Source: an uncultured Thiothrix sp. (GTDB lineage: Bacteria > Pseudomonadota > Gammaproteobacteria > Poriferisulfidales > GCA-002705445). Taken from it: 64,000 nucleotides of DNA. The position numbers and the translations under genes were made by a program. The notes below the pieces were generated by a model. The model made no database searches. It worked only from the letters and a program-made list of their open reading frames with translations, and had not been told where the DNA came from. Shown here one piece after another: positions 1-64,000 of the stretch (the stretch's first letter is position 1; every line of letters starts with the position of its first letter). The stretch is taken from positions 3,583 through 67,582 of the forward strand of contig CACJPG010000001.1 in the NCBI GenBank assembly GCA_902595225.1. Reading direction: 5' to 3'.

Positions 1-332
1 TATTATATTTTCAATTTTATACGAACATCACTTCTATTATGCTTATTATGCCAATTGCAATAATTAATGGAATTTTAACAAGCATTATTCTCGAAACAAT
101 TTTATTACTTAGAACAATGCCATTTAAAGAAGCATTAAAAATGGCAACAGGAATGAGCCTTATAAGTATGATAGCCATGGAGTTAGCAATGAATTTTACA
201 GATATATTTTTAGAGGGTGCTTTAGTATTGTCATTCTCATCACTTATACCAGTTTTAGTCGTAGGATTTATAGTGCCTTGGCCTTATAATTATTGGAGAC
301 TAGTGAAGTATAATAAAAACTGTTGTGGATAA
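1..332 (+). CDS. C-terminal part of a multi-pass membrane protein (possibly DUF4396-like); the 5' end lies outside the window
   Basis: The frame is open from position 3 to the TAA at 330-332. The translated segment is hydrophobic helices (IAIINGILTSIILETILLL, LIPVLVVGFIVPWPYNYW). The family guess is from memory only. Confidence 0.5.
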   Translation, partial: LYFQFYTNITSIMLIMPIAIINGILTSIILETILLLRTMPFKEALKMATGMSLISMIAMELAMNFTDIFLEGALVLSFSSLIPVLVVGFIVPWPYNYWRLVKYNKNCCG

Positions 333-334
333 TT

Positions 335-411
335 GCGCCTGTAGCTCAGCTGGATAGAGTACTTGGCTACGAACCAAGGGGTCGGGAGTTCGAATCTCTC
401 CAGGCGCGCCA
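335..411 (+). tRNA. tRNA-Arg (anticodon ACG), CCA encoded
   Basis: Hand-folded cloverleaf: acceptor gcgcctg/caggcgc, D arm gctc..gagt, anticodon arm cttgg-ctACGaa-ccaag, T arm gggag-ttcgaat-ctctc, discriminator g then cca. Confidence 0.93.
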
Positions 412-422
412 TTAAAATTATT

Positions 423-731
423 ATGAAAAAATTTTTTGTTCTTTTATTTTTTATTTCTTTTTCAGCAATATCTTTTTCAAGTGAAATGGTGAAAGGTTTA
501 GGTTTAACTAAATGTACGACTTTTAATTCCGCTACTAATGACGAAAAAGTAATTTATATGAGTTGGTTAGCAGGATTCATGTCTTCCCATAATATATTAA
601 AGAAAAAATTGCATGCAAAAAATATTACATATAATCGATCACAATTATGGATTGAATCTTTTTGTTATAATAATCCAAATCAAACTTTTAAAAATGCTGC
701 AATCTCTTTTATTAAAGAATTTCCTAAATAA
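423..731 (+). CDS. Small secreted protein of unknown function (signal peptide, two conserved-looking Cys)
   Basis: The track ORF 363..731 overlaps tRNA-Arg, so I trimmed it to the in-frame ATG at 423. The N-terminus MKKFFVLLFFISFSAISFSS is a typical signal peptide. I recognise no family. Confidence 0.55.
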   Translation: MKKFFVLLFFISFSAISFSSEMVKGLGLTKCTTFNSATNDEKVIYMSWLAGFMSSHNILKKKLHAKNITYNRSQLWIESFCYNNPNQTFKNAAISFIKEFPK

Positions 732-739
732 ATCTGAGA

Positions 740-2539
740 TCAACTTTTTTTATTATACTGCTTACCTTTAGAAAATTTATTTCTTCCTTTATAGTTTTTA
801 TTAAATTTTCTTCCTTTATAATTTGGATTATAATTCTTTGTTCTTCTTTTTTGACTAGTCTGATTTTTTATATCTCCAAAGAATAATTTTTTGAAAAAAT
901 TAATTAAACCAAAAGAATTACTATTCTTATTAATAGGGATCGGTCTCTGAGGTTTTATACCTTGAACAGTTGGTTCCATTTCTTGTTCATTTATATTTTT
1001 ATCAAACTCATACGCATTATTTGCACTACTATCAATTAGTTCGTAGCTTGATTTTTTCCCAGTTTCATCATTATCACTTCTATATCTTGTTAACCTGTAG
1101 TTTGGACTCTCTAGATAAACATCTGGAATTATAATTATGCTTACATTATTTTTCTCTGTTACCGAATTAACTTCTTTTCTTTTTTCATTCATCAAATAGG
1201 TAGATATTTTAATTGGAACTTCAGCTATAACTTTACTTGTATTCACTTTTAAAGATTCTTCTTCTATGCGCCTCAATATTGCTAAAGACATAGATTTAAT
1301 ATTTCTAATTCTTCCAATCCCTTCATAAAGGTGCCCCATCTCTTCTGATGATTCTCTTAAGGAAGGCCTTAATCTCTGTCTAGATAGCTCGAGAAGCCCA
1401 AATCTTGAAATTTTTCCAAATTGAACCTTTGCTCTATCTCGTTTTACAGCCTCCTTAATTTTTTCTTCGACAGCTCTCTGATTTTTTACAGATAACATGT
1501 CTATGAAATCAATAACTAAAAGTCCACCCAAATCCCTTATTCTCAATTGTCTTGCAATCTCTTCTGCTGCTTCTAAATTTGTATTAAGTGCAGTTTCTTC
1601 AATGTCGCTACCTTTCGTTGATCTTGCAGAATTTATATCAATAGAAATAAGTGCTTCTGTATGATCAATAACTATAGAGCCTCCTGAAGGCAGAGAAACC
1701 TCTCTATTGAACGCTGATTCGATTTGATTTTCTATTTGATATTTATTGTATAAAGGTGTGTTTTCTTCATATAGTTTCAATTTTTTCGTTTGCTCTGGCA
1801 TAGAGAATTGTAGAAATTCTTTTGCAACTTCGTATACTTCTTTATTATCAACTATAATTTCATCTATGGTTTCATCCATGTTATCTCGTAGCGTTCTTAT
1901 TATGATATTACTTTCTCTATAAATTAAAAAAGGTGCATCTTTTTCTTTTGAAGAGCTAATAATATTGTCCCATAGGGTAACTAAGTAATCCTGATCCCAT
2001 TGAAGCTCTTCAAGTGTTTTACCAACACCTGCCGTTCTTATTATATTTCCTCCATCCTTTATTTCTTTTAATTTATCAAGATTATCTTTTACTTCTTTTC
2101 TATCTGGGCCTTCAATCCTTCTAGAAACTCCACCAGCTTTGGGATTATTCGGCATTAGTACTAAATATTTTCCAGCTAAGCTTATAAATGTCGTAAGCGC
2201 AGCTCCCTTATTACCTCTTTCAATTCTTTCAATTTGAACAATAAGTTCTTGTCCTTCGTTCAACATATCTTTGATGCTACTTTTTTTATCAAAAGTTTCA
2301 TTTTTAAGATATTCTTTTGAGATTTCTTTTAAAGGAAGGAAGCCATGCCTTTCTGCTCCAAAATTGACAAAAGCCGCTTCGAGACTCGGCTCTATTCTGG
2401 TTACAACTGCTTTATATATATTTCCTTTACTTTGATTACGAGAACGATTCTCGATGTCTAGGTCGTATAATTTTTGACCAGTTACTGACGCTACTCTTAA
2501 TTCTTCTTGTTGAGTTCCATTTATTAAAATTCGTTTCAT
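740..2539 (-). CDS. rne: Ribonuclease E, catalytic domain with only a short basic tail
   Basis: The N-terminus [51 protein letters not shown] tracks the E. coli Rne N-terminus as I recall it. It is divergent from rluC, as in E. coli. The 599-aa protein ends in a K/N/R-rich tail. Confidence 0.92.
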
Positions 2540-2829
2540 TATTTTTCCCGTTTAGAAAGCATAAATGAGAAAAATACAAATCTATATTGAATTGTGATGA
2601 TTTGATTGAATCTGAAAGGGTTTCAGTAATGTTATTAAATTTCGTAATAAGATTTCTCATTTTTTTTGCTTTAATTAATTATATATTAGCTATTTTTAGA
2701 AATGCTTTTTTTAAGCAAAACCTATAATTCATTTGAAGCAGCCACTATATTTGTTATCTGCTTACATATTGCTAATATATCAGTCTTGAGGTATTTCATC
2801 AAATTATCTAACATTTTATAGGTATCTAT

Positions 2830-3720
2830 ATGATAATTAAGAAAAAAGCAAAATCGGTAATAATTTCTTCTGATAATGCAGGTCAAAGATTAGATAATTT
2901 CTTAATTTCATATATAAAAAATGTCCCAAGAAAGCACATATATAAGTTAATAAGAACGGGTCAAGTAAGAATAAATAGCTCAAGGTCAAAACCAAGCTCA
3001 AAGTTAAATATCAATGATAAAGTGAGAATTCCACCAATATCATTAACAGAATCACTTAAACCAACAATAAACAAAGATCAAATAAAAATAATGAAGGAAA
3101 AATTAATATACGAAGATAAATATATTATTGTTTTTAATAAACCTTCATCATTTTCTGTTCATAGTGGTACAAATACCGGATATGGGCTAATAGACGTTAT
3201 AAGAAAATTTAGAAAAGATTTTGAAAGATTGGATTTACTACATAGGCTTGATAAAGAAACAAGCGGTTGTGTCATTATTACAAAATCATATGAAAGTTTG
3301 AAAATTTTCCAGAAAAAAATTAAAAATAAAGAAATAAATAAGAAATATTTATGCTTAGTAAAGGGTCGTTGGAATGCAAAAATTAAAAAAAGCACACACA
3401 GATTAACAAGAGATAGTAAAACAGTTGATGCAGAAACACATTTTAAAGTAATAAAATATTATAAAAATTCTACACTACTTGAGGCCGAACTAATTACAGG
3501 GAGATATCATCAAATTAGAAAGCACTGCGAAATTCTTAATCATCCAATTATTGGAGATAAAAAATATGGTGATAGAGCCTTGAATAAATTATATAGGGAG
3601 AAAGGTCTAAGTAGAATATTTCTACACGCGTCTCTAATTAAGTTTTATTTAAACAAGGAAATAATGGTAGAATGTCCACTTCCTATAGAACTTGAAAGCT
3701 TTTTAAGAAATCATAATTAA
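2830..3720 (+). CDS. rluC: 23S rRNA pseudouridine synthase, RluC-like (RluA family with S4 domain)
   Basis: It has an S4-like N-terminus (GQRLDNFL..VRINSSRSKPSSKLNINDKVRIPP) and the catalytic HRLDKETSG motif. Its position divergent from rne matches E. coli. Confidence 0.88.
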   Translation: MIIKKKAKSVIISSDNAGQRLDNFLISYIKNVPRKHIYKLIRTGQVRINSSRSKPSSKLNINDKVRIPPISLTESLKPTINKDQIKIMKEKLIYEDKYIIVFNKPSSFSVHSGTNTGYGLIDVIRKFRKDFERLDLLHRLDKETSGCVIITKSYESLKIFQKKIKNKEINKKYLCLVKGRWNAKIKKSTHRLTRDSKTVDAETHFKVIKYYKNSTLLEAELITGRYHQIRKHCEILNHPIIGDKKYGDRALNKLYREKGLSRIFLHASLIKFYLNKEIMVECPLPIELESFLRNHN

Positions 3721-3725
3721 TACTT

Positions 3726-4298
3726 TTAGCTATCTAAAATTTTTTGGAGCTTTACAAGTGGAAGACCAATAAGTCCGGATAAATCTTTTTCTTTATCCTC
3801 AAATTCTTCAATTAGGATATCTTTTGCAACCTCGTATCTGAACGCTGCTGAGGAGTTCAAGGGATTATGTTTTTCAATATAATCAAATATCTCCTTTTGC
3901 ATCAGTTTTTTTATTTTGATTTCATATTCTGCAATTTCGGTTTGATAATTCATATTATCAGCATCTAGTACGCATAACCCTGTATAAAAAAATATTTTTT
4001 TCCCTGAGATAAATTTTAAATATTCTATTGCAATATCTTTTTTTAAAGGTTTTCCTAATATTTTACTATCACAATATGCGCAAGTATCTGAAGCAATAAT
4101 GATTGCGTTTTTGTTGTGTTCACTAATTTTTTCTGCTTTTTCAATAGCTAGTCTTATCACCATTTCTTGAGCTTTCTCTTCAGATTTTCTAGTTTCATCT
4201 ATGTTTGGCGAAATACACTCAAAATCAGCTCTAACCGAGCTAAGTAGTATTTTTCTATAAACAGAGCTGCTAGCCAAAATTAATCTTTTCTTTTTCAT
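3726..4298 (-). CDS. maf: Maf-like nucleoside triphosphate pyrophosphatase (YceF type)
   Basis: The start LILASSSVYRKILL and the length of 190 aa fit. Its position between rluC and rpmF matches yceF in E. coli. Confidence 0.82.
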   Translation of the reverse strand: MKKKRLILASSSVYRKILLSSVRADFECISPNIDETRKSEEKAQEMVIRLAIEKAEKISEHNKNAIIIASDTCAYCDSKILGKPLKKDIAIEYLKFISGKKIFFYTGLCVLDADNMNYQTEIAEYEIKIKKLMQKEIFDYIEKHNPLNSSAAFRYEVAKDILIEEFEDKEKDLSGLIGLPLVKLQKILDS

Positions 4299-4367
4299 CT
4301 ATTTTTCCTGTATAATCTTCAAAATTTTGGTGAAAACGTAGGTAATTCATAATTATAGGACCATAAT

Positions 4368-4571
4368 ATGGCTGTTCAAAAAAGCAAAAAAACTAGCTCA
4401 AAAAGGGGCATGAGAAGATCTCATGACCATATTGACCTACCTAAACTCTCTCAAGATCCTGTCTCTGGTGAAACACATTTAAGACATCATGTCTCAAAGA
4501 ATGGTTTCTACAAGGGTAATCAAGTAATTATACCTAAATCTGCAGATAGTTCTAACGACGAAGAGAATTAA
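4368..4571 (+). CDS. rpmF: 50S ribosomal protein L32
   Basis: [20 protein letters not shown] is the canonical L32 N-terminus. It lies upstream of plsX-fabH. Confidence 0.95.
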
Positions 4572-4596
4572 ATCTTAGTAATTATTTTTTCTTAAA

Positions 4597-5610
4597 ATGA
4601 CTGAAGAAACTAGAATTGCTGTAGATGCCATGGGTGGCGATGGAGGTCCAAGTGTCATTATGCCCTCTATAAAAGACTTTCTATCAACTCACAATGACGT
4701 AAAAATCGAAGTTTTTGGCGATGAAGATTTAATTTATAAATATACAAACAAATTTGAAGAATCTATTTTAAAAAATATTAAGATAATACATACTAATGAA
4801 AAAGTTCTTAGCAATGATTCACCTTCTCATGCGTTGCGCCATAAAAAAAAATCATCAATGAGTCTTGCCATTGAATCAGTAAAGAATAAAAACACACAGG
4901 CGTGCGTCAGTGCAGGAAACACTGGAGCATTAATGGCGATTTCTAGATTTATTCTTGGAACTTTAGATGGAATAGATAGGCCAGCGATTGAAACTATGCT
5001 GCCCTCATTAAACGGGCATACTCATGTTCTTGACTTAGGTGCAAACATTGATTGTAAAGCAGAACATTTATATCAGTTTGCTGTCATGGGTTCCGTATTA
5101 GCAATGATACTAGATGACAAAAGTAACCCAAGTGTTGGCTTATTAAACGTTGGGCAAGAAGCAATAAAAGGAAATATACAAGTTAAAGAAGCGCATGATT
5201 TATTAAAAAATAATAATATAAATTATGTAGGATTTGTTGAAGGTGATGACATTTTTTGTGGTAATATTGATGTTATAGTTTGTGATGGTTTTGTAGGTAA
5301 TATTGCATTAAAAACAAGTGAAGGAATTGCCAAATTTATATCCTCAAAACTAAAGGATGAATATGCAAAGAATGTTTTCACAAAAATTGCTGGGATATCC
5401 TCAATAAAAGTACTTAATTCTTTTAAAAAGGTTGTTGATCCAAGAAGGTATAATGGTGCAAGTTTGCTTGGTTTAAAAGGTATAATCATAAAAAGCCATG
5501 GTGGCGCTGATTCATATGCTTTTGGTAATTCTCTTGAGATTGCTCTTAAAGAAGTTAAAAAAGACGTCCCTTCATGCATTGATAAAAAATTAAAAGAAGT
5601 GTTAGGTTAA
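4597..5610 (+). CDS. plsX: Phosphate acyltransferase PlsX
   Basis: IAVDAMGGDGGP near the N-terminus, GFVGNIALKT and the rpmF-plsX-fabH order all fit. Confidence 0.95.
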   Translation: MTEETRIAVDAMGGDGGPSVIMPSIKDFLSTHNDVKIEVFGDEDLIYKYTNKFEESILKNIKIIHTNEKVLSNDSPSHALRHKKKSSMSLAIESVKNKNTQACVSAGNTGALMAISRFILGTLDGIDRPAIETMLPSLNGHTHVLDLGANIDCKAEHLYQFAVMGSVLAMILDDKSNPSVGLLNVGQEAIKGNIQVKEAHDLLKNNNINYVGFVEGDDIFCGNIDVIVCDGFVGNIALKTSEGIAKFISSKLKDEYAKNVFTKIAGISSIKVLNSFKKVVDPRRYNGASLLGLKGIIIKSHGGADSYAFGNSLEIALKEVKKDVPSCIDKKLKEVLG

Positions 5611-5613
5611 ATT

Positions 5614-6537
5614 ATGTATTCAAGAATTATTGGAACAGGAAGTTACTTACCGCAAAAAGTTCTTACAAATAAAGATTTAGAATCACTAGTTGATACAACA
5701 GATGAATGGATTGTTGAAAGAACTGGTATCAAACAAAGACATATTGCAGCTGACAATGAAAGTACATCTTCAATGGCAATAAATGCATCAATTGATGCTA
5801 TTAAAAGTTCTGGTTTGAGTGAAAAAGATATTGATTTAGTAATAGTTGCAACTACAACACCCGATCAAATTTTTCCAAGTACAGCATGCATTGTTCAAAA
5901 TAAGTTAAACATTATTGCACCAGCTTTTGATATTCAGGCGGCATGCACTGGCTTCATTTATGCTATGAGCGTAGCTGATAATTACATAAGAAACGGAATG
6001 AGCAAAAATACTTTGATAATTGGCTCAGAAAAATATTCTAATATTTTAGACTGGAAAGACAGATCAACATGCGTTTTATTTGGCGATGGAGCAGGGGCTG
6101 TAGTTTTGTCTGCCGACTCAAAAGAAGGCATTATTTCATCACATATTCATGCAGATGGACAATATAATGACTTACTATCAGTCGAAGACAATCATATAAA
6201 AATGAAAGGCAATGAAGTTTTTAAAGTTGCAGTGAACACATTAAGTAAACTTGTAGACGAAACCTTAGATAAAAATAATATGGATAAGAGTTCAATAGAC
6301 TGGCTTGTCCCTCATCAGGCAAATTTAAGAATTATTAAAGCTGCAGCAAAAAAACTATCTTTACCTTTAGAGCAGGTTGTGGTTACTGTAGATGATCATG
6401 CGAATACATCAGCTGCATCAATACCTTTAGCTTTGAATGAGGCTGTAAAAGATGGCAGAATAAAAGAAGATCAAGTATTATTATTAGAAGCATTCGGAAG
6501 CGGCTTTACATGGGGATCAGTTTTACTTAGGTACTAA
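5614..6537 (+). CDS. fabH: 3-oxoacyl-ACP synthase III
   Basis: [19 protein letters not shown], the active-site context AACTGF and HQANLRII are classic FabH motifs. Confidence 0.95.
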
Positions 6538-6542
6538 AAAAA

Positions 6543-8360
6543 TTGATAGACATAAAAGAAATAAAGCATAGTTTAAAAAATATGACTCCAAATCCTGGTG
6601 TCTACAAAATGTTGGACGCTAATAACAATGTTATTTATGTTGGAAAGGCAAAAAATTTAAAAAAAAGGGTTTCATCTTATTTTCAACAAAAAAATCATTC
6701 AACTAGAATTAAAAGAATGATTAGCCTTATAAAAAAAATTGATTTAACTATAACAAAAACAGAAGCTGATGCTTTTCTTCTAGAAAATATTCAAATCAAA
6801 AAATTTAGACCGAAATTTAATATTCTTTTAAGAGATGATAAATCTTATCCATATATTTATGTAGATACTCACCATGAATATCCAAGACTAAGTTTTTATA
6901 GGGGTAAAAGAAAAAAACGTGGTAAATTTTTTGGACCATATTCAAATGTTTATTCGGTTAGAGAGGCATTAAATACACTTCAAAAATTATTCAAAGTAAG
7001 ACAATGTAGTGATTCGTACTTTAATAATAGATCAAGACCTTGTTTACAGTACCAAATTGAGAGATGCTCTGCACCATGCGTTGGTTTAATTGAGCAAGAT
7101 AATTACGTATCTGATATCAATATGTCGATGAAATTTCTCGATGGTAAAAATAATGAGATAATTGAGCTATTAATAAATAAAATGGAGAAAGCTTCGAAAG
7201 AACAAAAATATGAAGATGCAGCAAATTATCGCGATCAAATTGAATCGTTAAAACATACAAGTGAGCAAAGTTCAGTTAGTACTGATAAAGGCGACATCGA
7301 TATAATATCTGTCCTAATAATTTCTGGTATAGCATGTATTCAAGTTTTCAATATTAGAAACGGCGTAAATTTTGGACATAAGACATTCTTCCCTGAAATT
7401 GATGAAACTATTAATGAAAGCGCCTTGTTAAGTATTTTTATTGGACAATACTACATGTATAAAAAAATTCCAAAAGAAATTCTTTTAAATAAAATTACCA
7501 AAGACAAAAAAATTCTTGAATTTATTTTATCAAAAAAGAAGACTTCAAAAGTAGTAATTACTAATAATGTAAGAGGAAAGAGACAGCAGCTTATCGAAAT
7601 GGCAGAAAAAAATACACTTTCAACGCTAAATGCAAAAATATTAAGCAAGAAGAATATGTTTAATAGATTTATAGCACTTCAAGAGATTTTAAAATTAAAG
7701 AATGCGCCGCAGAAGTTAGTATGTTTTGACATAAGCCATACATTTGGTGAGGAAACAGTAGCTTCATGCGTAACTTTTACAACAGAAGGACCAGAGAAAA
7801 AAGAGTATAGAAAGTTTAACATAAGATCCATCAATAATGGTGACGATTACGCAGCAATGAAAGAGGCTCTTACTAGACATTTTTTAAGAATCAAAAAAGG
7901 CGAAATTGATTATCCTGATATTTGTTTTATTGATGGTGGCTTAGGACAAGTAAATATAGCTTTAGATGTAATGAAAGAACTTGAAATTAATAAAGTAAAT
8001 ATTATTGGTGTATCTAAAGGAAAAGCAAGGAAAGCAGGAGAAGAAAAAATCATTATAAACTCAGGACAAAACTCTATAAGTCTTGCAAATAATTCACTTG
8101 CTTTACATCTTATTCAGCAAATAAGAGACGAGGCTCATAGATTTGCTATCACTGGGCATAGAAAAAGAAGAGATAAAAATAAATTTAAATCACCACTTGA
8201 AGAAATTCCAGGTTTGGGCCCTAAAAGAAAGCAGATTCTTTTGAAACACTTTGGTGGATTGCAGGGCGTTCTTAATGCTGGTGAAGATGAGATAAAAAAA
8301 ATTCCTGGTATTAATAAAACTTTAGCAGAAGCAATTTATTTTAGATTTCATGAAAGCTGA
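6543..8360 (+). CDS. uvrC: Excinuclease ABC subunit C
   Basis: GIY-YIG motifs are present (PGVYKMLDANNNVIYVGKAKNLKKRVSSYF), as is the C-terminal (HhH)2 region. The start is TTG in the track. It is followed by pgsA, as in E. coli. Confidence 0.93.
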   Translation: MIDIKEIKHSLKNMTPNPGVYKMLDANNNVIYVGKAKNLKKRVSSYFQQKNHSTRIKRMISLIKKIDLTITKTEADAFLLENIQIKKFRPKFNILLRDDKSYPYIYVDTHHEYPRLSFYRGKRKKRGKFFGPYSNVYSVREALNTLQKLFKVRQCSDSYFNNRSRPCLQYQIERCSAPCVGLIEQDNYVSDINMSMKFLDGKNNEIIELLINKMEKASKEQKYEDAANYRDQIESLKHTSEQSSVSTDKGDIDIISVLIISGIACIQVFNIRNGVNFGHKTFFPEIDETINESALLSIFIGQYYMYKKIPKEILLNKITKDKKILEFILSKKKTSKVVITNNVRGKRQQLIEMAEKNTLSTLNAKILSKKNMFNRFIALQEILKLKNAPQKLVCFDISHTFGEETVASCVTFTTEGPEKKEYRKFNIRSINNGDDYAAMKEALTRHFLRIKKGEIDYPDICFIDGGLGQVNIALDVMKELEINKVNIIGVSKGKARKAGEEKIIINSGQNSISLANNSLALHLIQQIRDEAHRFAITGHRKRRDKNKFKSPLEEIPGLGPKRKQILLKHFGGLQGVLNAGEDEIKKIPGINKTLAEAIYFRFHES

Positions 8361-8363
8361 TAT

Positions 8364-8903
8364 ATGAATTATGCAATTATAATTACTTATTTAAGGATTG
8401 CCCTAATTCCTATCATGGTGCTTTTATTTTTTTTAAGTTCTGATAACCCGCAATATAGTCTTACTTTTATTTTTTTCCTTGCAGCTATAACTGATTATTT
8501 AGATGGTTTTATTGCAAGGAAAATGAATTTAATGTCAGAACATGGAAAGTTTCTTGATCCTGTTGCTGACAAGCTTTTAGTTGCGTCATCTTTATTAATT
8601 ATTTTGGCAGATAATAATGAACTTATAATTTTTATTCCTACATGTATAATAATATTGAGAGAAATAATGGTCTCTGCAATAAGAGAATGGGCAGCAAGAG
8701 AGGATATAAAGGATTTAGTTGAAGTAAACTACCTTGGGAAATTAAAGACTTTTGTTCAAATGATTTCGATAGGTTTTTTGCTTTTTAATGGTACTATCTT
8801 TACAATTAACATATATTTATTAGGCCTATATGGAATAAATATAGCAGCCTTTTTATCGCTGTTATCTATGTTAATATATTTAAAAAATGTTATTAAGCCA
8901 TAG
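8364..8903 (+). CDS. pgsA: CDP-diacylglycerol-glycerol-3-phosphate 3-phosphatidyltransferase
   Basis: It carries the CDP-alcohol transferase motif DYLDGFIARK...DPVADKL. The uvrC-pgsA-tRNA order also fits. Confidence 0.92.
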   Translation: MNYAIIITYLRIALIPIMVLLFFLSSDNPQYSLTFIFFLAAITDYLDGFIARKMNLMSEHGKFLDPVADKLLVASSLLIILADNNELIIFIPTCIIILREIMVSAIREWAAREDIKDLVEVNYLGKLKTFVQMISIGFLLFNGTIFTINIYLLGLYGINIAAFLSLLSMLIYLKNVIKP

Positions 8904-8911
8904 ATATTTGT

Positions 8912-8987
8912 GCGGGAATAGCTCATCTGGTAGAGCGCAACCTTGCCAAGGTTGAGGTAGCGAGTTCGAGCCTCGTTTCCCGCTCCA
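8912..8987 (+). tRNA. tRNA-Gly (anticodon GCC), CCA encoded
   Basis: Hand-folded: acceptor gcgggaa/ttcccgc, anticodon arm caacc-ttGCCaa-ggttg, T arm gcgag-ttcgagc-ctcgt. Confidence 0.93.
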
Positions 8988-8996
8988 TTTTTTAGT

Positions 8997-9070
8997 GGCT
9001 GTGTGGCAGAGTGGTTATGCTGCGGTCTGCAAAACCGTTTACGCCGGTTCGATTCCGACCACAGCCTCCA
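8997..9070 (+). tRNA. tRNA-Cys (anticodon GCA), CCA encoded
   Basis: Hand-folded: acceptor ggctgtg/cacagcc, anticodon loop ctGCAaa, T arm gccgg-ttcgatt-ccgac. Confidence 0.92.
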
Positions 9071-9091
9071 TTAGTGAGAAAGGAATGTAAT

Positions 9092-9610
9092 ATGAGAAAT
9101 TTATATGATTATCCTATAGGTGAAAATTCGCCAGATGAGTTTAATGTAATTATAGAGGTTCCGCACGGAAGTAATAATAAGTACGAGTACAATTCTGAGT
9201 ATGACATTTTTCAATTAGATAGAGTCTTATTTAGTTCAGTACATTACCCAGGTTGTTATGGATTTATTCCTCAAACTCTTGGGGGAGACGGAGACCCTTT
9301 GGATGTAATCGTTTTGGCAGGAGAACCTTTCTCAACTGGAACCGTTCTCAAAGCAAGACCAGTAGGTTATTTAAAAATGACAGACGACAAAGGCCAGGAC
9401 GAAAAGATTTTAGCTGTACCCGTTGACGACCCAAGATTTAATGAGAGACATTCACTGAAAGATATAAGAAAACATGTTCTGCTGGAAATTGAACACTTTT
9501 TTCAAATTTATAAAGATCTTGAAAATAAATTTGTTGATATAGACAAATGGTATGACCTTGACGAAACTAAGAAGTTAATTGTTGAAAGTAACAATAATTA
9601 TAAAAAGTAA
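9092..9610 (+). CDS. ppa: Inorganic pyrophosphatase (family I)
   Basis: The track ORF 9011.. runs through tRNA-Cys, so I trimmed it to the ATG at 9092, which follows gagaaaggaa. Motifs are EVPHGSNNKYEY and DGDPLDVIVL. Confidence 0.92.
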   Translation: MRNLYDYPIGENSPDEFNVIIEVPHGSNNKYEYNSEYDIFQLDRVLFSSVHYPGCYGFIPQTLGGDGDPLDVIVLAGEPFSTGTVLKARPVGYLKMTDDKGQDEKILAVPVDDPRFNERHSLKDIRKHVLLEIEHFFQIYKDLENKFVDIDKWYDLDETKKLIVESNNNYKK

Positions 9611-9611
9611 A

Positions 9612-9636
9612 CCTTGGTTACTTTAAGCAACCAAGG
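9612..9636. terminator. Hairpin between convergent ppa and the ABM-like gene; candidate bidirectional terminator
   Basis: A perfect 8-bp stem ccttggtt / aaccaagg with a 9-nt loop, followed by attt. It lies in the 37-bp gap between two convergent stop codons. Confidence 0.5.
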
Positions 9637-9647
9637 ATTTGAAAAAA

Positions 9648-10055
9648 CTATTTAGTTATTGATGCTTTATAGATATTTTCTGGCTCTTGCTCACCTTGCC
9701 AAAGAAGCTCATATCCAAGTTCACGAGCTTCATCACAAAATTCAACTAAGTTTCCAAAAAGCTCTTTGAAAGTTTCATGAGAGTGGCTTTTCTCATGTTC
9801 CTCAAAAGAATCCCAATAAGTTACTATCGCAATATGGTTTCCTTCTTTACCAAAATCTCCAACACTTCCTTCGTCACTTATAAAGCCAGAGTATTTAAAT
9901 ACTTGCCCAGCTCGAAATCCAGGATAATTATTTTTTACAACGAAACACATTTCGCCGATAAGCCCCTCAACATCCTCAATCGTTACGTTTTCCTTAAGCT
10001 TAACAATATTGAAAAGCATTACTGATTCATAAGGTATAGTGATTTTATCAAACAT
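9648..10055 (-). CDS. Hypothetical protein with an ABM/Dabb-like (ferredoxin-like fold) appearance
   Basis: A 135-aa ORF. The segment HIAIVTYWDSFEEHEKSHSHETFKELF resembles the W-x-S-x-E-x-x-x-x-H pattern of antibiotic-biosynthesis-monooxygenase-like domains. The assignment is weak. Confidence 0.45.
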   Translation of the reverse strand: MFDKITIPYESVMLFNIVKLKENVTIEDVEGLIGEMCFVVKNNYPGFRAGQVFKYSGFISDEGSVGDFGKEGNHIAIVTYWDSFEEHEKSHSHETFKELFGNLVEFCDEARELGYELLWQGEQEPENIYKASITK

Positions 10056-10235
10056 ATTTGTTACTCCATTAACATAATTGCCACTCTTAAGTAATATATT
10101 AATAATATTTTTGTAACTTCATATATCCCTTTATTGGTATATAATAAATTACTAATATAATTGCTTTATTTAGAACATAATGCAAATAAGATAACTATAC
10201 TAGCCTCTAGAAACGTATATAATTACGGCTTATTA

Positions 10236-10322
10236 GCCCAGGTGGCGAAATTGGTAGACGCAAGGGACTTAAAATCCCTCGGTAGAAATACCGTGCCGGT
10301 TCGACTCCGGCCCTGGGCACCA
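10236..10322 (+). tRNA. tRNA-Leu (anticodon UAA), long variable arm, CCA encoded
   Basis: Hand-folded: acceptor gcccagg/cctgggc, anticodon arm aggga-ctTAAaa-tccct, variable arm cggtagaaataccg, T arm gccgg-ttcgact-ccggc. Confidence 0.92.
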
Positions 10323-10347
10323 ATATATTTCACTAATTGTTTTTGAA

Positions 10348-11187
10348 ATGACAAAAATAAAGAATAATATCTCAAAAAAAAGAATAATATTTTCAGATCT
10401 TGATGGCTCTTTCTTAAATGAAGATAATTTTACTTACGGTAATAATGTTAAATTAGTGAAAAAATTATTGAGGGAAGATAATTTTATAGTATTCAATTCA
10501 AGCAAAACATACATTGAGATAAAAGAATTTTTAGAATATATAAATATTGATTTACCTTTTATATGCGAAAATGGAGGAGGTATATATGCTCCAAAAGATA
10601 TTTTTCCAAAAAATCATCGATATAGAGATAGATTTTGTATTGTTAACGAATCAGAAAGAATTAAAAATAATAATAAATTTGATTTTGAGGAAATAAAAAA
10701 AATATTTAGCGGTAAAATAATTTTTTTAAAAGACTTATCAGTTGGGGAGCAGATTAAATTATCTGGACTGGATGAAAAATCATTACTTTCTGCCATGAAC
10801 AGGGAATTTACTGAAATTGTTATCGTGAATTCATGTGAAAATATACAAAAAGATTTTACCACTTACTTAAACATCAGAAATCTTAATATCTCTAAAGGAG
10901 GGAGGTTTCACCATATTTCATCAAAATTTAATAAGGGGCAAGCAATGTTAAGGCTTGTCAATGAATTTAAAAAATATTACTCTAATATTGAATATACAAC
11001 TGTTGCCATAGGTGATAGTAATAACGATTTGGAAATGTTGAATGCAGCTGATTTTTCTTGCTTAATAAAAAATCGCAGTAATAATGAATTACTAAAGAAG
11101 ATTGATTGTTCAAATTTATACGTAAGTAAAAATTTTGCACCATACGCATGGGAAGAATATATCGAGAATTACTTAGTCAAAATTTAA
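10348..11187 (+). CDS. HAD-IIB phosphatase, mannosyl/glucosyl-3-phosphoglycerate phosphatase type (YedP/MpgP-like)
   Basis: It has the HAD motif I FSDLDGSFL and motif IV GDSNNDLEML. The C-terminal PYAWEEYIENYL parallels the YedP C-terminus as I recall it. It lies adjacent to the matching synthase. Confidence 0.8.
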   Translation: MTKIKNNISKKRIIFSDLDGSFLNEDNFTYGNNVKLVKKLLREDNFIVFNSSKTYIEIKEFLEYINIDLPFICENGGGIYAPKDIFPKNHRYRDRFCIVNESERIKNNNKFDFEEIKKIFSGKIIFLKDLSVGEQIKLSGLDEKSLLSAMNREFTEIVIVNSCENIQKDFTTYLNIRNLNISKGGRFHHISSKFNKGQAMLRLVNEFKKYYSNIEYTTVAIGDSNNDLEMLNAADFSCLIKNRSNNELLKKIDCSNLYVSKNFAPYAWEEYIENYLVKI

Positions 11188-11202
11188 ATTTTAGGGGGCC
11201 AA

Positions 11203-12417
11203 ATAGCAGATTTTCATCAAAATGGTGTAATAAGCACCTTACATAATATTTCTAATAGGTCTTTTGAAGAATTAGAAAGCGAGCTTATAGAATTCTCTAA
11301 AGAAAGACCAATAGAATTGATATTACCCTCACTTTATTCCGAAATTGAGGGACCTGCGCTTAAAAATATTGTCAAAATTTTATCAAATAATAAATTTTTA
11401 AATCATATTACCATTGGTTTAGATAAAGCAAATAAAACTCAATTTCAAGATGCAAAAATTTTTTTTAAAGATCTAAAGGTCCCTCATTCTGTAATTTGGA
11501 ATGATGGGCCTAGAATGAAAGCTCTTGATAACCAGCTAAGTGAACAAGGTTTGGCACCAAAAGAACCCGGTAAGGGGAAAAATGTTTGGTATTGTATGGG
11601 TTATATTCTAGCTAGAGATCAAGCTCGCTCAATTGCGATTCACGATTGTGATATATTAACTTATAACAAAGAGCTCTTAGCAAGGCTTATTTACCCAGTT
11701 GCTAATCCACTTTTTGATTATGAATTTTGTAAAGGCTACTACCCTAGATTAGGAAATAATAAACTGAATGGGAGGGTAACTAGATTATTAGTTACGCCAT
11801 TATTAAAAACATTTAAAAAAGTTTTGGGCCATAGGGATTATATAGAGTTTATTGATGTTTTCCGATACCCGTTGGCTGGAGAATTTTCTTTTAGAAGCAG
11901 GCTATTAAAAGAACTTAGAATACCAAGTGATTGGGGTTTAGAGATTGGGATCCTGTCTGAGATGCAAAGAAATCAAGCTAGCAATAGAATATGCCAAGTA
12001 GATATATCAGATGCATATGATCATAAACATCAAGAATTATCTCAAGCTGATAAAACAAAAGGACTTTCAAAAATGTCTATAGATATTTCAAAAACACTAA
12101 TTCGAAAACTAGCAGCTCAAGGGGATACTTTTACATCAAATACATTAAGAACAATCAAAGCAACTTATTATCGTACAGCTTTAGACTTGCTAGAAATTTA
12201 TAATAATGACGCAAAAATTAATGGGCTTAGTTTGGATATTAATGAAGAGGAAATTGCGATTGAATTATTCTCAAATAATATTATTATCGCTGGACAAGAA
12301 TTCCTTGAAAACCCAAATGAAAATCCTTTGATCCCAAATTGGAATAGAGTTCAAAACGCAATTCCAGATTTCAAGGATAATTTTATTCAAGCCGTAAAGG
12401 ATGATTCAACAATCTAA
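11203..12417 (+). CDS. Glucosyl(or mannosyl)-3-phosphoglycerate synthase (GT-A fold, MpgS/GpgS type); the start codon is uncertain (ATA at 11203 or ATT at 11188; first canonical start is TTG at 11317)
   Basis: GKGKNVWYCMGYILARDQARSIAIHDCDILTY resembles the MpgS nucleotide-sugar-binding region. The frame is open back to 11188 and encodes ADFHQNGVISTLHN.., ahead of the first beta-strand-like LILPSLYSE where the track ORF begins. A GGGGG run lies 4 nt upstream of the ATA. Confidence 0.72.
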   Translation: MADFHQNGVISTLHNISNRSFEELESELIEFSKERPIELILPSLYSEIEGPALKNIVKILSNNKFLNHITIGLDKANKTQFQDAKIFFKDLKVPHSVIWNDGPRMKALDNQLSEQGLAPKEPGKGKNVWYCMGYILARDQARSIAIHDCDILTYNKELLARLIYPVANPLFDYEFCKGYYPRLGNNKLNGRVTRLLVTPLLKTFKKVLGHRDYIEFIDVFRYPLAGEFSFRSRLLKELRIPSDWGLEIGILSEMQRNQASNRICQVDISDAYDHKHQELSQADKTKGLSKMSIDISKTLIRKLAAQGDTFTSNTLRTIKATYYRTALDLLEIYNNDAKINGLSLDINEEEIAIELFSNNIIIAGQEFLENPNENPLIPNWNRVQNAIPDFKDNFIQAVKDDSTI

Positions 12418-12427
12418 AATATAAGAA

Positions 12428-14182
12428 ATGATTTCAGATAATAGTTTAAAAAAAAGAATACAAAACCATTTAATACAAATATATGGCGACATCCACAGTA
12501 GTGACGAAATCTACAGTATTGCTGATAATTTAACTTCTTTTTTATCTGAGCAGCATGAGTTACTAGAAACAAAAAAAAGTATTGATGACTTTAACAGATG
12601 GTCAGAAAAAAGTATTCTGTTAATAACCTATGGCGATACTATTTTAGGTGAAGATAAATCTTCTTTGAAAACACTATCTAATTTTTTACAAAAAAGTTGT
12701 AAAAAAACTTTCTCAATGGTTCATATACTTCCTTTCTTTCCCTCAAGCTCAGATCATGGTTTTTCTGTAATAAACTACTATACCGTAGAAGAAAAATATG
12801 GAGACTGGAAAGATATAAAAAATATAAGTGAAGAGTTCGATGTAATGTGCGATGTTGTTCTTAACCATGGTTCTGTCAAAAGCGAATGGTTTCAAAATTT
12901 TATAAATGGAAATGGAGATGGAGCAAATTATTTCTATACCACGAATGCTGAAATTGATACTTCTAAGGTTGTTAGACCAAGAACAAATAAACTCCTAACT
13001 AAAGTCAAGACTGTTAATGGTGAAAAGTATGTTTGGTGCACGTTCAGTGAAGATCAAGTTGATTACAACTTCTCAAACTTTGAAGTTGTAAAAGAATTTG
13101 TCAAAATAATTTCCTTTTACATATCAAACGGAATAAATGTTTTTAGATTTGATGCAGTAGCATTTATTTGGAAAAAAATTGGTTCAAACTGTATTAATCT
13201 TCCAGAAACTCATGAAATTGTAAGACTTTTCAGAACGGTATTAGATTATTTATCACCAAAATCAATTCTTGTGACAGAAACAAATACTCCTGCTCGCGAG
13301 AATGTAACTTATTTTGGAAATGCAAATGAAGCACATTGGATTTATAATTTTTCTCTCCCTCCAGTTTTAATCTATTCTATATTAAAGGGTGATTCATCAA
13401 TTCTAAAAAAACTTACTATGACAATGCCGCCTGCTCAATTGGGAACATCATATTTAAACTTCATTGCATCTCATGATGGAATAGGGCTTCGCCCCGCAGA
13501 AGGTATTTTAACAAAAAAGCAGACCGAATCTCTTGTCAGATTAATGGAAAAAAATGGTGGGCAGACGTCTTATAGAGTAGCTTCTGATAATGAATCAAAA
13601 CCATATGAAATGAATATATCACTATTTGATGCAATGAAGGCTACATTTAAAGAAAAAGACGAATTTGTCTTTCAAAGGTTTATTTGTATACATACCATAA
13701 TGTTGTCGCTTGAAGGGGTGCCAGCTTTTTATATTCACAGTATGTTTGGAACTAAAAATGATCAAGAGCTTTACAAGAAAACCCAGCATAATAGAGATTT
13801 AAATAGACATTCTTATAAAGAGCAAGAAGTATACGATTTCTTAGAAGATGAAAGCGATTATAGAGGTAAAATATTTAAACAAATAAATATTTTAATAGAA
13901 ATTAGAAGAAAACAATTAGCATTTCATCCAAATGCTGTTCAATTCACTCTTCATCTTGGTAAACATTTTTATGGAATATGGCGTCAGAGCCTAGATAAAA
14001 AGCAGAGTATATTTTGCATCTCAAATTTGACAAGCAAAGACAGAAAACTATCTTTAATTGAAATAAATCTCATTGGTTTTGAGGAGTGGAAAGATTTAAT
14101 TAGTGATAAAATCATAAATGATATTGATGCTGAAATCGTGTTGAAACCATATCAAACCCTATGGATTTCTAATCAATTTTAA
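12428..14182 (+). CDS. GH13_18 sucrose-phosphorylase-family enzyme, probably glucosylglycerate phosphorylase (YcjM-like)
   Basis: The 584-aa protein has GH13 catalytic-region motifs (VLNHGS, FRFDAVAFIWK, VTETN, IASHDGIGLRP). It is clustered with the glycosylglycerate synthase and phosphatase. Confidence 0.7.
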   Translation: MISDNSLKKRIQNHLIQIYGDIHSSDEIYSIADNLTSFLSEQHELLETKKSIDDFNRWSEKSILLITYGDTILGEDKSSLKTLSNFLQKSCKKTFSMVHILPFFPSSSDHGFSVINYYTVEEKYGDWKDIKNISEEFDVMCDVVLNHGSVKSEWFQNFINGNGDGANYFYTTNAEIDTSKVVRPRTNKLLTKVKTVNGEKYVWCTFSEDQVDYNFSNFEVVKEFVKIISFYISNGINVFRFDAVAFIWKKIGSNCINLPETHEIVRLFRTVLDYLSPKSILVTETNTPARENVTYFGNANEAHWIYNFSLPPVLIYSILKGDSSILKKLTMTMPPAQLGTSYLNFIASHDGIGLRPAEGILTKKQTESLVRLMEKNGGQTSYRVASDNESKPYEMNISLFDAMKATFKEKDEFVFQRFICIHTIMLSLEGVPAFYIHSMFGTKNDQELYKKTQHNRDLNRHSYKEQEVYDFLEDESDYRGKIFKQINILIEIRRKQLAFHPNAVQFTLHLGKHFYGIWRQSLDKKQSIFCISNLTSKDRKLSLIEINLIGFEEWKDLISDKIINDIDAEIVLKPYQTLWISNQF

Positions 14183-14364
14183 ATATATATATATCATATA
14201 TTTACAAGAATATTTTAATGCCGATATTAATATGATGTGATATAAAGCAGTTATTGTTTGTAAATATCCTGAAATTTGTTAAATTTAGTCAGTATTATGC
14301 TTTAAACTTTGTTTGTTGTATAAAAATAATGCATAGGTTAATAATTTTAATATAAGGAAGTAAA

Positions 14365-14754
14365 ATGTCTGAGAAAATAAATGTTATGGTAACAACTGAA
14401 AATATGGAGCAAATGCAGATGGCTGCTATGATTGCTTCAGTAGGTGCAGTGAGTGGCAATGATGTAAGCGTATTCCTTTCTATGAATGCTTTAAAATATT
14501 TTATGAAAGGTAATGATCATAAGGCACCATTAGAAGGTGAAATGGGTAAAACCATGCTAGAGAAAAATGTACCACCTTTTTTAGAGTTGTTCCAACAAGC
14601 CGTAGAACTTGGTGACGCAAAAATATTTCCCTGTTCAATGGCAATGGATATGTTAGAAATTAAGTCTGAAGATTTGTTCGATTATGTTGGAGAACCAATG
14701 GGTCTAACAAAATTTATCAGTGATGTTAACGAAGGACAAGTTTGGTCCTTTTAA
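14365..14754 (+). CDS. DsrE/DsrF-like sulfur-relay family protein (COG2210-like)
   Basis: It is 129 aa with a conserved-looking Cys in KIFPCSMAMDML and the small alpha/beta pattern typical of DsrE-like proteins. A TusA-like gene follows immediately. Confidence 0.6.
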   Translation: MSEKINVMVTTENMEQMQMAAMIASVGAVSGNDVSVFLSMNALKYFMKGNDHKAPLEGEMGKTMLEKNVPPFLELFQQAVELGDAKIFPCSMAMDMLEIKSEDLFDYVGEPMGLTKFISDVNEGQVWSF

Positions 14755-14769
14755 TTTATAGGAAATATT

Positions 14770-15000
14770 ATGTCAGATAGAATACTAGTTGATGCGAAGA
14801 ATACGTTTTGCCCTGGCCCATTGATGGAATTAATTTCTAATATGAAAATGGCAGATGTTGGAGCAGAACTTGAACTGTTATCAACTGATGAAGGTTCAGC
14901 AGCAGATATCCCAGAGTGGGTAAATAAAGTTGGTCATGAAATAATCGAAAGTTTTAAGGAAGATGATGTTTTACATATCATCGTTAAAAAGGTTAAGTAA
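14770..15000 (+). CDS. TusA-like sulfurtransferase
   Basis: It is 76 aa with the N-terminal active-site motif CPGPLMEL (CPxP). Confidence 0.8.
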   Translation: MSDRILVDAKNTFCPGPLMELISNMKMADVGAELELLSTDEGSAADIPEWVNKVGHEIIESFKEDDVLHIIVKKVK

Positions 15001-15025
15001 TTTTAATTGAGATAGGAGTAAAGTA

Positions 15026-16153
15026 ATGCATATTTTAGTAGTTGGTGGAGGAATGGGAGGTACTATCCTTGCAAATAATTTAGCAAGAAGGCTTTCTGGT
15101 GAATTAGAGCAAGGCTCTTCAAAAATTACAATGTTATCTGCGACAGATAAACATATGTATCAACCTGGTCTTCTTTATGTTGCAGTAGGAAAAATGTCAA
15201 CAACAGAACTATACAGAGACCAAAAAAGTTTATTAGAACCATCTATTGATTTTCATGTAGATCCAGTTGAAAAGTTTGATATGGATAACAACTCTGTTAC
15301 AACAAAGAGTGGAAAGAAGATATCATATGATATTCTTTGCATAGCAACAGGTTCTCGAGGAAATGCCGCAGGTATACCTGGACTTGCTGAAAATGCATGC
15401 CAGTTTTACACTGAAGCCGATGCCCTTGCCATGTATAAGAAACTTCAGAAATTTGAAGGTGGAAAAGTTGTCGTTGCAACAGGAGTACCTCATAAGTGCC
15501 CAATGTCTCCTTTAGAAATTACTTTCTTTTTAGTCGATTATTTCAAGAAAAGAGGTATTTGGGACAAAGTTGATCTTCACTATACCTATCCTATCGGTAG
15601 AGTGCATAGCTTGGAGCCAGTTGCTAATTGGGCAGCCCCAGAATTTGATAAACTTGGAATTACTTATGAAACACTTTTTAACATGAAAGAAGTAGTTCCA
15701 GGAAAAGTTATCAGTGAAGAAGACAGTTCTGCAGAATTCGATTTATTGGTTACTGTTCCACCACACAAAGGGCAACAAGTAATCGAAGATAATGAACTAG
15801 GGGCTGGTGGTTTCATCCCAACTGATAAGAAAAAGTTGAATATGGAAGGCAGAGAAAATGTTTTTGTTCTTGGTGACACAACTAATCTTCCAATTAGTAA
15901 AGCTGGTTCAACAGCGCATTTTGAAGCTGAGGCGCTCGGCGAAAATATTGCAGCTCTTGTTCAGCAAGGAGAGCCAGTTCGTGAATATGATGGAAAAGTG
16001 TTTTGCTTTATCGAGGCTGGTGATGGAAAAGCTACATATGCAATGTTTGACTACAATAATCCTCCAAATCCGCAAGCACCAACATCTGGTTTACATTGGT
16101 TTAAAACCGCTTACAACAGAATGTATTGGGCAAGCGCAAGAGGTATAATATAA
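15026..16153 (+). CDS. FAD-dependent pyridine nucleotide-disulfide oxidoreductase, sulfide:quinone-reductase-like
   Basis: It has the N-terminal Rossmann motif ILVVGGGMGG. Two candidate redox Cys sit in SQR-like contexts (PHKCPMSPLE and KVFCFIEAGDG). A DUF1641 partner follows. Confidence 0.65.
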   Translation: MHILVVGGGMGGTILANNLARRLSGELEQGSSKITMLSATDKHMYQPGLLYVAVGKMSTTELYRDQKSLLEPSIDFHVDPVEKFDMDNNSVTTKSGKKISYDILCIATGSRGNAAGIPGLAENACQFYTEADALAMYKKLQKFEGGKVVVATGVPHKCPMSPLEITFFLVDYFKKRGIWDKVDLHYTYPIGRVHSLEPVANWAAPEFDKLGITYETLFNMKEVVPGKVISEEDSSAEFDLLVTVPPHKGQQVIEDNELGAGGFIPTDKKKLNMEGRENVFVLGDTTNLPISKAGSTAHFEAEALGENIAALVQQGEPVREYDGKVFCFIEAGDGKATYAMFDYNNPPNPQAPTSGLHWFKTAYNRMYWASARGII

Positions 16154-16175
16154 TTTTAAAAAAAAGGTGCAAATT

Positions 16176-16517
16176 ATGAGCAGTGAAATAAGTGTACAAC
16201 AACAAGTTGACAGATTCATGCAAGGTGCAGGGGATGCTCTTACAGATGATACTGTTGCTAGATTAGGCTTTATGATAAATGAGCTTTTAATAATAGCTGA
16301 TAGAATTACAAGGAATAAAAATATTATGAAACTCCTTGAAATGTCAGAAAGTAAGGATTTTGCAAAAGTGCTTGATGCTCTTGGTAATGCAGTTGAGTCA
16401 CAGAAGAATGCTCCAAAATCTTCTGGTATTGGCGGTATGCTAAAAGTCATGGGTGATCCAAATGTGCAAAACTCTTTGAGATTATTGGGAAGCATAAATA
16501 AGGAACTTAATAAGTAG
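16176..16517 (+). CDS. DUF1641-domain protein (usual partner of SQR-like flavoproteins)
   Basis: The C-terminal GGMLKVMGDPNVQNSLRLLGSI resembles the DUF1641 signature. I chose the ATG at 16176 after aaggtg; the track starts at the GTG at 16167. Confidence 0.6.
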   Translation: MSSEISVQQQVDRFMQGAGDALTDDTVARLGFMINELLIIADRITRNKNIMKLLEMSESKDFAKVLDALGNAVESQKNAPKSSGIGGMLKVMGDPNVQNSLRLLGSINKELNK

Positions 16518-16541
16518 TATCTCTTGTTTTTTCGATAAAAC

Positions 16542-17129
16542 TTGATGTTTGAAAACAAATTAAACCACATCGATATACAATCGTTATTCGTAGGTATTGC
16601 TATACTACTTATTGCATTTTTACGTGTAATACCACATGTGTATAATTTTAGCCCAGTAATTGCTTTAGCAATTTTTGGAGCAATTCATTTTAAAAAACAA
16701 GTTCACGCTTACTTAACAATTTTATTATCATTAATAGTTAGCGATATCATAATAAATAATTTTTTATATGATTCAAAAAATAGTTTTTTATTTTTTTATG
16801 AGGGATTCTATTGGCAATATTTTTCTTACTTTCTGATAATTTTAATGAGTTCTAACTTTAGAAAAAATAAAATCGGAATTAAAAATGTTACTTTTCTTTG
16901 CTTGTCCTCTACTTTAATATTTTTTACTGTTTCGAACTTAGGTTTTTGGATAAGCTCTGGTTATTACCCATACACTATTGATGGTTTAACAACAGCTTTC
17001 ATCAAAGCAATCCCTTTTTACCAAGGGACTTTATTTGGGGCATTTTTTTATACCCCAATTTTATTTGGGGGCTATTATTTGTTACAAAAAAGTAATAGAA
17101 ATTTTCAGTCTAGGCATCTAATTTATTAA
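16542..17129 (+). CDS. Polytopic membrane protein, possibly a DUF6580-type putative transporter
   Basis: It is 195 aa with about 5-6 hydrophobic helices. The NFSPVIALAIFGA motif recalls DUF6580 proteins, from memory only. Confidence 0.45.
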   Translation: MMFENKLNHIDIQSLFVGIAILLIAFLRVIPHVYNFSPVIALAIFGAIHFKKQVHAYLTILLSLIVSDIIINNFLYDSKNSFLFFYEGFYWQYFSYFLIILMSSNFRKNKIGIKNVTFLCLSSTLIFFTVSNLGFWISSGYYPYTIDGLTTAFIKAIPFYQGTLFGAFFYTPILFGGYYLLQKSNRNFQSRHLIY

Positions 17130-17215
17130 AATGTTTAATTGAATTTGTTCTAATATTAATGTAGTTTATGTATCAGAATTATTAAGTCTTTATAAAAATA
17201 CCGTGGAGGTCAAAA

Positions 17216-17830
17216 ATGAGTAACGAGTTTGATAATAATATTATAGACGAAGCTGTTATTGGACAAGCAGCCCCAGACTTTAGTGCGACTGCTGTAGTCA
17301 ATAACGAGTTTAAAGATATAAAATTATCAGATTATAAGGGAAAATTTGTTGTTCTTTTTTTCTACCCTTTAGACTTTACATTTGTTTGTCCAACCGAAAT
17401 CACTGGTTTCAATGATAGATACTCAGATTTTAAAGCTTTAGATACAGAGATACTAGGCGTATCTGTTGACAGTCAATTCTCACATTTAAAATGGATTCAA
17501 ACACCAAGAAAAGAGGGCGGGCTTGGCAAATTAGATTATCCATTAGTATCTGATTTAACAAAGGAAATAAGCTATAAATATGGTGTTCTTTTAGACGACT
17601 CAATATCAACTAGGGGTCTTTTTATTATAGATGCTGAAGGAATAATTCAACATGTAACAATTAACAATTTACCGGTTGGTCGAAACGTTGATGAAACTCT
17701 CAGGCTCATTGCAGCTTTTAAGCATGTTCAAGCTAATCCTAATGAGGTGTGCCCAATGAACTGGACTCCAGGTGACAAAACCATGAATCCTGATCCGGAA
17801 AAATCAAAAGAGTATTTTAAAGACGTTTAA
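17216..17830 (+). CDS. Typical 2-Cys peroxiredoxin (AhpC/Tsa family)
   Basis: The peroxidatic motif is [14 protein letters not shown] and the resolving Cys sits in EVCPMNW. Confidence 0.92.
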
Positions 17831-18024
17831 TATTATACTTTAGTTTAAATCTACAAATAATTGATTTATATAGTTTATTTTAGTACTTAAGAATTTTATT
17901 ATTTAATAAAATTTCTATAAACAATCTAAATATACATATAAAATATTTCTATAAGACAAATAAGTTTATTCTATTATAATTTATTACTCCACGTTTGTAC
18001 TAAAGATTTTAATCACGGAGTAGT

Positions 18025-20976
18025 ATGGCAACCAAGCAAGACAAAATTAGTTTTCACAAAGATAAATTTTCAGTAAATGCTAAAAAACTTCCAGCATTTG
18101 AAAATCACGAAAAACAAACTCATAAACATACCACATGCTATATGTGCGCTTGCCGTTGTGGAATAAAAGTTACGCTTGAGAACAATAAGATTAGATATAT
18201 CCAAGGAACACCAACGCATCCTGTAAATAAGGGTGTTTTATGTGCAAAAGGTAATGCTGGCATAATGAAGCAGATTTCTCCAGCTCGACTAAGGCAGCCA
18301 CTTTTGAGAAAACCTGGCTCGGAGAGAGGCACAAGTGAATTTATACCAATAAGTTGGGATGAAGCTCTTGATATGCTCACCGAAAAACTTGAGAAAATTA
18401 GGAAAACCGATCCAAAAAAACTTGCTTTCTTTACAGGTAGAGATCAAATGCAGGCTTTAACCGGACTATGGGCACAACAGTTTGGAACAGTTAATTGGGC
18501 TGCACACGGTGGATTCTGCTCGGTAAATATGGCAGCTGCCGGTCTTTATACAACAGGCTTTTCATTTTGGGAATTTGGGGATCCTGATTGGGATAAAACC
18601 AAATACTTTATGCTTTGGGGGGTTGCAGAAGATCATGCATCAAATCCAATTAAAATCGGTATTAATAAATTAAAAGAAAGGGGTGGAAAATTTGTTGCTA
18701 TTAACCCAGTTAGGACTGGCTACCAATCAGTTGCTGATGAGTGGGTGCCAATAAAACCTGGAACTGATGCTATGTTAGCTTTATCCCTTATACATGTCTT
18801 ACTTAAAAATGAATTATTTGATTGGGAATTTTTGGTTCGATATACAAACGCACATTATCTTGTTGTTGATACTCCAAGAGAGAAAGGTGATGGATTATTT
18901 TATAGAAACAAAGAAGGTGTTCCTCAATCTTGGGATTTAGAAAAAGAGACAACTGTAAATGCTACAGATGCAAAAATTAAACCAGCATTACTCGGAAGCT
19001 ACAAGACTAAAGATGGAACACCTGTTAAAACAGTTTTTACTTTGATGACTGAAAGATACTTAGACAATGAATACTCACCTGAAATGGCAAGCAAAATATG
19101 TGGTGTTCCTGCAAAACAAATCGAAAGAATAGCAAGAGAACTTGCCCACGTTGCTTTTAAGGAAACTATTGAAGTTGATACTGAGTGGACAGATTGGACA
19201 GGCAGAAAACACGATAAATTTATCGGCCGACCAGTTTCCATGCATGCTATGAGAGGAATCTCTGCTCACTCAAACGGTTTCCAAGCATGCAGATCAATTC
19301 ATTTCTTACAAGTTTTACTTGGATCAGTTGATTGCCCTGGAGGACATTTGGCCAAACCCCCTTATCCTAAACATGTGGCTCCACCAATAAAACCAGGAAA
19401 AAATATTGTACCAGGTGAGCCTTTAGAGAGTTTTCCTTTAGGTTTTCCTCAAGAGCCTGAGGATTTAGTTATTGATGATGATGGAAATCCTTTAAGAATT
19501 GATAAAGCTTATTCATGGGAAGCACCAATCGCAAACCATGGCTTGATGCATATGGCTATTACAAATGCTGTTGCAGGGGATCCATATGAAATTGATATGA
19601 TGATATTTTTCATGGCGAACATGGCATGGAATTCTACAATGAATACTTCAAAGATAAGAGAGTCACTGTGTGCAAAAAATAAAAATGGTGAGTACAAAAT
19701 TCCATTTTTAGTTGTATGCGATGCATTTGACTCAGAAACTGTGGGATATGCAGATTTAGTTATTCCGGATACGACATATTTAGAAAGATACGATACTATC
19801 TCAATACTAGATAGGCCTATTTCTGAACCTCATGCAATCTGTGACTCAATACGCTCACCTGTGCTTGAACCTGATAGAGACGTGAGACCTTGGCAAACCG
19901 TTTTAGTAGAGCTTGCAAGTAGATTAAAGTTTCCTGCATTCACGAAAAAAAATGGCGAAAGAAAATTTAAAGATTATAAAGACTTTATAATTAACTATGA
20001 GAAAGCACCTGGTATTGGTTTCCTTGCTGGATGGAGAGGTGAGAATGGTGAAAATAGTCTTAAAGGCAAACCTAATCAAAATCAGTGGGAAAAATATATT
20101 GAAAATAAATGTTTCTTTCAATATGAAATAGCTGATAGTCATAAGTATTTTCGCGGTGCAAATCAAGGCTATTTAGAATTTGCGAAAAAGGTCGGGTTCA
20201 ATACATCGTCGGAGCCTATAATTATTGAATTGTATTCTGAAAAGTTACAGAAATTTAGATTAGCTGGACTAGGTTTATATGATGGACCACAACCAAAAAG
20301 AGAAAGAGACCAATTTAGGATGTCTAGATTCTTTGATCCTTTGCCTGCTTATTATATTCCGCTAGAACATAGATGTACTTTTTCACAAAAATTTCCTTTC
20401 TATGCAATCACACAAAGACCAATGTTTATGTATCACTCGTGGGACTCTCAAAATGCTTGGCTGAGACAGCTCCAGGCGCATAATTATATGCATATGAATA
20501 AATCAAAAGCGGAAGAACTTGGTATAAAAGATTTGTCATGGGTTTGGGTTGAATCAAACACTGGTAAAATAAAAGTACAGGTTAAGCTTATGGAAGGGGT
20601 AGAAAGTGACACTCTATGGACTTGGAATGCTATTGGTAAGCAAAAAGGTAAGTGGGGTCTTGAGGACGATGCAAATGAATCTACAAAAGGTTTTTTACTC
20701 AATCATCTTATCAATGAGCATCTACCATGCGCTGATACTGGTAATCCTATAACAAACTCTGACCCTATTACTGGTCAAGCAGCTTGGTATGATCTAAAAG
20801 TAAATATTTACCCCGCGGCTGAAGATGAACAGTTTGGCGTTTATCCTAATTTTGAGAGAGCTAACAAAGTTCCTGGTGCTCCAGAGACAAGCAACGTTTT
20901 AAGATATAACACAAAAAAACCTGTAAAACTGTCTAGGTCCCTTAAAGATATTCTTACTAAAGGGGGTTTTGAATGA
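18025..20976 (+). CDS. soeA: Molybdopterin (bis-MGD) oxidoreductase catalytic subunit without a Tat signal; SoeA-like (sulfite dehydrogenase) candidate
   Basis: It is 983 aa. The N-terminal [4Fe-4S] motif is CYMCACRCG...LCAKG. The first 45 residues have no twin-arginine or hydrophobic leader. It is followed by a 4x[4Fe-4S] subunit and a DmsC-like subunit with an ATGA overlap. Size and architecture match SoeABC as I recall it. Confidence 0.6.
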   Translation: MATKQDKISFHKDKFSVNAKKLPAFENHEKQTHKHTTCYMCACRCGIKVTLENNKIRYIQGTPTHPVNKGVLCAKGNAGIMKQISPARLRQPLLRKPGSERGTSEFIPISWDEALDMLTEKLEKIRKTDPKKLAFFTGRDQMQALTGLWAQQFGTVNWAAHGGFCSVNMAAAGLYTTGFSFWEFGDPDWDKTKYFMLWGVAEDHASNPIKIGINKLKERGGKFVAINPVRTGYQSVADEWVPIKPGTDAMLALSLIHVLLKNELFDWEFLVRYTNAHYLVVDTPREKGDGLFYRNKEGVPQSWDLEKETTVNATDAKIKPALLGSYKTKDGTPVKTVFTLMTERYLDNEYSPEMASKICGVPAKQIERIARELAHVAFKETIEVDTEWTDWTGRKHDKFIGRPVSMHAMRGISAHSNGFQACRSIHFLQVLLGSVDCPGGHLAKPPYPKHVAPPIKPGKNIVPGEPLESFPLGFPQEPEDLVIDDDGNPLRIDKAYSWEAPIANHGLMHMAITNAVAGDPYEIDMMIFFMANMAWNSTMNTSKIRESLCAKNKNGEYKIPFLVVCDAFDSETVGYADLVIPDTTYLERYDTISILDRPISEPHAICDSIRSPVLEPDRDVRPWQTVLVELASRLKFPAFTKKNGERKFKDYKDFIINYEKAPGIGFLAGWRGENGENSLKGKPNQNQWEKYIENKCFFQYEIADSHKYFRGANQGYLEFAKKVGFNTSSEPIIIELYSEKLQKFRLAGLGLYDGPQPKRERDQFRMSRFFDPLPAYYIPLEHRCTFSQKFPFYAITQRPMFMYHSWDSQNAWLRQLQAHNYMHMNKSKAEELGIKDLSWVWVESNTGKIKVQVKLMEGVESDTLWTWNAIGKQKGKWGLEDDANESTKGFLLNHLINEHLPCADTGNPITNSDPITGQAAWYDLKVNIYPAAEDEQFGVYPNFERANKVPGAPETSNVLRYNTKKPVKLSRSLKDILTKGGFE

Positions 20977-21668
20977 GATTAGGTTTAGTTGTAGATTTAG
21001 ATAAATGCGTAGGTTGTAATGCCTGTGCTATTGCATGCAAGCAATGGAACACTTCTGGAACTTCTGGCTCACTAACAGACTATAGGCCTTATGGTCCAGA
21101 TCCAAGCGGAGTATTTTTTAATAGAATTCGACATTACGAGACAGGAAATTATCCTGAAAATAAAACAGTGCATTTCCCAATGTCATGTATGCATTGCGAA
21201 GAAGCTGCATGTGTTACTGTGTGCCCAACGGGCGCTTCGTATAAAAGAGAAGAAGATGGAATTGTTTTAGTTGATCCTGAAAAATGTATGGGATGTAACT
21301 ATTGTGCATGGGCATGCCCCTATGGTGCAAGGGAACTCGATCGCGAGGAAGGGATTATGAAAAAGTGCACGTTGTGCGTAGATAGAATATACGATGAAAA
21401 CTTACCTGAATCAGAAAGAAAGCCAGCATGTGTAATGACTTGTCCAACAACCGCAAGATATTTTGGTGATTTTGATGATCCCAACTCAGAAGTGTCGATA
21501 GTTTCAAAAGAAAGAGAGGGACAAGAGTTATTTTCTGAACTAGGCTATAAGCCAGTAAACAAATATTTATCACCACGTAAGAAAGTTGAGATAGAGCAAC
21601 ATGAAATAGTTGAGCCTGATCTTGTTAGAAAAGTTAAAGATTGGGTTAATAAAGTAGTTGAATTGTAA
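20973..21668 (+). CDS. soeB: Four-cluster [4Fe-4S] ferredoxin subunit (DmsB/PsrB family); SoeB-like
   Basis: Cys clusters are CVGCNACAIAC, CMHCEEAACVTVCP, CMGCNYCAWACP and CTLC..CVMTCP. The start overlaps the stop of the catalytic subunit. Confidence 0.7.
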   Translation: MRLGLVVDLDKCVGCNACAIACKQWNTSGTSGSLTDYRPYGPDPSGVFFNRIRHYETGNYPENKTVHFPMSCMHCEEAACVTVCPTGASYKREEDGIVLVDPEKCMGCNYCAWACPYGARELDREEGIMKKCTLCVDRIYDENLPESERKPACVMTCPTTARYFGDFDDPNSEVSIVSKEREGQELFSELGYKPVNKYLSPRKKVEIEQHEIVEPDLVRKVKDWVNKVVEL

Positions 21669-21685
21669 AAATAAGGTAATTATTA

Positions 21686-22639
21686 ATGCACCCAGCATTT
21701 TCAGTCATTTTTTTCACAGTTACGTCAGGAGCAGGATATGGCTTGATGGCACTACTTTGTCTTTTTAATTTTTTATACCTTGGTATGCTTTTTGATAAAA
21801 ATATTTTTTTAATTTTCTCTGGCATAAGTGCAGTTCTTTTTACAATGGGCTTGATATCCTCAACATTTCATCTTGCAAACCCAAAAAATGCTTGGAGAGC
21901 TTTCATGAGATTTAGAACATCATGGCTGGCGAGAGAGGGTTTACTAGCAATTTTATTCTACCCCACACTATTTTTATATTTACTTTTAATACATCTGGAT
22001 TTTTATAAAGATTATTTCCTTTTAATGCAAATATATAGTGTTTTTATCTTCTTTTTTGCAATCTTAATAATATATTGTACTGGTATGATTTATGCGTGTT
22101 TAAAAACTATTCCTCAATGGAACACACCATGGACACCTATAAATTATATAACTATAGGTATTTATTTAGGCGGTTTAATATTTTTCGCATTATTGAGTTT
22201 TAATGATTTTAATATTAATCCATATAAGCCGTTTGTATTAGCCTTGATTTTTGTTGCATTCATAGCAAAGTTTATTTATTACTTAAGTATAAAGGGCCCG
22301 CGACATGAAATCGGTCAAGCAACAAATGCGGCGATTAAACTTAAAAATACAAACGTAAGACTTCTGGATGTAGGCCATACTGGAGGTACTTTTTTAACTG
22401 ATGAATTTGGATACAAAGTAGCAGAGAAAAGATTAAGAAAAATAAAGTGGTTTTCTATTTTTTCAGGATTTTTTATACCTTTTTTCTTAATTTTTTCATA
22501 CAGCTATTTCTTTGAAAATATATTTTTATGCTTATTTGCTGTCTTACTTTCTTTTACTGGCATGATTGCTGAAAGATGGCTATTCTTTGCAGAAGCAAAA
22601 CATGTCGTTAATCTCTATCACGGAGCACAGAAGTGTTAA
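21686..22639 (+). CDS. soeC: DmsC/NrfD-type membrane anchor subunit; SoeC-like
   Basis: It is 317 aa with about 8 hydrophobic helices. The N-terminus MHPAFSVIFFTVTSGAGYG is typical of the DmsC-family anchors I remember. Confidence 0.62.
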   Translation: MHPAFSVIFFTVTSGAGYGLMALLCLFNFLYLGMLFDKNIFLIFSGISAVLFTMGLISSTFHLANPKNAWRAFMRFRTSWLAREGLLAILFYPTLFLYLLLIHLDFYKDYFLLMQIYSVFIFFFAILIIYCTGMIYACLKTIPQWNTPWTPINYITIGIYLGGLIFFALLSFNDFNINPYKPFVLALIFVAFIAKFIYYLSIKGPRHEIGQATNAAIKLKNTNVRLLDVGHTGGTFLTDEFGYKVAEKRLRKIKWFSIFSGFFIPFFLIFSYSYFFENIFLCLFAVLLSFTGMIAERWLFFAEAKHVVNLYHGAQKC

Positions 22640-22646
22640 AGTTTTT

Positions 22647-22712
22647 ATGAATTGGATATTTTATTATTACGGTATAGTATATATTATTATAATGTTGATA
22701 TATTTTTTATGA
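22647..22712 (+). CDS. Candidate 21-aa hydrophobic micro-protein (MNWIFYYYGIVYIIIMLIYFL)
   Basis: I translated this by hand. It starts 8 nt after the soeC-like stop, and its TGA overlaps the ATG of a paralogous second mini-ORF (ATGA). I saw no clear RBS. Confidence 0.35.
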   Translation: MNWIFYYYGIVYIIIMLIYFL

Positions 22713-22783
22713 GTTGGTTGATAATAATTTACGGTATCATTTACTTTGCTTTGTTTGCAAAAATGTTTTTTTTGTTAACTTAA
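22709..22783 (+). CDS. Candidate 24-aa hydrophobic micro-protein (MSWLIIIYGIIYFALFAKMFFLLT)
   Basis: I translated this by hand. It shares M-[NS]-W-[IL]-x3-Y-G-I-[VI]-Y with the preceding mini-ORF. Confidence 0.35.
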   Translation: MSWLIIIYGIIYFALFAKMFFLLT

Positions 22784-22815
22784 ACCTATATTAAAAAATT
22801 TAGTATTTATCTTTT

Positions 22816-23214
22816 ATGTTATATTTAAAATTATTTACGGTTTCTTTTTTTACTTTTTTAATCCTAGATGCAATATGGTTAGGATTTGTAGCAAGAAATT
22901 TTTATGCTAAGTATTTAGCTTTATATTTGACAGAAAACGTTATTTGGCTATCAGCAATAATTTTTTATATTATTTTCAATATTGGCCTATTAGTCTTTGT
23001 AATCTTGCCTTCCATAGAAAAAAACTCATATTCAGTACTTATTATTTATTCTCTATTATATGGAATTGTAACGTTTGCCACATATGACCTAACAAATTAT
23101 GCAACAATAAAAAATTGGCCCTTCATTGTAACAATTGTAGATATTTGTTGGGGAATGTTTGTTGCATTCGCATCATCTTCAATGGCCTTTTTATTTCATA
23201 AATATTTTGTATAA
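22816..23214 (+). CDS. DUF2177-like small membrane protein
   Basis: It is 132 aa with 4 helices. FLILDAIWLGFVARNFY resembles the DUF2177 N-terminal signature, from memory. Confidence 0.5.
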   Translation: MLYLKLFTVSFFTFLILDAIWLGFVARNFYAKYLALYLTENVIWLSAIIFYIIFNIGLLVFVILPSIEKNSYSVLIIYSLLYGIVTFATYDLTNYATIKNWPFIVTIVDICWGMFVAFASSSMAFLFHKYFV

Positions 23215-23293
23215 CCAAGTAATTCTATATTTTATCCTAAATTCTGCTTAATAAGCTCTTGCCAATGAGCTCATAAATAAGTATTATTTTTGT

Positions 23294-23620
23294 ATGAGAT
23301 ACTTATTATTACCCTTATTAATTATATCTTTTAGCACTTTTGCCTTAGACAGTAATTCTAAGGTAGAGAGCTCCTCTGTAAATTGCTTTGAAAGTGTAGG
23401 TAAGCAGAATTTAAGTCATTCTCGCAAAAGAAATTTCCCCACTTCAAACTATGTCAATTGTTTAGATAAATCTAAACAGATTGCAAAAGAAAAGAAAGTT
23501 ACAACCCCAGATAGACAAGTTAACATTGGTGCAGCTGTATTATTAAACCCAGTTGGCGCGGCTTATTGGTTAATAAACAAAGCCATCAATACAGGCGTTG
23601 ATAAAACAATTAATAAATAA
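23294..23620 (+). CDS. Small secreted hypothetical protein
   Basis: It has the signal peptide MRYLLLPLLIISFSTFA. I recognise no domain. Confidence 0.45.
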   Translation: MRYLLLPLLIISFSTFALDSNSKVESSSVNCFESVGKQNLSHSRKRNFPTSNYVNCLDKSKQIAKEKKVTTPDRQVNIGAAVLLNPVGAAYWLINKAINTGVDKTINK

Positions 23621-23656
23621 AAAAACGCGCTCAAAATTCTAACTTAAAAAATCAAT

Positions 23657-24376
23657 ATGATCGAAATTAAAAATTTATGTAAAAATTATGATGGCGTTAC
23701 AGTTGTTGATGATTTAAATTTAAAAATTAATAAAGGTGAGGTATTAGGTTTTCTCGGACCAAATGGTGCTGGCAAGTCAACAACAATGAAAATGGTTACT
23801 GGTTTTATTGAGCCATCCAGCGGTGAAGTAAATGTAAAAAATCTCACGATAAAAGAAAACCCTATGGAAGTTAAAAAATTAATTGGTTATTTGCCTGAGG
23901 GCGCTCCGCAATACGGAGAAATGATTGTTAAAGATTTCTTGTCATTTATTGCGAAAATTAGAGGCATTGAAAAAAATAAAATGAATGCAGCAATCACAAG
24001 TGTAATCGATAATCTGTCTTTACATGACGTTGTAAATAAAAGGTTAGAACATTTGTCAAAGGGTTTTAAAAGAAGAGTGGGTATTGCTCAAGCAATTATT
24101 CATGATCCAGAGATACTTATAATGGATGAGCCAACTGATGGTTTAGATCCAAATCAGAAATATGATGTTCGAGAATTAATTAAAAAAATATCAAAAAATA
24201 AAACTATTGTTATATCTACACATATTCTTGAGGAAGTTGAAGCAGTATGTACTAGAGCTGCAATTATATCGAAAGGTAAGCTTCTTTTTAATGATACTCC
24301 AAAAAAGCTTAAAGAATCTGGCGATGGAAACCTTGATGATATTTTTAGAACCATAACTATGGGGAGTTCAAGTTAA
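23657..24376 (+). CDS. ABC transporter ATP-binding protein (GldA-like, ABC-2 type)
   Basis: It has Walker A GPNGAGKST, the signature LSKGFKRR and Walker B ILIMDEP. Confidence 0.9.
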   Translation: MIEIKNLCKNYDGVTVVDDLNLKINKGEVLGFLGPNGAGKSTTMKMVTGFIEPSSGEVNVKNLTIKENPMEVKKLIGYLPEGAPQYGEMIVKDFLSFIAKIRGIEKNKMNAAITSVIDNLSLHDVVNKRLEHLSKGFKRRVGIAQAIIHDPEILIMDEPTDGLDPNQKYDVRELIKKISKNKTIVISTHILEEVEAVCTRAAIISKGKLLFNDTPKKLKESGDGNLDDIFRTITMGSSS

Positions 24377-25111
24377 ATGAATAATATCAGTATCATATTT
24401 AAACGTGAGCTTTCTTCATATTTTTCCACTCCAATAGCGTATGTGTTCTTAGTTATTTTTTTACTATTATCAGGTTCTCTAACATTCTATATGGGTGGTT
24501 TTTATGAAAGGGGTCAAGCTGACTTACTACCATTCTTTAGTTTTCATCCATGGTTATATTTATTTTTAGTACCAGCTATATCAATGAAACTCTGGGCAGA
24601 AGAGAGGAAATCAGGAACAATAGAGCTAATCCTTACTTTGCCTGTAAGTATAACAGAGGTTGTTATTGGTAAATTTTTAGCAGCATGGTTTTTTATTGTT
24701 TTAGCATTAGTCTTAACTTTCCCAATATGGATAACTGTTAACTATTTAGGCTCGCCAGATAATGGTGCAATTTTATCTGGATATTTGGGAAGCCTATTAA
24801 TGTCAGGAGGTTTTTTAGCAATCGGATCATGTATGTCGTCAATTACTCAGAATCAGGTAATTGCTTTTATTATTTCGGTTGTTGTATGTTTCATTTTTTT
24901 ACTTAGTGGAACAAACTTAGTTTTAGATTTTTTTAATACATGGCTGCCTCAAGGTGCAGTTGACGCTATTGCATCACTAAGTTTTCTATCGCATTTTTCA
25001 TCGTTAAGCAAAGGTGTAATAGATATAAGAGATTTTATATATTATTTTTCTTTAATTGGAATATGGCTTTATATAAATATTGAATTAGTAAATATGAAGA
25101 AGGGTGGTTGA
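24377..25111 (+). CDS. ABC-2 type permease (GldF-like)
   Basis: It is 244 aa with 6 TM helices. It starts at the base after the ATPase stop codon. Confidence 0.8.
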   Translation: MNNISIIFKRELSSYFSTPIAYVFLVIFLLLSGSLTFYMGGFYERGQADLLPFFSFHPWLYLFLVPAISMKLWAEERKSGTIELILTLPVSITEVVIGKFLAAWFFIVLALVLTFPIWITVNYLGSPDNGAILSGYLGSLLMSGGFLAIGSCMSSITQNQVIAFIISVVVCFIFLLSGTNLVLDFFNTWLPQGAVDAIASLSFLSHFSSLSKGVIDIRDFIYYFSLIGIWLYINIELVNMKKGG

Positions 25112-26867
25112 TTTGCTTTCAGAAAAAAATAAATCAAAAATTCAAATATTCCTAATTATTATTGGGTTTTTACTTTTTATTATGCTTTCAAATAATCTCT
25201 TTAAGGGGTTTCGTTTTGATTTAACAGAAAACAAATTATATACGCTTGGTGAAGGCACATATAACATAATTAATAAAATAGAAGACAATCTTGTTTTAAA
25301 TTACTATTTTTCAGATAGCTTAACCCAAGAGGATAATTATCTAAGAGCTTACTCAAAGAGAATTAAAGAATTATTAGAAGAATACGAGTTAAGATCAAAA
25401 GGGAAAATTAAACTAAATATTATTGATCCAATTCCTTTTTCTGATGCAGAAGATGACGCAATGAAGTATGGTCTTCAAGGTGTTCCTTCAAAAACTCAAG
25501 GTGAGAATATATTTTTTGGCTTAGTTGCATCAAATAGATATGATAGTTACGAGGTTATAAAGTTTTTTGATCCTGGTAAAGAAGCGTTTATTGAATATGA
25601 AATTACAAAAATTGTTTATAGTTTATTAGGTTTGAAAAAACCGAAAGTAGGAGTGATTACACCTCTACCGATGTTTGGCGGTTATAATTTTACAAAAAAT
25701 GAGCCAACTCCTGAATGGGCACTCATACAACAATTAAAGCCACTTTTTGATGTAACTTTGGTAGATAAGAAAACGAAAACATTTGATAATTTTGACATAC
25801 TTCTTTTAGTTCACCCTAAAAAATTATCATCAGATGATAAAAAGAATATACTTAATTTTTATGAAAATAAGGGTAAAGTAATGGTTCTTTATGATGTTTA
25901 TTCGGAAGCTGATCCCGAATTCCAAGATCCCAGCTTGCCTCCTAAAGGCGGAGGTATACAAGCCTCAGATTTTCAAGAACTTTTGGATAAGATAGGGATT
26001 AGAATAAACCAAGCAAAAGTATTAATTGATAGAAAATATGCAATCCCGGTAACCTCTGCAAGTTCGGAAAGACCCATTAAGCATGCTGCAATTTTAAGTT
26101 TTCCAAAAAAAGCATTTAACCAAGATAACAACATTACAAGTAAGCTTAATTCTGTGACGTCTGCATTTTCAGGGACAATTGAAAATACAAGCGTTGAAAA
26201 TAAGTTTATATCATTAATCTCATCTAGCGATGATTCATCAATCACAGAAAGAAATGTTTTTAGGTACTTGCCAGACCCTACAATCCTGCTTGACAACTTC
26301 GAGCCAAATTCCAAAATAAACACATATGCAGCGTTAATAGAAAATAATGAGAAACAAGCTATTGTTGTTGCTGACTCAGATTTAACAGCAAACTATTTAT
26401 GGGTAAGAGTGCAAGATTTTTATGGCGAGCAAGTTTTAGTTCCATGGGCAAGTAATGGTGATTTTATAATTAATTCTCTTGACTATCTGTCAGGTGGGAA
26501 CACTCTTGCAAGTATTACAAATAGAGAATCATTTTCTAGACCTTTTCAAGTTGTAGATGACCTAAAGCTCGCTGCTGAGAATAAATTTCGTGTAGAAGAA
26601 GATAGGCTACAAAAAAAGCTAGCTTTGCTCCAGAGTAAATTCGAAGGGAGTGAGTTAACTGATAAAAATAGCGCTGAATATGATTTATTTCAGCAAGATT
26701 TATTGAAAGTTAGGAAAGAACTTAGAGATGTTAGGCGAAATTTAAATAAGGATATAGATAATCTTGGTTCTACTTTAAAATTTATAAATATCTTTTTAAT
26801 GCCAATAATACTAAGTATTTTTATCATATTATTTGCTTACTTTAGAAAAAAACAAAATTCTCAATGA
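25104..26867 (+). CDS. GldG-like ABC transport auxiliary component
   Basis: It is 587 aa with N- and C-terminal TM anchors and a large extracytoplasmic domain. It overlaps the permease stop. The architecture matches GldG-family proteins. Confidence 0.7.
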   Translation: MVDLLSEKNKSKIQIFLIIIGFLLFIMLSNNLFKGFRFDLTENKLYTLGEGTYNIINKIEDNLVLNYYFSDSLTQEDNYLRAYSKRIKELLEEYELRSKGKIKLNIIDPIPFSDAEDDAMKYGLQGVPSKTQGENIFFGLVASNRYDSYEVIKFFDPGKEAFIEYEITKIVYSLLGLKKPKVGVITPLPMFGGYNFTKNEPTPEWALIQQLKPLFDVTLVDKKTKTFDNFDILLLVHPKKLSSDDKKNILNFYENKGKVMVLYDVYSEADPEFQDPSLPPKGGGIQASDFQELLDKIGIRINQAKVLIDRKYAIPVTSASSERPIKHAAILSFPKKAFNQDNNITSKLNSVTSAFSGTIENTSVENKFISLISSSDDSSITERNVFRYLPDPTILLDNFEPNSKINTYAALIENNEKQAIVVADSDLTANYLWVRVQDFYGEQVLVPWASNGDFIINSLDYLSGGNTLASITNRESFSRPFQVVDDLKLAAENKFRVEEDRLQKKLALLQSKFEGSELTDKNSAEYDLFQQDLLKVRKELRDVRRNLNKDIDNLGSTLKFINIFLMPIILSIFIILFAYFRKKQNSQ

Positions 26868-27739
26868 GAAAGATATTCATATTAATTGTCATTATTATAA
26901 TATTTATTTTAGTGAATATTTTATTTAATAATAAAAATACTTATCATGAAAAATCTACTCAACCTTTAGCAGAATTATTAAATTTAAAAATACAGGATAT
27001 AACATCATTTATCATATCCAATAATGATAAAATCGTGTTATCAAGACCTTCCGGTGAAGTATGTATTAGAATCGAATCTATAAACTATTGTGCAGACAGT
27101 ACAAAAGTTAGCATATTAAAAAAATTTTTAAATAATAATATAAAAGATACATATGATAAAACCGAGGAAAATCTTCTGAGATTAGGATTTAAAAAAGAAA
27201 TTATTCCTTCGATAATAATTAATAATGAGAAAACTTTATTCTTCGGAAATTTAAATAAATATAATGAAATATATGTCCTCCAAGGAAATAAAATTTATAA
27301 AACTTTATTTTATGAGGGAATACTTGAGACCACTACAAGATCTTGGCTCGATAAGTCAACTCCTTTAATACCTCTTACAGATACTGATGAATTTGATATT
27401 AAGATTATTAAATATATATATACGAATTCAAAACTCATTGATGAAAGAACATGCGCTAGTATGAAACATAAAGAAATAGTGCTGACCACAAAGCATTCTG
27501 CTTTGAGAAATTCTTTTATAGATTTATATCCTTCAGATGCTACTAGAGGCGGTTATCCATATTCAAAAGATGATGAATCCTATATGATCCTTCTTACAAG
27601 TTCAAACAGAGATAATTCAAGTACTATTTCGATATATCAAGAAGAACATTTAACATACGGAATAATTGATCAGAGCGATTTGAGATTTGTTATACCAAAC
27701 TCTGTATATAACAATGTTAAAAGTTATTGTAAAAAATAA
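26864..27739 (+). CDS. DUF4340-like protein (N-terminal anchor), the usual fourth gene of GldAFG-type ABC clusters
   Basis: It is 291 aa with the TM anchor IFILIVIIIIFILVNILF and overlaps the GldG-like stop by 4 nt. The family call rests on context and memory. Confidence 0.5.
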   Translation: MRKIFILIVIIIIFILVNILFNNKNTYHEKSTQPLAELLNLKIQDITSFIISNNDKIVLSRPSGEVCIRIESINYCADSTKVSILKKFLNNNIKDTYDKTEENLLRLGFKKEIIPSIIINNEKTLFFGNLNKYNEIYVLQGNKIYKTLFYEGILETTTRSWLDKSTPLIPLTDTDEFDIKIIKYIYTNSKLIDERTCASMKHKEIVLTTKHSALRNSFIDLYPSDATRGGYPYSKDDESYMILLTSSNRDNSSTISIYQEEHLTYGIIDQSDLRFVIPNSVYNNVKSYCKK

Positions 27740-27740
27740 T

Positions 27741-28688
<948 letters not shown>

Positions 28689-28841
28689 TTAAAATAAATA
28701 ATACTGTGAATCTATCTATAACGTTAATATTTAGGCTAAATATAGTATAATCAAACTTAAAAAGGAAGTTGAAAAAAACCTATTTTGGTTAATACTTTAC
28801 AAAACCTAATTAGCTTGTGTTTTAAGTTATAGAGAAACAAT

Positions 28842-31049
28842 TTGAAAAATAGTAAACATAAAAAAACAAGCGGAAAAACAAATAAAAGAGTGTTATCCCA
28901 AACAGTCAAGGAGGCTATCCTATTATTTTCATTCTCAATATCTTTGTATGTTTATTTAACCCTTACAACCTATGACAGAAATGATAAAAGTTGGATAAAT
29001 TCATCTTCTGGAGAACTTCAAAATTTAGGCGGCTTGTTCGGTTCATATTTAAGTGAAACTTTATACTTTATTTTTGGGCAAGCATCTTTTTTGATACCTT
29101 TATTATTAATATTTGCAGCATTTTTGATCTATCATAAGCAAGATACAAATGATAATAATAATTTATCAAGATACTTTGGTTTTTTTATTTTTTTATTCTC
29201 GTCATGTGCATTATTAAGCATACATTTTGCTAATAATAATCTTGAGGCTGGTTCAGGAGGCTTTATAGGAGACTTATCTGGCTCGTTACTAATAAAAAAT
29301 CTTGGTCTAGTTGGCTCAACAATTCTTCTTGTATTTATCTTTTTAATTAGCCTATCCTTATGGCTGAAACTTCAATGGATAAAAGTATTTGAGCTTGTAG
29401 GCGGCTATATAATTATTTTTTCTCTAAATTCAATAAAATTTTTAAGGAGTATACCTTTGAAGGTATTCTCTAACAAAGAAGTACACACAGAAAAAAGGGA
29501 TTTAGAATTTAAAAGGAAATTAGAAAAGCTGAAAAAAGTAGATGATATAAAAATAGAGCCTGAGGTAAAAATTTCAAACTATTCTGATAGGGTTGAAAAG
29601 GAAAAACAATTTCAGCTTTTTGAGACTAGCTCTTCAGGAAAAATCCCCCCAATTAGCTTGCTTAATGATTCTGTAGAGGAACATCATACTTATAATGCAG
29701 AAACGTTGAAGACATTATCGAAATTAGTGGAAATAAAACTTGAAGACTATGGAGTTAAGGTAAGTGTTGTTGCTGTTAATCAGGGACCAGTAATTACGCG
29801 ATTTGAATTAGAGCCTGAAGCAGGAGTAAAAGCCGGTAAGATAACAAATCTTTCAAAAGATTTAGCCCGCGCATTGTCTGTATCAAATGTAAGAGTTGTT
29901 GAAGTTATACCTGGAAAAAATGTAATAGGACTAGAAATACCAAACGAGAATAAACAAATAGTGAGATTGTCTGAGATTCTTAAGTCCGAGACATTTGAAA
30001 AATTTCCATCAAAGCTTACTATTGGCTTGGGCAAAGATATCTCAGGTTTACCAATTATGGCAGATTTATCAAAAATGCCACATCTCCTTGTAGCAGGAAC
30101 AACTGGCTCAGGTAAATCAGTCGCTATTAACTCTATGATTTTAAGTTTAATTTATAAATCAAGCTCAGAAGATGTACGAATGATAATGATTGATCCAAAA
30201 ATGTTGGAACTTGGCGTGTATGATGGCATTCCTCATCTCCTAACGCCAGTTGTTACTGACATGAATTTGGCTGCGAATGCATTAATGTGGGCAGTCAAAG
30301 AAATGGAAAGAAGATATAAATTGTTAGCAAAATTCGGTGTAAGAACAATAGATAGCTTTAACAAACAGATTGCTAGTGACGAATTAAATGAAGAAGAAAA
30401 ATTACCACAAATTGTAATTGTAGTTGATGAATTCGCTGATTTATTTTTTGTTGTTGGGAAAAGAGTTGAAGAATTAATTGCTAGACTTGCCCAAAAAGCT
30501 AGGGCTGCAGGAATTCATTTAATACTTGCAACTCAAAGACCATCTGTTGATGTTATTACTGGACTTATTAAAGCAAATATACCATCAAGAATTGCTTTTC
30601 AGGTTTCATCAAAAACTGACTCTAGGGTAATTCTTGATCAAGCAGGAGCAGAAAATTTGCTAGGTGACGGAGATATGCTTTATTTACAATCTGGCAACAT
30701 CACGCCCGAAAGAATTCATGGAGCTTATGTTTCTGATAAGGAAGTAAAAGATGTTATAGGTTATCTAAAAGACGGTGTTGAGAACGAGTATTTAGATGAA
30801 ATTATAGATGAATCTAATAATAATGATTTAAAATCATTGTATGGAGAAGCTTCAGATGACGATGATGATCTATATAATGATGCAGTTAAAATTGTATTAG
30901 AAAGTGAAAAGGCATCAATTTCATATTTACAGAGGAGGCTAAAAATTGGTTATAACCGAGCAGCAAGAATGATTGAGAAAATGGAAGAAATGGGAATTGT
31001 TACTGCAATACAAAAAAATGGCACAAGAAATGTTATTAAGCCAAATTAG
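28842..31049 (+). CDS. ftsK: DNA translocase FtsK
   Basis: It has N-terminal TM helices, the motor Walker A GTTGSGKS, ATQRPSVDVITG and a C-terminal gamma domain (ISYLQRRLKIGYNRAARMIE). The start is TTG. Confidence 0.93.
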   Translation: MKNSKHKKTSGKTNKRVLSQTVKEAILLFSFSISLYVYLTLTTYDRNDKSWINSSSGELQNLGGLFGSYLSETLYFIFGQASFLIPLLLIFAAFLIYHKQDTNDNNNLSRYFGFFIFLFSSCALLSIHFANNNLEAGSGGFIGDLSGSLLIKNLGLVGSTILLVFIFLISLSLWLKLQWIKVFELVGGYIIIFSLNSIKFLRSIPLKVFSNKEVHTEKRDLEFKRKLEKLKKVDDIKIEPEVKISNYSDRVEKEKQFQLFETSSSGKIPPISLLNDSVEEHHTYNAETLKTLSKLVEIKLEDYGVKVSVVAVNQGPVITRFELEPEAGVKAGKITNLSKDLARALSVSNVRVVEVIPGKNVIGLEIPNENKQIVRLSEILKSETFEKFPSKLTIGLGKDISGLPIMADLSKMPHLLVAGTTGSGKSVAINSMILSLIYKSSSEDVRMIMIDPKMLELGVYDGIPHLLTPVVTDMNLAANALMWAVKEMERRYKLLAKFGVRTIDSFNKQIASDELNEEEKLPQIVIVVDEFADLFFVVGKRVEELIARLAQKARAAGIHLILATQRPSVDVITGLIKANIPSRIAFQVSSKTDSRVILDQAGAENLLGDGDMLYLQSGNITPERIHGAYVSDKEVKDVIGYLKDGVENEYLDEIIDESNNNDLKSLYGEASDDDDDLYNDAVKIVLESEKASISYLQRRLKIGYNRAARMIEKMEEMGIVTAIQKNGTRNVIKPN

Positions 31050-31668
31050 AGAACATAAAAGTATTTTTCTACTCTTAGTTTGTTTCTTAGTTTTTACCAT
31101 GGAAGCTAGAGCTATTTCAAATATCGATTACTTTGAATTTATTAACGATCTTAAGTCTTTTTCAGCGTCGTTCAAACAGTATACTTATAATGAAAATGGA
31201 TCACTAATTAAAGAAAGCAACGGAAGTATTATTTATAAAAAAAAATCTAAATACATATTAGAATATATTAGACCTAACAAAATAAAGTTTATATCTGATG
31301 GTCAATTCCTTACCACTTATGATGAAGATTTAGAACAAATCATTATTCAAAGCTCAAACAAATTGTCAAATCAAAATATAGTAGATATTATGACTGATGA
31401 AAATCTTATTAAGAAAAAGTTCAATATCAAAACATACACTCTTAATAATGAAAATCATGTCAAATTTACACCAAAAAATGGAAAAGTTAAGAGAAATGTT
31501 TTCCTTCTCGTTATTATTGACGGAAAAATTTCAAGAATTTCTTTTATGAATGACTTTGATCAAAGTGTTACAATGAATTTTAGTAATTTTAAAAAGAATG
31601 AGCAGTTTTTAGATATATTGTTCAAAACAAAATATCCAGAAAATTTTGATGTAATCATAGATAAATAA
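31018..31668 (+). CDS. lolA: Outer-membrane lipoprotein carrier LolA
   Basis: It has a signal peptide ending TMEARA and FSASFKQ near the N-terminus. It lies downstream of ftsK, as in E. coli. The start (31018 or 31030) overlaps the ftsK end. Confidence 0.78.
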   Translation: MAQEMLLSQIREHKSIFLLLVCFLVFTMEARAISNIDYFEFINDLKSFSASFKQYTYNENGSLIKESNGSIIYKKKSKYILEYIRPNKIKFISDGQFLTTYDEDLEQIIIQSSNKLSNQNIVDIMTDENLIKKKFNIKTYTLNNENHVKFTPKNGKVKRNVFLLVIIDGKISRISFMNDFDQSVTMNFSNFKKNEQFLDILFKTKYPENFDVIIDK

Positions 31669-31681
31669 AATAGGAGATAAT

Positions 31682-31963
31682 ATGGCAGAACTAAGTCTAT
31701 CAACGGAGATTGTAAATAATGTAGTAGAAGTGCTTAAAAAACATGACCCAGCTACTTCTGATCATTTAGTAGCTAGTCAATATTTAGCAGCTATAATTGG
31801 ATTTATTGTCTCAAAAGAAAATTTTACTGACGATCAAAGAAATGAGGTAATAAACGAACTTTCTTCATTTATAAGATACGTATCTGACGATCTAAGAGGT
31901 TCTGGTCAAGATAATAAACCACAGCCAAGCTCGGAAGCATTTGGCATATGGAAACCAGAATAA
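31682..31963 (+). CDS. Hypothetical 93-aa acidic protein
   Basis: A clean ORF preceded by aggaga. I recognise no motif. Confidence 0.45.
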   Translation: MAELSLSTEIVNNVVEVLKKHDPATSDHLVASQYLAAIIGFIVSKENFTDDQRNEVINELSSFIRYVSDDLRGSGQDNKPQPSSEAFGIWKPE

Positions 31964-31967
31964 TTAA

Positions 31968-32339
31968 ATGTTAAAAATATTTTTTATAGCTTCTGGAGGC
32001 GCTTTAGGTTCATTAGCTAGATACTTTGTCGCAACAGGCCCCTTAAAGAATTTTATTTTTTTTGATATTCCTGTAGCTATAATTAGTGTTAATATTTTAG
32101 GCTCATTTTTATTTGGAATTATGTTGGGTTTAATACAAAGCAACTTTATAGTTTCTGAAAATATAAAAATTTTTATACTATCAGGGTTTTTGGCTGCATT
32201 TACAACTTTTTCTACTTTTGCATGGGAATCTGTTAGCCTAATACAGCAAGAAATGTATATAAAATTAGTGATTTATTGCTTAGCGTCAATTACGCTATCA
32301 ATATTATTTTGTTTATATGGTTATAATTTAGGAAAATAG
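31968..32339 (+). CDS. crcB: Fluoride ion channel CrcB/Fluc
   Basis: It is 123 aa with 4 TM helices. Motifs are GGALGSLARY and the FTTFSTF pattern. Confidence 0.88.
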   Translation: MLKIFFIASGGALGSLARYFVATGPLKNFIFFDIPVAIISVNILGSFLFGIMLGLIQSNFIVSENIKIFILSGFLAAFTTFSTFAWESVSLIQQEMYIKLVIYCLASITLSILFCLYGYNLGK

Positions 32340-32340
32340 A

Positions 32341-33636
32341 ATGATTGATCCAAAATTATTAAAAGAAAATTTATCAGCAATCTCATCAAATCTAAAAAAT
32401 AAGAATTATATGCTGGATAAAGGTGAATTTTTAAAAATAGACTCAGATAGGAAAGAGCTAATTTTAGAAAATGAATCTTTAAAGAATAAAAAAAATCTTC
32501 TTTCAAAGGAAATAGGTATTCTTAAATCAAACGGAGAAGATTCGACAGAAAAAACAAAATCTGTAGAGGTAATAAATTTAAAGTTAGAGAGCATTAAAAA
32601 ATTACTTTTAGAAGCTGAAGAAAAATTCAAAAATCTTTTACTGAATATCCCAAATATTTTAGATGACTCTGTCCCCATCGGAAGCTCAGAGGATGATAAT
32701 AAGATTGAGTACTATTCAGATAATATAAATTTACTTGAAAATGAGAATCAAAATTATCCAGAACATAATGAGATAGGAAAATTATTAGGTCAATATGATC
32801 AAGAAGCTGTAACGAAAATGTCTGGAACTAGATTTAGCATATTATTTGATAAATTTGCTGAACTTCATCGTGCTCTTGGATCATTTATGCTTGATATACA
32901 TACAAAAGAACATAATTATAAGGAAGTACATGTTCCACTTATTGTAAATAATGAAGCTTTAGTTGGTACAGGACAGCTGCCAAAATTCAAGTCAGATCTT
33001 TTTGAGTTGAAAAATAAAGAAAATTTTTTTTTAATACCAACTTCAGAAGTTCCTTTAACAAATATTCTAAGAGAAAAAGTTTTAGAAGAAACTGATTTGC
33101 CAATTTTATACACTTCTTTATCTACATGTTTTAGATCTGAAGCAGGATCATACGGCAAGGATACAAAAGGATTAATAAGACAACATCAATTTGATAAAGT
33201 AGAGCTAGTTAAGTTTGTAAAACCTTCGGATTCAAGTGATGCTCTAAATAAGCTCGTTGGGCATGCTGAAAATATTTTAAAGATGCTCAAATTACCTTAC
33301 AGAAAAGTATTACTATGTTCAGGTGATACAGGATTTTCCTCCTCTATAACTTATGATATTGAGGTTTGGCTTCCTTCCCAGAAAGCTTATCGAGAAATAT
33401 CGTCTTGTAGTAATTTTAAAGATTTTCAAGCGAGGAGACTAAATATCAAATATAAAGATAAGTTATCTAAAAAGAAAGATTACGTTCATACTTTAAACGG
33501 TTCTGGATTAGCTATCGGAAGAACTTTAGCAGCTGTGGTTGAAAATTATCTTGATAATGATGGAAATATTAAAATTCCTGAGGTACTTCGACCATATATG
33601 AAAAGTGAGAAAATAATAAAGAAAGCTGGTGATTGA
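32341..33636 (+). CDS. serS: Seryl-tRNA synthetase
   Basis: It has the N-terminal coiled coil MIDPKLLKENL, the class II motifs FRSEAGS and GSGLAIGRTLAAVVENY. Confidence 0.95.
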   Translation: MIDPKLLKENLSAISSNLKNKNYMLDKGEFLKIDSDRKELILENESLKNKKNLLSKEIGILKSNGEDSTEKTKSVEVINLKLESIKKLLLEAEEKFKNLLLNIPNILDDSVPIGSSEDDNKIEYYSDNINLLENENQNYPEHNEIGKLLGQYDQEAVTKMSGTRFSILFDKFAELHRALGSFMLDIHTKEHNYKEVHVPLIVNNEALVGTGQLPKFKSDLFELKNKENFFLIPTSEVPLTNILREKVLEETDLPILYTSLSTCFRSEAGSYGKDTKGLIRQHQFDKVELVKFVKPSDSSDALNKLVGHAENILKMLKLPYRKVLLCSGDTGFSSSITYDIEVWLPSQKAYREISSCSNFKDFQARRLNIKYKDKLSKKKDYVHTLNGSGLAIGRTLAAVVENYLDNDGNIKIPEVLRPYMKSEKIIKKAGD

Positions 33637-34126
33637 AAGAGCAATGATTTCTGGTCAACTTGAATGGATAGGGGTTAGAGACAAAGAACATGGAATAATC
33701 AGCCTTGATAGCGTTTTGGCAATAAGGGAGCAAGGTCTTGAAGGTGATAAGATTACATTGAAAAAATCAAAAAAAAGACAGATTACATTGATGCAAAAAG
33801 AACATATCAATGTTATCTTGTCGCTAGCAAATGAATGTGACCCAAAAATAATAAGGAAAATAATGTATTTTTTTAAAAGGAATTTATTGGTATCGGGTTT
33901 TAATATTTTAAATTTAAAAGGTAAATATTTTAGAATTGGTGAAGCAAAATTTCTTGGTACTGGAGACTGCAAACCTTGTAAAAAAATTGAAAATCTACTA
34001 GGTCGAGCAATGTATGATGCTATGCAGGGAATGGGCGGAATTACAGCAATTGTTGAAGAAACAGGTATTATTAAAATAAAAGATAATCTCCATTTGGATG
34101 AGAAGAATGAGAACACATTATTCTAG
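33629..34126 (+). CDS. MOSC domain-containing protein
   Basis: KRNLLVSGFNILNLKGKYFRIGEAKFLGTGDCKPCKKIE matches the MOSC beta-barrel and conserved Cys pattern. The start is the GTG at 33629, with an alternative ATG at 33644. Confidence 0.72.
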   Translation: MIERAMISGQLEWIGVRDKEHGIISLDSVLAIREQGLEGDKITLKKSKKRQITLMQKEHINVILSLANECDPKIIRKIMYFFKRNLLVSGFNILNLKGKYFRIGEAKFLGTGDCKPCKKIENLLGRAMYDAMQGMGGITAIVEETGIIKIKDNLHLDEKNENTLF

Positions 34127-35894
34127 TGAAGTTAATGAATCCTTAGTCGATAAAGAAATTATCGTTTGTGGATGGGTCAATAAAGTTAGAGATCATGGTG
34201 GAGTGATATTTATTGACTTGAGAGATATTAAAGGTCTTTTACAAGTAGTAGTCAATCCTGATAACAAACAATTTTTTAAAATAGCCGAGTCAGTTCGTAA
34301 TGAGTATATAATCTCAATAGTTGGTAAGCCTAGATTACGACCTGCTGGATCAGAAAACTTAAAACTAGACTCCGGAAAAGTTGAAGTTGTTGTTAATGAA
34401 ATGACAATATTATCTAAAGCTGAAACACCGCCTTTTCAATTTGATGATAACGTAAACGAAGACATTCGTTTAAAATATCGTGTTCACGATTTGAAGAGTG
34501 AAAAAATGCAAAAAAATATCATTATTAGAAATGATATTACAAATTTAATTAGAAATTATCTTTCAAGTAATAATTTTTTAGAAATCGAAACGCCAATTTT
34601 AACAAAAGCAACTCCTGAAGGTGCAAGAGACTATCTTGTCCCGAGCAGGATTAATAAAGGAATGTTTTATGCGTTACCACAATCTCCTCAGTTATTTAAA
34701 CAAATGCTAATGATGGCGGGATATGAAAAATATTTTCAGATTGCAAAATGTTTTAGGGATGAAGATTTGCGAGCTGATAGACAGCCTGAATTTACCCAGC
34801 TTGATATTGAAATGTCATTCATAAACCAAAAAGATATCATAGACCTTATTGAAAAATTATTTTTCGAGATATTTTACAAAGTTTTAAATATTAAAATCAG
34901 TCTTCCCATTAAGCAAATATCCTATGCTGAATCGATGAATAGATTTGGTTCTGATAGACCTGATTTAAGAATTCCATTTGAAATTAAGACTATCAGCGAG
35001 ATTGTGAAAGATTGTGGTTTCAATGTTTTTTCTGAACCTGCATCAAAGCCTGGTCATAAAGTTAGCGCTTTATGTATTCCGTCAAAAGCAAATCTCTCCA
35101 GAAAAGACATTGATGAATATACAGAATATGCCATTAGTAAAGGATCACAAGGCCTTGCATATATCAAGTGTAACAATACAAAAGATCTTAAAGACGGCCT
35201 CCAATCACCAATATTAAAATTTATTGATATAAAAGTCATAGGTAACATTTTAGAATATGTTGGTGCCAGTGATGGAGATATCATATTTTTTAGCGCAGGA
35301 ACATCAAATTTAGCTAATGAAGTACTTGGTGGTCTTCGAGAAAAAATCGCTCATGAAAAGAATCTAGTTACAGGTGATTGGGAATTTGTTTGGGTAACTG
35401 ATTTCCCAATGTTTGAGCGCGATTTGGAAACAAAAAAACTTAAATGTCTTCACCATCCATTTACAATGCCAATATATAAAAATATTGATGATATTGAAAA
35501 GAATCCAGAAAGTATTTTATCTCATTCCTATGATTTAGTTTTAAATGGCACAGAACTTGGCGGAGGTTCAATAAGAATAAATGATAAAGATATTCAAAAT
35601 GAGATATTTAAAGCCCTAGATTTAGATCAAAACGAAATAAATGAGAAGTTTGGTTTCTTTACAAACGCTTTAAAATTTGGATGCCCGCCTCATGGTGGAA
35701 TAGCTTTTGGCCTAGATAGGATTATAATGCTAATAACAAAATCATTATCAATTAGAGACGTAATTGCTTTCCCAAAAACACAAACGGCATCCTGCTTTTT
35801 AACAAGCGCTCCAAGTATTATTGATAAAAATCAGATTAAAGATCTTGGTATTAAAATTGATAAAAAAAACAATGACAATGAAAAAGATACCTAA
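34107..35894 (+). CDS. aspS: Aspartyl-tRNA synthetase
   Basis: MRTHYSSEV..IIVCGWVNKVRDHGGVIFIDLRD parallels the E. coli AspS N-terminus. Other motifs are FRDEDLRADRQPEFTQLD and GGIAFGLDRI. The track start at 34098 is 3 codons upstream. Confidence 0.95.
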   Translation: MRTHYSSEVNESLVDKEIIVCGWVNKVRDHGGVIFIDLRDIKGLLQVVVNPDNKQFFKIAESVRNEYIISIVGKPRLRPAGSENLKLDSGKVEVVVNEMTILSKAETPPFQFDDNVNEDIRLKYRVHDLKSEKMQKNIIIRNDITNLIRNYLSSNNFLEIETPILTKATPEGARDYLVPSRINKGMFYALPQSPQLFKQMLMMAGYEKYFQIAKCFRDEDLRADRQPEFTQLDIEMSFINQKDIIDLIEKLFFEIFYKVLNIKISLPIKQISYAESMNRFGSDRPDLRIPFEIKTISEIVKDCGFNVFSEPASKPGHKVSALCIPSKANLSRKDIDEYTEYAISKGSQGLAYIKCNNTKDLKDGLQSPILKFIDIKVIGNILEYVGASDGDIIFFSAGTSNLANEVLGGLREKIAHEKNLVTGDWEFVWVTDFPMFERDLETKKLKCLHHPFTMPIYKNIDDIEKNPESILSHSYDLVLNGTELGGGSIRINDKDIQNEIFKALDLDQNEINEKFGFFTNALKFGCPPHGGIAFGLDRIIMLITKSLSIRDVIAFPKTQTASCFLTSAPSIIDKNQIKDLGIKIDKKNNDNEKDT

Positions 35895-36297
35895 ATCAAT
35901 ATTACTTTTAGTCTACACTAAAGAAAAAGATGTTCTTCTTCTTAAGAAAAAAGGTCATGATGATATGTGGCAATCGATAACAGGAAGTTTGTTACAAAAC
36001 GAAAAACCAATTGATGCTGCAATAAGAGAATTACATGAAGAAACTGGCATCAACTCCTCAGATATTATCGATTGTAATAAGCATTATGTTTTTGAAATAT
36101 ATGAAATGTGGCGACATAAATATGAGGAAGGAGTTACACATAATACTGAATATGTTTTTAAGCTAGAATTAGATGATAAAATAGATATTAAGCTGGATGA
36201 TAATGAGCATGAATGTTTTGAATGGCTAACAAGAGTTAAAGCTGCTGAAAAAGTTTTTTCTCATACAAATAGGCAAGCAATTTTTGAATTAATTTAA
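35872..36297 (+). CDS. nudB: Dihydroneopterin triphosphate pyrophosphatase (Nudix)
   Basis: MWQSITGSL..AAIRELHEETGI (Nudix box) and the C-terminal HTNRQAIFEL track E. coli NudB as I recall it. The aspS-nudB-yebC order is conserved. I trimmed the start to the ATG at 35872. Confidence 0.85.
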   Translation: MTMKKIPKSILLLVYTKEKDVLLLKKKGHDDMWQSITGSLLQNEKPIDAAIRELHEETGINSSDIIDCNKHYVFEIYEMWRHKYEEGVTHNTEYVFKLELDDKIDIKLDDNEHECFEWLTRVKAAEKVFSHTNRQAIFELI

Positions 36298-36314
36298 TTT
36301 TTATAGGATGAGAT

Positions 36315-37046
36315 ATGGCAGGTCATAGCAAGTGGGCTAATATACAACATAGAAAAAAGAGACAAGATGCAAAACGTGGGAAATTATTCACAAAATTAAT
36401 CAAGGAAATTACTGTTGCTGCTAGAGATGGTGGTGGAGATGCAGACTCAAATCCAAGACTTAGACTAGCTCTTGATAAGGCTTTCGCTGGCAATATGAAT
36501 AAAGACACAATTGAAAAAGCCATTAAAAGAGGTACTGGTAATTTAGAGGGAGTTAATTATGAAGAGTTAACGTATGAAGGTTATAGCTCTTCAGGAGTTG
36601 CAGTAATTGTCGATTGTGTAACAGACAATAAAAATAGGACGGTTGCGGCTGTTAGACATGCTTTTTCTAAATTTTCCGGGAATTTGGGCAGCTCCGGTTC
36701 AGTTTCCTATCTATTTAATCAGATTGGAGTTATTACTTACGAGGACACAGCACAGTCAGATGAAATTATTGATCTAGCAATAGAAAGCGGTGCAATAGAT
36801 GTAGTAAGTGATAAAAATTACGTTGAAATTCATACGGATAAAGGTGATTTCTTGACAATAGCTAAGGTTTTAAAAGATAAAGGATATATTTTTAACAATG
36901 CAGAACTTGAAATGCATGCAGACACAAAAATTGAATTAGATGATGACGGAGCTGAAAACTTCACGAAATTTCAAGACTCTCTCGAAGAGCTAGATGACGT
37001 TCAAAATGTCTATTCAAATGCAAAATACCCAGAGACCTTTAATTAA
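36315..37046 (+). CDS. yebC: YebC/PmpR family transcriptional regulator
   Basis: MAGHSKWANIQHRKKRQDAKRGKLFTKL is the hallmark YebC N-terminus. Confidence 0.95.
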   Translation: MAGHSKWANIQHRKKRQDAKRGKLFTKLIKEITVAARDGGGDADSNPRLRLALDKAFAGNMNKDTIEKAIKRGTGNLEGVNYEELTYEGYSSSGVAVIVDCVTDNKNRTVAAVRHAFSKFSGNLGSSGSVSYLFNQIGVITYEDTAQSDEIIDLAIESGAIDVVSDKNYVEIHTDKGDFLTIAKVLKDKGYIFNNAELEMHADTKIELDDDGAENFTKFQDSLEELDDVQNVYSNAKYPETFN

Positions 37047-37082
37047 AGTAAAATAAATCTATAAATTTTCGGAGATTGCAAA

Positions 37083-37397
37083 ATGTCAAAAATGCAGAGA
37101 GACAAGGGAAAGAGATTTGAAAGAGAAGTTGTAAACTCTTTGAAAGAAGCGGGTTTTTACGATGCAAAAAGAATACCTTTATCTGGTCTACAAGAGGGTT
37201 TTAAAGGTGATATTAAGCTTCGTAGAAATGAATCATCAAAAGAACTTTTAGGCGAATGCAAAAGTAGAGGCGGTGGTTTTAAGCTTATATATGACGCAAA
37301 AGAGCAGGATGGTGCTGATATTCTCTTTATTAAACAGGATAGAAAGCCGGTTTTAGTTGTAATGAGTCTTGATGACTACATGAAGGGCGATTTTTAA
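37083..37397 (+). CDS. Hjc-like PD-(D/E)XK nuclease, putative Holliday junction resolvase (archaeal type)
   Basis: It is 104 aa with a GGAG 8 nt upstream. RDKGKRFEREVVNSLKEAGFYDAKRIPLSG....GDIKL....LGECKSRG aligns by eye to Sulfolobus/Pyrococcus Hjc (KG..ER..V..L...GF...R.P.SG....DI.....E.KSR), which gives an E / D / E-x-K catalytic set. Confidence 0.6.
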   Translation: MSKMQRDKGKRFEREVVNSLKEAGFYDAKRIPLSGLQEGFKGDIKLRRNESSKELLGECKSRGGGFKLIYDAKEQDGADILFIKQDRKPVLVVMSLDDYMKGDF

Positions 37398-37408
37398 AAT
37401 AATTAAAT

Positions 37409-37822
37409 ATGCTCAATAATAAAATTGATATAAGAGTTTATTACGAAGATACAGACGCGGGCGGTATTGTCTATTATTCAAATTATTTAAAGTTTACAGA
37501 GCGTTGTCGTACAGAGTTGTTAAGAGATCTAGGGATTTCTCAGTCTAATCTTAATGAAAAATTTGGAATAAAGTTCATTGTTCATAGCCTCTCAATAAAA
37601 TATATGAATCCAGCATTTCTAGATGATCTTCTAACTATTGAAACTAACATAAATAATTTAAAAAAAGCGTCATTAGATTTTGAGCAAAATGTGTATAAAA
37701 TTAAAGATAACTCTAAAATTGACATAATAAGCTCAAAGTGCAAAATAGTTTCTATAGATAACGATAATAAGATTAGACCTATACCTGATTTTATTATAAA
37801 GGAATTAAATAATAATATATGA
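37409..37822 (+). CDS. ybgC: Tol-Pal-associated acyl-CoA thioesterase YbgC
   Basis: It has the hotdog-fold N-terminus IRVYYEDTDAGGIVYYSNYLKF and lies directly upstream of tolQ. Confidence 0.88.
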   Translation: MLNNKIDIRVYYEDTDAGGIVYYSNYLKFTERCRTELLRDLGISQSNLNEKFGIKFIVHSLSIKYMNPAFLDDLLTIETNINNLKKASLDFEQNVYKIKDNSKIDIISSKCKIVSIDNDNKIRPIPDFIIKELNNNI

Positions 37823-38514
37823 ATGGATTATTACATTTAGCATTAAATGCAAGTTTTTTAGTTCAGCTCGTTATGCTAACTCTCATTGGGTTATCAATAT
37901 GGAGTTGGGTTATTATTTTTGTAAAAAAAAAGGAACTTAAAGATACCTATAAATATACTGTTAAATTTGATAAAAAATTTTGGTCTGGCATGCAGTTGCA
38001 TAAATATTATGATCAAATAAAAGAGAAAAGAGATAAAAGCGCTATAGAACAAATTTTTTACGTTGGCTTTAACCGATATGAAATTTTGCATGGAGATGAA
38101 AAGGAAATTACTCCTGATGTAATTCCTCAAACATCTCTTCGTGCGATGCAAGTTCAAATAAGTAAGGAAAGTGAGGCTCTCGAATCAGATCTTCAAACTT
38201 TAGCTACAATTGCCTCTGTAAGTCCTTATATTGGTTTACTTGGTACTGTTTGGGGAATCATGAATTCTTTTCAATCATTAAGTCAGACCTCGCAAACAAC
38301 AATAGCACTTGTCGCACCAGGTATATCGGAAGCCTTGATTGCTACTGCATTAGGACTAATTGCAGCAATTCCTGCAGTCATAGCTTATAACAAATTTAAT
38401 AAAGATATATCAATGATTGTTGCAAGATATGAAAATTTTTCAGAGGAATTAACTGAAATACTTCAAAGGACACATATACCGACAAAAGATGAGCAAAATG
38501 AGATATCGAGCTAA
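37819..38514 (+). CDS. tolQ: Tol-Pal system protein TolQ
   Basis: It is MotA/TolQ/ExbB family (LATIASVSPYIGLLGTVWGIMNSF), has 3 TM helices and overlaps ybgC by ATGA. Confidence 0.93.
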   Translation: MNGLLHLALNASFLVQLVMLTLIGLSIWSWVIIFVKKKELKDTYKYTVKFDKKFWSGMQLHKYYDQIKEKRDKSAIEQIFYVGFNRYEILHGDEKEITPDVIPQTSLRAMQVQISKESEALESDLQTLATIASVSPYIGLLGTVWGIMNSFQSLSQTSQTTIALVAPGISEALIATALGLIAAIPAVIAYNKFNKDISMIVARYENFSEELTEILQRTHIPTKDEQNEISS

Positions 38515-38926
38515 AAAAAGATTAATGGCAGAAATAAATATTGTTCCATATATCGATGTAATGCTGGTATTACTTCTTGTTTTTATGATTACCACTCCAC
38601 TACTATATGAAGGCCTTGAAGTTGATTTACCAACAACTGAAGCAAACGATGTTGATATTTCTAAATTTAAGGAGCCATTAATTGTTGAAATTAATGAGCA
38701 GGGAATAATTAGAGTAATTCAAAAAGATAATTTCAATGAACAAGTTAATGAAGAAGACTTGGCAGATACAATCATTTCTATCTATAAAAATAAAAAAATT
38801 GATAAAGTATACGTAAAAGGCGATAAAAAAATCTCGTATGAAAAAGTAATAAGACTTATATCTATCTTAAATAAAGGTGGTGTCGAGAATATAGGATTAA
38901 TAACTTTACCAATAAATGAAAAGTAG
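38489..38926 (+). CDS. tolR: Tol-Pal system protein TolR
   Basis: AEINIVPYIDVMLVLLLVFMITTP matches the TolR/ExbD anchor, including the conserved D. Confidence 0.92.
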   Translation: MSKMRYRAKKRLMAEINIVPYIDVMLVLLLVFMITTPLLYEGLEVDLPTTEANDVDISKFKEPLIVEINEQGIIRVIQKDNFNEQVNEEDLADTIISIYKNKKIDKVYVKGDKKISYEKVIRLISILNKGGVENIGLITLPINEK

Positions 38927-39275
38927 AAATAAAAAAAAGTTTTCAATCACAATAAAAGTCTTTATAGCTCATTTTTTGCTCATAATTCTCTTAGATTTAA
39001 ATATTTCAGCATTCGTAAAAAAAGATACTGATGATTTTGAAAATGGAAATGATGTTCAATTTGTAAATCTCAAAAGTATAAGTTTGGAAGAAATACAGAA
39101 AAAAAGAGAGCTTATAGAAAAAAAGAAAAGAGAAATTGAAGCGCAAAAAAGAAAAAGAAAAGAAGAAGCTCAAAAGAAAAAAGAAAGGTTGCTAGCAGAA
39201 AAGCAGAAAAAAAAAGAAGCAGAGAGAAAAAAAGAATTGAAAACGAGAAAAGAAAAGCAGAAGAAGAAAAATTAA
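38916..39275 (+). CDS. tolA: TolA N-terminal fragment (membrane anchor plus K/E-rich domain II), frame 0
   Basis: It has the TM anchor FIAHFLLIILLDL followed by EKKKREIEAQKRKRKEEAQKKKERLLAEKQKKKEAERKK. It ends at a TAA inside the polypurine tract. Confidence 0.7.
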   Translation: MKSRNKKKFSITIKVFIAHFLLIILLDLNISAFVKKDTDDFENGNDVQFVNLKSISLEEIQKKRELIEKKKREIEAQKRKRKEEAQKKKERLLAEKQKKKEAERKKELKTRKEKQKKKN

Positions 39276-39334
39276 GAAAAGAGCAAGCCGAGAAAAAACG
39301 AAAAGAAGAGCTGGATCAAATAAGAAAGGAAGAG

Positions 39335-39721
39335 ATGGAAAAGCTTGCTACGTATGAACTTGAGAAATTAGAAAGAGAGTTGAGAGAAATCGAGAGACTT
39401 GAGGCCTTAATAAAGCAGCAAGCAATAAGAAATGCACAGCTTAGTGATGCAGAAAAAAGATATATTTTATCTATTAAGACCAAGATTGAAAATAACTGGT
39501 TAATTCCACATGACACAAAACATAATGAGATATGTACTGCAATTGTAAATCAATTGCCAAGTGGTAAAGTAACAAGTGTTAAAATTCACGGTTGCAAAGG
39601 GGACTCGCTTTATATTGATTCTCTTATTAATGCTGTATGGAAATCTAGTCCATTACCTATTGCCCCAGATATTGAAGTGTTTCAAGAAGATATTGTTTTA
39701 CAATTTGAGGAGCCAAAATAA
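39335..39721 (+). CDS. tolA: TolA C-terminal fragment (domain III, TonB_C-like), frame -1 relative to the N-terminal fragment
   Basis: RYILSIKTKIENNWLIP...CTAIVNQLPSGKVTSVKIHGCKGDSLYIDSLINAVWKSSPLPIAP matches the TolA domain III pattern. This frame is open upstream to 39140. Confidence 0.7.
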   Translation: MEKLATYELEKLERELREIERLEALIKQQAIRNAQLSDAEKRYILSIKTKIENNWLIPHDTKHNEICTAIVNQLPSGKVTSVKIHGCKGDSLYIDSLINAVWKSSPLPIAPDIEVFQEDIVLQFEEPK

Positions 39722-40993
39722 ATGAGAAAAGTTTTATTATTTTTATTTTTAATATCTTTTATAAGTAGCGCGCATTCAGAATTGAAAATAAAAATTCAAA
39801 AAGCAGAAATAGGTGCATTACCTATTATAATAAGCATAAAAGGGGATTCTGAAATTTTTTCCTCAAAGAATTTTTCAAGTATTATTGAAAATGATCTTTA
39901 TGGAAGTGGCTACTTCAATATCTTAGACTCATCAAAAATTAAAACCTCTATAAAAAATACTAACACTCAATATGCTTTATGGACACTAGCCGGAGCAAAC
40001 TTTTTACTTAAAGCAAGTATTTTCAAAGACGAAGAATACGAATTTATTAAATTCAATCTTCACGATGTTATTAAAAAAAATATCATGTTTTCATATAAAA
40101 TAAGATTGTCAAAAAAAAGCAGTGAAAGGAAAGTTGCTCATACAATAAGTAATTTGATTTTTGAGGAAATTACTGGGATAAAAGGTGTTTTTGATACAAA
40201 AATTGCATATATAAGCACTGAAAATAAAGAAAATAGAAAAATATATAAACTTCATGTGGCAGACATAGATGGTTTTAACTCTGTGGCAATTTATAAATCA
40301 TCAAAACAACTGATGTCTCCAACTTGGTCACCAAAAAATGACAAAATTGCTTATGTATCTTTTGAAAATAATAGACCAGAAATATTTATTCAAACTTTAG
40401 CTACAGGAGAGAGAAAAAAACTTTTGGAAGGTAATAATTCAAATAGTGCGCCAGCATGGTCACCAGACGGTAAATTTATTGCATACACTTCTTCAGTAAA
40501 AGGAAACTTGGAAATTTTCATATATAGTATTCTTGAGCAGAAAGAAAAAAGAATTACAAACAGTATTGGAATTGATACAGAAGCTGAGTGGCATCCAAGT
40601 GGAAAGAAAATTTTTTTCACATCTGATAGGAGTGGAAAACCACATATTTATTTAAAATCTATAAGATCTGGCAAAGCTAAAAGATTAACTTTTACTGGGT
40701 CATACAATGCAGACACTAATGTTTCATCAGATGGAAAATATTTATCATTAGTTCATAATGGTGGTAATGGACATAAAATTGCTATTTATTCGTTAGAGGA
40801 TAATTTTCTTAAAATAATATCTTCGGGCCGACTTGATGAAGCTCCAAGTTTTGCTCCAAATAACAAAATGATACTATTTGCTTCACAAAAATTTAATAAA
40901 GGTATTCTTGTGGCCACGAGTAATGATGGTAGAATAAGAAAAGAAATAGAGTTATCTGGAGAGGATGTTCGAGAACCTATTTGGTCTCATTAA
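39722..40993 (+). CDS. tolB: Tol-Pal system beta-propeller protein TolB
   Basis: It has a signal peptide and repeated propeller motifs (SPTWSPKNDKIAYVS, APAWSPDGKFIAYTS, EAEWHPSGKKIFFTSDRSG). Confidence 0.94.
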   Translation: MRKVLLFLFLISFISSAHSELKIKIQKAEIGALPIIISIKGDSEIFSSKNFSSIIENDLYGSGYFNILDSSKIKTSIKNTNTQYALWTLAGANFLLKASIFKDEEYEFIKFNLHDVIKKNIMFSYKIRLSKKSSERKVAHTISNLIFEEITGIKGVFDTKIAYISTENKENRKIYKLHVADIDGFNSVAIYKSSKQLMSPTWSPKNDKIAYVSFENNRPEIFIQTLATGERKKLLEGNNSNSAPAWSPDGKFIAYTSSVKGNLEIFIYSILEQKEKRITNSIGIDTEAEWHPSGKKIFFTSDRSGKPHIYLKSIRSGKAKRLTFTGSYNADTNVSSDGKYLSLVHNGGNGHKIAIYSLEDNFLKIISSGRLDEAPSFAPNNKMILFASQKFNKGILVATSNDGRIRKEIELSGEDVREPIWSH

Positions 40994-41000
40994 ATTTAAC

Positions 41001-41558
41001 ATGGAGATTATTGTGAAAAAAGATTTTTTAAGATATTTTGCTTTACTATTAATAACTATTTCATTGCCTGCCTGTAATGTTTTAAATCAGAAAGACCCAG
41101 ATGTTATTGTTACAACTGAACCAATGCTAACAAAATCTGAGGAAGGTGAAGTTGATACGGTGGTTTCTGCAGATAGTATAAATCTCGATTATAATGAGGA
41201 AAAAGGATATACCCTTGGAAATAATATTATTTACTTTGATTATGACAAATATTCTGTAGAAAAAAACGAAGATAAAGATATTATAAAAAAATATTCTATA
41301 TACTTAAAAAATAATGAAACTGCATCTATTAGAATCGAGGGTCATGCTGACGAAAGGGGTTCAAGAGCTTACAATTTAGCCCTTGGTGAAAAAAGAGCAG
41401 AAACCATAAAAGAGCTAATGCTTATTAATGGTGTTTCAATTGATTCGGTCGAAGTTGTAAGTTACGGTGAAGAAAATCTTGCATCATCTGGCACTACTGA
41501 GGAATCACACTCTTTAAACAGAAGAGTTGAAATTGTATTTAGCAACACAGGAAATTAA
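41001..41558 (+). CDS. pal: Peptidoglycan-associated lipoprotein Pal
   Basis: It has the lipobox LPAC and an OmpA-like domain (IEGHADERGSRAYNLALGEKRA, NRRVEI). The GTG at 41013, preceded by ggag, is an alternative start. Confidence 0.92.
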   Translation: MEIIVKKDFLRYFALLLITISLPACNVLNQKDPDVIVTTEPMLTKSEEGEVDTVVSADSINLDYNEEKGYTLGNNIIYFDYDKYSVEKNEDKDIIKKYSIYLKNNETASIRIEGHADERGSRAYNLALGEKRAETIKELMLINGVSIDSVEVVSYGEENLASSGTTEESHSLNRRVEIVFSNTGN

Positions 41559-41559
41559 A

Positions 41560-42417
41560 GTGCCAAAAAAAATATTTTATTTATTTTTTTTTATCGCTCT
41601 TCAAACAAATGCAATGGCTGATGATGAAGCTCTCATGAGAATGTATGAGAGACTTGAGATGATAAGAACGCAAATGCAGCAATTAACAGAAGAAAACCAA
41701 CAGCTTAATAACAAAATTTCTATAATTCAAAATCAGCAAGATAGACTTTATCAGGATTTATTAAATAAAATCCAAAACCTTGAGAAAAAACTTGATAGCA
41801 CAGAATCATCATCGATAAATAAAACGAGCAAAGATCAGAAAACAATTAAAGATCAAAATAAGCTAAATGAAAATAAAGAAGTATCTAGCCAAATTAAAAA
41901 TGAGGTAGATGGAAAAAATGAAGTCCTGGAAGAAAAAAAAGATATCATTCCAAGAGATGAAAATGAGCTAGATCTTGCAAAACCATATAAAAACGATAAC
42001 TTTATGGCAAGCCTCTCAATTTACGAGTCTAAGACAGAAATAGAACTTTATAGAAATGCTTTTCAACTAGTTAAAGATAAAAAATATAAAGAAGCAGAGG
42101 ATTATTTCAATGCTTTTCTATATTTATTTCCAGAGAGTAATTATTCGGCAAATGCACAATACTGGCTAAGTGAATCTATATATGCAATTGGTGATTATAG
42201 AAATGCAATGGTAAATTTTGCACGTGTTGTTGAAAAATATCCTAGCAGCTCTAAAGTCGCAGATGCTAAATTAAAAATTGGCTATTGTTATTATTCTATA
42301 AAAAAATGGAAGGAAGCTAGATTCATTTTTTCAAGCATTGTGAAGGATTACCCTAATACAAGTCTATCCCAACTGGCTGAGAAGAAAATAAAAAGTATGG
42401 ATGTAGAGGGTAGATGA
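41560..42417 (+). CDS. cpoB: Cell division coordinator CpoB (YbgF)
   Basis: It has a signal peptide, a coiled coil and C-terminal TPR repeats (YPSSSKVADAKLKIGYCYY). I chose the GTG at 41560, just after the pal stop; the track starts at the TTG at 41527. Confidence 0.85.
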   Translation: MPKKIFYLFFFIALQTNAMADDEALMRMYERLEMIRTQMQQLTEENQQLNNKISIIQNQQDRLYQDLLNKIQNLEKKLDSTESSSINKTSKDQKTIKDQNKLNENKEVSSQIKNEVDGKNEVLEEKKDIIPRDENELDLAKPYKNDNFMASLSIYESKTEIELYRNAFQLVKDKKYKEAEDYFNAFLYLFPESNYSANAQYWLSESIYAIGDYRNAMVNFARVVEKYPSSSKVADAKLKIGYCYYSIKKWKEARFIFSSIVKDYPNTSLSQLAEKKIKSMDVEGR

Positions 42418-42426
42418 GAAAAAGAA

Positions 42427-43077
42427 ATGAAAGATGATCCAAGCATTTCGATAAACGAAATATTTTATTCTATTCAAGGTGAAGCTAAAAATTCTGGAAA
42501 ACCAACTGTTTTTATTAGAACAGCGGGATGTCCATTTGACTGCTCATACTGCGATACCGAATATGCATTTACAGAAGGAAAGCAAACCAGCGTAAGTAAT
42601 ATCATTAATAAAATAGAAAATTATAAAACAAAGTATATAACGGTCACCGGTGGCGAGCCTTTAGTTCAAAAAAATATAAACATTCTTTTTAATAAATTAT
42701 TAGAAAATAAATATTATGTTTCATTAGAGACAAGCGGTCTTGTTGATATCAGCAGTATTCCAAAAAATGTAGAAATAGTAATGGATATTAAAACTCCATC
42801 TTCAAATGAGAGTGATAAAAATATTATCGAAAATCTTAAAATAATAAAACTCACTGATGTGATTAAATTTGTTATCGAAACAAAAGATGATTATGAGTGG
42901 TCAAAAAATATAATATTTAATAATAGTCTCACTAATCACCCAAATATATATTTTTCGCCAGTTCACGACAAACTTGAGCCTTCATTAATTGCTTCATGGA
43001 TTTTAGAGGATAGCTTGAACGTCACGTTGCAACTTCAAATTCATAAATATATATGGGGGGATGTGAGGGGAAGATAA
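42427..43077 (+). CDS. queE: 7-carboxy-7-deazaguanine synthase
   Basis: It has INEIFYSIQGEA and the radical-SAM Cys triad (C-x3-C-x2-C) in GCPFDCSYCDT. Confidence 0.9.
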   Translation: MKDDPSISINEIFYSIQGEAKNSGKPTVFIRTAGCPFDCSYCDTEYAFTEGKQTSVSNIINKIENYKTKYITVTGGEPLVQKNINILFNKLLENKYYVSLETSGLVDISSIPKNVEIVMDIKTPSSNESDKNIIENLKIIKLTDVIKFVIETKDDYEWSKNIIFNNSLTNHPNIYFSPVHDKLEPSLIASWILEDSLNVTLQLQIHKYIWGDVRGR

Positions 43078-43751
43078 TGAGTAAAAAGAATGCAGTTATC
43101 ATATTATCAGGCGGTATGGACTCAGTTACCTCTCTAGCATATGCTGTTAATAAAGGATTTGGATGTTTTTCAATAACTTTTGACTATGGTCAAAAGAGTA
43201 AATCTGAGATTCGTGCCGCGCACTATTACTCAAAATTTTACAATTGTAAAAAGCACAAAATTTTCCAAATAGATTTCAGTAGCTTCTCTTCTTCAGCGTT
43301 AACTGAGGCTGATAAAAGCGTTATTGACGATTCAAGTAATAAAATTCCGTCAACCTATGTATCAATGAGGAACATAATTTTTCTTTCTATTGCTTGTTCT
43401 TGGGCAGAAACATTATCATGCGAAGACGTATTTATTGGCGCAAATGCTATTGATTACTCAGGATACCCTGATTGTCGAGAGGATTTTTTGAAAGCATATG
43501 AAAAAATGATAAATATCGGATCAAAAACAGGTTCTGAAGGCGGTAATTTCAAAATTCATAGACCATTAGTAAATTTGAGTAAAGCAGAGATAGTAAAGCT
43601 TGGACATTCTCTTGGAGTAAACTATAAAAAAACTGTTTCTTGTTACCAGGCCAATGAAGAGGGAAGAGCTTGTGGAAAATGTGAATCTTGTGATTTGAGG
43701 AAACAAGGTTTTTTAGACAATAATTTTCCAGACGAAACATTGTATATCTGA
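43077..43751 (+). CDS. queC: 7-cyano-7-deazaguanine synthase
   Basis: It has the PP-loop VIILSGGMDS and C-terminal zinc Cys (CYQ...CGKCESC). The ATG shares one base with the queE TAA. Confidence 0.92.
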   Translation: MSKKNAVIILSGGMDSVTSLAYAVNKGFGCFSITFDYGQKSKSEIRAAHYYSKFYNCKKHKIFQIDFSSFSSSALTEADKSVIDDSSNKIPSTYVSMRNIIFLSIACSWAETLSCEDVFIGANAIDYSGYPDCREDFLKAYEKMINIGSKTGSEGGNFKIHRPLVNLSKAEIVKLGHSLGVNYKKTVSCYQANEEGRACGKCESCDLRKQGFLDNNFPDETLYI

Positions 43752-43774
43752 CTTATGTATAGAAAAAATATCTC

Positions 43775-43802
43775 TTGTCATAATATTAATCAAAGGTACA
43801 AT
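43775..43802 (+). promoter_or_regulatory. Candidate sigma70 promoter for tRNA-Lys
   Basis: TTGTCA at 43775-43780, a 16-nt spacer, then TACAAT at 43797-43802. This lies 14 nt upstream of the tRNA 5' end. Confidence 0.35.
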
Positions 43803-43815
43803 CTCAAACACTATT

Positions 43816-43892
<77 letters not shown>

Positions 43893-43934
43893 ATAGTTCT
43901 TGTAAATCTTTCTTAAGTCCAGTAATTTTAAAAT

Positions 43935-45179
43935 ATGCAAACTTTAAAAACTTTTAGTATTTTTAAATATAGCATTATTGTTTTTCCACTTGCTTTCGCT
44001 GGTATACCAATTTATATTCATGCCCCAGATTATTATTCAACAAATTTAGGAATAAAAATTGAGGCAATAGGAATTTCTCTATTAATATTAAGGCTTTTAG
44101 ATGCTTTTTTAGATCCCTTAATAGGTTATGTGAGTGATAAATTTTTCTATTTAAGAGATAAATTTATCTACATAGGGGCAGCCAATTTGCTACTTGGATT
44201 TTGGATGATATTTCACCCTTTAAATGAAAATATTCTTTTATGGTTTATTCTTAGTGTATTTATATGTACTTTAGGGTTTAGTATGGTAATAATAAATGTT
44301 CAAGCTTTTGGTGGTGTCTGGAACATTCACAAAGAAAAGATTGTGACTGTAATGACAATTCGAGAAGGGATTAGTTTAATTGGACTTTTGATTGCTTCGA
44401 TAACCCCGCCATTACTATACATTTATTTTAAAAACAATAATTTCCATATTCTTTCAATCATTTTAATAGTTCTTACAGCATTATCTTTGATATTTTTTTA
44501 TTCTTGGCATAGAGCTGCTGAAATTAAGAAACCAACAAATAATCAAAAAAATAGGAATTTTAGAAAAATACTGAAAAATCCTAGGGTAAAATTATTTTTT
44601 ACCTCATATTTTTTCAATAGCTTTGCTACATCAATTCCAGCAACAATCATAATATTTTATGTCAGAGATTATTTAAATGCCGAAAGTTATTTGGGTTTAT
44701 TTTTACTTATATATTTTCTTAGCGGGGCTGCCTCAATGCCATTGTGGAAATATTTATCAAATAAATTTTCCAGCATATATTCATGGTTTTTAAGTATGAT
44801 TTTTGCCTTTTTGTCCTTTATTTGGGCATTTTTTCTTGAACCAAACAATATTATTGGTTTCTTCATTATTTGTCTTTTGTCAGGAATAGCTGTTGGAGCG
44901 AATTTAGCACTTCCCTCTGCAATAATTGCAGAAGATATAAACTCGAATAATAATCAAGATTATGCTTCAAGTTATTATTCTATAAGTAATTTTTTATCAA
45001 AATTTGCTTTAGCTATTGCCTCTGGTGTTTCCTTGCCAATTCTTGGTTTTTTGGGATATGTGCCTGGAATCGCTAGAAACGATGTCCTGCTACCTTTTGT
45101 TTATGCGATTTTGCCATGTTGTATACTATTAATCTCAATATATTTAACATCAAAATTACTTAATAAAAGTTCTATTTAA
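43935..45179 (+). CDS. MFS-fold transporter, GPH (glycoside-pentoside-hexuronide:cation symporter)-like
   Basis: It is 414 aa with about 12 TM helices. LRLLDAFLDPLIGYVSDK matches the GPH loop 2-3 signature (R-x-x-D-A-x-x-D-P-x-x-G). Confidence 0.7.
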   Translation: MQTLKTFSIFKYSIIVFPLAFAGIPIYIHAPDYYSTNLGIKIEAIGISLLILRLLDAFLDPLIGYVSDKFFYLRDKFIYIGAANLLLGFWMIFHPLNENILLWFILSVFICTLGFSMVIINVQAFGGVWNIHKEKIVTVMTIREGISLIGLLIASITPPLLYIYFKNNNFHILSIILIVLTALSLIFFYSWHRAAEIKKPTNNQKNRNFRKILKNPRVKLFFTSYFFNSFATSIPATIIIFYVRDYLNAESYLGLFLLIYFLSGAASMPLWKYLSNKFSSIYSWFLSMIFAFLSFIWAFFLEPNNIIGFFIICLLSGIAVGANLALPSAIIAEDINSNNNQDYASSYYSISNFLSKFALAIASGVSLPILGFLGYVPGIARNDVLLPFVYAILPCCILLISIYLTSKLLNKSSI

Positions 45180-45302
45180 CCCTTTATTTATATGCCTTAT
45201 AGAGGATATGTATATTTTATGTATGTATTTTATTGTTCGAAAAAATGTATTACTATATAGATATAAAAATAATATATCTTATACGAAGGTAAATTTATAG
45301 AT

Positions 45303-45332
45303 TTGATGTCTTTACAAAAAAATAGCTATAAT
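45303..45332 (+). promoter_or_regulatory. Candidate sigma70 promoter for the molybdoenzyme pair
   Basis: TTGATG at 45303-45308, an 18-nt spacer, then TATAAT at 45327-45332. This lies about 45 nt upstream of a strong RBS (aaaaggagagg) and the ATG at 45379. Confidence 0.4.
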
Positions 45333-45378
45333 AGATATCATAGTCGTATATTTCTGAGAGTGGAGAAAAGGAGAGGAA

Positions 45379-47625
45379 ATGGCAGCTAAACCAAAAGAAT
45401 TTTCAAGTTCGGTAGTTAATTATGTTCCAAAAATAAAACCACCGGAAGGCCATTCTATACACCATATATGTTGTCCGCATGATTGCCCTGACACGTGCTC
45501 AATGCTTGTAACGAAAAATGACACAACAGGTAAAGCTGTTAGCGTTCAAGGCGATCCATCACATCCAATCACAAGAGGTTATCTATGTAACAAGGTAAAT
45601 CACTACATTGATCTTGTTTACAATGAAAATAGAGTATTGTATCCGCATCGAAGAGTTGGACCAAAGGGCCCTGGTGCGAAATTTGAAAGAATATCATGGG
45701 ATGAAGCCCTTGAAGCAATCACTGACGACTTTAAGAAAACTATAAAAGAATACGGAAGTGAAGCTGTTCAACCTTTCTCGTATTCAGGAACTCTTGGAAT
45801 GCTTGGATATTGGACAATGGACCAAAGATTCTTTAATAAAATGGAAGCTGCACGTCTAGAACAATCAATATGCATATACGCAGCCATGTGGGCTGGTTTA
45901 TATACATACGGCTTATCAAATGGTCCTCATGTTGGTGAAGCAGCACGTGACGGATGTGAGCTAATGATTTTATGGGCAACAAATCTTGTGAGTACTGGCG
46001 TACATTCAATACCTTTCATTAGAGAAGCAAAAGAAAGGGGTATGAAATTAGTTGTTGTAGATCCAAGAAAAACTAGAACAACTATGTTTGCAGATGTACA
46101 TATTCAACCTAAGCCCGGAACTGATGCGTTCTTAGCAAACGCAATGATAAAAGTAATTGTTGATAATAACTTACATGATGTTGATTTCTTAAATGAACAA
46201 ACACATGGTTGGGAGGAGTTTGTTGAAAAAGTTCTACCAGACTATACTCTAGAAGAGGCTGAGAAAATTACTGGCGTTAAGGCTAAAGATATTGAAGATC
46301 TAGCTATTGAGTATGCAAAAACAAAAAAATCTTATATAAGAGCAAACTACGGATTAAATAGACACCAAAATTCGGGGCAAATGTGTAGAGCAGTTCTTAT
46401 TTTACCTTGCTTTAACGGTTCATGGAGAGAAGAAAAATGTGGTGGAGTTGCTTTTGGCCAACTTGAAGAAATGTGGTTACGTTTTGATCTCGGAAAATTA
46501 CATAGACCTGATCTCGGGAATAGAGCAGAAAAAAGAATTGTGAATATGGTTCAGATTGGAAGAGCGCTCGCAGATAATATTGGTGATGATGGCGCCCAAT
46601 TAGATCCACCGATAAAAACACTGTTTGTTTATAATAGCGATATCGCAAACTGCACTCCAAACTCAGGAAATGTAAGAAAAGGCATGATGAGAGATGATTT
46701 ATTCATAACTGTGCACGAAACTTTCTGGACAGACTCATGTATGTACGCTGACATTATTCTCCCTGCAGACACTGCACTAGAGAGAACAGATTGTCACTGG
46801 GCATATGGCTCATGGTTTTTAGGTATAAATAAACCAGTTATTGAGCCGCTAGGTGAGAGTATAAATAACACCGAATTATTTAGAATGCTTGCTGATAAAA
46901 TGGGCTATGTTGACTCTACTGATAATGCTTTCACGCAAACAGATGAAGAAATTATTAAAGATATTCTTTTAGAGGCAGAAAATGAAGACGGCGAAAGATT
47001 TAATTGCTTAACTGAAGGCATAGATTACGATGATGTGGTTAAAAATGGTTGGGCAAGAGCTTCAACAGGATCAAAAAGAAGAGATTTTCTGAAAAATGGT
47101 TGGCCAACTCCTAGCGGAAAGATTGAGATTAAATGTGAAGCAATAACTGCGGAATACCCTGATGTTAGCCCTTTTCCAGAGTATGTACCCGAAATTAATG
47201 GACAGTACGATCCAAATAAAGAAAAATTTCCAATCCAAGTGTTGAGTAGCGCTTCTCACTATTTCATTGGAGATTCTTTTCAATCTGTTCCAAGATTACA
47301 AGCAATGCAATCTAGACCAACAGTTGAAATAAGTCTTGGTGATGCAAAAGCAAGAGGAATTGAAGATGGCGATTTGGTAAGATTATATAATGATAATGGT
47401 GAAACATATTGCTATGCTGTCTTAATCGAAGGTTTATTAGATGGTGTTTGCGCAACGCAAAAACAATTTAAAGGAAGTAATACACCTGGGGGTTTAAATG
47501 TAAATAATTTAAACTCTGAAATGTTGACTGACTTTGGCAAAAGTCCAACATTTTACTCAGTTCTAGTTGAAATAGAAAAAGCTAGTGAAGAGATGACAAA
47601 AAAAGCTATTAAGCAAGGAGTGTAA
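45379..47625 (+). CDS. Cytoplasmic molybdopterin (MopB superfamily) oxidoreductase of unassigned subfamily
   Basis: It is 748 aa with no Tat or Sec leader. The N-terminal Fe-S motif is CPHDCPDTC...LCNK (C-x3-C-x3-C-xn-C). It shows MopB-like blocks (ISWDEALE, VVVDPRKTRT, PKPGTDAFLA) and a C-terminal beta-barrel region (LRLYNDNGE). Confidence 0.75.
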   Translation: MAAKPKEFSSSVVNYVPKIKPPEGHSIHHICCPHDCPDTCSMLVTKNDTTGKAVSVQGDPSHPITRGYLCNKVNHYIDLVYNENRVLYPHRRVGPKGPGAKFERISWDEALEAITDDFKKTIKEYGSEAVQPFSYSGTLGMLGYWTMDQRFFNKMEAARLEQSICIYAAMWAGLYTYGLSNGPHVGEAARDGCELMILWATNLVSTGVHSIPFIREAKERGMKLVVVDPRKTRTTMFADVHIQPKPGTDAFLANAMIKVIVDNNLHDVDFLNEQTHGWEEFVEKVLPDYTLEEAEKITGVKAKDIEDLAIEYAKTKKSYIRANYGLNRHQNSGQMCRAVLILPCFNGSWREEKCGGVAFGQLEEMWLRFDLGKLHRPDLGNRAEKRIVNMVQIGRALADNIGDDGAQLDPPIKTLFVYNSDIANCTPNSGNVRKGMMRDDLFITVHETFWTDSCMYADIILPADTALERTDCHWAYGSWFLGINKPVIEPLGESINNTELFRMLADKMGYVDSTDNAFTQTDEEIIKDILLEAENEDGERFNCLTEGIDYDDVVKNGWARASTGSKRRDFLKNGWPTPSGKIEIKCEAITAEYPDVSPFPEYVPEINGQYDPNKEKFPIQVLSSASHYFIGDSFQSVPRLQAMQSRPTVEISLGDAKARGIEDGDLVRLYNDNGETYCYAVLIEGLLDGVCATQKQFKGSNTPGGLNVNNLNSEMLTDFGKSPTFYSVLVEIEKASEEMTKKAIKQGV

Positions 47626-48765
47626 ATGGCGTCAAGAAGTGATTTTATATATCCAAATAACGGAGTCCCTCATAGCGAAACAAAAGTAGCGTCCGCGCCT
47701 CATCCTGATGTTCAGAACAGTAGAGTTAAAATAAAAGATGCTGTAATAACATCTATGGAAAATCTTACACATGACACTTTTTTACTTACAGTTAAGCTAG
47801 ATAATAATGAATACTTAGAATCACATGCAGGGCAGTATGGAACTCTTAAAGTTGACGATCTAGACAAACCTCGAGCATTTTCATTTGCGAGGGGACCGAA
47901 TAGCGAAAAAAAAGGTGAATTCAGTTTTTTTATTAAACAGGTTCCTGGTGGTTTATTTTCAGAATATTTAAATGAAGATAGGACTGGTCAAAAAATTGTT
48001 TTATCTGGACCTATGGGGCAATTTAAAATTGACGAGTCAAACGAAGATATGGTTTGCATAGCTGGTGGAAGCGGTATGAGCGCGATAAATGCAATAGTTG
48101 AAGAAGCTGCTCATAGTCAAGTAAAAAGAAACTGCTATTTCTTTTATGGTGCCAGACAACAGAAAGATTTATACCTTGTTGATGAAATTTCAGCTATTGA
48201 AAAAAAATGGGCCAAAGGTTTCACTTTTAAATTTATACCTGTTTTGAGTGAAGAGCCCGATGATTCTGATTGGGAAGGTGGAAGAGGTTTCGTTACAGAT
48301 TTTTTTAAAGAAAATTTTTTAAAAACTGGCATAGTGAAAGCCGAATCATGCAAAGCTTTCTTTTGTGGTCCTCCTCCAATGATTGATGCTGGAGCAAAAG
48401 TTCTTAAAGAAGCGGGCGTCTCAGAAGAGTCAATGTTTTTTGATAAGTTTGAGGATGCGAGATCACCTGCACCTGTTATTGATAATTCTAAATGCGTTCT
48501 TTGTGATGAATGTTTATTAGTTAAGCCAACTGCAGACTGTATAGTGGAGACAGCAAAACTTGGAGATGTAAAAGAAAATGGTAAATTCGCAGATATCAAA
48601 AGAATTGATCCAGCATTTACTTCAGGTTTGTATTATAACACATTGTATATTAACGAAGATAAATGTATAAGATGTTATGCATGCGTTCATGCATGCCCTC
48701 ATAAAGCGATATCACCAAATTATGATTTGGAACCAAAAACTCTAAGAAATATTGTTGAGAATTAA
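47626..48765 (+). CDS. FNR-family FAD/NAD(P)H oxidoreductase fused to a C-terminal 2x[4Fe-4S] ferredoxin domain
   Basis: It has the FAD motif RAFSFA, the NAD(P)H motif GGSGMSA and FFCGPPPM. The ferredoxin part has CVLCDEC...C and CIRCYACVHACP. It starts at the base after the Mo-subunit stop. Confidence 0.75.
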   Translation: MASRSDFIYPNNGVPHSETKVASAPHPDVQNSRVKIKDAVITSMENLTHDTFLLTVKLDNNEYLESHAGQYGTLKVDDLDKPRAFSFARGPNSEKKGEFSFFIKQVPGGLFSEYLNEDRTGQKIVLSGPMGQFKIDESNEDMVCIAGGSGMSAINAIVEEAAHSQVKRNCYFFYGARQQKDLYLVDEISAIEKKWAKGFTFKFIPVLSEEPDDSDWEGGRGFVTDFFKENFLKTGIVKAESCKAFFCGPPPMIDAGAKVLKEAGVSEESMFFDKFEDARSPAPVIDNSKCVLCDECLLVKPTADCIVETAKLGDVKENGKFADIKRIDPAFTSGLYYNTLYINEDKCIRCYACVHACPHKAISPNYDLEPKTLRNIVEN

Positions 48766-48816
48766 AAAATATCTTACAATAATCGAATAATATAATAATA
48801 ACGAGGAGCGAACTCA

Positions 48817-50022
48817 ATGAACGAAGCAAATACCGCTTGGATACTTGTATCCACAGCATTAGTACTATTTATGACACTTCCTGGATTAGCATTATTTTAT
48901 GCAGGTCTTGTTGGTTCAAAAAACACATTATCTACTTTAGCGCAATGTCTAGTTATAGCGTGCTTGGCATCAATTATTTGGTTTGTATGTGGTTATTCAA
49001 TAGCATTCAATGGCGACGGATTGTATTTTGGAAATTTAGAAAAAATGTTTTTATCTGGAATAAACATTGAGTCTTTATCAGGAGATATTCCAGAAACGCT
49101 TTTTGTAATGTTTCAAATGACATTTGCAATAATTACTCCAGCTTTGGTAGTTGGGGCGTATGTTGAAAGAATTAAATTCTCTGCTGTTATTTTAATAACT
49201 GCAATATGGCTAGTACTTGTATATAGCCCAGTGACTCATTGGGTATGGGGTGGAGGATGGCTTGCTAATCTTGGAGTAATGGATTTTGCTGGCGGGTTAG
49301 TTGTGCATACAACAGCTGGAATATCGGCATTAGTTATAGCAAAAGCTCTTGGTAATAGAACAGGTTTCCCTAATTCTGTAAAACCACCACATAGTCCAGT
49401 TATTGCAATGGTTGGAGCCTCAATGCTTTGGGTTGGCTGGTTTGGATTTAATGCGGGATCAGCACTTTCTGCAAGCCAATCTGCCGGAATGGCTATGTTA
49501 GTAACTCATATATCTGCTGCTGCAGCAACTTTAACTTGGATGTTTATAGATTGGTATAAAAATGGCAAACCTGGTCTTGTTGGTATGATTACGGGGATGA
49601 TTGCTGGCTTAGCTACAGTAACTCCGGCGTCAGGCTTTATTGGTCCATTCGGCGGCTTAATCCTTGGAATTTCATCAGGTATTGTATGCTATTGGTTTGT
49701 TGGATTTATAAAAAATGTTTTAAGTATTGATGATTCCCTTGACGTTTTTGCAGTTCACGGTGTTGGCGGAATACTAGGTACTCTTTTATGTGGTGTTCTT
49801 GCATCAAGCACATTCGGTGGTTTAGGCCTTGACGGAGATATTTGGTCGCAAACAAAGGTTCAAGTTCTAGGGATTGTTAGCATTAGTGTTTATACTCTTA
49901 TAGCAACTTCTGTAATTGTATATTTTGTTAATAGTTTAGTTGGTTTAAGGGTATCTGAACAAGAAGAAAATACTGAAGGTTGTGACTTTGGAACACACGG
50001 TGAGAGTAGCTATCATTTGTAA
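48817..50022 (+). CDS. amtB: Ammonium transporter (Amt family)
   Basis: It has NTAWILVSTALVLFMTLPGLALFYAG, DFAGGLVVHTTAG and FAVHGVGGILGTLL. Confidence 0.93.
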   Translation: MNEANTAWILVSTALVLFMTLPGLALFYAGLVGSKNTLSTLAQCLVIACLASIIWFVCGYSIAFNGDGLYFGNLEKMFLSGINIESLSGDIPETLFVMFQMTFAIITPALVVGAYVERIKFSAVILITAIWLVLVYSPVTHWVWGGGWLANLGVMDFAGGLVVHTTAGISALVIAKALGNRTGFPNSVKPPHSPVIAMVGASMLWVGWFGFNAGSALSASQSAGMAMLVTHISAAAATLTWMFIDWYKNGKPGLVGMITGMIAGLATVTPASGFIGPFGGLILGISSGIVCYWFVGFIKNVLSIDDSLDVFAVHGVGGILGTLLCGVLASSTFGGLGLDGDIWSQTKVQVLGIVSISVYTLIATSVIVYFVNSLVGLRVSEQEENTEGCDFGTHGESSYHL

Positions 50023-50036
50023 AGATATAATTTAAA

Positions 50037-51491
50037 TTACAATATATCTTTTGATTCTCGTATCTTATCAATGCTTTTTAGCTTTGAGTTAATTCGTTGG
50101 TCTATCATTCTTCCTTTCATATTATATTTAAGCGCTAACCTATAGAATTTTGCTGCAGAGTTGAGACTTCCAATCATTTTTAAATAATCACCTTTATATT
50201 CGTGCCCTAGAGAAGTTTCATTTAAACGATAAGCCGCTTCACTTATTTTGATAATGAGCCTATGATCTTTATGTTCTATTACGTATGGAAGAAGCTTATT
50301 AAGAGCTTTTTTGTACTCTTTATTTTTTATATAAGCTTCTGATAAATAATATAATGTTGTATTATCTGTGGGGTAAATATTATTTAAGTCTTCTAGTATT
50401 GATATTGCTTGCTCCGCTCTATCATTTTTCAAATAATTTTCTGCAAGAGATATTAATGTATAGTTTTTTATTTCAATTAACTCTTTGCTGTCAAGAAATT
50501 TAACTAAATTATTTAAAACAATAGATGATTTTTTATATTTTTTTTCTTTTGTCAAAGCTAAAGCATATGCATAGTCGTCAATAACTTTTGAAGGCGTCAT
50601 TTTCGAGATATCACCATCGTATTTATATTGTTTAATAAAGTCTCTGGTATTTAATTGATCCAGGCTTACTTTCACAGAGATGTACTGATATGAATAACTA
50701 TCATCTGTGAATTTTCCCTTATATTTAGAAGCAAGAGTTTCGGTCTCAACAATTCTGTTTTTTGTAAGAGGGTGGGTTCTTAAAAACTCAGTCTGATTAT
50801 TTTCGTTCGTTTCTTTTAGAAGGGTACGGAAAAATGACCCCATTGCTTTTGGATTTATATTTGCATTTGCTAAAATATTTACTGCTATTCGATCTGCCTC
50901 ATACTCGTGAGCTCTTATATAGTTAATCTTTTTTTGAACTTCAAATCCTTGTAACGAGGTCAACGATTTGCCAATAGTGTCATTGTCATACATTCCAGCT
51001 ACCACAGCAGCAATGACTGATAATGCAGTTGTAATATCTATTGTTGAAGATTTTTCATACATTCTAGATAAATGACGCGCTTTAATATGCGCTATTTCGT
51101 GCGCTAGTACACCAGCTAATTCTGCTTCAGTTTTTGTTTTTTGAATAATACCTGAATTAATACCAATTATGCCGCCAGGTGCCGCAAAAGCATTAATGTC
51201 CGGATTATTTATTACTAAAAACCTATAATTAATAGCGCTTTTGTAATTAGATGCTAATAGCCTATTGCCAAGAGTTTGTATATAGCTTGTAACCATGGGG
51301 TCCGAGATGAGCCTGAATGACCCTAAAATCTGCGAATATATTAAGTCTCCAAGCCGATTTTCTTGAGAAATACTCATAAATTTTGAGGAGGAATCACCAA
51401 TATTAGGGACATTTATATTATGCCCATAGGCAAGAGAACCATAAAGCATGGATATTATTAGTAATTTTAGTACATATTTAATAACTTTCAT
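50037..51491 (-). CDS. bepA: M48 metalloprotease with TPR domain (BepA/YfgC-like)
   Basis: It has a signal peptide, the HEIAH zinc motif (LAHEIAHIKARH) and a C-terminal TPR-like region. The 484-aa length is similar to E. coli BepA. Confidence 0.8.
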   Translation of the reverse strand: MKVIKYVLKLLIISMLYGSLAYGHNINVPNIGDSSSKFMSISQENRLGDLIYSQILGSFRLISDPMVTSYIQTLGNRLLASNYKSAINYRFLVINNPDINAFAAPGGIIGINSGIIQKTKTEAELAGVLAHEIAHIKARHLSRMYEKSSTIDITTALSVIAAVVAGMYDNDTIGKSLTSLQGFEVQKKINYIRAHEYEADRIAVNILANANINPKAMGSFFRTLLKETNENNQTEFLRTHPLTKNRIVETETLASKYKGKFTDDSYSYQYISVKVSLDQLNTRDFIKQYKYDGDISKMTPSKVIDDYAYALALTKEKKYKKSSIVLNNLVKFLDSKELIEIKNYTLISLAENYLKNDRAEQAISILEDLNNIYPTDNTTLYYLSEAYIKNKEYKKALNKLLPYVIEHKDHRLIIKISEAAYRLNETSLGHEYKGDYLKMIGSLNSAAKFYRLALKYNMKGRMIDQRINSKLKSIDKIRESKDIL

Positions 51492-51624
51492 AAATAAGTA
51501 GTATTTTTTATAATAATGTTAATGTTTACACGATAGTTTATTAAGTATATCCTATTTTGCTTATGTGGACATTCAAGTGAAAACATACATTTTTTAAGTT
51601 AATTAATTAATACGGAGATTATAT

Positions 51625-51855
51625 ATGGCCGAGTATGACCAAGAATTAGATGCTTGTGGACTAAATTGTCCATTACCAATTTTAAGGGCAAAAAAATCAT
51701 TATCTACTATGGAAACAGGGCAAATATTGCATGTAGTAGCTACAGATCCTGGGGCGATAAAAGATTTTGAGGCATTTTCTAATCAAACAGGGAACAAACT
51801 TATGGACTCAAAAGAGGATAGCGGTAAATTTTACTTTTTAATTCAAAAAGCTTAA
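51625..51855 (+). CDS. TusA-family sulfurtransferase
   Basis: It is 76 aa. LDACGLNCPLPILRAKKSL contains the CPxP active-site motif, and HVVATDPGAIKDFEAF fits as well. Confidence 0.82.
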   Translation: MAEYDQELDACGLNCPLPILRAKKSLSTMETGQILHVVATDPGAIKDFEAFSNQTGNKLMDSKEDSGKFYFLIQKA

Positions 51856-51876
51856 GTAATAATTTACTCGAACTTA

Positions 51877-53592
51877 ATGAAGCAAAATACTGATAATAAT
51901 AATGAAAAATTCACTGGTGCTGAGATTTTTGTTAAATGTCTTGAAGCTGAAGGCATCGAACTAGTTTTTGGCTACCCTGGTGGAGCCGTCCTTCATATTT
52001 ATGATGAGCTTCATAAGCAGAATGAAGTTTCCCATATTTTAGTTAGGCATGAACAAGGCGCGGTTCATGCAGCTGAGGGCTTTGCTAAATCGTCGGATAA
52101 ACCTGGGGTAGTTCTTGTTACATCAGGTCCAGGAGCAACAAACTCAATTACTGGAATAGCAGACGCATATATGGATTCTGTCCCAATTGTCATATTTACC
52201 GGACAAGTAAGAACAGCTTTAATAGGAAATGATGCATTTCAAGAGGTTGATACGGTTGGAATAACAAGACCGTGTGTAAAACATAACTTTATGATTACAG
52301 ACGTTAAGGATATGGCAAGCACCATAAAAAAAGCTTTTTATGTTGCAACTACAGGCAGACCTGGCCCAGTTGTGGTTGATATTCCGAAGGATATTACCGA
52401 GGATAAATGTGAGTTCAGTTATCCAGATTCGGTTGAAATGCGCTCGTATAACCCAATCATTGAGATAAGTGATGATTCAATTAAACAAGCGGCAGAAAAG
52501 ATATTATCTTGCGATAAACCAGTTATTTATGCTGGCGGGGGAGTAATAAATAGCAATGCATCTGAAGAACTTACCAAATTTGCGAAATATCTTAATTTTC
52601 CTGTTACGAACACATTGATGGGGTTAGGTTGTTTTCCTGGAGATGATCCTCAATTTATTCAAATGCTTGGTATGCATGGCTCTTATGAGGCTAACATGGC
52701 AATGCATGATTGCGACTTATTAATTGCAGTAGGAGCAAGATTTGATGATAGAATTACAGGTAGATTAGATAAATTTAGTCCTAATGCAACCGTAATCCAT
52801 ATAGACGTAGACCCATCTTCTATTTCAAAAAATATAAAAGCTCATATTCCAATACACGGAGATGTCAAGGCAGCTGTAAATAAACTTTCTGAAGAAATAA
52901 TTAGCAAAAATTTAAAACCAAAAAATATTGATAGATGGTGGGGCCAAATTAATGAATGGAGAAAGAAAGACTCTTTTAAGTACAATCAAGACAGCGACAT
53001 TATAAAACCTCAATTTGTCGTAGATAGCTTATATAAAGTTACAAAGGGTGACGCTTTTATAACCTCAGATGTCGGCCAACATCAAATGTGGGCGGCTCAA
53101 CTATATAAGTTTAATAAACCAAAAAGATGGATTAATTCTGGAGGACTTGGAACTATGGGCTTTGGATTACCATCTGCAATGGGAACACAATTTGCTAATA
53201 CAGATTCACTTGTTTGCTGTATCACTGGAGAAGCAAGCATTCAAATGTGTATTCAAGAGCTTTCAACTTGTTTACAATATGGTTTACCTATAAAAATTAT
53301 AAACTTAAACAATAGATATATGGGTATGGTTCGTCAGTGGCAAGAATTTTTTTATGAAAAACGTTACGCAATGTCTTATATGGATGCTCTTCCTGACTTT
53401 GTAAAGCTTGCAGAAAGTTTTGGGCATGTAGGTATTAAAGTTGAAAAATCTTCAGATGTTGAGTCGGCACTTGAAGATGCTATTAATATGAAAAATAGAT
53501 TAGTTTTCTTAGACTTTATTACTGATCAAAATGAAAATGTTTTTCCGATGATTGCTACTGGGGCTGCACACAATAAAATGATACTCTCCTAA
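51877..53592 (+). CDS. ilvI: Acetolactate synthase large subunit
   Basis: It has the ThDP enzyme motifs FGYPGGAVLHIYD and GGLGTMGFGLPSAMG. The small subunit and ilvC follow. Confidence 0.94.
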   Translation: MKQNTDNNNEKFTGAEIFVKCLEAEGIELVFGYPGGAVLHIYDELHKQNEVSHILVRHEQGAVHAAEGFAKSSDKPGVVLVTSGPGATNSITGIADAYMDSVPIVIFTGQVRTALIGNDAFQEVDTVGITRPCVKHNFMITDVKDMASTIKKAFYVATTGRPGPVVVDIPKDITEDKCEFSYPDSVEMRSYNPIIEISDDSIKQAAEKILSCDKPVIYAGGGVINSNASEELTKFAKYLNFPVTNTLMGLGCFPGDDPQFIQMLGMHGSYEANMAMHDCDLLIAVGARFDDRITGRLDKFSPNATVIHIDVDPSSISKNIKAHIPIHGDVKAAVNKLSEEIISKNLKPKNIDRWWGQINEWRKKDSFKYNQDSDIIKPQFVVDSLYKVTKGDAFITSDVGQHQMWAAQLYKFNKPKRWINSGGLGTMGFGLPSAMGTQFANTDSLVCCITGEASIQMCIQELSTCLQYGLPIKIINLNNRYMGMVRQWQEFFYEKRYAMSYMDALPDFVKLAESFGHVGIKVEKSSDVESALEDAINMKNRLVFLDFITDQNENVFPMIATGAAHNKMILS

Positions 53593-53618
53593 AATTGAGT
53601 GGATATAACGGATAAATC

Positions 53619-54086
53619 ATGAGACATATAATTAGTGTACTTCTAGAAAATGAGTCTGGAGCTCTATCAAGGGTTGCTGGTTTATTTTCGGCAAGAAGTT
53701 TTAATATTGAATCTCTGTCTGTTGCTCCTTCTGAGGATTTAACAGCTTCAAGAATGACGATAGTTACCTCAGGAAATGATGCAGTTATTGAACAGATAGT
53801 AAAACAACTAGATAAGCTTGTTGATGTAATTGAGGTATCTGAAATTACGTCTAGCGATCATATTGAAAGAGAAATTGTATTTGTTAAAATCAAAGATTCT
53901 GATACTGAAAATGAAAATTTAAAATCATTAAAGACAAATGAGTTTTTAAAAATACATAAAGCAGAAAATGGTCATGCGATAATAGAATGTGTAGATAGTC
54001 CAGAAAACGTTAATGAATTTATTAACACTGTTAAAGATATTGCTATTAAAATAATAAGATCTGGAGCGGTGGGTATAGGTAGCTAA
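53619..54086 (+). CDS. ilvH: Acetolactate synthase small (regulatory) subunit
   Basis: It has the ACT domain start HIISVLLENESGALSRVAGLFSARSFNIESLSVAP. Confidence 0.93.
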   Translation: MRHIISVLLENESGALSRVAGLFSARSFNIESLSVAPSEDLTASRMTIVTSGNDAVIEQIVKQLDKLVDVIEVSEITSSDHIEREIVFVKIKDSDTENENLKSLKTNEFLKIHKAENGHAIIECVDSPENVNEFINTVKDIAIKIIRSGAVGIGS

Positions 54087-54109
54087 TAAAAAATGGGGAG
54101 ATAAACTAA

Positions 54110-55126
<1,017 letters not shown>

Positions 55127-55171
55127 GATATCATTTTATAAATATAAAGGTTAATAAGCGGATAAAAAAAT

Positions 55172-55261
55172 ATGAAATTAGACAGTGGAATCTTACATTT
55201 TATACTTTTCTGGGGATTTTATGCTTTTCTAGCATATCTTGTTGTAAATCTTGTTAAGTAA
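55172..55261 (+). CDS. Candidate 29-aa membrane micro-protein (MKLDSGILHFILFWGFYAFLAYLVVNLVK)
   Basis: I translated this ORF by hand in the 194-bp ilvC-pssA gap. It forms a single hydrophobic helix. There is no homology evidence. Confidence 0.2.
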   Translation: MKLDSGILHFILFWGFYAFLAYLVVNLVK

Positions 55262-55320
55262 TAGAATTTTAAATTTAAGCAAAACATTTTATTATGTTTG
55301 TGTGCTCGCTCGTATAAAAA

Positions 55321-56067
55321 ATGATAAGAAATAAAATTTATTTAATACCAAACTTACTTACAACAGGATCTGTTTTGTGCGGATTCCTCTCAGTAATTTA
55401 TTCGTTTGATAATAATATCCAAATTGCAGCTAATTTAATATTTGCCTCTTTTGTTCTAGATGGTCTAGATGGTAGAGTGGCTCGTATTACAAAAACAACA
55501 AGCGAGTTTGGGGCGCAATATGATAGTCTTGCTGACGTCATATCCTTTGGGATAGCGCCAGCAATTATTTTGTATCAATGGTTTTTAAAAGATATAAATT
55601 TCTTCATAAATTCTTGGCTTGAATTAGGTTTAATAATTTCATCGCTATACTTAGTTTCAGTGCTCTTGAGACTTGCCAGATTTAATTCAACTAAAAGCGG
55701 AGATTTTTTTATTGGTTTGCCATGCCCACTTGCAGCAGCTCTTGTTTGTTTATCATATACAGTTTTAAGTAAAACGAATATTGAGATGTTGTTCTATAAA
55801 GAAATATCTGCATTTCTTGTTCTTGTTGTTTCGTTTTTAATGATCAGTAAATTTTCCTACTTTAGCTTTAAAAATATTGGAGATAGCGAAAAAATAAAAT
55901 TTTATTGGCTTTTATTTATTATTTTCGTGTTATTCATTACTTTAATTAATCCACCAATGGTGCTTTTATTATTAGCGATCATTTATTCTTTATCTGGTTT
56001 GGTATTGAATTTTTACAGACAATATAAAAAAGGAAAAATTATCTTTAGCGAAAAAGAGCAGAGATAA
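55321..56067 (+). CDS. pssA: CDP-diacylglycerol-serine O-phosphatidyltransferase (type II)
   Basis: It has the CDP-alcohol motif DGLDGRVAR...GAQYDSLADV and lies downstream of ilvC, as in Pseudomonas. Confidence 0.9.
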   Translation: MIRNKIYLIPNLLTTGSVLCGFLSVIYSFDNNIQIAANLIFASFVLDGLDGRVARITKTTSEFGAQYDSLADVISFGIAPAIILYQWFLKDINFFINSWLELGLIISSLYLVSVLLRLARFNSTKSGDFFIGLPCPLAAALVCLSYTVLSKTNIEMLFYKEISAFLVLVVSFLMISKFSYFSFKNIGDSEKIKFYWLLFIIFVLFITLINPPMVLLLLAIIYSLSGLVLNFYRQYKKGKIIFSEKEQR

Positions 56068-56068
56068 T

Positions 56069-57619
56069 ATGTCTATGAAAAAAGAAAAATTAGTCATATT
56101 TGACACAACATTGAGAGATGGAGAGCAAAGTCCTGGCGCATCTATGACTGGCTCAGAGAAACTTCGTATTGCTAAAATATTAGAAAAATTAAATGTAGAT
56201 GTAATTGAAGCTGGTTTTCCAATAGCTAGCAAAGGTGATTTTGATGCTGTAAGTGATATTGCAAAAACAATTAAAGGAAGCACCATATGTGGACTTGCAA
56301 GAGCAATTGATAAAGACATTGATGCTGCAGGAGAATCTTTGAAATATGCTGAAAGTTCAAGAATTCACACTTTTATTGCTACTTCTGAAATTCACATGAA
56401 AAAGAAACTTAATATGTCAAAACAAGAGGTAATCGACCAAGCTGTTTCTGCAATAAAAAGAATTAAAAAATATACAAATAATATTGAGTTTTCTCCTGAG
56501 GATGCGGGAAGATCAGAATTTGATTTTCTATGTTCTATTATAGAAAAAGCTATAAACGCCGGAGCCACAACAATCAATATACCAGATACGGTCGGGTACT
56601 GTATTCCAGGCGAGTACGGAGAACTCATTAAAAAGCTAATAAATAATATTCCAAATTCAGACAAAGCTATTTTCTCAACGCACTGTCAAAATGATTTAGG
56701 TTTAGCTGTTGCCAACTCTTTATCGGGAGTAATGAATGGTGCAAGACAAGTTGAATGTACAATTAACGGCCTTGGAGAGAGGGCAGGAAATGCCTCTTTG
56801 GAAGAAGTTGTAATGACTGTTAAAACAAGACAAGATCTTTTTCCATGTGAAACTCAGGTTGATACTAACCACATAGTGCCTGCATCCAAATTAGTATCAA
56901 GTATTACTGGGTTTTCAGTTCAGCCAAACAAAGCTATTGTTGGAGCAAATGCTTTTGCTCATGAATCGGGTATTCATCAAGACGGTGTTTTAAAGCACCG
57001 CGAGACATACGAAATAATGAAGGCTCAAGATGTAGGTTGGCTTAAAAATAAAATCGTTCTCGGAAAACACTCTGGTAGAAATGCGCTTAAAACAAGATTT
57101 TCCGAAATTGGTTACGAAATTAAAAATACTGAAGAGCTTAATACATTATTTGAAAAATTTAAGAATTTAGCTGACATTAAGCATGAAATATATGATGACG
57201 ATTTACATGCATTGATTTCAAATAATTTCAACGAAAGAAATGTTTCCGACTACCTTTTAATTAGCATTAAATCTGTTACAGATTCAGATGCAGAGCCTTA
57301 TTCAAAAATAATTTTAGAAAAAAACGAAGAAATTATTGAAAGTGATTCAAATGGAGGCGGCCCAGTTGACGCGACTTTTAAGGCTATTGAGAAGATTGTA
57401 AAAAGTAATTCAAACTTACAATTATACTCGGTAAATAATATAACCGATGGCACTGATTCGTTAGGAGAGGTTACAGTTAGGATTGAGAAAGATGGTGAAA
57501 TTGTAAATGGAGTTGGCTCTGACACAGATATAGTGATTGCTTCTGCAAAATCTTATTTAGATGCTATTAATAAACTAAACAAAAAATCTGATATGATTCA
57601 TCCACATGACAGAGATTGA
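56069..57619 (+). CDS. leuA: 2-isopropylmalate synthase
   Basis: It has IFDTTLRDGEQSPG, HCQNDLGLAVANS and HESGIHQDG, plus a C-terminal LeuA dimerisation and regulatory domain. Confidence 0.95.
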   Translation: MSMKKEKLVIFDTTLRDGEQSPGASMTGSEKLRIAKILEKLNVDVIEAGFPIASKGDFDAVSDIAKTIKGSTICGLARAIDKDIDAAGESLKYAESSRIHTFIATSEIHMKKKLNMSKQEVIDQAVSAIKRIKKYTNNIEFSPEDAGRSEFDFLCSIIEKAINAGATTINIPDTVGYCIPGEYGELIKKLINNIPNSDKAIFSTHCQNDLGLAVANSLSGVMNGARQVECTINGLGERAGNASLEEVVMTVKTRQDLFPCETQVDTNHIVPASKLVSSITGFSVQPNKAIVGANAFAHESGIHQDGVLKHRETYEIMKAQDVGWLKNKIVLGKHSGRNALKTRFSEIGYEIKNTEELNTLFEKFKNLADIKHEIYDDDLHALISNNFNERNVSDYLLISIKSVTDSDAEPYSKIILEKNEEIIESDSNGGGPVDATFKAIEKIVKSNSNLQLYSVNNITDGTDSLGEVTVRIEKDGEIVNGVGSDTDIVIASAKSYLDAINKLNKKSDMIHPHDRD

Positions 57620-58067
57620 GTCAAGATATTACGATAAAATTGAACTTTTAAAAGCTCTAAATGTTGATATTTGGTTAAAAAAACCTAATTTTCCTAAAAT
57701 AAAAAAAAATATAATAATACAAACCTTACTTTTTGAAAAACACAAAGGCATTATTGAAAGTTTTATAAAAAGCATAAGAAATTTAGAGATCGATACCACA
57801 GTAAAAAAACTAGAAAATGATGATTTGGTAGATATTGTAAATTCAAATCAAGAAAAAAATAAAAAGTGTAATTTTTTTATAGTATGTCAAAAAGAAGTTA
57901 TGAATGAAATGATAGATAAAAATTTAAAAAAATCAGATAATGTTTATGTTAATGAAACTAAAGATATGATTTTTGTATTTAATACTCTTTTTGAATCAGA
58001 TAAAATATCTAATGATATGAAAAAATCAGTATGGAAAGATCTAATTTATTCTTTAAGTTATGAGTAG
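57606..58067 (+). CDS. Hypothetical protein; possible DNA polymerase III psi subunit (HolD-like) by position
   Basis: It is 153 aa, lies immediately upstream of rimI and overlaps it (the holD-rimI pairing known in E. coli and Pseudomonas). LLKALNVDIWLKKP loosely resembles the LQQLGITQWSLRRP start of E. coli psi. Confidence 0.35.
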   Translation: MTEIESRYYDKIELLKALNVDIWLKKPNFPKIKKNIIIQTLLFEKHKGIIESFIKSIRNLEIDTTVKKLENDDLVDIVNSNQEKNKKCNFFIVCQKEVMNEMIDKNLKKSDNVYVNETKDMIFVFNTLFESDKISNDMKKSVWKDLIYSLSYE

Positions 58068-58530
58068 TATTCAAAATTCTTTACTAGTAAATTTCTCAGA
58101 AATGAGTGAGAAAGATATTGTAGATGTCCTCGCTATTGAGCAAGAGTCATATGGTTATCCGTGGTCAGAGAAAATTTTTTATGATTGTATAAATAATAAT
58201 TATTTATGCAGAGTACTCACTCTGGATGATAACCTTATTGGATATTTAATATCTTCACTAGTTCAAGATGAATGCCATATTATGAATCTATGTGTAAAAA
58301 AAGAATACAGAAACTTTGGTTATGGAAAATTAATTCTGAATGAGTTACATAAAGAACTATTTGAGCTCAAGTGTAAAATTATATTTTTAGAATGTAGACC
58401 TAGCAATAATAGTGCTTTAAAACTATATCAGTCTTTAGGTTATAATGAGATTGGAAAAAGAAGAAACTATTATCCTGCCCCAAATGGTTACGAAGATGCT
58501 ATTATTCTTGCAAAAGATATCAAAAAATAA
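58060..58530 (+). CDS. rimI: Ribosomal-protein-alanine N-acetyltransferase
   Basis: It has the GNAT motif A (NLCVKKEYRNFGYGKLIL) and the C-terminal ALKLYQSLGYNEIGKRRNYY. Confidence 0.85.
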   Translation: MSSIQNSLLVNFSEMSEKDIVDVLAIEQESYGYPWSEKIFYDCINNNYLCRVLTLDDNLIGYLISSLVQDECHIMNLCVKKEYRNFGYGKLILNELHKELFELKCKIIFLECRPSNNSALKLYQSLGYNEIGKRRNYYPAPNGYEDAIILAKDIKK

Positions 58531-58537
58531 ACTAAAA

Positions 58538-58711
58538 ATGAAAGATGTAATATTTAGTGTTTTGTCTAGTTTTATTGGCATACAATCTAATAAAAATAGA
58601 GAAAGAGATTTTAAATCCAGTTCGGCTTATTATTTTATTTTTTTTGGCCTTGCAATTACTTTAATATTTATTATTTTTTTATATATTTTTGTGAACTTTA
58701 TACTTCTATAA
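58538..58711 (+). CDS. DUF2970-like small membrane protein
   Basis: I trimmed the start to the ATG at 58538. SVLSSFIGIQSNKNRERDF followed by one TM helix matches the DUF2970 pattern I recall. Confidence 0.55.
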   Translation: MKDVIFSVLSSFIGIQSNKNRERDFKSSSAYYFIFFGLAITLIFIIFLYIFVNFILL

Positions 58712-61130
58712 GCTTAATTTCATCATCATCACTTCTTTCAATTGAAAACTTGGTTTTATTTTCTATATGCATATTTATCTCATCTATATAGGTTTTTAAA
58801 TTTTCAATTATTGGCTCAAAATCGTCTCTTGAAAAAGATATTCTTTTTGTAGTATTTTTAGATATATTTATAAAATAATATTCGAAAAGTTCAACATCTG
58901 GCTCAATAAGAGCGTAGAATGGTAACTGAAGATGATCCCCATCCATTATAGATTTTTTTGATGGTAAATTTGACGATACTTTAAAGTCAACAATCGCTAC
59001 TTGGCCATTCATTTTATACTTCAGATCATATCTTCCAACAAGCTTGATATTATTGTATATACGAGAAATAGACCTCTCTGGCCTAAAATCACTTCTAAGA
59101 ATATCTTCAGAATTACAAAATACTTCTTTAGCAACTTCTGGAATTAATTTTTTCCACAACTCAATTTCGTATGGAATGTCGTTACTGAGATAAAATTTAT
59201 CTTCTAGATCTTCAGTTAATGATATTAAAGCTTCTATTACTAATTTTTCATCTTTATTATTTCCAATTTTCTCTGCTGTATTTTTTAATATAGAATGTAT
59301 ATATGTTCCAAAAATTAAATATTTATTGCTAACCCTAGAAAAACTTTCAGGAAATTTTTTTCCTTTATAAAAACTGTATAAGCAATCTCTAAAATTTTCA
59401 ATATCTTTATAATTTAGCTTTTTAAAAGTATTATCTAGACATATATAATCAATTAATTTATTTCTTAAAATTAAAGGTTTTTTATCAGGAATTTTATTTT
59501 TAACAACTTTTTTATTAAGAATATTATCAGCTACTAGTTTAAATTTAGATTTAGAAAAAATTTCACTATTATCATTTTTGTGAAACGAAAGACAAATACT
59601 ATTTGAAAATTTTGAAATTTGAAAAAAATCACTGATCGTTTCCTTTTCGAGAACATTTGACGAAATACTTAGCTCTGAAAATATTGTATTCTTTTCTGAA
59701 AAGTTATTTATAATTTTTTTAGGATAGTTCTTGTTTGACATTGAGCATATATATATTTTGTCAAAATTATTAATTAATGCTTGTTGTATATTAGTATAAG
59801 TTACCTTACTATTGTTTTTGTTAGAAAAGGTGTTTTTTTCTAATTTTCTCCTAATAATTTTACACCATTCATTAATATTTTTTTCTTGATTAAAAGAATT
59901 TATATTAATAAATTCTAAAATTCTCAAAAATTCCTTGCCAGCCGAATCATTGGTAATTATTTCGTATGATTTAAAATCTTTTAACTTATTTTCAATAAAA
60001 TTTTTAATATTATTAAAACTACATCTATCTTCTAAATTAGTGTTGGATTCAAAATATTCATCAAAGAATTTATTTTTATTTTTAAAATTAACTATATTAA
60101 TATTTATGTTACCTTTTTGATGTAACACTATTTTTTCTAATAATTTATTTTTTTCATGATTGCTCATTTTAATTTGAAAGTAGGGTGACTTTAATATGTC
60201 TCTTAGCGAAGAATAACTATTATCCTCAAAAAAATAATTCATAATATTGTTTATATAGCTACAGCATGAACTTGTTGATAAAACCCAACCGCTATCATCA
60301 TTTACATCTATATTATTTCTTGCGAGTAATGCACGAAGTCTCCTGGCAAAGTATCTATCATTTGTGATTAGCCCTATATTTTTTATTTTTTCATTTTTAT
60401 TTTGAATACATATATCATTTGCTAAAAATGATAATTCGTCCTCATGAGAAAAAAAATCATATGAATTGTATTTTTCCATATCAATGTCACTAATATCATT
60501 TTCTGCTTTTAATTGAAAATTTACATTTTTATATCTTAAGACATTTGGAATATTTTTATTAATCCACAGTCTTTCAATTTCATAAAAGTCTTGGATATTG
60601 ATAACATGATGTATTGCATCTGAAAATAAAGTAAAATTTTCTTTAAGAAGACTTATATATTTATTAATATAAGATTCCTCGTCAATTGTATATTTCATCC
60701 ATAATTTAATAACTTCTAAAAAGATTTTTGATTCATAAGACAATACATTTTTCTCAAGATATTTTATTTTCTCTAAGACATTTTTTTCATCGGAATTATG
60801 TATTTCATTGTTTACTATTACTTGATTGATACTTTCATAAATATTTTCTATTTCATCTATATAGTTATATTTACTAAGAAAGGATTGTGTTTTGGTGAGT
60901 ATATTTTCTAAAAAAATTAAATCTTTATTTCTATAGAATCCAACTTCCTCGCTATTTAAGTGAAAAATATATTCATCAGGTGTGTATATTTTGAGATTTT
61001 TATTATTAACCTTTTCTAACGATGAATATAAAAATCTTTTAGAAATATTTTTATTGGCTATTATTACGTGTCTTCTTTCTTTATTTTTATCTATTTCTAA
61101 TGAGATTTTTTTTATAATTGAATGACCCAT
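58698..61130 (-). CDS. AddB-like PD-(D/E)XK nuclease family DNA repair protein (no Walker A seen)
   Basis: It is 810 aa. NIGLITNDRYFARRLRALLARNNIDVNDDSGWVLSTSS resembles the AddB core motif (vTpDr.LARRv...L.r.gI.v.DSaG..L). The C-terminal nuclease motif is GRYDLKYKMNGQVAIVDFKVSS...HLQLPFYALI. Confidence 0.6.
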   Translation of the reverse strand: MGHSIIKKISLEIDKNKERRHVIIANKNISKRFLYSSLEKVNNKNLKIYTPDEYIFHLNSEEVGFYRNKDLIFLENILTKTQSFLSKYNYIDEIENIYESINQVIVNNEIHNSDEKNVLEKIKYLEKNVLSYESKIFLEVIKLWMKYTIDEESYINKYISLLKENFTLFSDAIHHVINIQDFYEIERLWINKNIPNVLRYKNVNFQLKAENDISDIDMEKYNSYDFFSHEDELSFLANDICIQNKNEKIKNIGLITNDRYFARRLRALLARNNIDVNDDSGWVLSTSSCCSYINNIMNYFFEDNSYSSLRDILKSPYFQIKMSNHEKNKLLEKIVLHQKGNININIVNFKNKNKFFDEYFESNTNLEDRCSFNNIKNFIENKLKDFKSYEIITNDSAGKEFLRILEFININSFNQEKNINEWCKIIRRKLEKNTFSNKNNSKVTYTNIQQALINNFDKIYICSMSNKNYPKKIINNFSEKNTIFSELSISSNVLEKETISDFFQISKFSNSICLSFHKNDNSEIFSKSKFKLVADNILNKKVVKNKIPDKKPLILRNKLIDYICLDNTFKKLNYKDIENFRDCLYSFYKGKKFPESFSRVSNKYLIFGTYIHSILKNTAEKIGNNKDEKLVIEALISLTEDLEDKFYLSNDIPYEIELWKKLIPEVAKEVFCNSEDILRSDFRPERSISRIYNNIKLVGRYDLKYKMNGQVAIVDFKVSSNLPSKKSIMDGDHLQLPFYALIEPDVELFEYYFINISKNTTKRISFSRDDFEPIIENLKTYIDEINMHIENKTKFSIERSDDDEIKLIEV

Positions 61131-61205
61131 ATTTTTGTATATATTGCTTGTTAATGTATTTTATTATATAAAATATCATAGTTTTACTATTATTTTGAGT
61201 TCGAT

Positions 61206-61601
61206 ATGTCTGTCATAAATTTTCAAGAATACAAAGCTCGTTTAGAAAAGCCAAATTATACATCAGAGCCAAAACCTGGTAGGAATTTATATAAAAAAAA
61301 TCTTATAGAAAAAAGAATGTTTTTTGATAAGAATATGCGTGATTACATAAATAATCCCTATATTGAAAAATGTAAATTTTCTTTAAATGAGTGTATTGTA
61401 AAATTTAGCTCGAGAGATCTTCAGACTGACTTCTTGCTAATTTTACAGGATTATTCTCCTGAGGAATTTGATTCAAATTTTGCGACGTGGGAATTTTGTA
61501 TTTATAACATTTCAAACGAAGAGTATATTGATTCAAGGTTTTTTACTTCTTCAGAGATGGCTATTAAATACTTTATTTCAAAGATTAAATACTCTATATA
61601 A
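61206..61601 (+). CDS. Hypothetical protein (131 aa, ORFan by eye)
   Basis: A clean ORF. I recognise no motif. Confidence 0.4.
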   Translation: MSVINFQEYKARLEKPNYTSEPKPGRNLYKKNLIEKRMFFDKNMRDYINNPYIEKCKFSLNECIVKFSSRDLQTDFLLILQDYSPEEFDSNFATWEFCIYNISNEEYIDSRFFTSSEMAIKYFISKIKYSI

Positions 61602-61609
61602 ATTTAGAT

Positions 61610-62089
61610 ATGAAAACCAAACGACTCACAATCTTTTTGCTCTTTTTTGCTTCCCAGGTTATTGCATCAGATGATTTGAATGGAACAAACTTATTTTGTG
61701 AAGAACATAATTTGTTTGTAACATACAATTTTCTGGATAACAAAAGATACCAAACTACTAATTATTTTCTTGTTCATTTTGATATCGGAATCCGAGAAGG
61801 TACATATGGTTATTTAAATAATCCTAGATACCTTTATTTAAAAGCTGATAAAAAATTAGTAATATATAATAAGTTAAACAAAACTGATAATGAGAAAAAC
61901 TGGAAGAAGAAAGTCGTAGAAGTCCCAAAGCTTGACTACTACTTAGATACAGAAGATTTGTATATTACTTTTTCACCTGGCAAACACTCTATGATAAAAA
62001 GCTCATGTAAACTTTTTGACGGAACAGCAGACGAGTTACGAGAAAGTAGTTTAAAAAAGTATCTTAAAAACTTCGATAATGATAATTAA
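61610..62089 (+). CDS. Hypothetical secreted protein (159 aa)
   Basis: It has the signal peptide MKTKRLTIFLLFFASQVIA and starts 8 nt after the preceding ORF. I recognise no motif. Confidence 0.45.
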   Translation: MKTKRLTIFLLFFASQVIASDDLNGTNLFCEEHNLFVTYNFLDNKRYQTTNYFLVHFDIGIREGTYGYLNNPRYLYLKADKKLVIYNKLNKTDNEKNWKKKVVEVPKLDYYLDTEDLYITFSPGKHSMIKSSCKLFDGTADELRESSLKKYLKNFDNDN

Positions 62090-62239
62090 TAGAGCTTTTG
62101 ACGAATTAAAATAATATATGAAATGCTAAATTTAACTTTTTAGGTCTTAATTAGGCTTACTGTTTGGTCTACCATTTGATCTACCATACCTTTTAGTAAT
62201 TAAATAGTAGCTACTAATCAATACTATAGAAGGGTGTAT

Positions 62240-62591
62240 GGTGGAGGCGGCGGGGATCGAACCCGCGTCCGCAAATCCTCTGCCTTCGGTACTACATGTT
62301 TAGCTTCGTTATCAAAATTCATGAAAATAAAGTAAACGAGCAGACATTTATTCTCACTATCCAATTAAGTTTCGCAGATATTCTAATGGCGAGAATAAAA
62401 GCTATCTTGTGTTAAGCGACACCAAACTGAAATGCACAAGCACGTTTCTGAATGATGACCAGCAGGATTAAGCTGCTAGTGCGTAGTTGTCTTCGTTTGC
62501 AACTATAATTTATAGCATTTTTTACGAGAATAGCTATATACTCGACATGCACCTAGGGTTTTGCAATCCACGTCGAATCCAGATCGCCCCC
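62240..62591 (-). ncRNA. ssrA: tmRNA (SsrA), tag peptide ANEDNYALAA
   Basis: The minus strand begins GGGGGCGATCTGGATTCGACGTGGATT... (62591 downward). It ends ...GGTTCGATCCCCGCCGCCTCCACCA at 62240. The tag ORF gca aac gaa gac aac tac gca cta gca gct taa occupies 62500..62468. Confidence 0.95.
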
Positions 62592-62695
62592 AATATCATA
62601 ATTATACTACATACTAAATTTTGTATAAATAGGTCGGCGATTATAGATTAAGAAGATATAAACAGCAAATTAGAAAGATACGTAAAATTCAATTT

Positions 62696-63568
62696 TTATA
62701 TTCTCTTACTTTTGGAAACTTCGTCCTTAATCTCATCATTAGCATTAGAAATTTGCTTAAGGCCTCTATCAATTGTATCGCTCTTAGCAAAAATTTTCTC
62801 AAGAATAGAGTTTAATTGTTCAACTTTTATTTTTTCTGCTCCAATATCACCTTCTGCAGTAAATCTATGATGTTGTTCAGCAAGAAGATGAGCGATAATT
62901 ATCACATCTTTATAAGAACTTAAATAAACATTAGACTCTTTCCCAATACTTAAAAGTTCTGGTGACATTTGTAACGCTGAGGAAGGTACCGCTAAAATAC
63001 AGTTGCCTATAGTATTTGGCTGATTTTGATATTTTTGAATGTTTTCAATTTCTTTCTTTACTTTATCTTTTACTTTCTTTGATAATGATTTTTTATGGAC
63101 AGTATCTTCAGATTTATCATGCTCTTCAACCAATGCTTTAATCTCTGGAAACTTTGCATCAATTGGTATGTATTTTCCTTCACTTACTTTCCAGGCAAAC
63201 TCAACAATCTTTGTTCCTATTTTTAGATCTTTTTTTACTTCGCCTGTTTTTATTGATGATTCTAAGTAAAGTCCAAGTAAAGCCTCACCAGCTATTCCTT
63301 TTGATTTTGTCCCAGTTAAAGTTCTTTCTATAGATGACATTTTGTCAAGCATATTACCAAGGCTTTCCTCTGACCTTTCATTCTCCTTCTTGATTTCACT
63401 AAAAAAATCCGTCAACTTAGTCTTTACTGTTCCTTCAAGCTCTCCAAAATTCTTAACAATCTTGTCTTGGTCGGTAGATTTTATTTTGTATATTATAAAT
63501 ATGAGCAAAAAAGAAATAAGAACTAAAAGCGCTAATATTAATAATGTAGATATGTCTGTTTCAGGCAT
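62696..63568 (-). CDS. rmuC: DNA recombination protein RmuC (short form)
   Basis: It has an N-terminal TM helix, a coiled coil, then GIAGEALLGLYLE and KYIPIDAKFP, typical of the RmuC nuclease-like domain. It is 290 aa. Confidence 0.75.
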   Translation of the reverse strand: MPETDISTLLILALLVLISFLLIFIIYKIKSTDQDKIVKNFGELEGTVKTKLTDFFSEIKKENERSEESLGNMLDKMSSIERTLTGTKSKGIAGEALLGLYLESSIKTGEVKKDLKIGTKIVEFAWKVSEGKYIPIDAKFPEIKALVEEHDKSEDTVHKKSLSKKVKDKVKKEIENIQKYQNQPNTIGNCILAVPSSALQMSPELLSIGKESNVYLSSYKDVIIIAHLLAEQHHRFTAEGDIGAEKIKVEQLNSILEKIFAKSDTIDRGLKQISNANDEIKDEVSKSKRI

Positions 63569-63690
63569 ACAATGGTTCTCCAGCTAATCAATACAAATAT
63601 ATATGATAATTAAGTCTAAAAATATAAATTATTTTGATTAAATGCTATAGTTACGCAGATTATTCTTTATATTAAATTCTATGTATTGAT

Positions 63691-64000
63691 ATGCTTATAT
63701 TGTTTGAAAAAGAAGCCTCTAAGTCTCAGTTGAATCAAAAAATTGCTGACAAAATATCAAAAATTACAAAAAATAATCAAGTATTTTCAATATATTATGC
63801 ATATTTTCTAGATTTAAAATCAGATTTAGATGAAAAAGAAATTTTGATTGCGAAGAAGCTTTTGCTATCTGATAATTTTTCAAATCAATTATCGAATAAA
63901 AAATATCTCCTTATAACACCAAGAATAGGAGTTGAATCATCATGGGGCTCAAAAGCTAGAGATATATTTTATGCTTCTGGCATAAACAAGCTTAAAGCGA
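63691..64000 (+). CDS. purL: Phosphoribosylformylglycinamidine synthase, N-terminal part (continues beyond the window)
   Basis: YYAYFLDLKSDLDEKE...LLITPRIGVESSWGSKARDIF parallels the E. coli PurL N-terminus ([22 protein letters not shown]). The ORF is open to the window end. Confidence 0.85.
   Translation, partial: MLILFEKEASKSQLNQKIADKISKITKNNQVFSIYYAYFLDLKSDLDEKEILIAKKLLLSDNFSNQLSNKKYLLITPRIGVESSWGSKARDIFYASGINKLKA

What the first reader, a model, noticed from the sequence alone, without database searches (positions are those of the whole stretch)
45303..48765. Orphan soluble molybdoenzyme with a dedicated FNR-ferredoxin fusion reductase, flanked by a GPH/MFS transporter and amtB
A 748-aa MopB-superfamily protein has no export signal and an unusual C-x3-C-x3-C Fe-S motif (CPHDCPDTC). 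The next base after its stop begins a 379-aa protein that combines an FNR-type FAD/NAD(P)H module (RAFSFA, GGSGMSA, CGPPPM) with a C-terminal 2x[4Fe-4S] ferredoxin (CVLCDEC.., CIRCYACVHACP). That gives a self-contained wire from NAD(P)H to FAD to Fe-S to Mo. It implies a cytoplasmic two-component reductase, or NAD(P)+-linked dehydrogenase, whose substrate I cannot assign. It does not look like NasA/NarB (C-x2-C-x3-C) with NasC/NasB-type partners, nor like FdhF, BisC or TorA. The pair has its own promoter-like TTGATG-18-TATAAT and the strongest RBS I noticed in the window. Upstream is a GPH-type symporter and downstream an ammonium transporter, which hints at a nitrogen- or osmolyte-related substrate such as an N-oxide or oxyanion.
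Basis: partly seen in the sequence, partly recalled or inferred. Interest (0 to 1): 0.72.

Follow-up and report, generated by a model that had tools for sequence, protein, structure and literature searches.

The report
Orphan soluble NAD(P)H-linked molybdoenzyme pair
Two back-to-back genes encode a cytoplasmic molybdenum enzyme and its own NAD(P)H-flavin-ferredoxin electron supplier; the pair is real, conserved and common in marine bacteria, belongs to a branch of the DMSO-reductase superfamily that nobody has characterised, and its substrate is still unknown.

Summary
ORF 45379-47625 (748 aa) is a complete MopB/DMSO-reductase-superfamily catalytic subunit with no export signal. ORF 47626-48765 (379 aa) starts on the base after its stop and fuses an FNR-type FAD/NAD(P)H module to a 2x[4Fe-4S] ferredoxin domain.

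The pairing is conserved in 13 of 13 related loci (Mo subunit at least 65% identical), in about seven different genomic backgrounds. Two other branches of the same family carry different NAD(P)H-flavoprotein plus ferredoxin solutions. That strongly supports an NAD(P)H -> flavin -> Fe-S -> Mo wire.

- The C-x3-C-x3-C motif is the normal DmsA spacing.
- The promoter match is at chance level and is not conserved.
- The MFS transporter and amtB are lineage-specific insertions at a tRNA-Lys hot spot, so they say nothing about substrate.

The Mo ligand position holds an invariant Cys (C165). No curated family model reaches its cut-off. All solved MopB structures are about equally distant (at most 22% identity), and E. 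coli DmsA is the nearest characterised sequence (28%).

I read the pair as a self-contained NAD(P)H-driven reductase of an uncharacterised clade. The substrate is unassigned; my best guess is a small diffusible S-/N-oxide or oxyanion. Interest is moderate.

The parts
45379..47625 (+). Catalytic subunit: cytoplasmic Mo/W-bis-pyranopterin-guanine-dinucleotide (MopB) protein, 748 aa
   Evidence: ORF. Three Pfam domains above cut-off. AF2 model has pLDDT 93.7 and pTM 0.93. Foldseek places the fold in MopB, TM 0.73-0.79 to all classes. Relatives are 56-100% identical in many marine metagenomes.
45472..45588 (+). FS0 [4Fe-4S] motif: C32-x3-C36-x3-C40 ... C70, with K72
   Evidence: The four Cys are invariant across 60-72 family sequences. 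They align with E. coli FdhF C8/C11/C15/C42 and K44. The spacing equals that of E. coli DmsA.
45871..45873 (+). Cys165, predicted protein ligand of Mo
   Evidence: Invariant in the whole family. In an L-INS-i alignment it falls in the column of FdhF Sec140 and the first Ser of DmsA 'DYSS', where the DmsA Mo-ligand Ser lies (its residue number is from my own knowledge). It aligns with the Cys of the SoeA-like protein in this window. The ligand role is inferred, not shown.
47626..48765 (+). Electron-transfer partner, 379 aa: FNR-type FAD/NAD(P)H module fused to a C-terminal 2x[4Fe-4S] ferredoxin domain
   Evidence: ORF, Pfam. Immediately downstream of the Mo gene in 13/13 loci whose Mo subunit is at least 65% identical. 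Translationally coupled: TAA then ATG.
47728..48456 (+). FNR module (aa 35-277) with RxF/YS, GGSGMSA and CGPPPM motifs
   Evidence: Motif residues are invariant or nearly so. Modelled at pLDDT 84-95. Nearest structures are NADH-oxidising reductases CarAd, NqrF, GcoB and BenC.
48478..48714 (+). Ferredoxin domain (aa 285-363): C290-x2-C293-x2-C296-x8-C305 and C347-x2-C350-x2-C353-x3-C357-P
   Evidence: Eight Cys are invariant. The domain is homologous (45-51% identity) to the C-terminal domain of the GltD-like partner in the sister clade. The AF2 model is low confidence here (pLDDT 46-63).
45368..45373 (+). Shine-Dalgarno AAGGAG, 5 nt before the ATG of the Mo gene
   Evidence: Read directly from the sequence. 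Conserved in L008 and L087.
47615..47620 (+). Shine-Dalgarno AAGGAG for the partner gene, inside the 3' end of the Mo gene
   Evidence: Read directly from the sequence.
45303..45332 (+). Promoter-like TTGATG-18-TATAAT (doubtful; listed because the finding starts here)
   Evidence: Found by the scan, but such matches are not above the shuffle expectation. The segment is absent or not conserved in L008.
43816..43892 (+). tRNA-Lys(UUU) marking the upstream edge of the variable slot that holds the pair (context, not a functional part)
   Evidence: The same tRNA precedes the pair in L008, L087 and L001.

Best explanation
The two genes encode a self-contained, cytoplasmic, two-subunit oxidoreductase. 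It belongs to an uncharacterised clade of the DMSO-reductase (Mo/W-bisPGD, MopB) superfamily.

Proposed electron path:
1. NAD(P)H, probably NADH, reduces the FAD of the FNR module of the 379-aa subunit.
2. Single electrons pass through that subunit's two [4Fe-4S] clusters.
3. They reach the FS0 [4Fe-4S] cluster (C32/C36/C40/C70) of the 748-aa subunit.
4. They arrive at a Mo-bisPGD centre ligated by Cys165, which reduces a small substrate in the cytoplasm, most likely by removing an oxygen atom.

Shown: the domain content, the conservation of every cofactor-binding residue, the strict gene pairing, and the lack of an export signal.

Inferred: the direction of electron flow (about 0.65-0.7 reductive), the metal and cofactor content, and the physical complex.

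Substrate: not determined. The cassette travels without a conserved transporter, regulator or downstream enzyme. The nearest characterised sequence is DmsA. I therefore commit to a small, membrane-permeant or endogenously formed oxidised compound. My first choice is an S- or N-oxide such as DMSO, TMAO or free methionine sulfoxide (about 0.25). Inorganic sulfur species come second (about 0.15).
For: Anatomy: Pfam domains; invariant FS0 Cys, K72 and C165 across 72 sequences; 8 invariant Cys plus FAD/NAD motifs in the partner; confident MopB fold, pLDDT 93.7.

Pairing: the FNR-Fd gene lies directly downstream in 13/13 loci with at least 65% Mo identity. These include Hyphomicrobium methylovorum and a Candidatus Oxydemutatoraceae MAG, in about 7 different backbones. 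Stop and start codons abut, and an SD lies inside the upstream gene.

Independent reinvention of the wire:
- The 51-53% clade has a GltD-like (Fer4_20 + Pyr_redox_2) flavoprotein fused to a homologous ferredoxin domain just upstream.
- The 36-38% plasmid, ICE and alphaproteobacterial members have Mo, a separate 2x[4Fe-4S] ferredoxin, an FAD-dependent pyridine-nucleotide oxidoreductase and MoaA or MoeA.

Direction: the nearest relatives of the FNR module are all NADH-oxidising electron donors. The residue after the Cys is Ile, not the His of formate dehydrogenases.

Self-containment: in L087 the pair sits alone between tRNA-Lys and the M48 peptidase gene. Related cassettes are bracketed by IS6 elements or lie inside an ICE-like region.

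DmsA affinity: the best NCBIfam hit is dmsA_ynfE, aligned full length. BLAST gives 28% identity and 182 bits to E. coli DmsA, against 132 to FdhF and 120-122 to Cldh/Dodh. The FS0 spacing is identical to DmsA.
Against: - No biochemical datum exists for any member of the clade.
- Every S-/N-oxide reductase of this superfamily that I know to be characterised uses a Ser ligand. Here the position is an invariant Cys, which is typical of nitrate, formate, arsenic and sulfur-compound enzymes and of acetylene hydratase. This is from my own knowledge of the family.
- Profile and fold searches put the family about equally far from FdhF, acetylene hydratase, MtsZ, PsrA and DMSO reductase. The DmsA affinity is therefore weak.
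- FNR-type modules can run in either direction.
- The ferredoxin domain is modelled at low confidence, and no complex model could be made.
- NADH versus NADPH preference was not resolved.
Confidence: 0.6

Rival explanations
1. Inorganic sulfur-compound reductase. NAD(P)H-driven reduction of thiosulfate, polysulfide/S0 or tetrathionate in the cytoplasm of sulfur-oxidising bacteria, for sulfide supply or for handling stored sulfur.
For: A Cys ligand is typical of PsrA, PhsA, TtrA and SoeA. C165 aligns with the Cys of the SoeA-like protein in this window. PhsA and PsrA match the family full length. The host encodes SQR, SoeABC-like proteins and TusA. L001 has YeeE and SoxY beside the pair. Hyphomicrobium has FCSD, a persulfide-dioxygenase-like gene and TauE within 10 kb. 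Low-potential 2x[4Fe-4S] clusters would suit low-potential sulfur couples.
Against: In L001, YeeE lies on the far side of the tRNA-Lys gene, outside the unit. TusA belongs to the conserved backbone, not to the cassette. Many contexts carry no sulfur genes. PhsA scores 152 bits against a cut-off of 694. Thiosulfate reduction by NAD(P)H is thermodynamically uphill (my own knowledge).
Confidence: 0.15
2. Reductive dehydroxylase or another transformation of an organic (phenolic) substrate, like the soluble Gordonibacter catechol dehydroxylases Cldh and Dodh.
For: Cldh and Dodh lack a Tat signal, are small, pair with a small 4Fe-4S protein and sit next to MFS transporters (PMC7028382). That is the same anatomy as here, including the MFS gene in this window. 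The paper's alignment of dehydroxylase homologues contains three CPHDCPDTC sequences, at least two of them from Azoarcus. Acetylene hydratase is the top PDB hit by phmmer. A Streptomyces plasmid homologue lies in a biosynthetic-looking cluster. Tat-bearing relatives at 32-35% identity are from Eggerthellaceae. AraC regulators accompany the mobile cassettes.
Against: The window protein is only 23-24% identical (120-122 bits) to Cldh and Dodh, less than to E. coli DmsA or FdhF. The genetically implicated homologues (CC-1065, Thauera AR-1) have a different C-x2-C-x3-C motif. The MFS neighbour is not conserved. No aromatic-catabolic genes occur in any of the marine loci.
Confidence: 0.12
3. NAD(P)+-reducing dehydrogenase. 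The wire runs backwards and a low-potential substrate (formate, sulfite, another oxyanion precursor) is oxidised at Mo.
For: FNR modules are reversible. The best profile hits in the PDB are cytoplasmic FdhF-type formate dehydrogenases (396 and 386 bits). R337 aligns with FdhF R333. Hyphomicrobium is a methylotroph that needs formate oxidation (my own knowledge).
Against: The Sec/Cys-His dyad of formate dehydrogenases is absent: C165 is followed by Ile. The Fdh-alpha model scores 233 against a cut-off of 666. The Arg is also present in DmsA, so it is not diagnostic. The genome already has a SoeABC-like sulfite dehydrogenase. The closest relatives of the FNR module are NADH oxidisers.
Confidence: 0.12
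4. Unconventional NAD(P)H-dependent assimilatory nitrate reductase.
For: Cytoplasmic, Cys-ligated, with FS0 and an NAD(P)H-flavoprotein partner. That is the logic of NasA/NasC and NasC/NasB. amtB lies next door in this window. D. desulfuricans NapA gives the lowest rmsd (3.4-3.5 A) and a TM of 0.79/0.82.
Against: NasC scores 194 against 1100, haloarchaeal NasA 99 against 1000, and NapA 98 against 904. The FS0 spacing differs from the C-x2-C-x3-C of Nas, NarB and Nap. No nitrite reductase or nitrate transporter gene appears in any of the seven annotated places (six distinct) whose genes are listed with Pfam families. The other related loci were not annotated for these genes. amtB is conserved only in L008.
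Confidence: 0.07
5. Non-redox enzyme (hydratase, like acetylene hydratase) whose partner only keeps the metal in the reduced, active state.
For: Acetylene hydratase is the best single-sequence PDB hit. It shares the Cys ligand. Invariant acidic residues D35 and D38 sit in the FS0 motif, near where acetylene hydratase has its catalytic Asp13.
Against: Three separate lineages invested in a stoichiometric, translationally coupled NAD(P)H reductase. That is hard to justify for occasional reactivation. In the alignment Asp13 of acetylene hydratase pairs with P37, not with an Asp. Identity is about 21%.
Confidence: 0.04

Closest known systems
E. coli DmsA / YnfE-F (DMSO/selenate reductase A subunits, TIGR02166)
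   Same: This is the highest-scoring curated model, aligned over the full length. It is the nearest characterised sequence by BLAST, 28% identity and 182 bits. The C-x3-C-x3-C FS0 spacing is identical, and the Arg equivalent to R337 is shared.
   Different: The score is 255 against a cut-off of 778. The ligand position holds Cys, not Ser. There is no Tat signal, no DmsB four-cluster subunit and no DmsC anchor. Electrons come from NAD(P)H through a flavoprotein, not from quinol.
NAD(P)H-dependent assimilatory nitrate reductases (NasC/NasB of Bacillus, NasA/NasC of Klebsiella) and the ferredoxin-dependent NarB
   Same: The operating logic is the same: a cytoplasmic Cys-ligated Mo-bisPGD enzyme with FS0, fed by NAD(P)H through a dedicated flavoprotein or by ferredoxin.
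   Different: The curated models are failed by 5- to 10-fold. The FS0 spacing is different. The partner is FNR plus 2x[4Fe-4S] rather than a NirB-type flavoprotein with [2Fe-2S]. No linkage to nitrite reductase or nitrate transport was seen.
Soluble catechol dehydroxylases Cldh/Dodh of Gordonibacter, and the wider acetylene-hydratase-related bis-MGD group (Maini Rekdal et al. 2020, PMC7028382)
   Same: They have no Tat signal, a small catalytic subunit, a partner 4Fe-4S protein and an MFS transporter next door. CPHDCPDTC-type sequences were included in that paper's homologue tree.
   Different: Identity is only 23-24%. Cldh and Dodh lack the first FS0 Cys. No NAD(P)H flavoprotein partner is described for them. 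The hosts are anaerobic gut bacteria, not oxic-ocean bacteria.
Acetylene hydratase (PDB 2e7z)
   Same: It is the best PDB hit by single-sequence phmmer, 1.6e-40. It is cytoplasmic, has a Cys ligand, carries FS0 and is of similar size.
   Different: Identity is about 21%. It is a non-redox enzyme without a reductase partner. Its catalytic Asp is not conserved in register.
FNR-type reductase components of oxygenases (BenC, AntC, MmoC, CarAd) and NqrF; BoxA of benzoyl-CoA oxygenase
   Same: The FAD_binding_6 + NAD_binding_1 module matches them at E 1e-31 to 1e-42 and by fold. BoxA also combines two [4Fe-4S] clusters with an FNR module (my own knowledge, not tested).
   Different: Those reductases carry an N-terminal plant-type [2Fe-2S] domain. 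Here the Fe-S domain is C-terminal and of the 2x[4Fe-4S] type. BoxA has the opposite domain order. None of them is known to serve a molybdoenzyme.

Membership tests
DMSO-reductase / MopB superfamily (Mo/W-bisPGD enzymes) | Molybdopterin (PF00384) and Molydop_binding (PF01568) domains in the four-domain fold | tested here: met
   Pfam scores 108.9 and 53.2 bits, above cut-offs. AF2 model pLDDT 93.7. TM 0.73-0.79 to more than 50 MopB structures.
DMSO-reductase / MopB superfamily (Mo/W-bisPGD enzymes) | N-terminal four-Cys FS0 [4Fe-4S] motif with the following Lys | tested here: met
   C32, C36, C40 and C70 are invariant. K72 is invariant or nearly so. They align with the FdhF cluster Cys and K44.
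DMSO-reductase / MopB superfamily (Mo/W-bisPGD enzymes) | Actual binding of Mo (or W) bis-PGD | not testable with these tools
   Needs metal and cofactor analysis of purified protein.
Assimilatory nitrate reductase (NasC / NasA / NarB) | Score above the curated equivalog cut-off | tested here: not met
   NF047855 scores 194 against 1100. NF041323 scores 99 against 1000.
Assimilatory nitrate reductase (NasC / NasA / NarB) | Genomic linkage to nitrite reductase and/or nitrate transporter | tested here: not met
   No such gene is listed in the Pfam-annotated neighbourhoods L001-L006, L087 and L088, nor among the window ORFs that were scanned. The GTDB-derived loci L007-L011 were not annotated for these genes, so the test covers only part of the loci.
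Formate dehydrogenase (FdhF type) | Sec/Cys ligand immediately followed by His; score above the TIGR01591 cut-off | tested here: not met
   C165 is followed by I166. The score is 233 against 666. The Arg333 equivalent (R337) is present but is shared with DmsA.
S-/N-oxide reductases (DmsA/YnfE; BisC/TorA/DorA) | Ser ligand to Mo | tested here: not met
   Cys occupies the aligned column of the DmsA Ser.
S-/N-oxide reductases (DmsA/YnfE; BisC/TorA/DorA) | Score above the curated subfamily cut-offs | tested here: not met
   TIGR02166 scores 255 against 778. TIGR00509 scores 184 against 1018. TorA scores 130-137 against 909-1465.
S-/N-oxide reductases (DmsA/YnfE; BisC/TorA/DorA) | DmsA-type FS0 spacing C-x3-C-x3-C | tested here: met
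   CPHDCPDTC here against CTVNCGSRC in DmsA.
Thiosulfate / polysulfide reductase (PhsA / PsrA) | Tat export, four-cluster B subunit, membrane C subunit; score above cut-off | tested here: not met
   No RR motif. The partner is an FNR-Fd fusion. PhsA scores 152 against 694. The Cys ligand is shared.
Catechol dehydroxylase group (Dadh/Cadh/Hcdh; Cldh/Dodh) | Closer in sequence to the dehydroxylases and acetylene hydratase than to other characterised bis-MGD enzymes (the criterion used in PMC7028382) | tested here: inconclusive
   Acetylene hydratase is the top PDB hit by phmmer but not by profile. Cldh and Dodh score 120-122 bits, below DmsA at 182 and FdhF at 132. CPHDCPDTC sequences do appear in the paper's tree.
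Acetylene hydratase | Catalytic Asp next to the second FS0 Cys; no physiological redox partner | tested here: not met
   Asp13 aligns with P37. A dedicated reductase gene is strictly linked.
FNR-family flavoprotein (partner subunit) | FAD_binding_6 + NAD_binding_1 domains with RxYS, GxGxxP-like and CGPxxM motifs | tested here: met
   Pfam scores 49.9 and 68.2 bits. R83, S86, G147-S152 and C247-P250 are invariant. The fold matches CarAd, NqrF and BenC.
BenC/MmoC-type oxygenase reductases | N-terminal plant-type [2Fe-2S] ferredoxin domain; score above the equivalog cut-off | tested here: not met
   No Fer2 domain. The matches cover only the flavin/NAD part. BenC scores 145 against 430.

The most novel reading that the evidence does not exclude
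The pair is the founding member of a large, ocean-abundant and partly mobile clade of Cys-ligated Mo-bisPGD enzymes. The clade has the 'CPHDCPD' motif, with at least 589 confirmed genome matches. Under this reading it performs a reaction not yet assigned to any molybdoenzyme with an NAD(P)H-ferredoxin feed. One example would be the soluble NADH-dependent DMSO (or dimethylsulfone) reductase activity long reported in Hyphomicrobium extracts, whose gene, as far as I know, has not been identified. That would give a cytoplasmic route for DMSO-to-DMS conversion in oxic seawater.
Probability: 0.15. Interest if true: 0.8.

Novelty: new variant of a known kind. Interest (0 to 1): 0.58.

Why it matters
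Streamlined marine bacteria with genomes of about 1.5-2 Mb must keep the costly molybdenum-cofactor pathway to use this enzyme. They also conserve it at 70-95% identity across lineages, so the reaction is probably ecologically important. Relatives travel as complete cassettes (regulator, enzyme, ferredoxin, reductase, cofactor-synthesis gene) on plasmids, ICE-like regions and between IS6 copies. That points to a single-step trait that is useful on its own.

Assigning the substrate would annotate thousands of 'molybdopterin-dependent oxidoreductase' entries. Depending on the answer, it would add a cytoplasmic step to the marine sulfur, nitrogen or organic-matter cycles. The FNR plus 2x[4Fe-4S] fusion would also be a compact, genetically portable way to drive a molybdoenzyme from NAD(P)H.

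Tried and rejected
- Neighbourhood inference of the substrate. ORFs from 86 loci were clustered. Outside the reductase partners, no family recurs next to the Mo gene. My gene calls in high-G+C loci were poor.
- The Hyphomicrobium upstream ABC transporter matches only generic Liv/Urt-type models below cut-off. Its binding protein matches nothing.
- L014 looked like an N-terminal fusion, but that was ORF over-extension.
- Rfam found no riboswitch, including no Moco riboswitch, near the pair.
- No Moco-biosynthesis or molybdate-transport genes were found among the window ORFs that were scanned.
- Literature searches for SUP05/Thioglobus molybdoenzymes, dimethylsulfone or NADH-DMSO reductase, the CPHDCPD motif and SSN studies found no characterisation of this clade. 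Wells 2020 and Barnum & Coates 2022 held nothing relevant.
- Source names for relatives are all generic.
- Foldseek and a PDB profile search could not place the family next to any one class.
- Sulfite dehydrogenase as a specific idea was put aside, because the window already encodes a SoeABC-like enzyme.
- The promoter claim was rejected.

Full report
OBSERVATION

The first, 45379-47625 (+, 748 aa), carries the three Pfam domains of a MopB catalytic subunit, all above gathering scores. These are Molybdop_Fe4S4 (aa 32-82), Molybdopterin (85-506) and Molydop_binding (628-728). Its N-terminus has no twin-arginine motif and no hydrophobic leader. The first Fe-S cysteine is residue 32, so the protein is cytoplasmic.

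The second, 47626-48765 (+, 379 aa), has FAD_binding_6 (39-134), NAD_binding_1 (145-255) and a C-terminal Fer4 region. The TAA stop of the first gene is followed directly by the ATG of the second. An AAGGAG Shine-Dalgarno sits inside the end of the first gene, and another AAGGAG lies 5 nt before the first ATG.

The TTGATG-18-TATAAT promoter is found. In this 30% G+C DNA, however, such matches are no more common than in shuffled sequence (22 against 27.7 +/- 4.4). The segment is not conserved in the closest relative, where a different upstream block is shared.

IS THE PAIR REAL AND CONSERVED?

The Mo subunit has thousands of relatives, many from marine metagenomes including Tara. None carries more than a generic name. 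A conserved core family is 56-79% identical across gamma- and alphaproteobacteria.

In every locus where the Mo subunit is at least 65% identical (13 loci, about seven different backbones), the FNR-ferredoxin gene lies immediately downstream. These loci include a cultured Hyphomicrobium methylovorum and a Candidatus Oxydemutatoraceae MAG.

The neighbours are not conserved:
- The MFS and amtB genes recur only in L008, the 92% relative.
- In L087 the pair sits alone between tRNA-Lys and an M48 peptidase gene.
- In L001 the same slot also holds YeeE, which lies before the tRNA and so outside the unit, and SoxY.
- Elsewhere the pair lies between dinB-like and TraB-like genes, or next to YCII.

The backbone tolQRAB-pal-ybgF-queE-queC-tRNALys-[slot]-M48-tusA-ilvIHC is shared by the window, L001 and L087. 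The transporter and amtB are therefore lineage-specific cargo at a variable slot. They are not functional partners.

THE WIRE IS REINVENTED THREE TIMES

This is the strongest argument for how the system works. In the clade whose Mo subunit is 51-53% identical (L012, L013, L017), the gene just upstream encodes a GltD-like NAD(P)H flavoprotein (Fer4_20 + Pyr_redox_2). Its C-terminal domain is homologous (45-51% identity, same eight Cys) to the ferredoxin domain of the window partner.

In Agrobacterium, Allorhizobium, Rhodopseudomonas, Bradyrhizobium, Thioclava and Methylophaga (36-38% identity), the Mo gene is followed by three genes. These are a separate 2x[4Fe-4S] ferredoxin, an FAD-dependent pyridine-nucleotide oxidoreductase, and MoaA or MoeA.

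So three non-orthologous NAD(P)H flavoproteins are each joined to a two-cluster ferredoxin and each linked to the same Mo-enzyme family. This shows that the enzyme is fed from, or feeds, the pyridine-nucleotide pool through ferredoxin-type clusters. Some of these cassettes are mobile. One is bracketed by two IS6 transposases on a Thioclava plasmid, and another lies inside an ICE-like region of a Methylophaga plasmid, with an AraC regulator in several cases.

THE CATALYTIC SUBUNIT

Across 60-72 sequences down to 28% identity, the invariant residues are C32, C36, C40 and C70 (FS0), C165, R85, W199, D249, P462 and E468.

In a careful alignment, C165 falls in the column of Sec140 of E. coli FdhF and of the first Ser in the 'DYSS' stretch of E. 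coli DmsA, where the DmsA Mo-ligand Ser lies by my own knowledge. It also aligns with the Cys of the SoeA-like protein encoded elsewhere in this window. The metal is therefore predicted to be Cys-ligated. The next residue is Ile, not the His that follows Sec/Cys in formate dehydrogenases. R337 aligns with FdhF R333 but also with an Arg of DmsA, so it is not diagnostic.

The AlphaFold model is confident (pLDDT 93.7). Foldseek puts it about equally far from every solved MopB class (TM 0.73-0.79, at most 22% identity). NapA of D. desulfuricans and FdhF superpose best, and DMSO reductases have the best E-values. A family profile searched against PDB sequences gives FdhF-type enzymes, acetylene hydratase, MtsZ and PsrA within 10% of each other in score.

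No NCBIfam model comes near its cut-off. The best is dmsA_ynfE, 255 against 778. By BLAST the nearest characterised protein is E. coli DmsA (28%, 182 bits). This is a separate, deep clade.

THE PARTNER

The FAD and NAD motifs and all eight ferredoxin cysteines are invariant in 42 sequences. The FNR module is modelled confidently. Its nearest structures are NADH-oxidising electron donors: CarAd, NqrF, GcoB, BenC and T4moF. That mildly favours NADH as donor and the reductive direction. The ferredoxin domain is modelled poorly, as expected without its clusters.

WHAT IS KNOWN

Maini Rekdal et al. (eLife 2020, PMC7028382) described catechol dehydroxylases as part of a large, mostly uncharacterised bis-MGD group related to acetylene hydratase.

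The soluble Gordonibacter enzymes Cldh and Dodh have no Tat signal, a small 4Fe-4S partner and an MFS neighbour. That is the same anatomy as here. The paper's alignment of homologues contains three CPHDCPDTC sequences, at least two of them from Azoarcus.

I extracted Cldh and Dodh from the supplement. They are only 23-24% identical (120-122 bits) to the window protein, less than DmsA or FdhF. The genetically implicated homologues (CC-1065 cluster, Thauera AR-1) have a C-x2-C-x3-C motif. The wider group has therefore been sighted, but this clade and its NAD(P)H partner have not been characterised. Membership of the dehydroxylase family is not established.

Relatives with Tat signals at 32-35% identity are from Eggerthellaceae. 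One relative is fused to a DmsB-like four-cluster domain. A Streptomyces plasmid homologue lies in a biosynthetic-looking cluster. The broad family is probably functionally diverse.

MECHANISM AND SUBSTRATE

I commit to the following path. NAD(P)H reduces FAD. Electrons then pass through two [4Fe-4S] clusters to FS0 and on to Mo(Cys165), which reduces a cytoplasmic substrate.

The reductive direction (about 0.65-0.7) rests on three points:
- the relatives of the FNR module are NADH oxidisers;
- the formate-dehydrogenase signature is absent;
- a SoeABC-like sulfite dehydrogenase is already present in the window.

The substrate is not determined. Nitrate assimilation is unlikely. The Nas models fail. 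No nitrite reductase or nitrate transporter is listed in any of the seven places (six distinct) that came with Pfam-annotated genes; the remaining loci were not annotated for these genes.

The cassette travels alone, so I favour a small compound that needs no dedicated transporter and whose product needs no further enzyme. An S- or N-oxide fits this and fits the DmsA affinity. From my own memory, NADH-dependent DMSO reductase activity was reported in Hyphomicrobium (De Bont et al. 1981). That paper is cited in PMC13352529, but the activity itself was not verified here. The invariant Cys ligand speaks against the idea, because known S-/N-oxide reductases use Ser.

Sulfur species are the second option. 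The evidence is the Cys ligand, the sulfur-oxidiser hosts with SQR, SoeABC and TusA, and the YeeE and SoxY genes nearby in L001. A phenolic dehydroxylation is third.

VERDICT

The thing is a genuine, conserved, uncharacterised two-component molybdoenzyme: a new variant of a known kind, the NAD(P)H-linked soluble Mo-bisPGD oxidoreductases. Interest is moderate (0.58). It would be higher if the substrate proves to be DMSO or another abundant marine compound.

Noticed in passing
window 15026-22639: A sulfur-oxidation cluster: a type III sulfide:quinone reductase-like gene (15026-16153, NCBIfam 297 bits, below the 525 cut-off), a peroxiredoxin (17216-17830), and a SoeABC-like cytoplasmic sulfite dehydrogenase. 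The latter consists of a 983-aa MopB protein (18025-20976), a Fer4_11 protein (20973-21668) and a DmsC-like anchor (21686-22639). The orphan enzyme is therefore not the only molybdoenzyme of this genome.
   Followed up: partly
window 43816-50022; L001, L008, L087: The stretch between queC/tRNA-Lys(UUU) and the M48 peptidase gene is a variable slot. It holds the pair alone in L087. It holds MFS plus pair plus amtB in the window and L008. It holds the pair plus SoxY in L001, with YeeE before the tRNA. The backbone on both sides is syntenic even though L001 is 60% G+C and the window is 30%.
   Followed up: partly
window 51625-51855: A 76-aa TusA-family ORF with a CGLNCPLP motif lies between the M48 peptidase and ilvI. 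It falls below the usual ORF length filters. It is conserved at the same place in L001 and L087.
   Followed up: partly
L096 (Thioclava plasmid p4), L095 (Methylophaga pinxianii plasmid), L094 (A. vitis pAtS4e): Relatives at 36-38% identity form a complete cassette: AraC regulator, Mo enzyme, ferredoxin, FAD oxidoreductase, and MoaA or MoeA. The cassette is bracketed by two IS6 transposases in Thioclava and lies within an ICE-like region in Methylophaga. That suggests a horizontally traded single-step trait.
   Followed up: partly
L012 8275-9987, L013 3164-4834, L017 7241-8995: A GltD-like flavoprotein (Fer4_20 + Pyr_redox_2) is fused to a C-terminal 2x[4Fe-4S] domain homologous to that of the window partner. 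It overlaps the start of the Mo gene. The architecture resembles dihydropyrimidine dehydrogenase without its FMN domain.
   Followed up: partly
L005 10001-12712 (Hyphomicrobium methylovorum): Two tandem FNR-ferredoxin paralogues (374 and 394 aa; 56% and 48% identical to the window partner) follow the Mo gene. A Liv/Urt-type ABC transporter and a 111-aa unknown protein precede it on the same strand. The role of the second reductase is unexplained.
   Followed up: no
It could be the real promoter or an operator.
   Followed up: no
P0356 (877 aa), P0272/P0305: One distant family member is fused at its C-terminus to a DmsB-like four-cluster ferredoxin domain. Others, from Eggerthellaceae, carry classical twin-arginine signals. 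The broad family thus spans cytoplasmic and exported forms.
   Followed up: partly
window 58000-62000: G+C drops to 24% here (the window average is about 31%). The region holds an 810-aa PD-(D/E)XK nuclease-family ORF on the minus strand (58698-61130) and lies next to the tmRNA gene (62239-62591), so it may be an integrated element.
   Followed up: no
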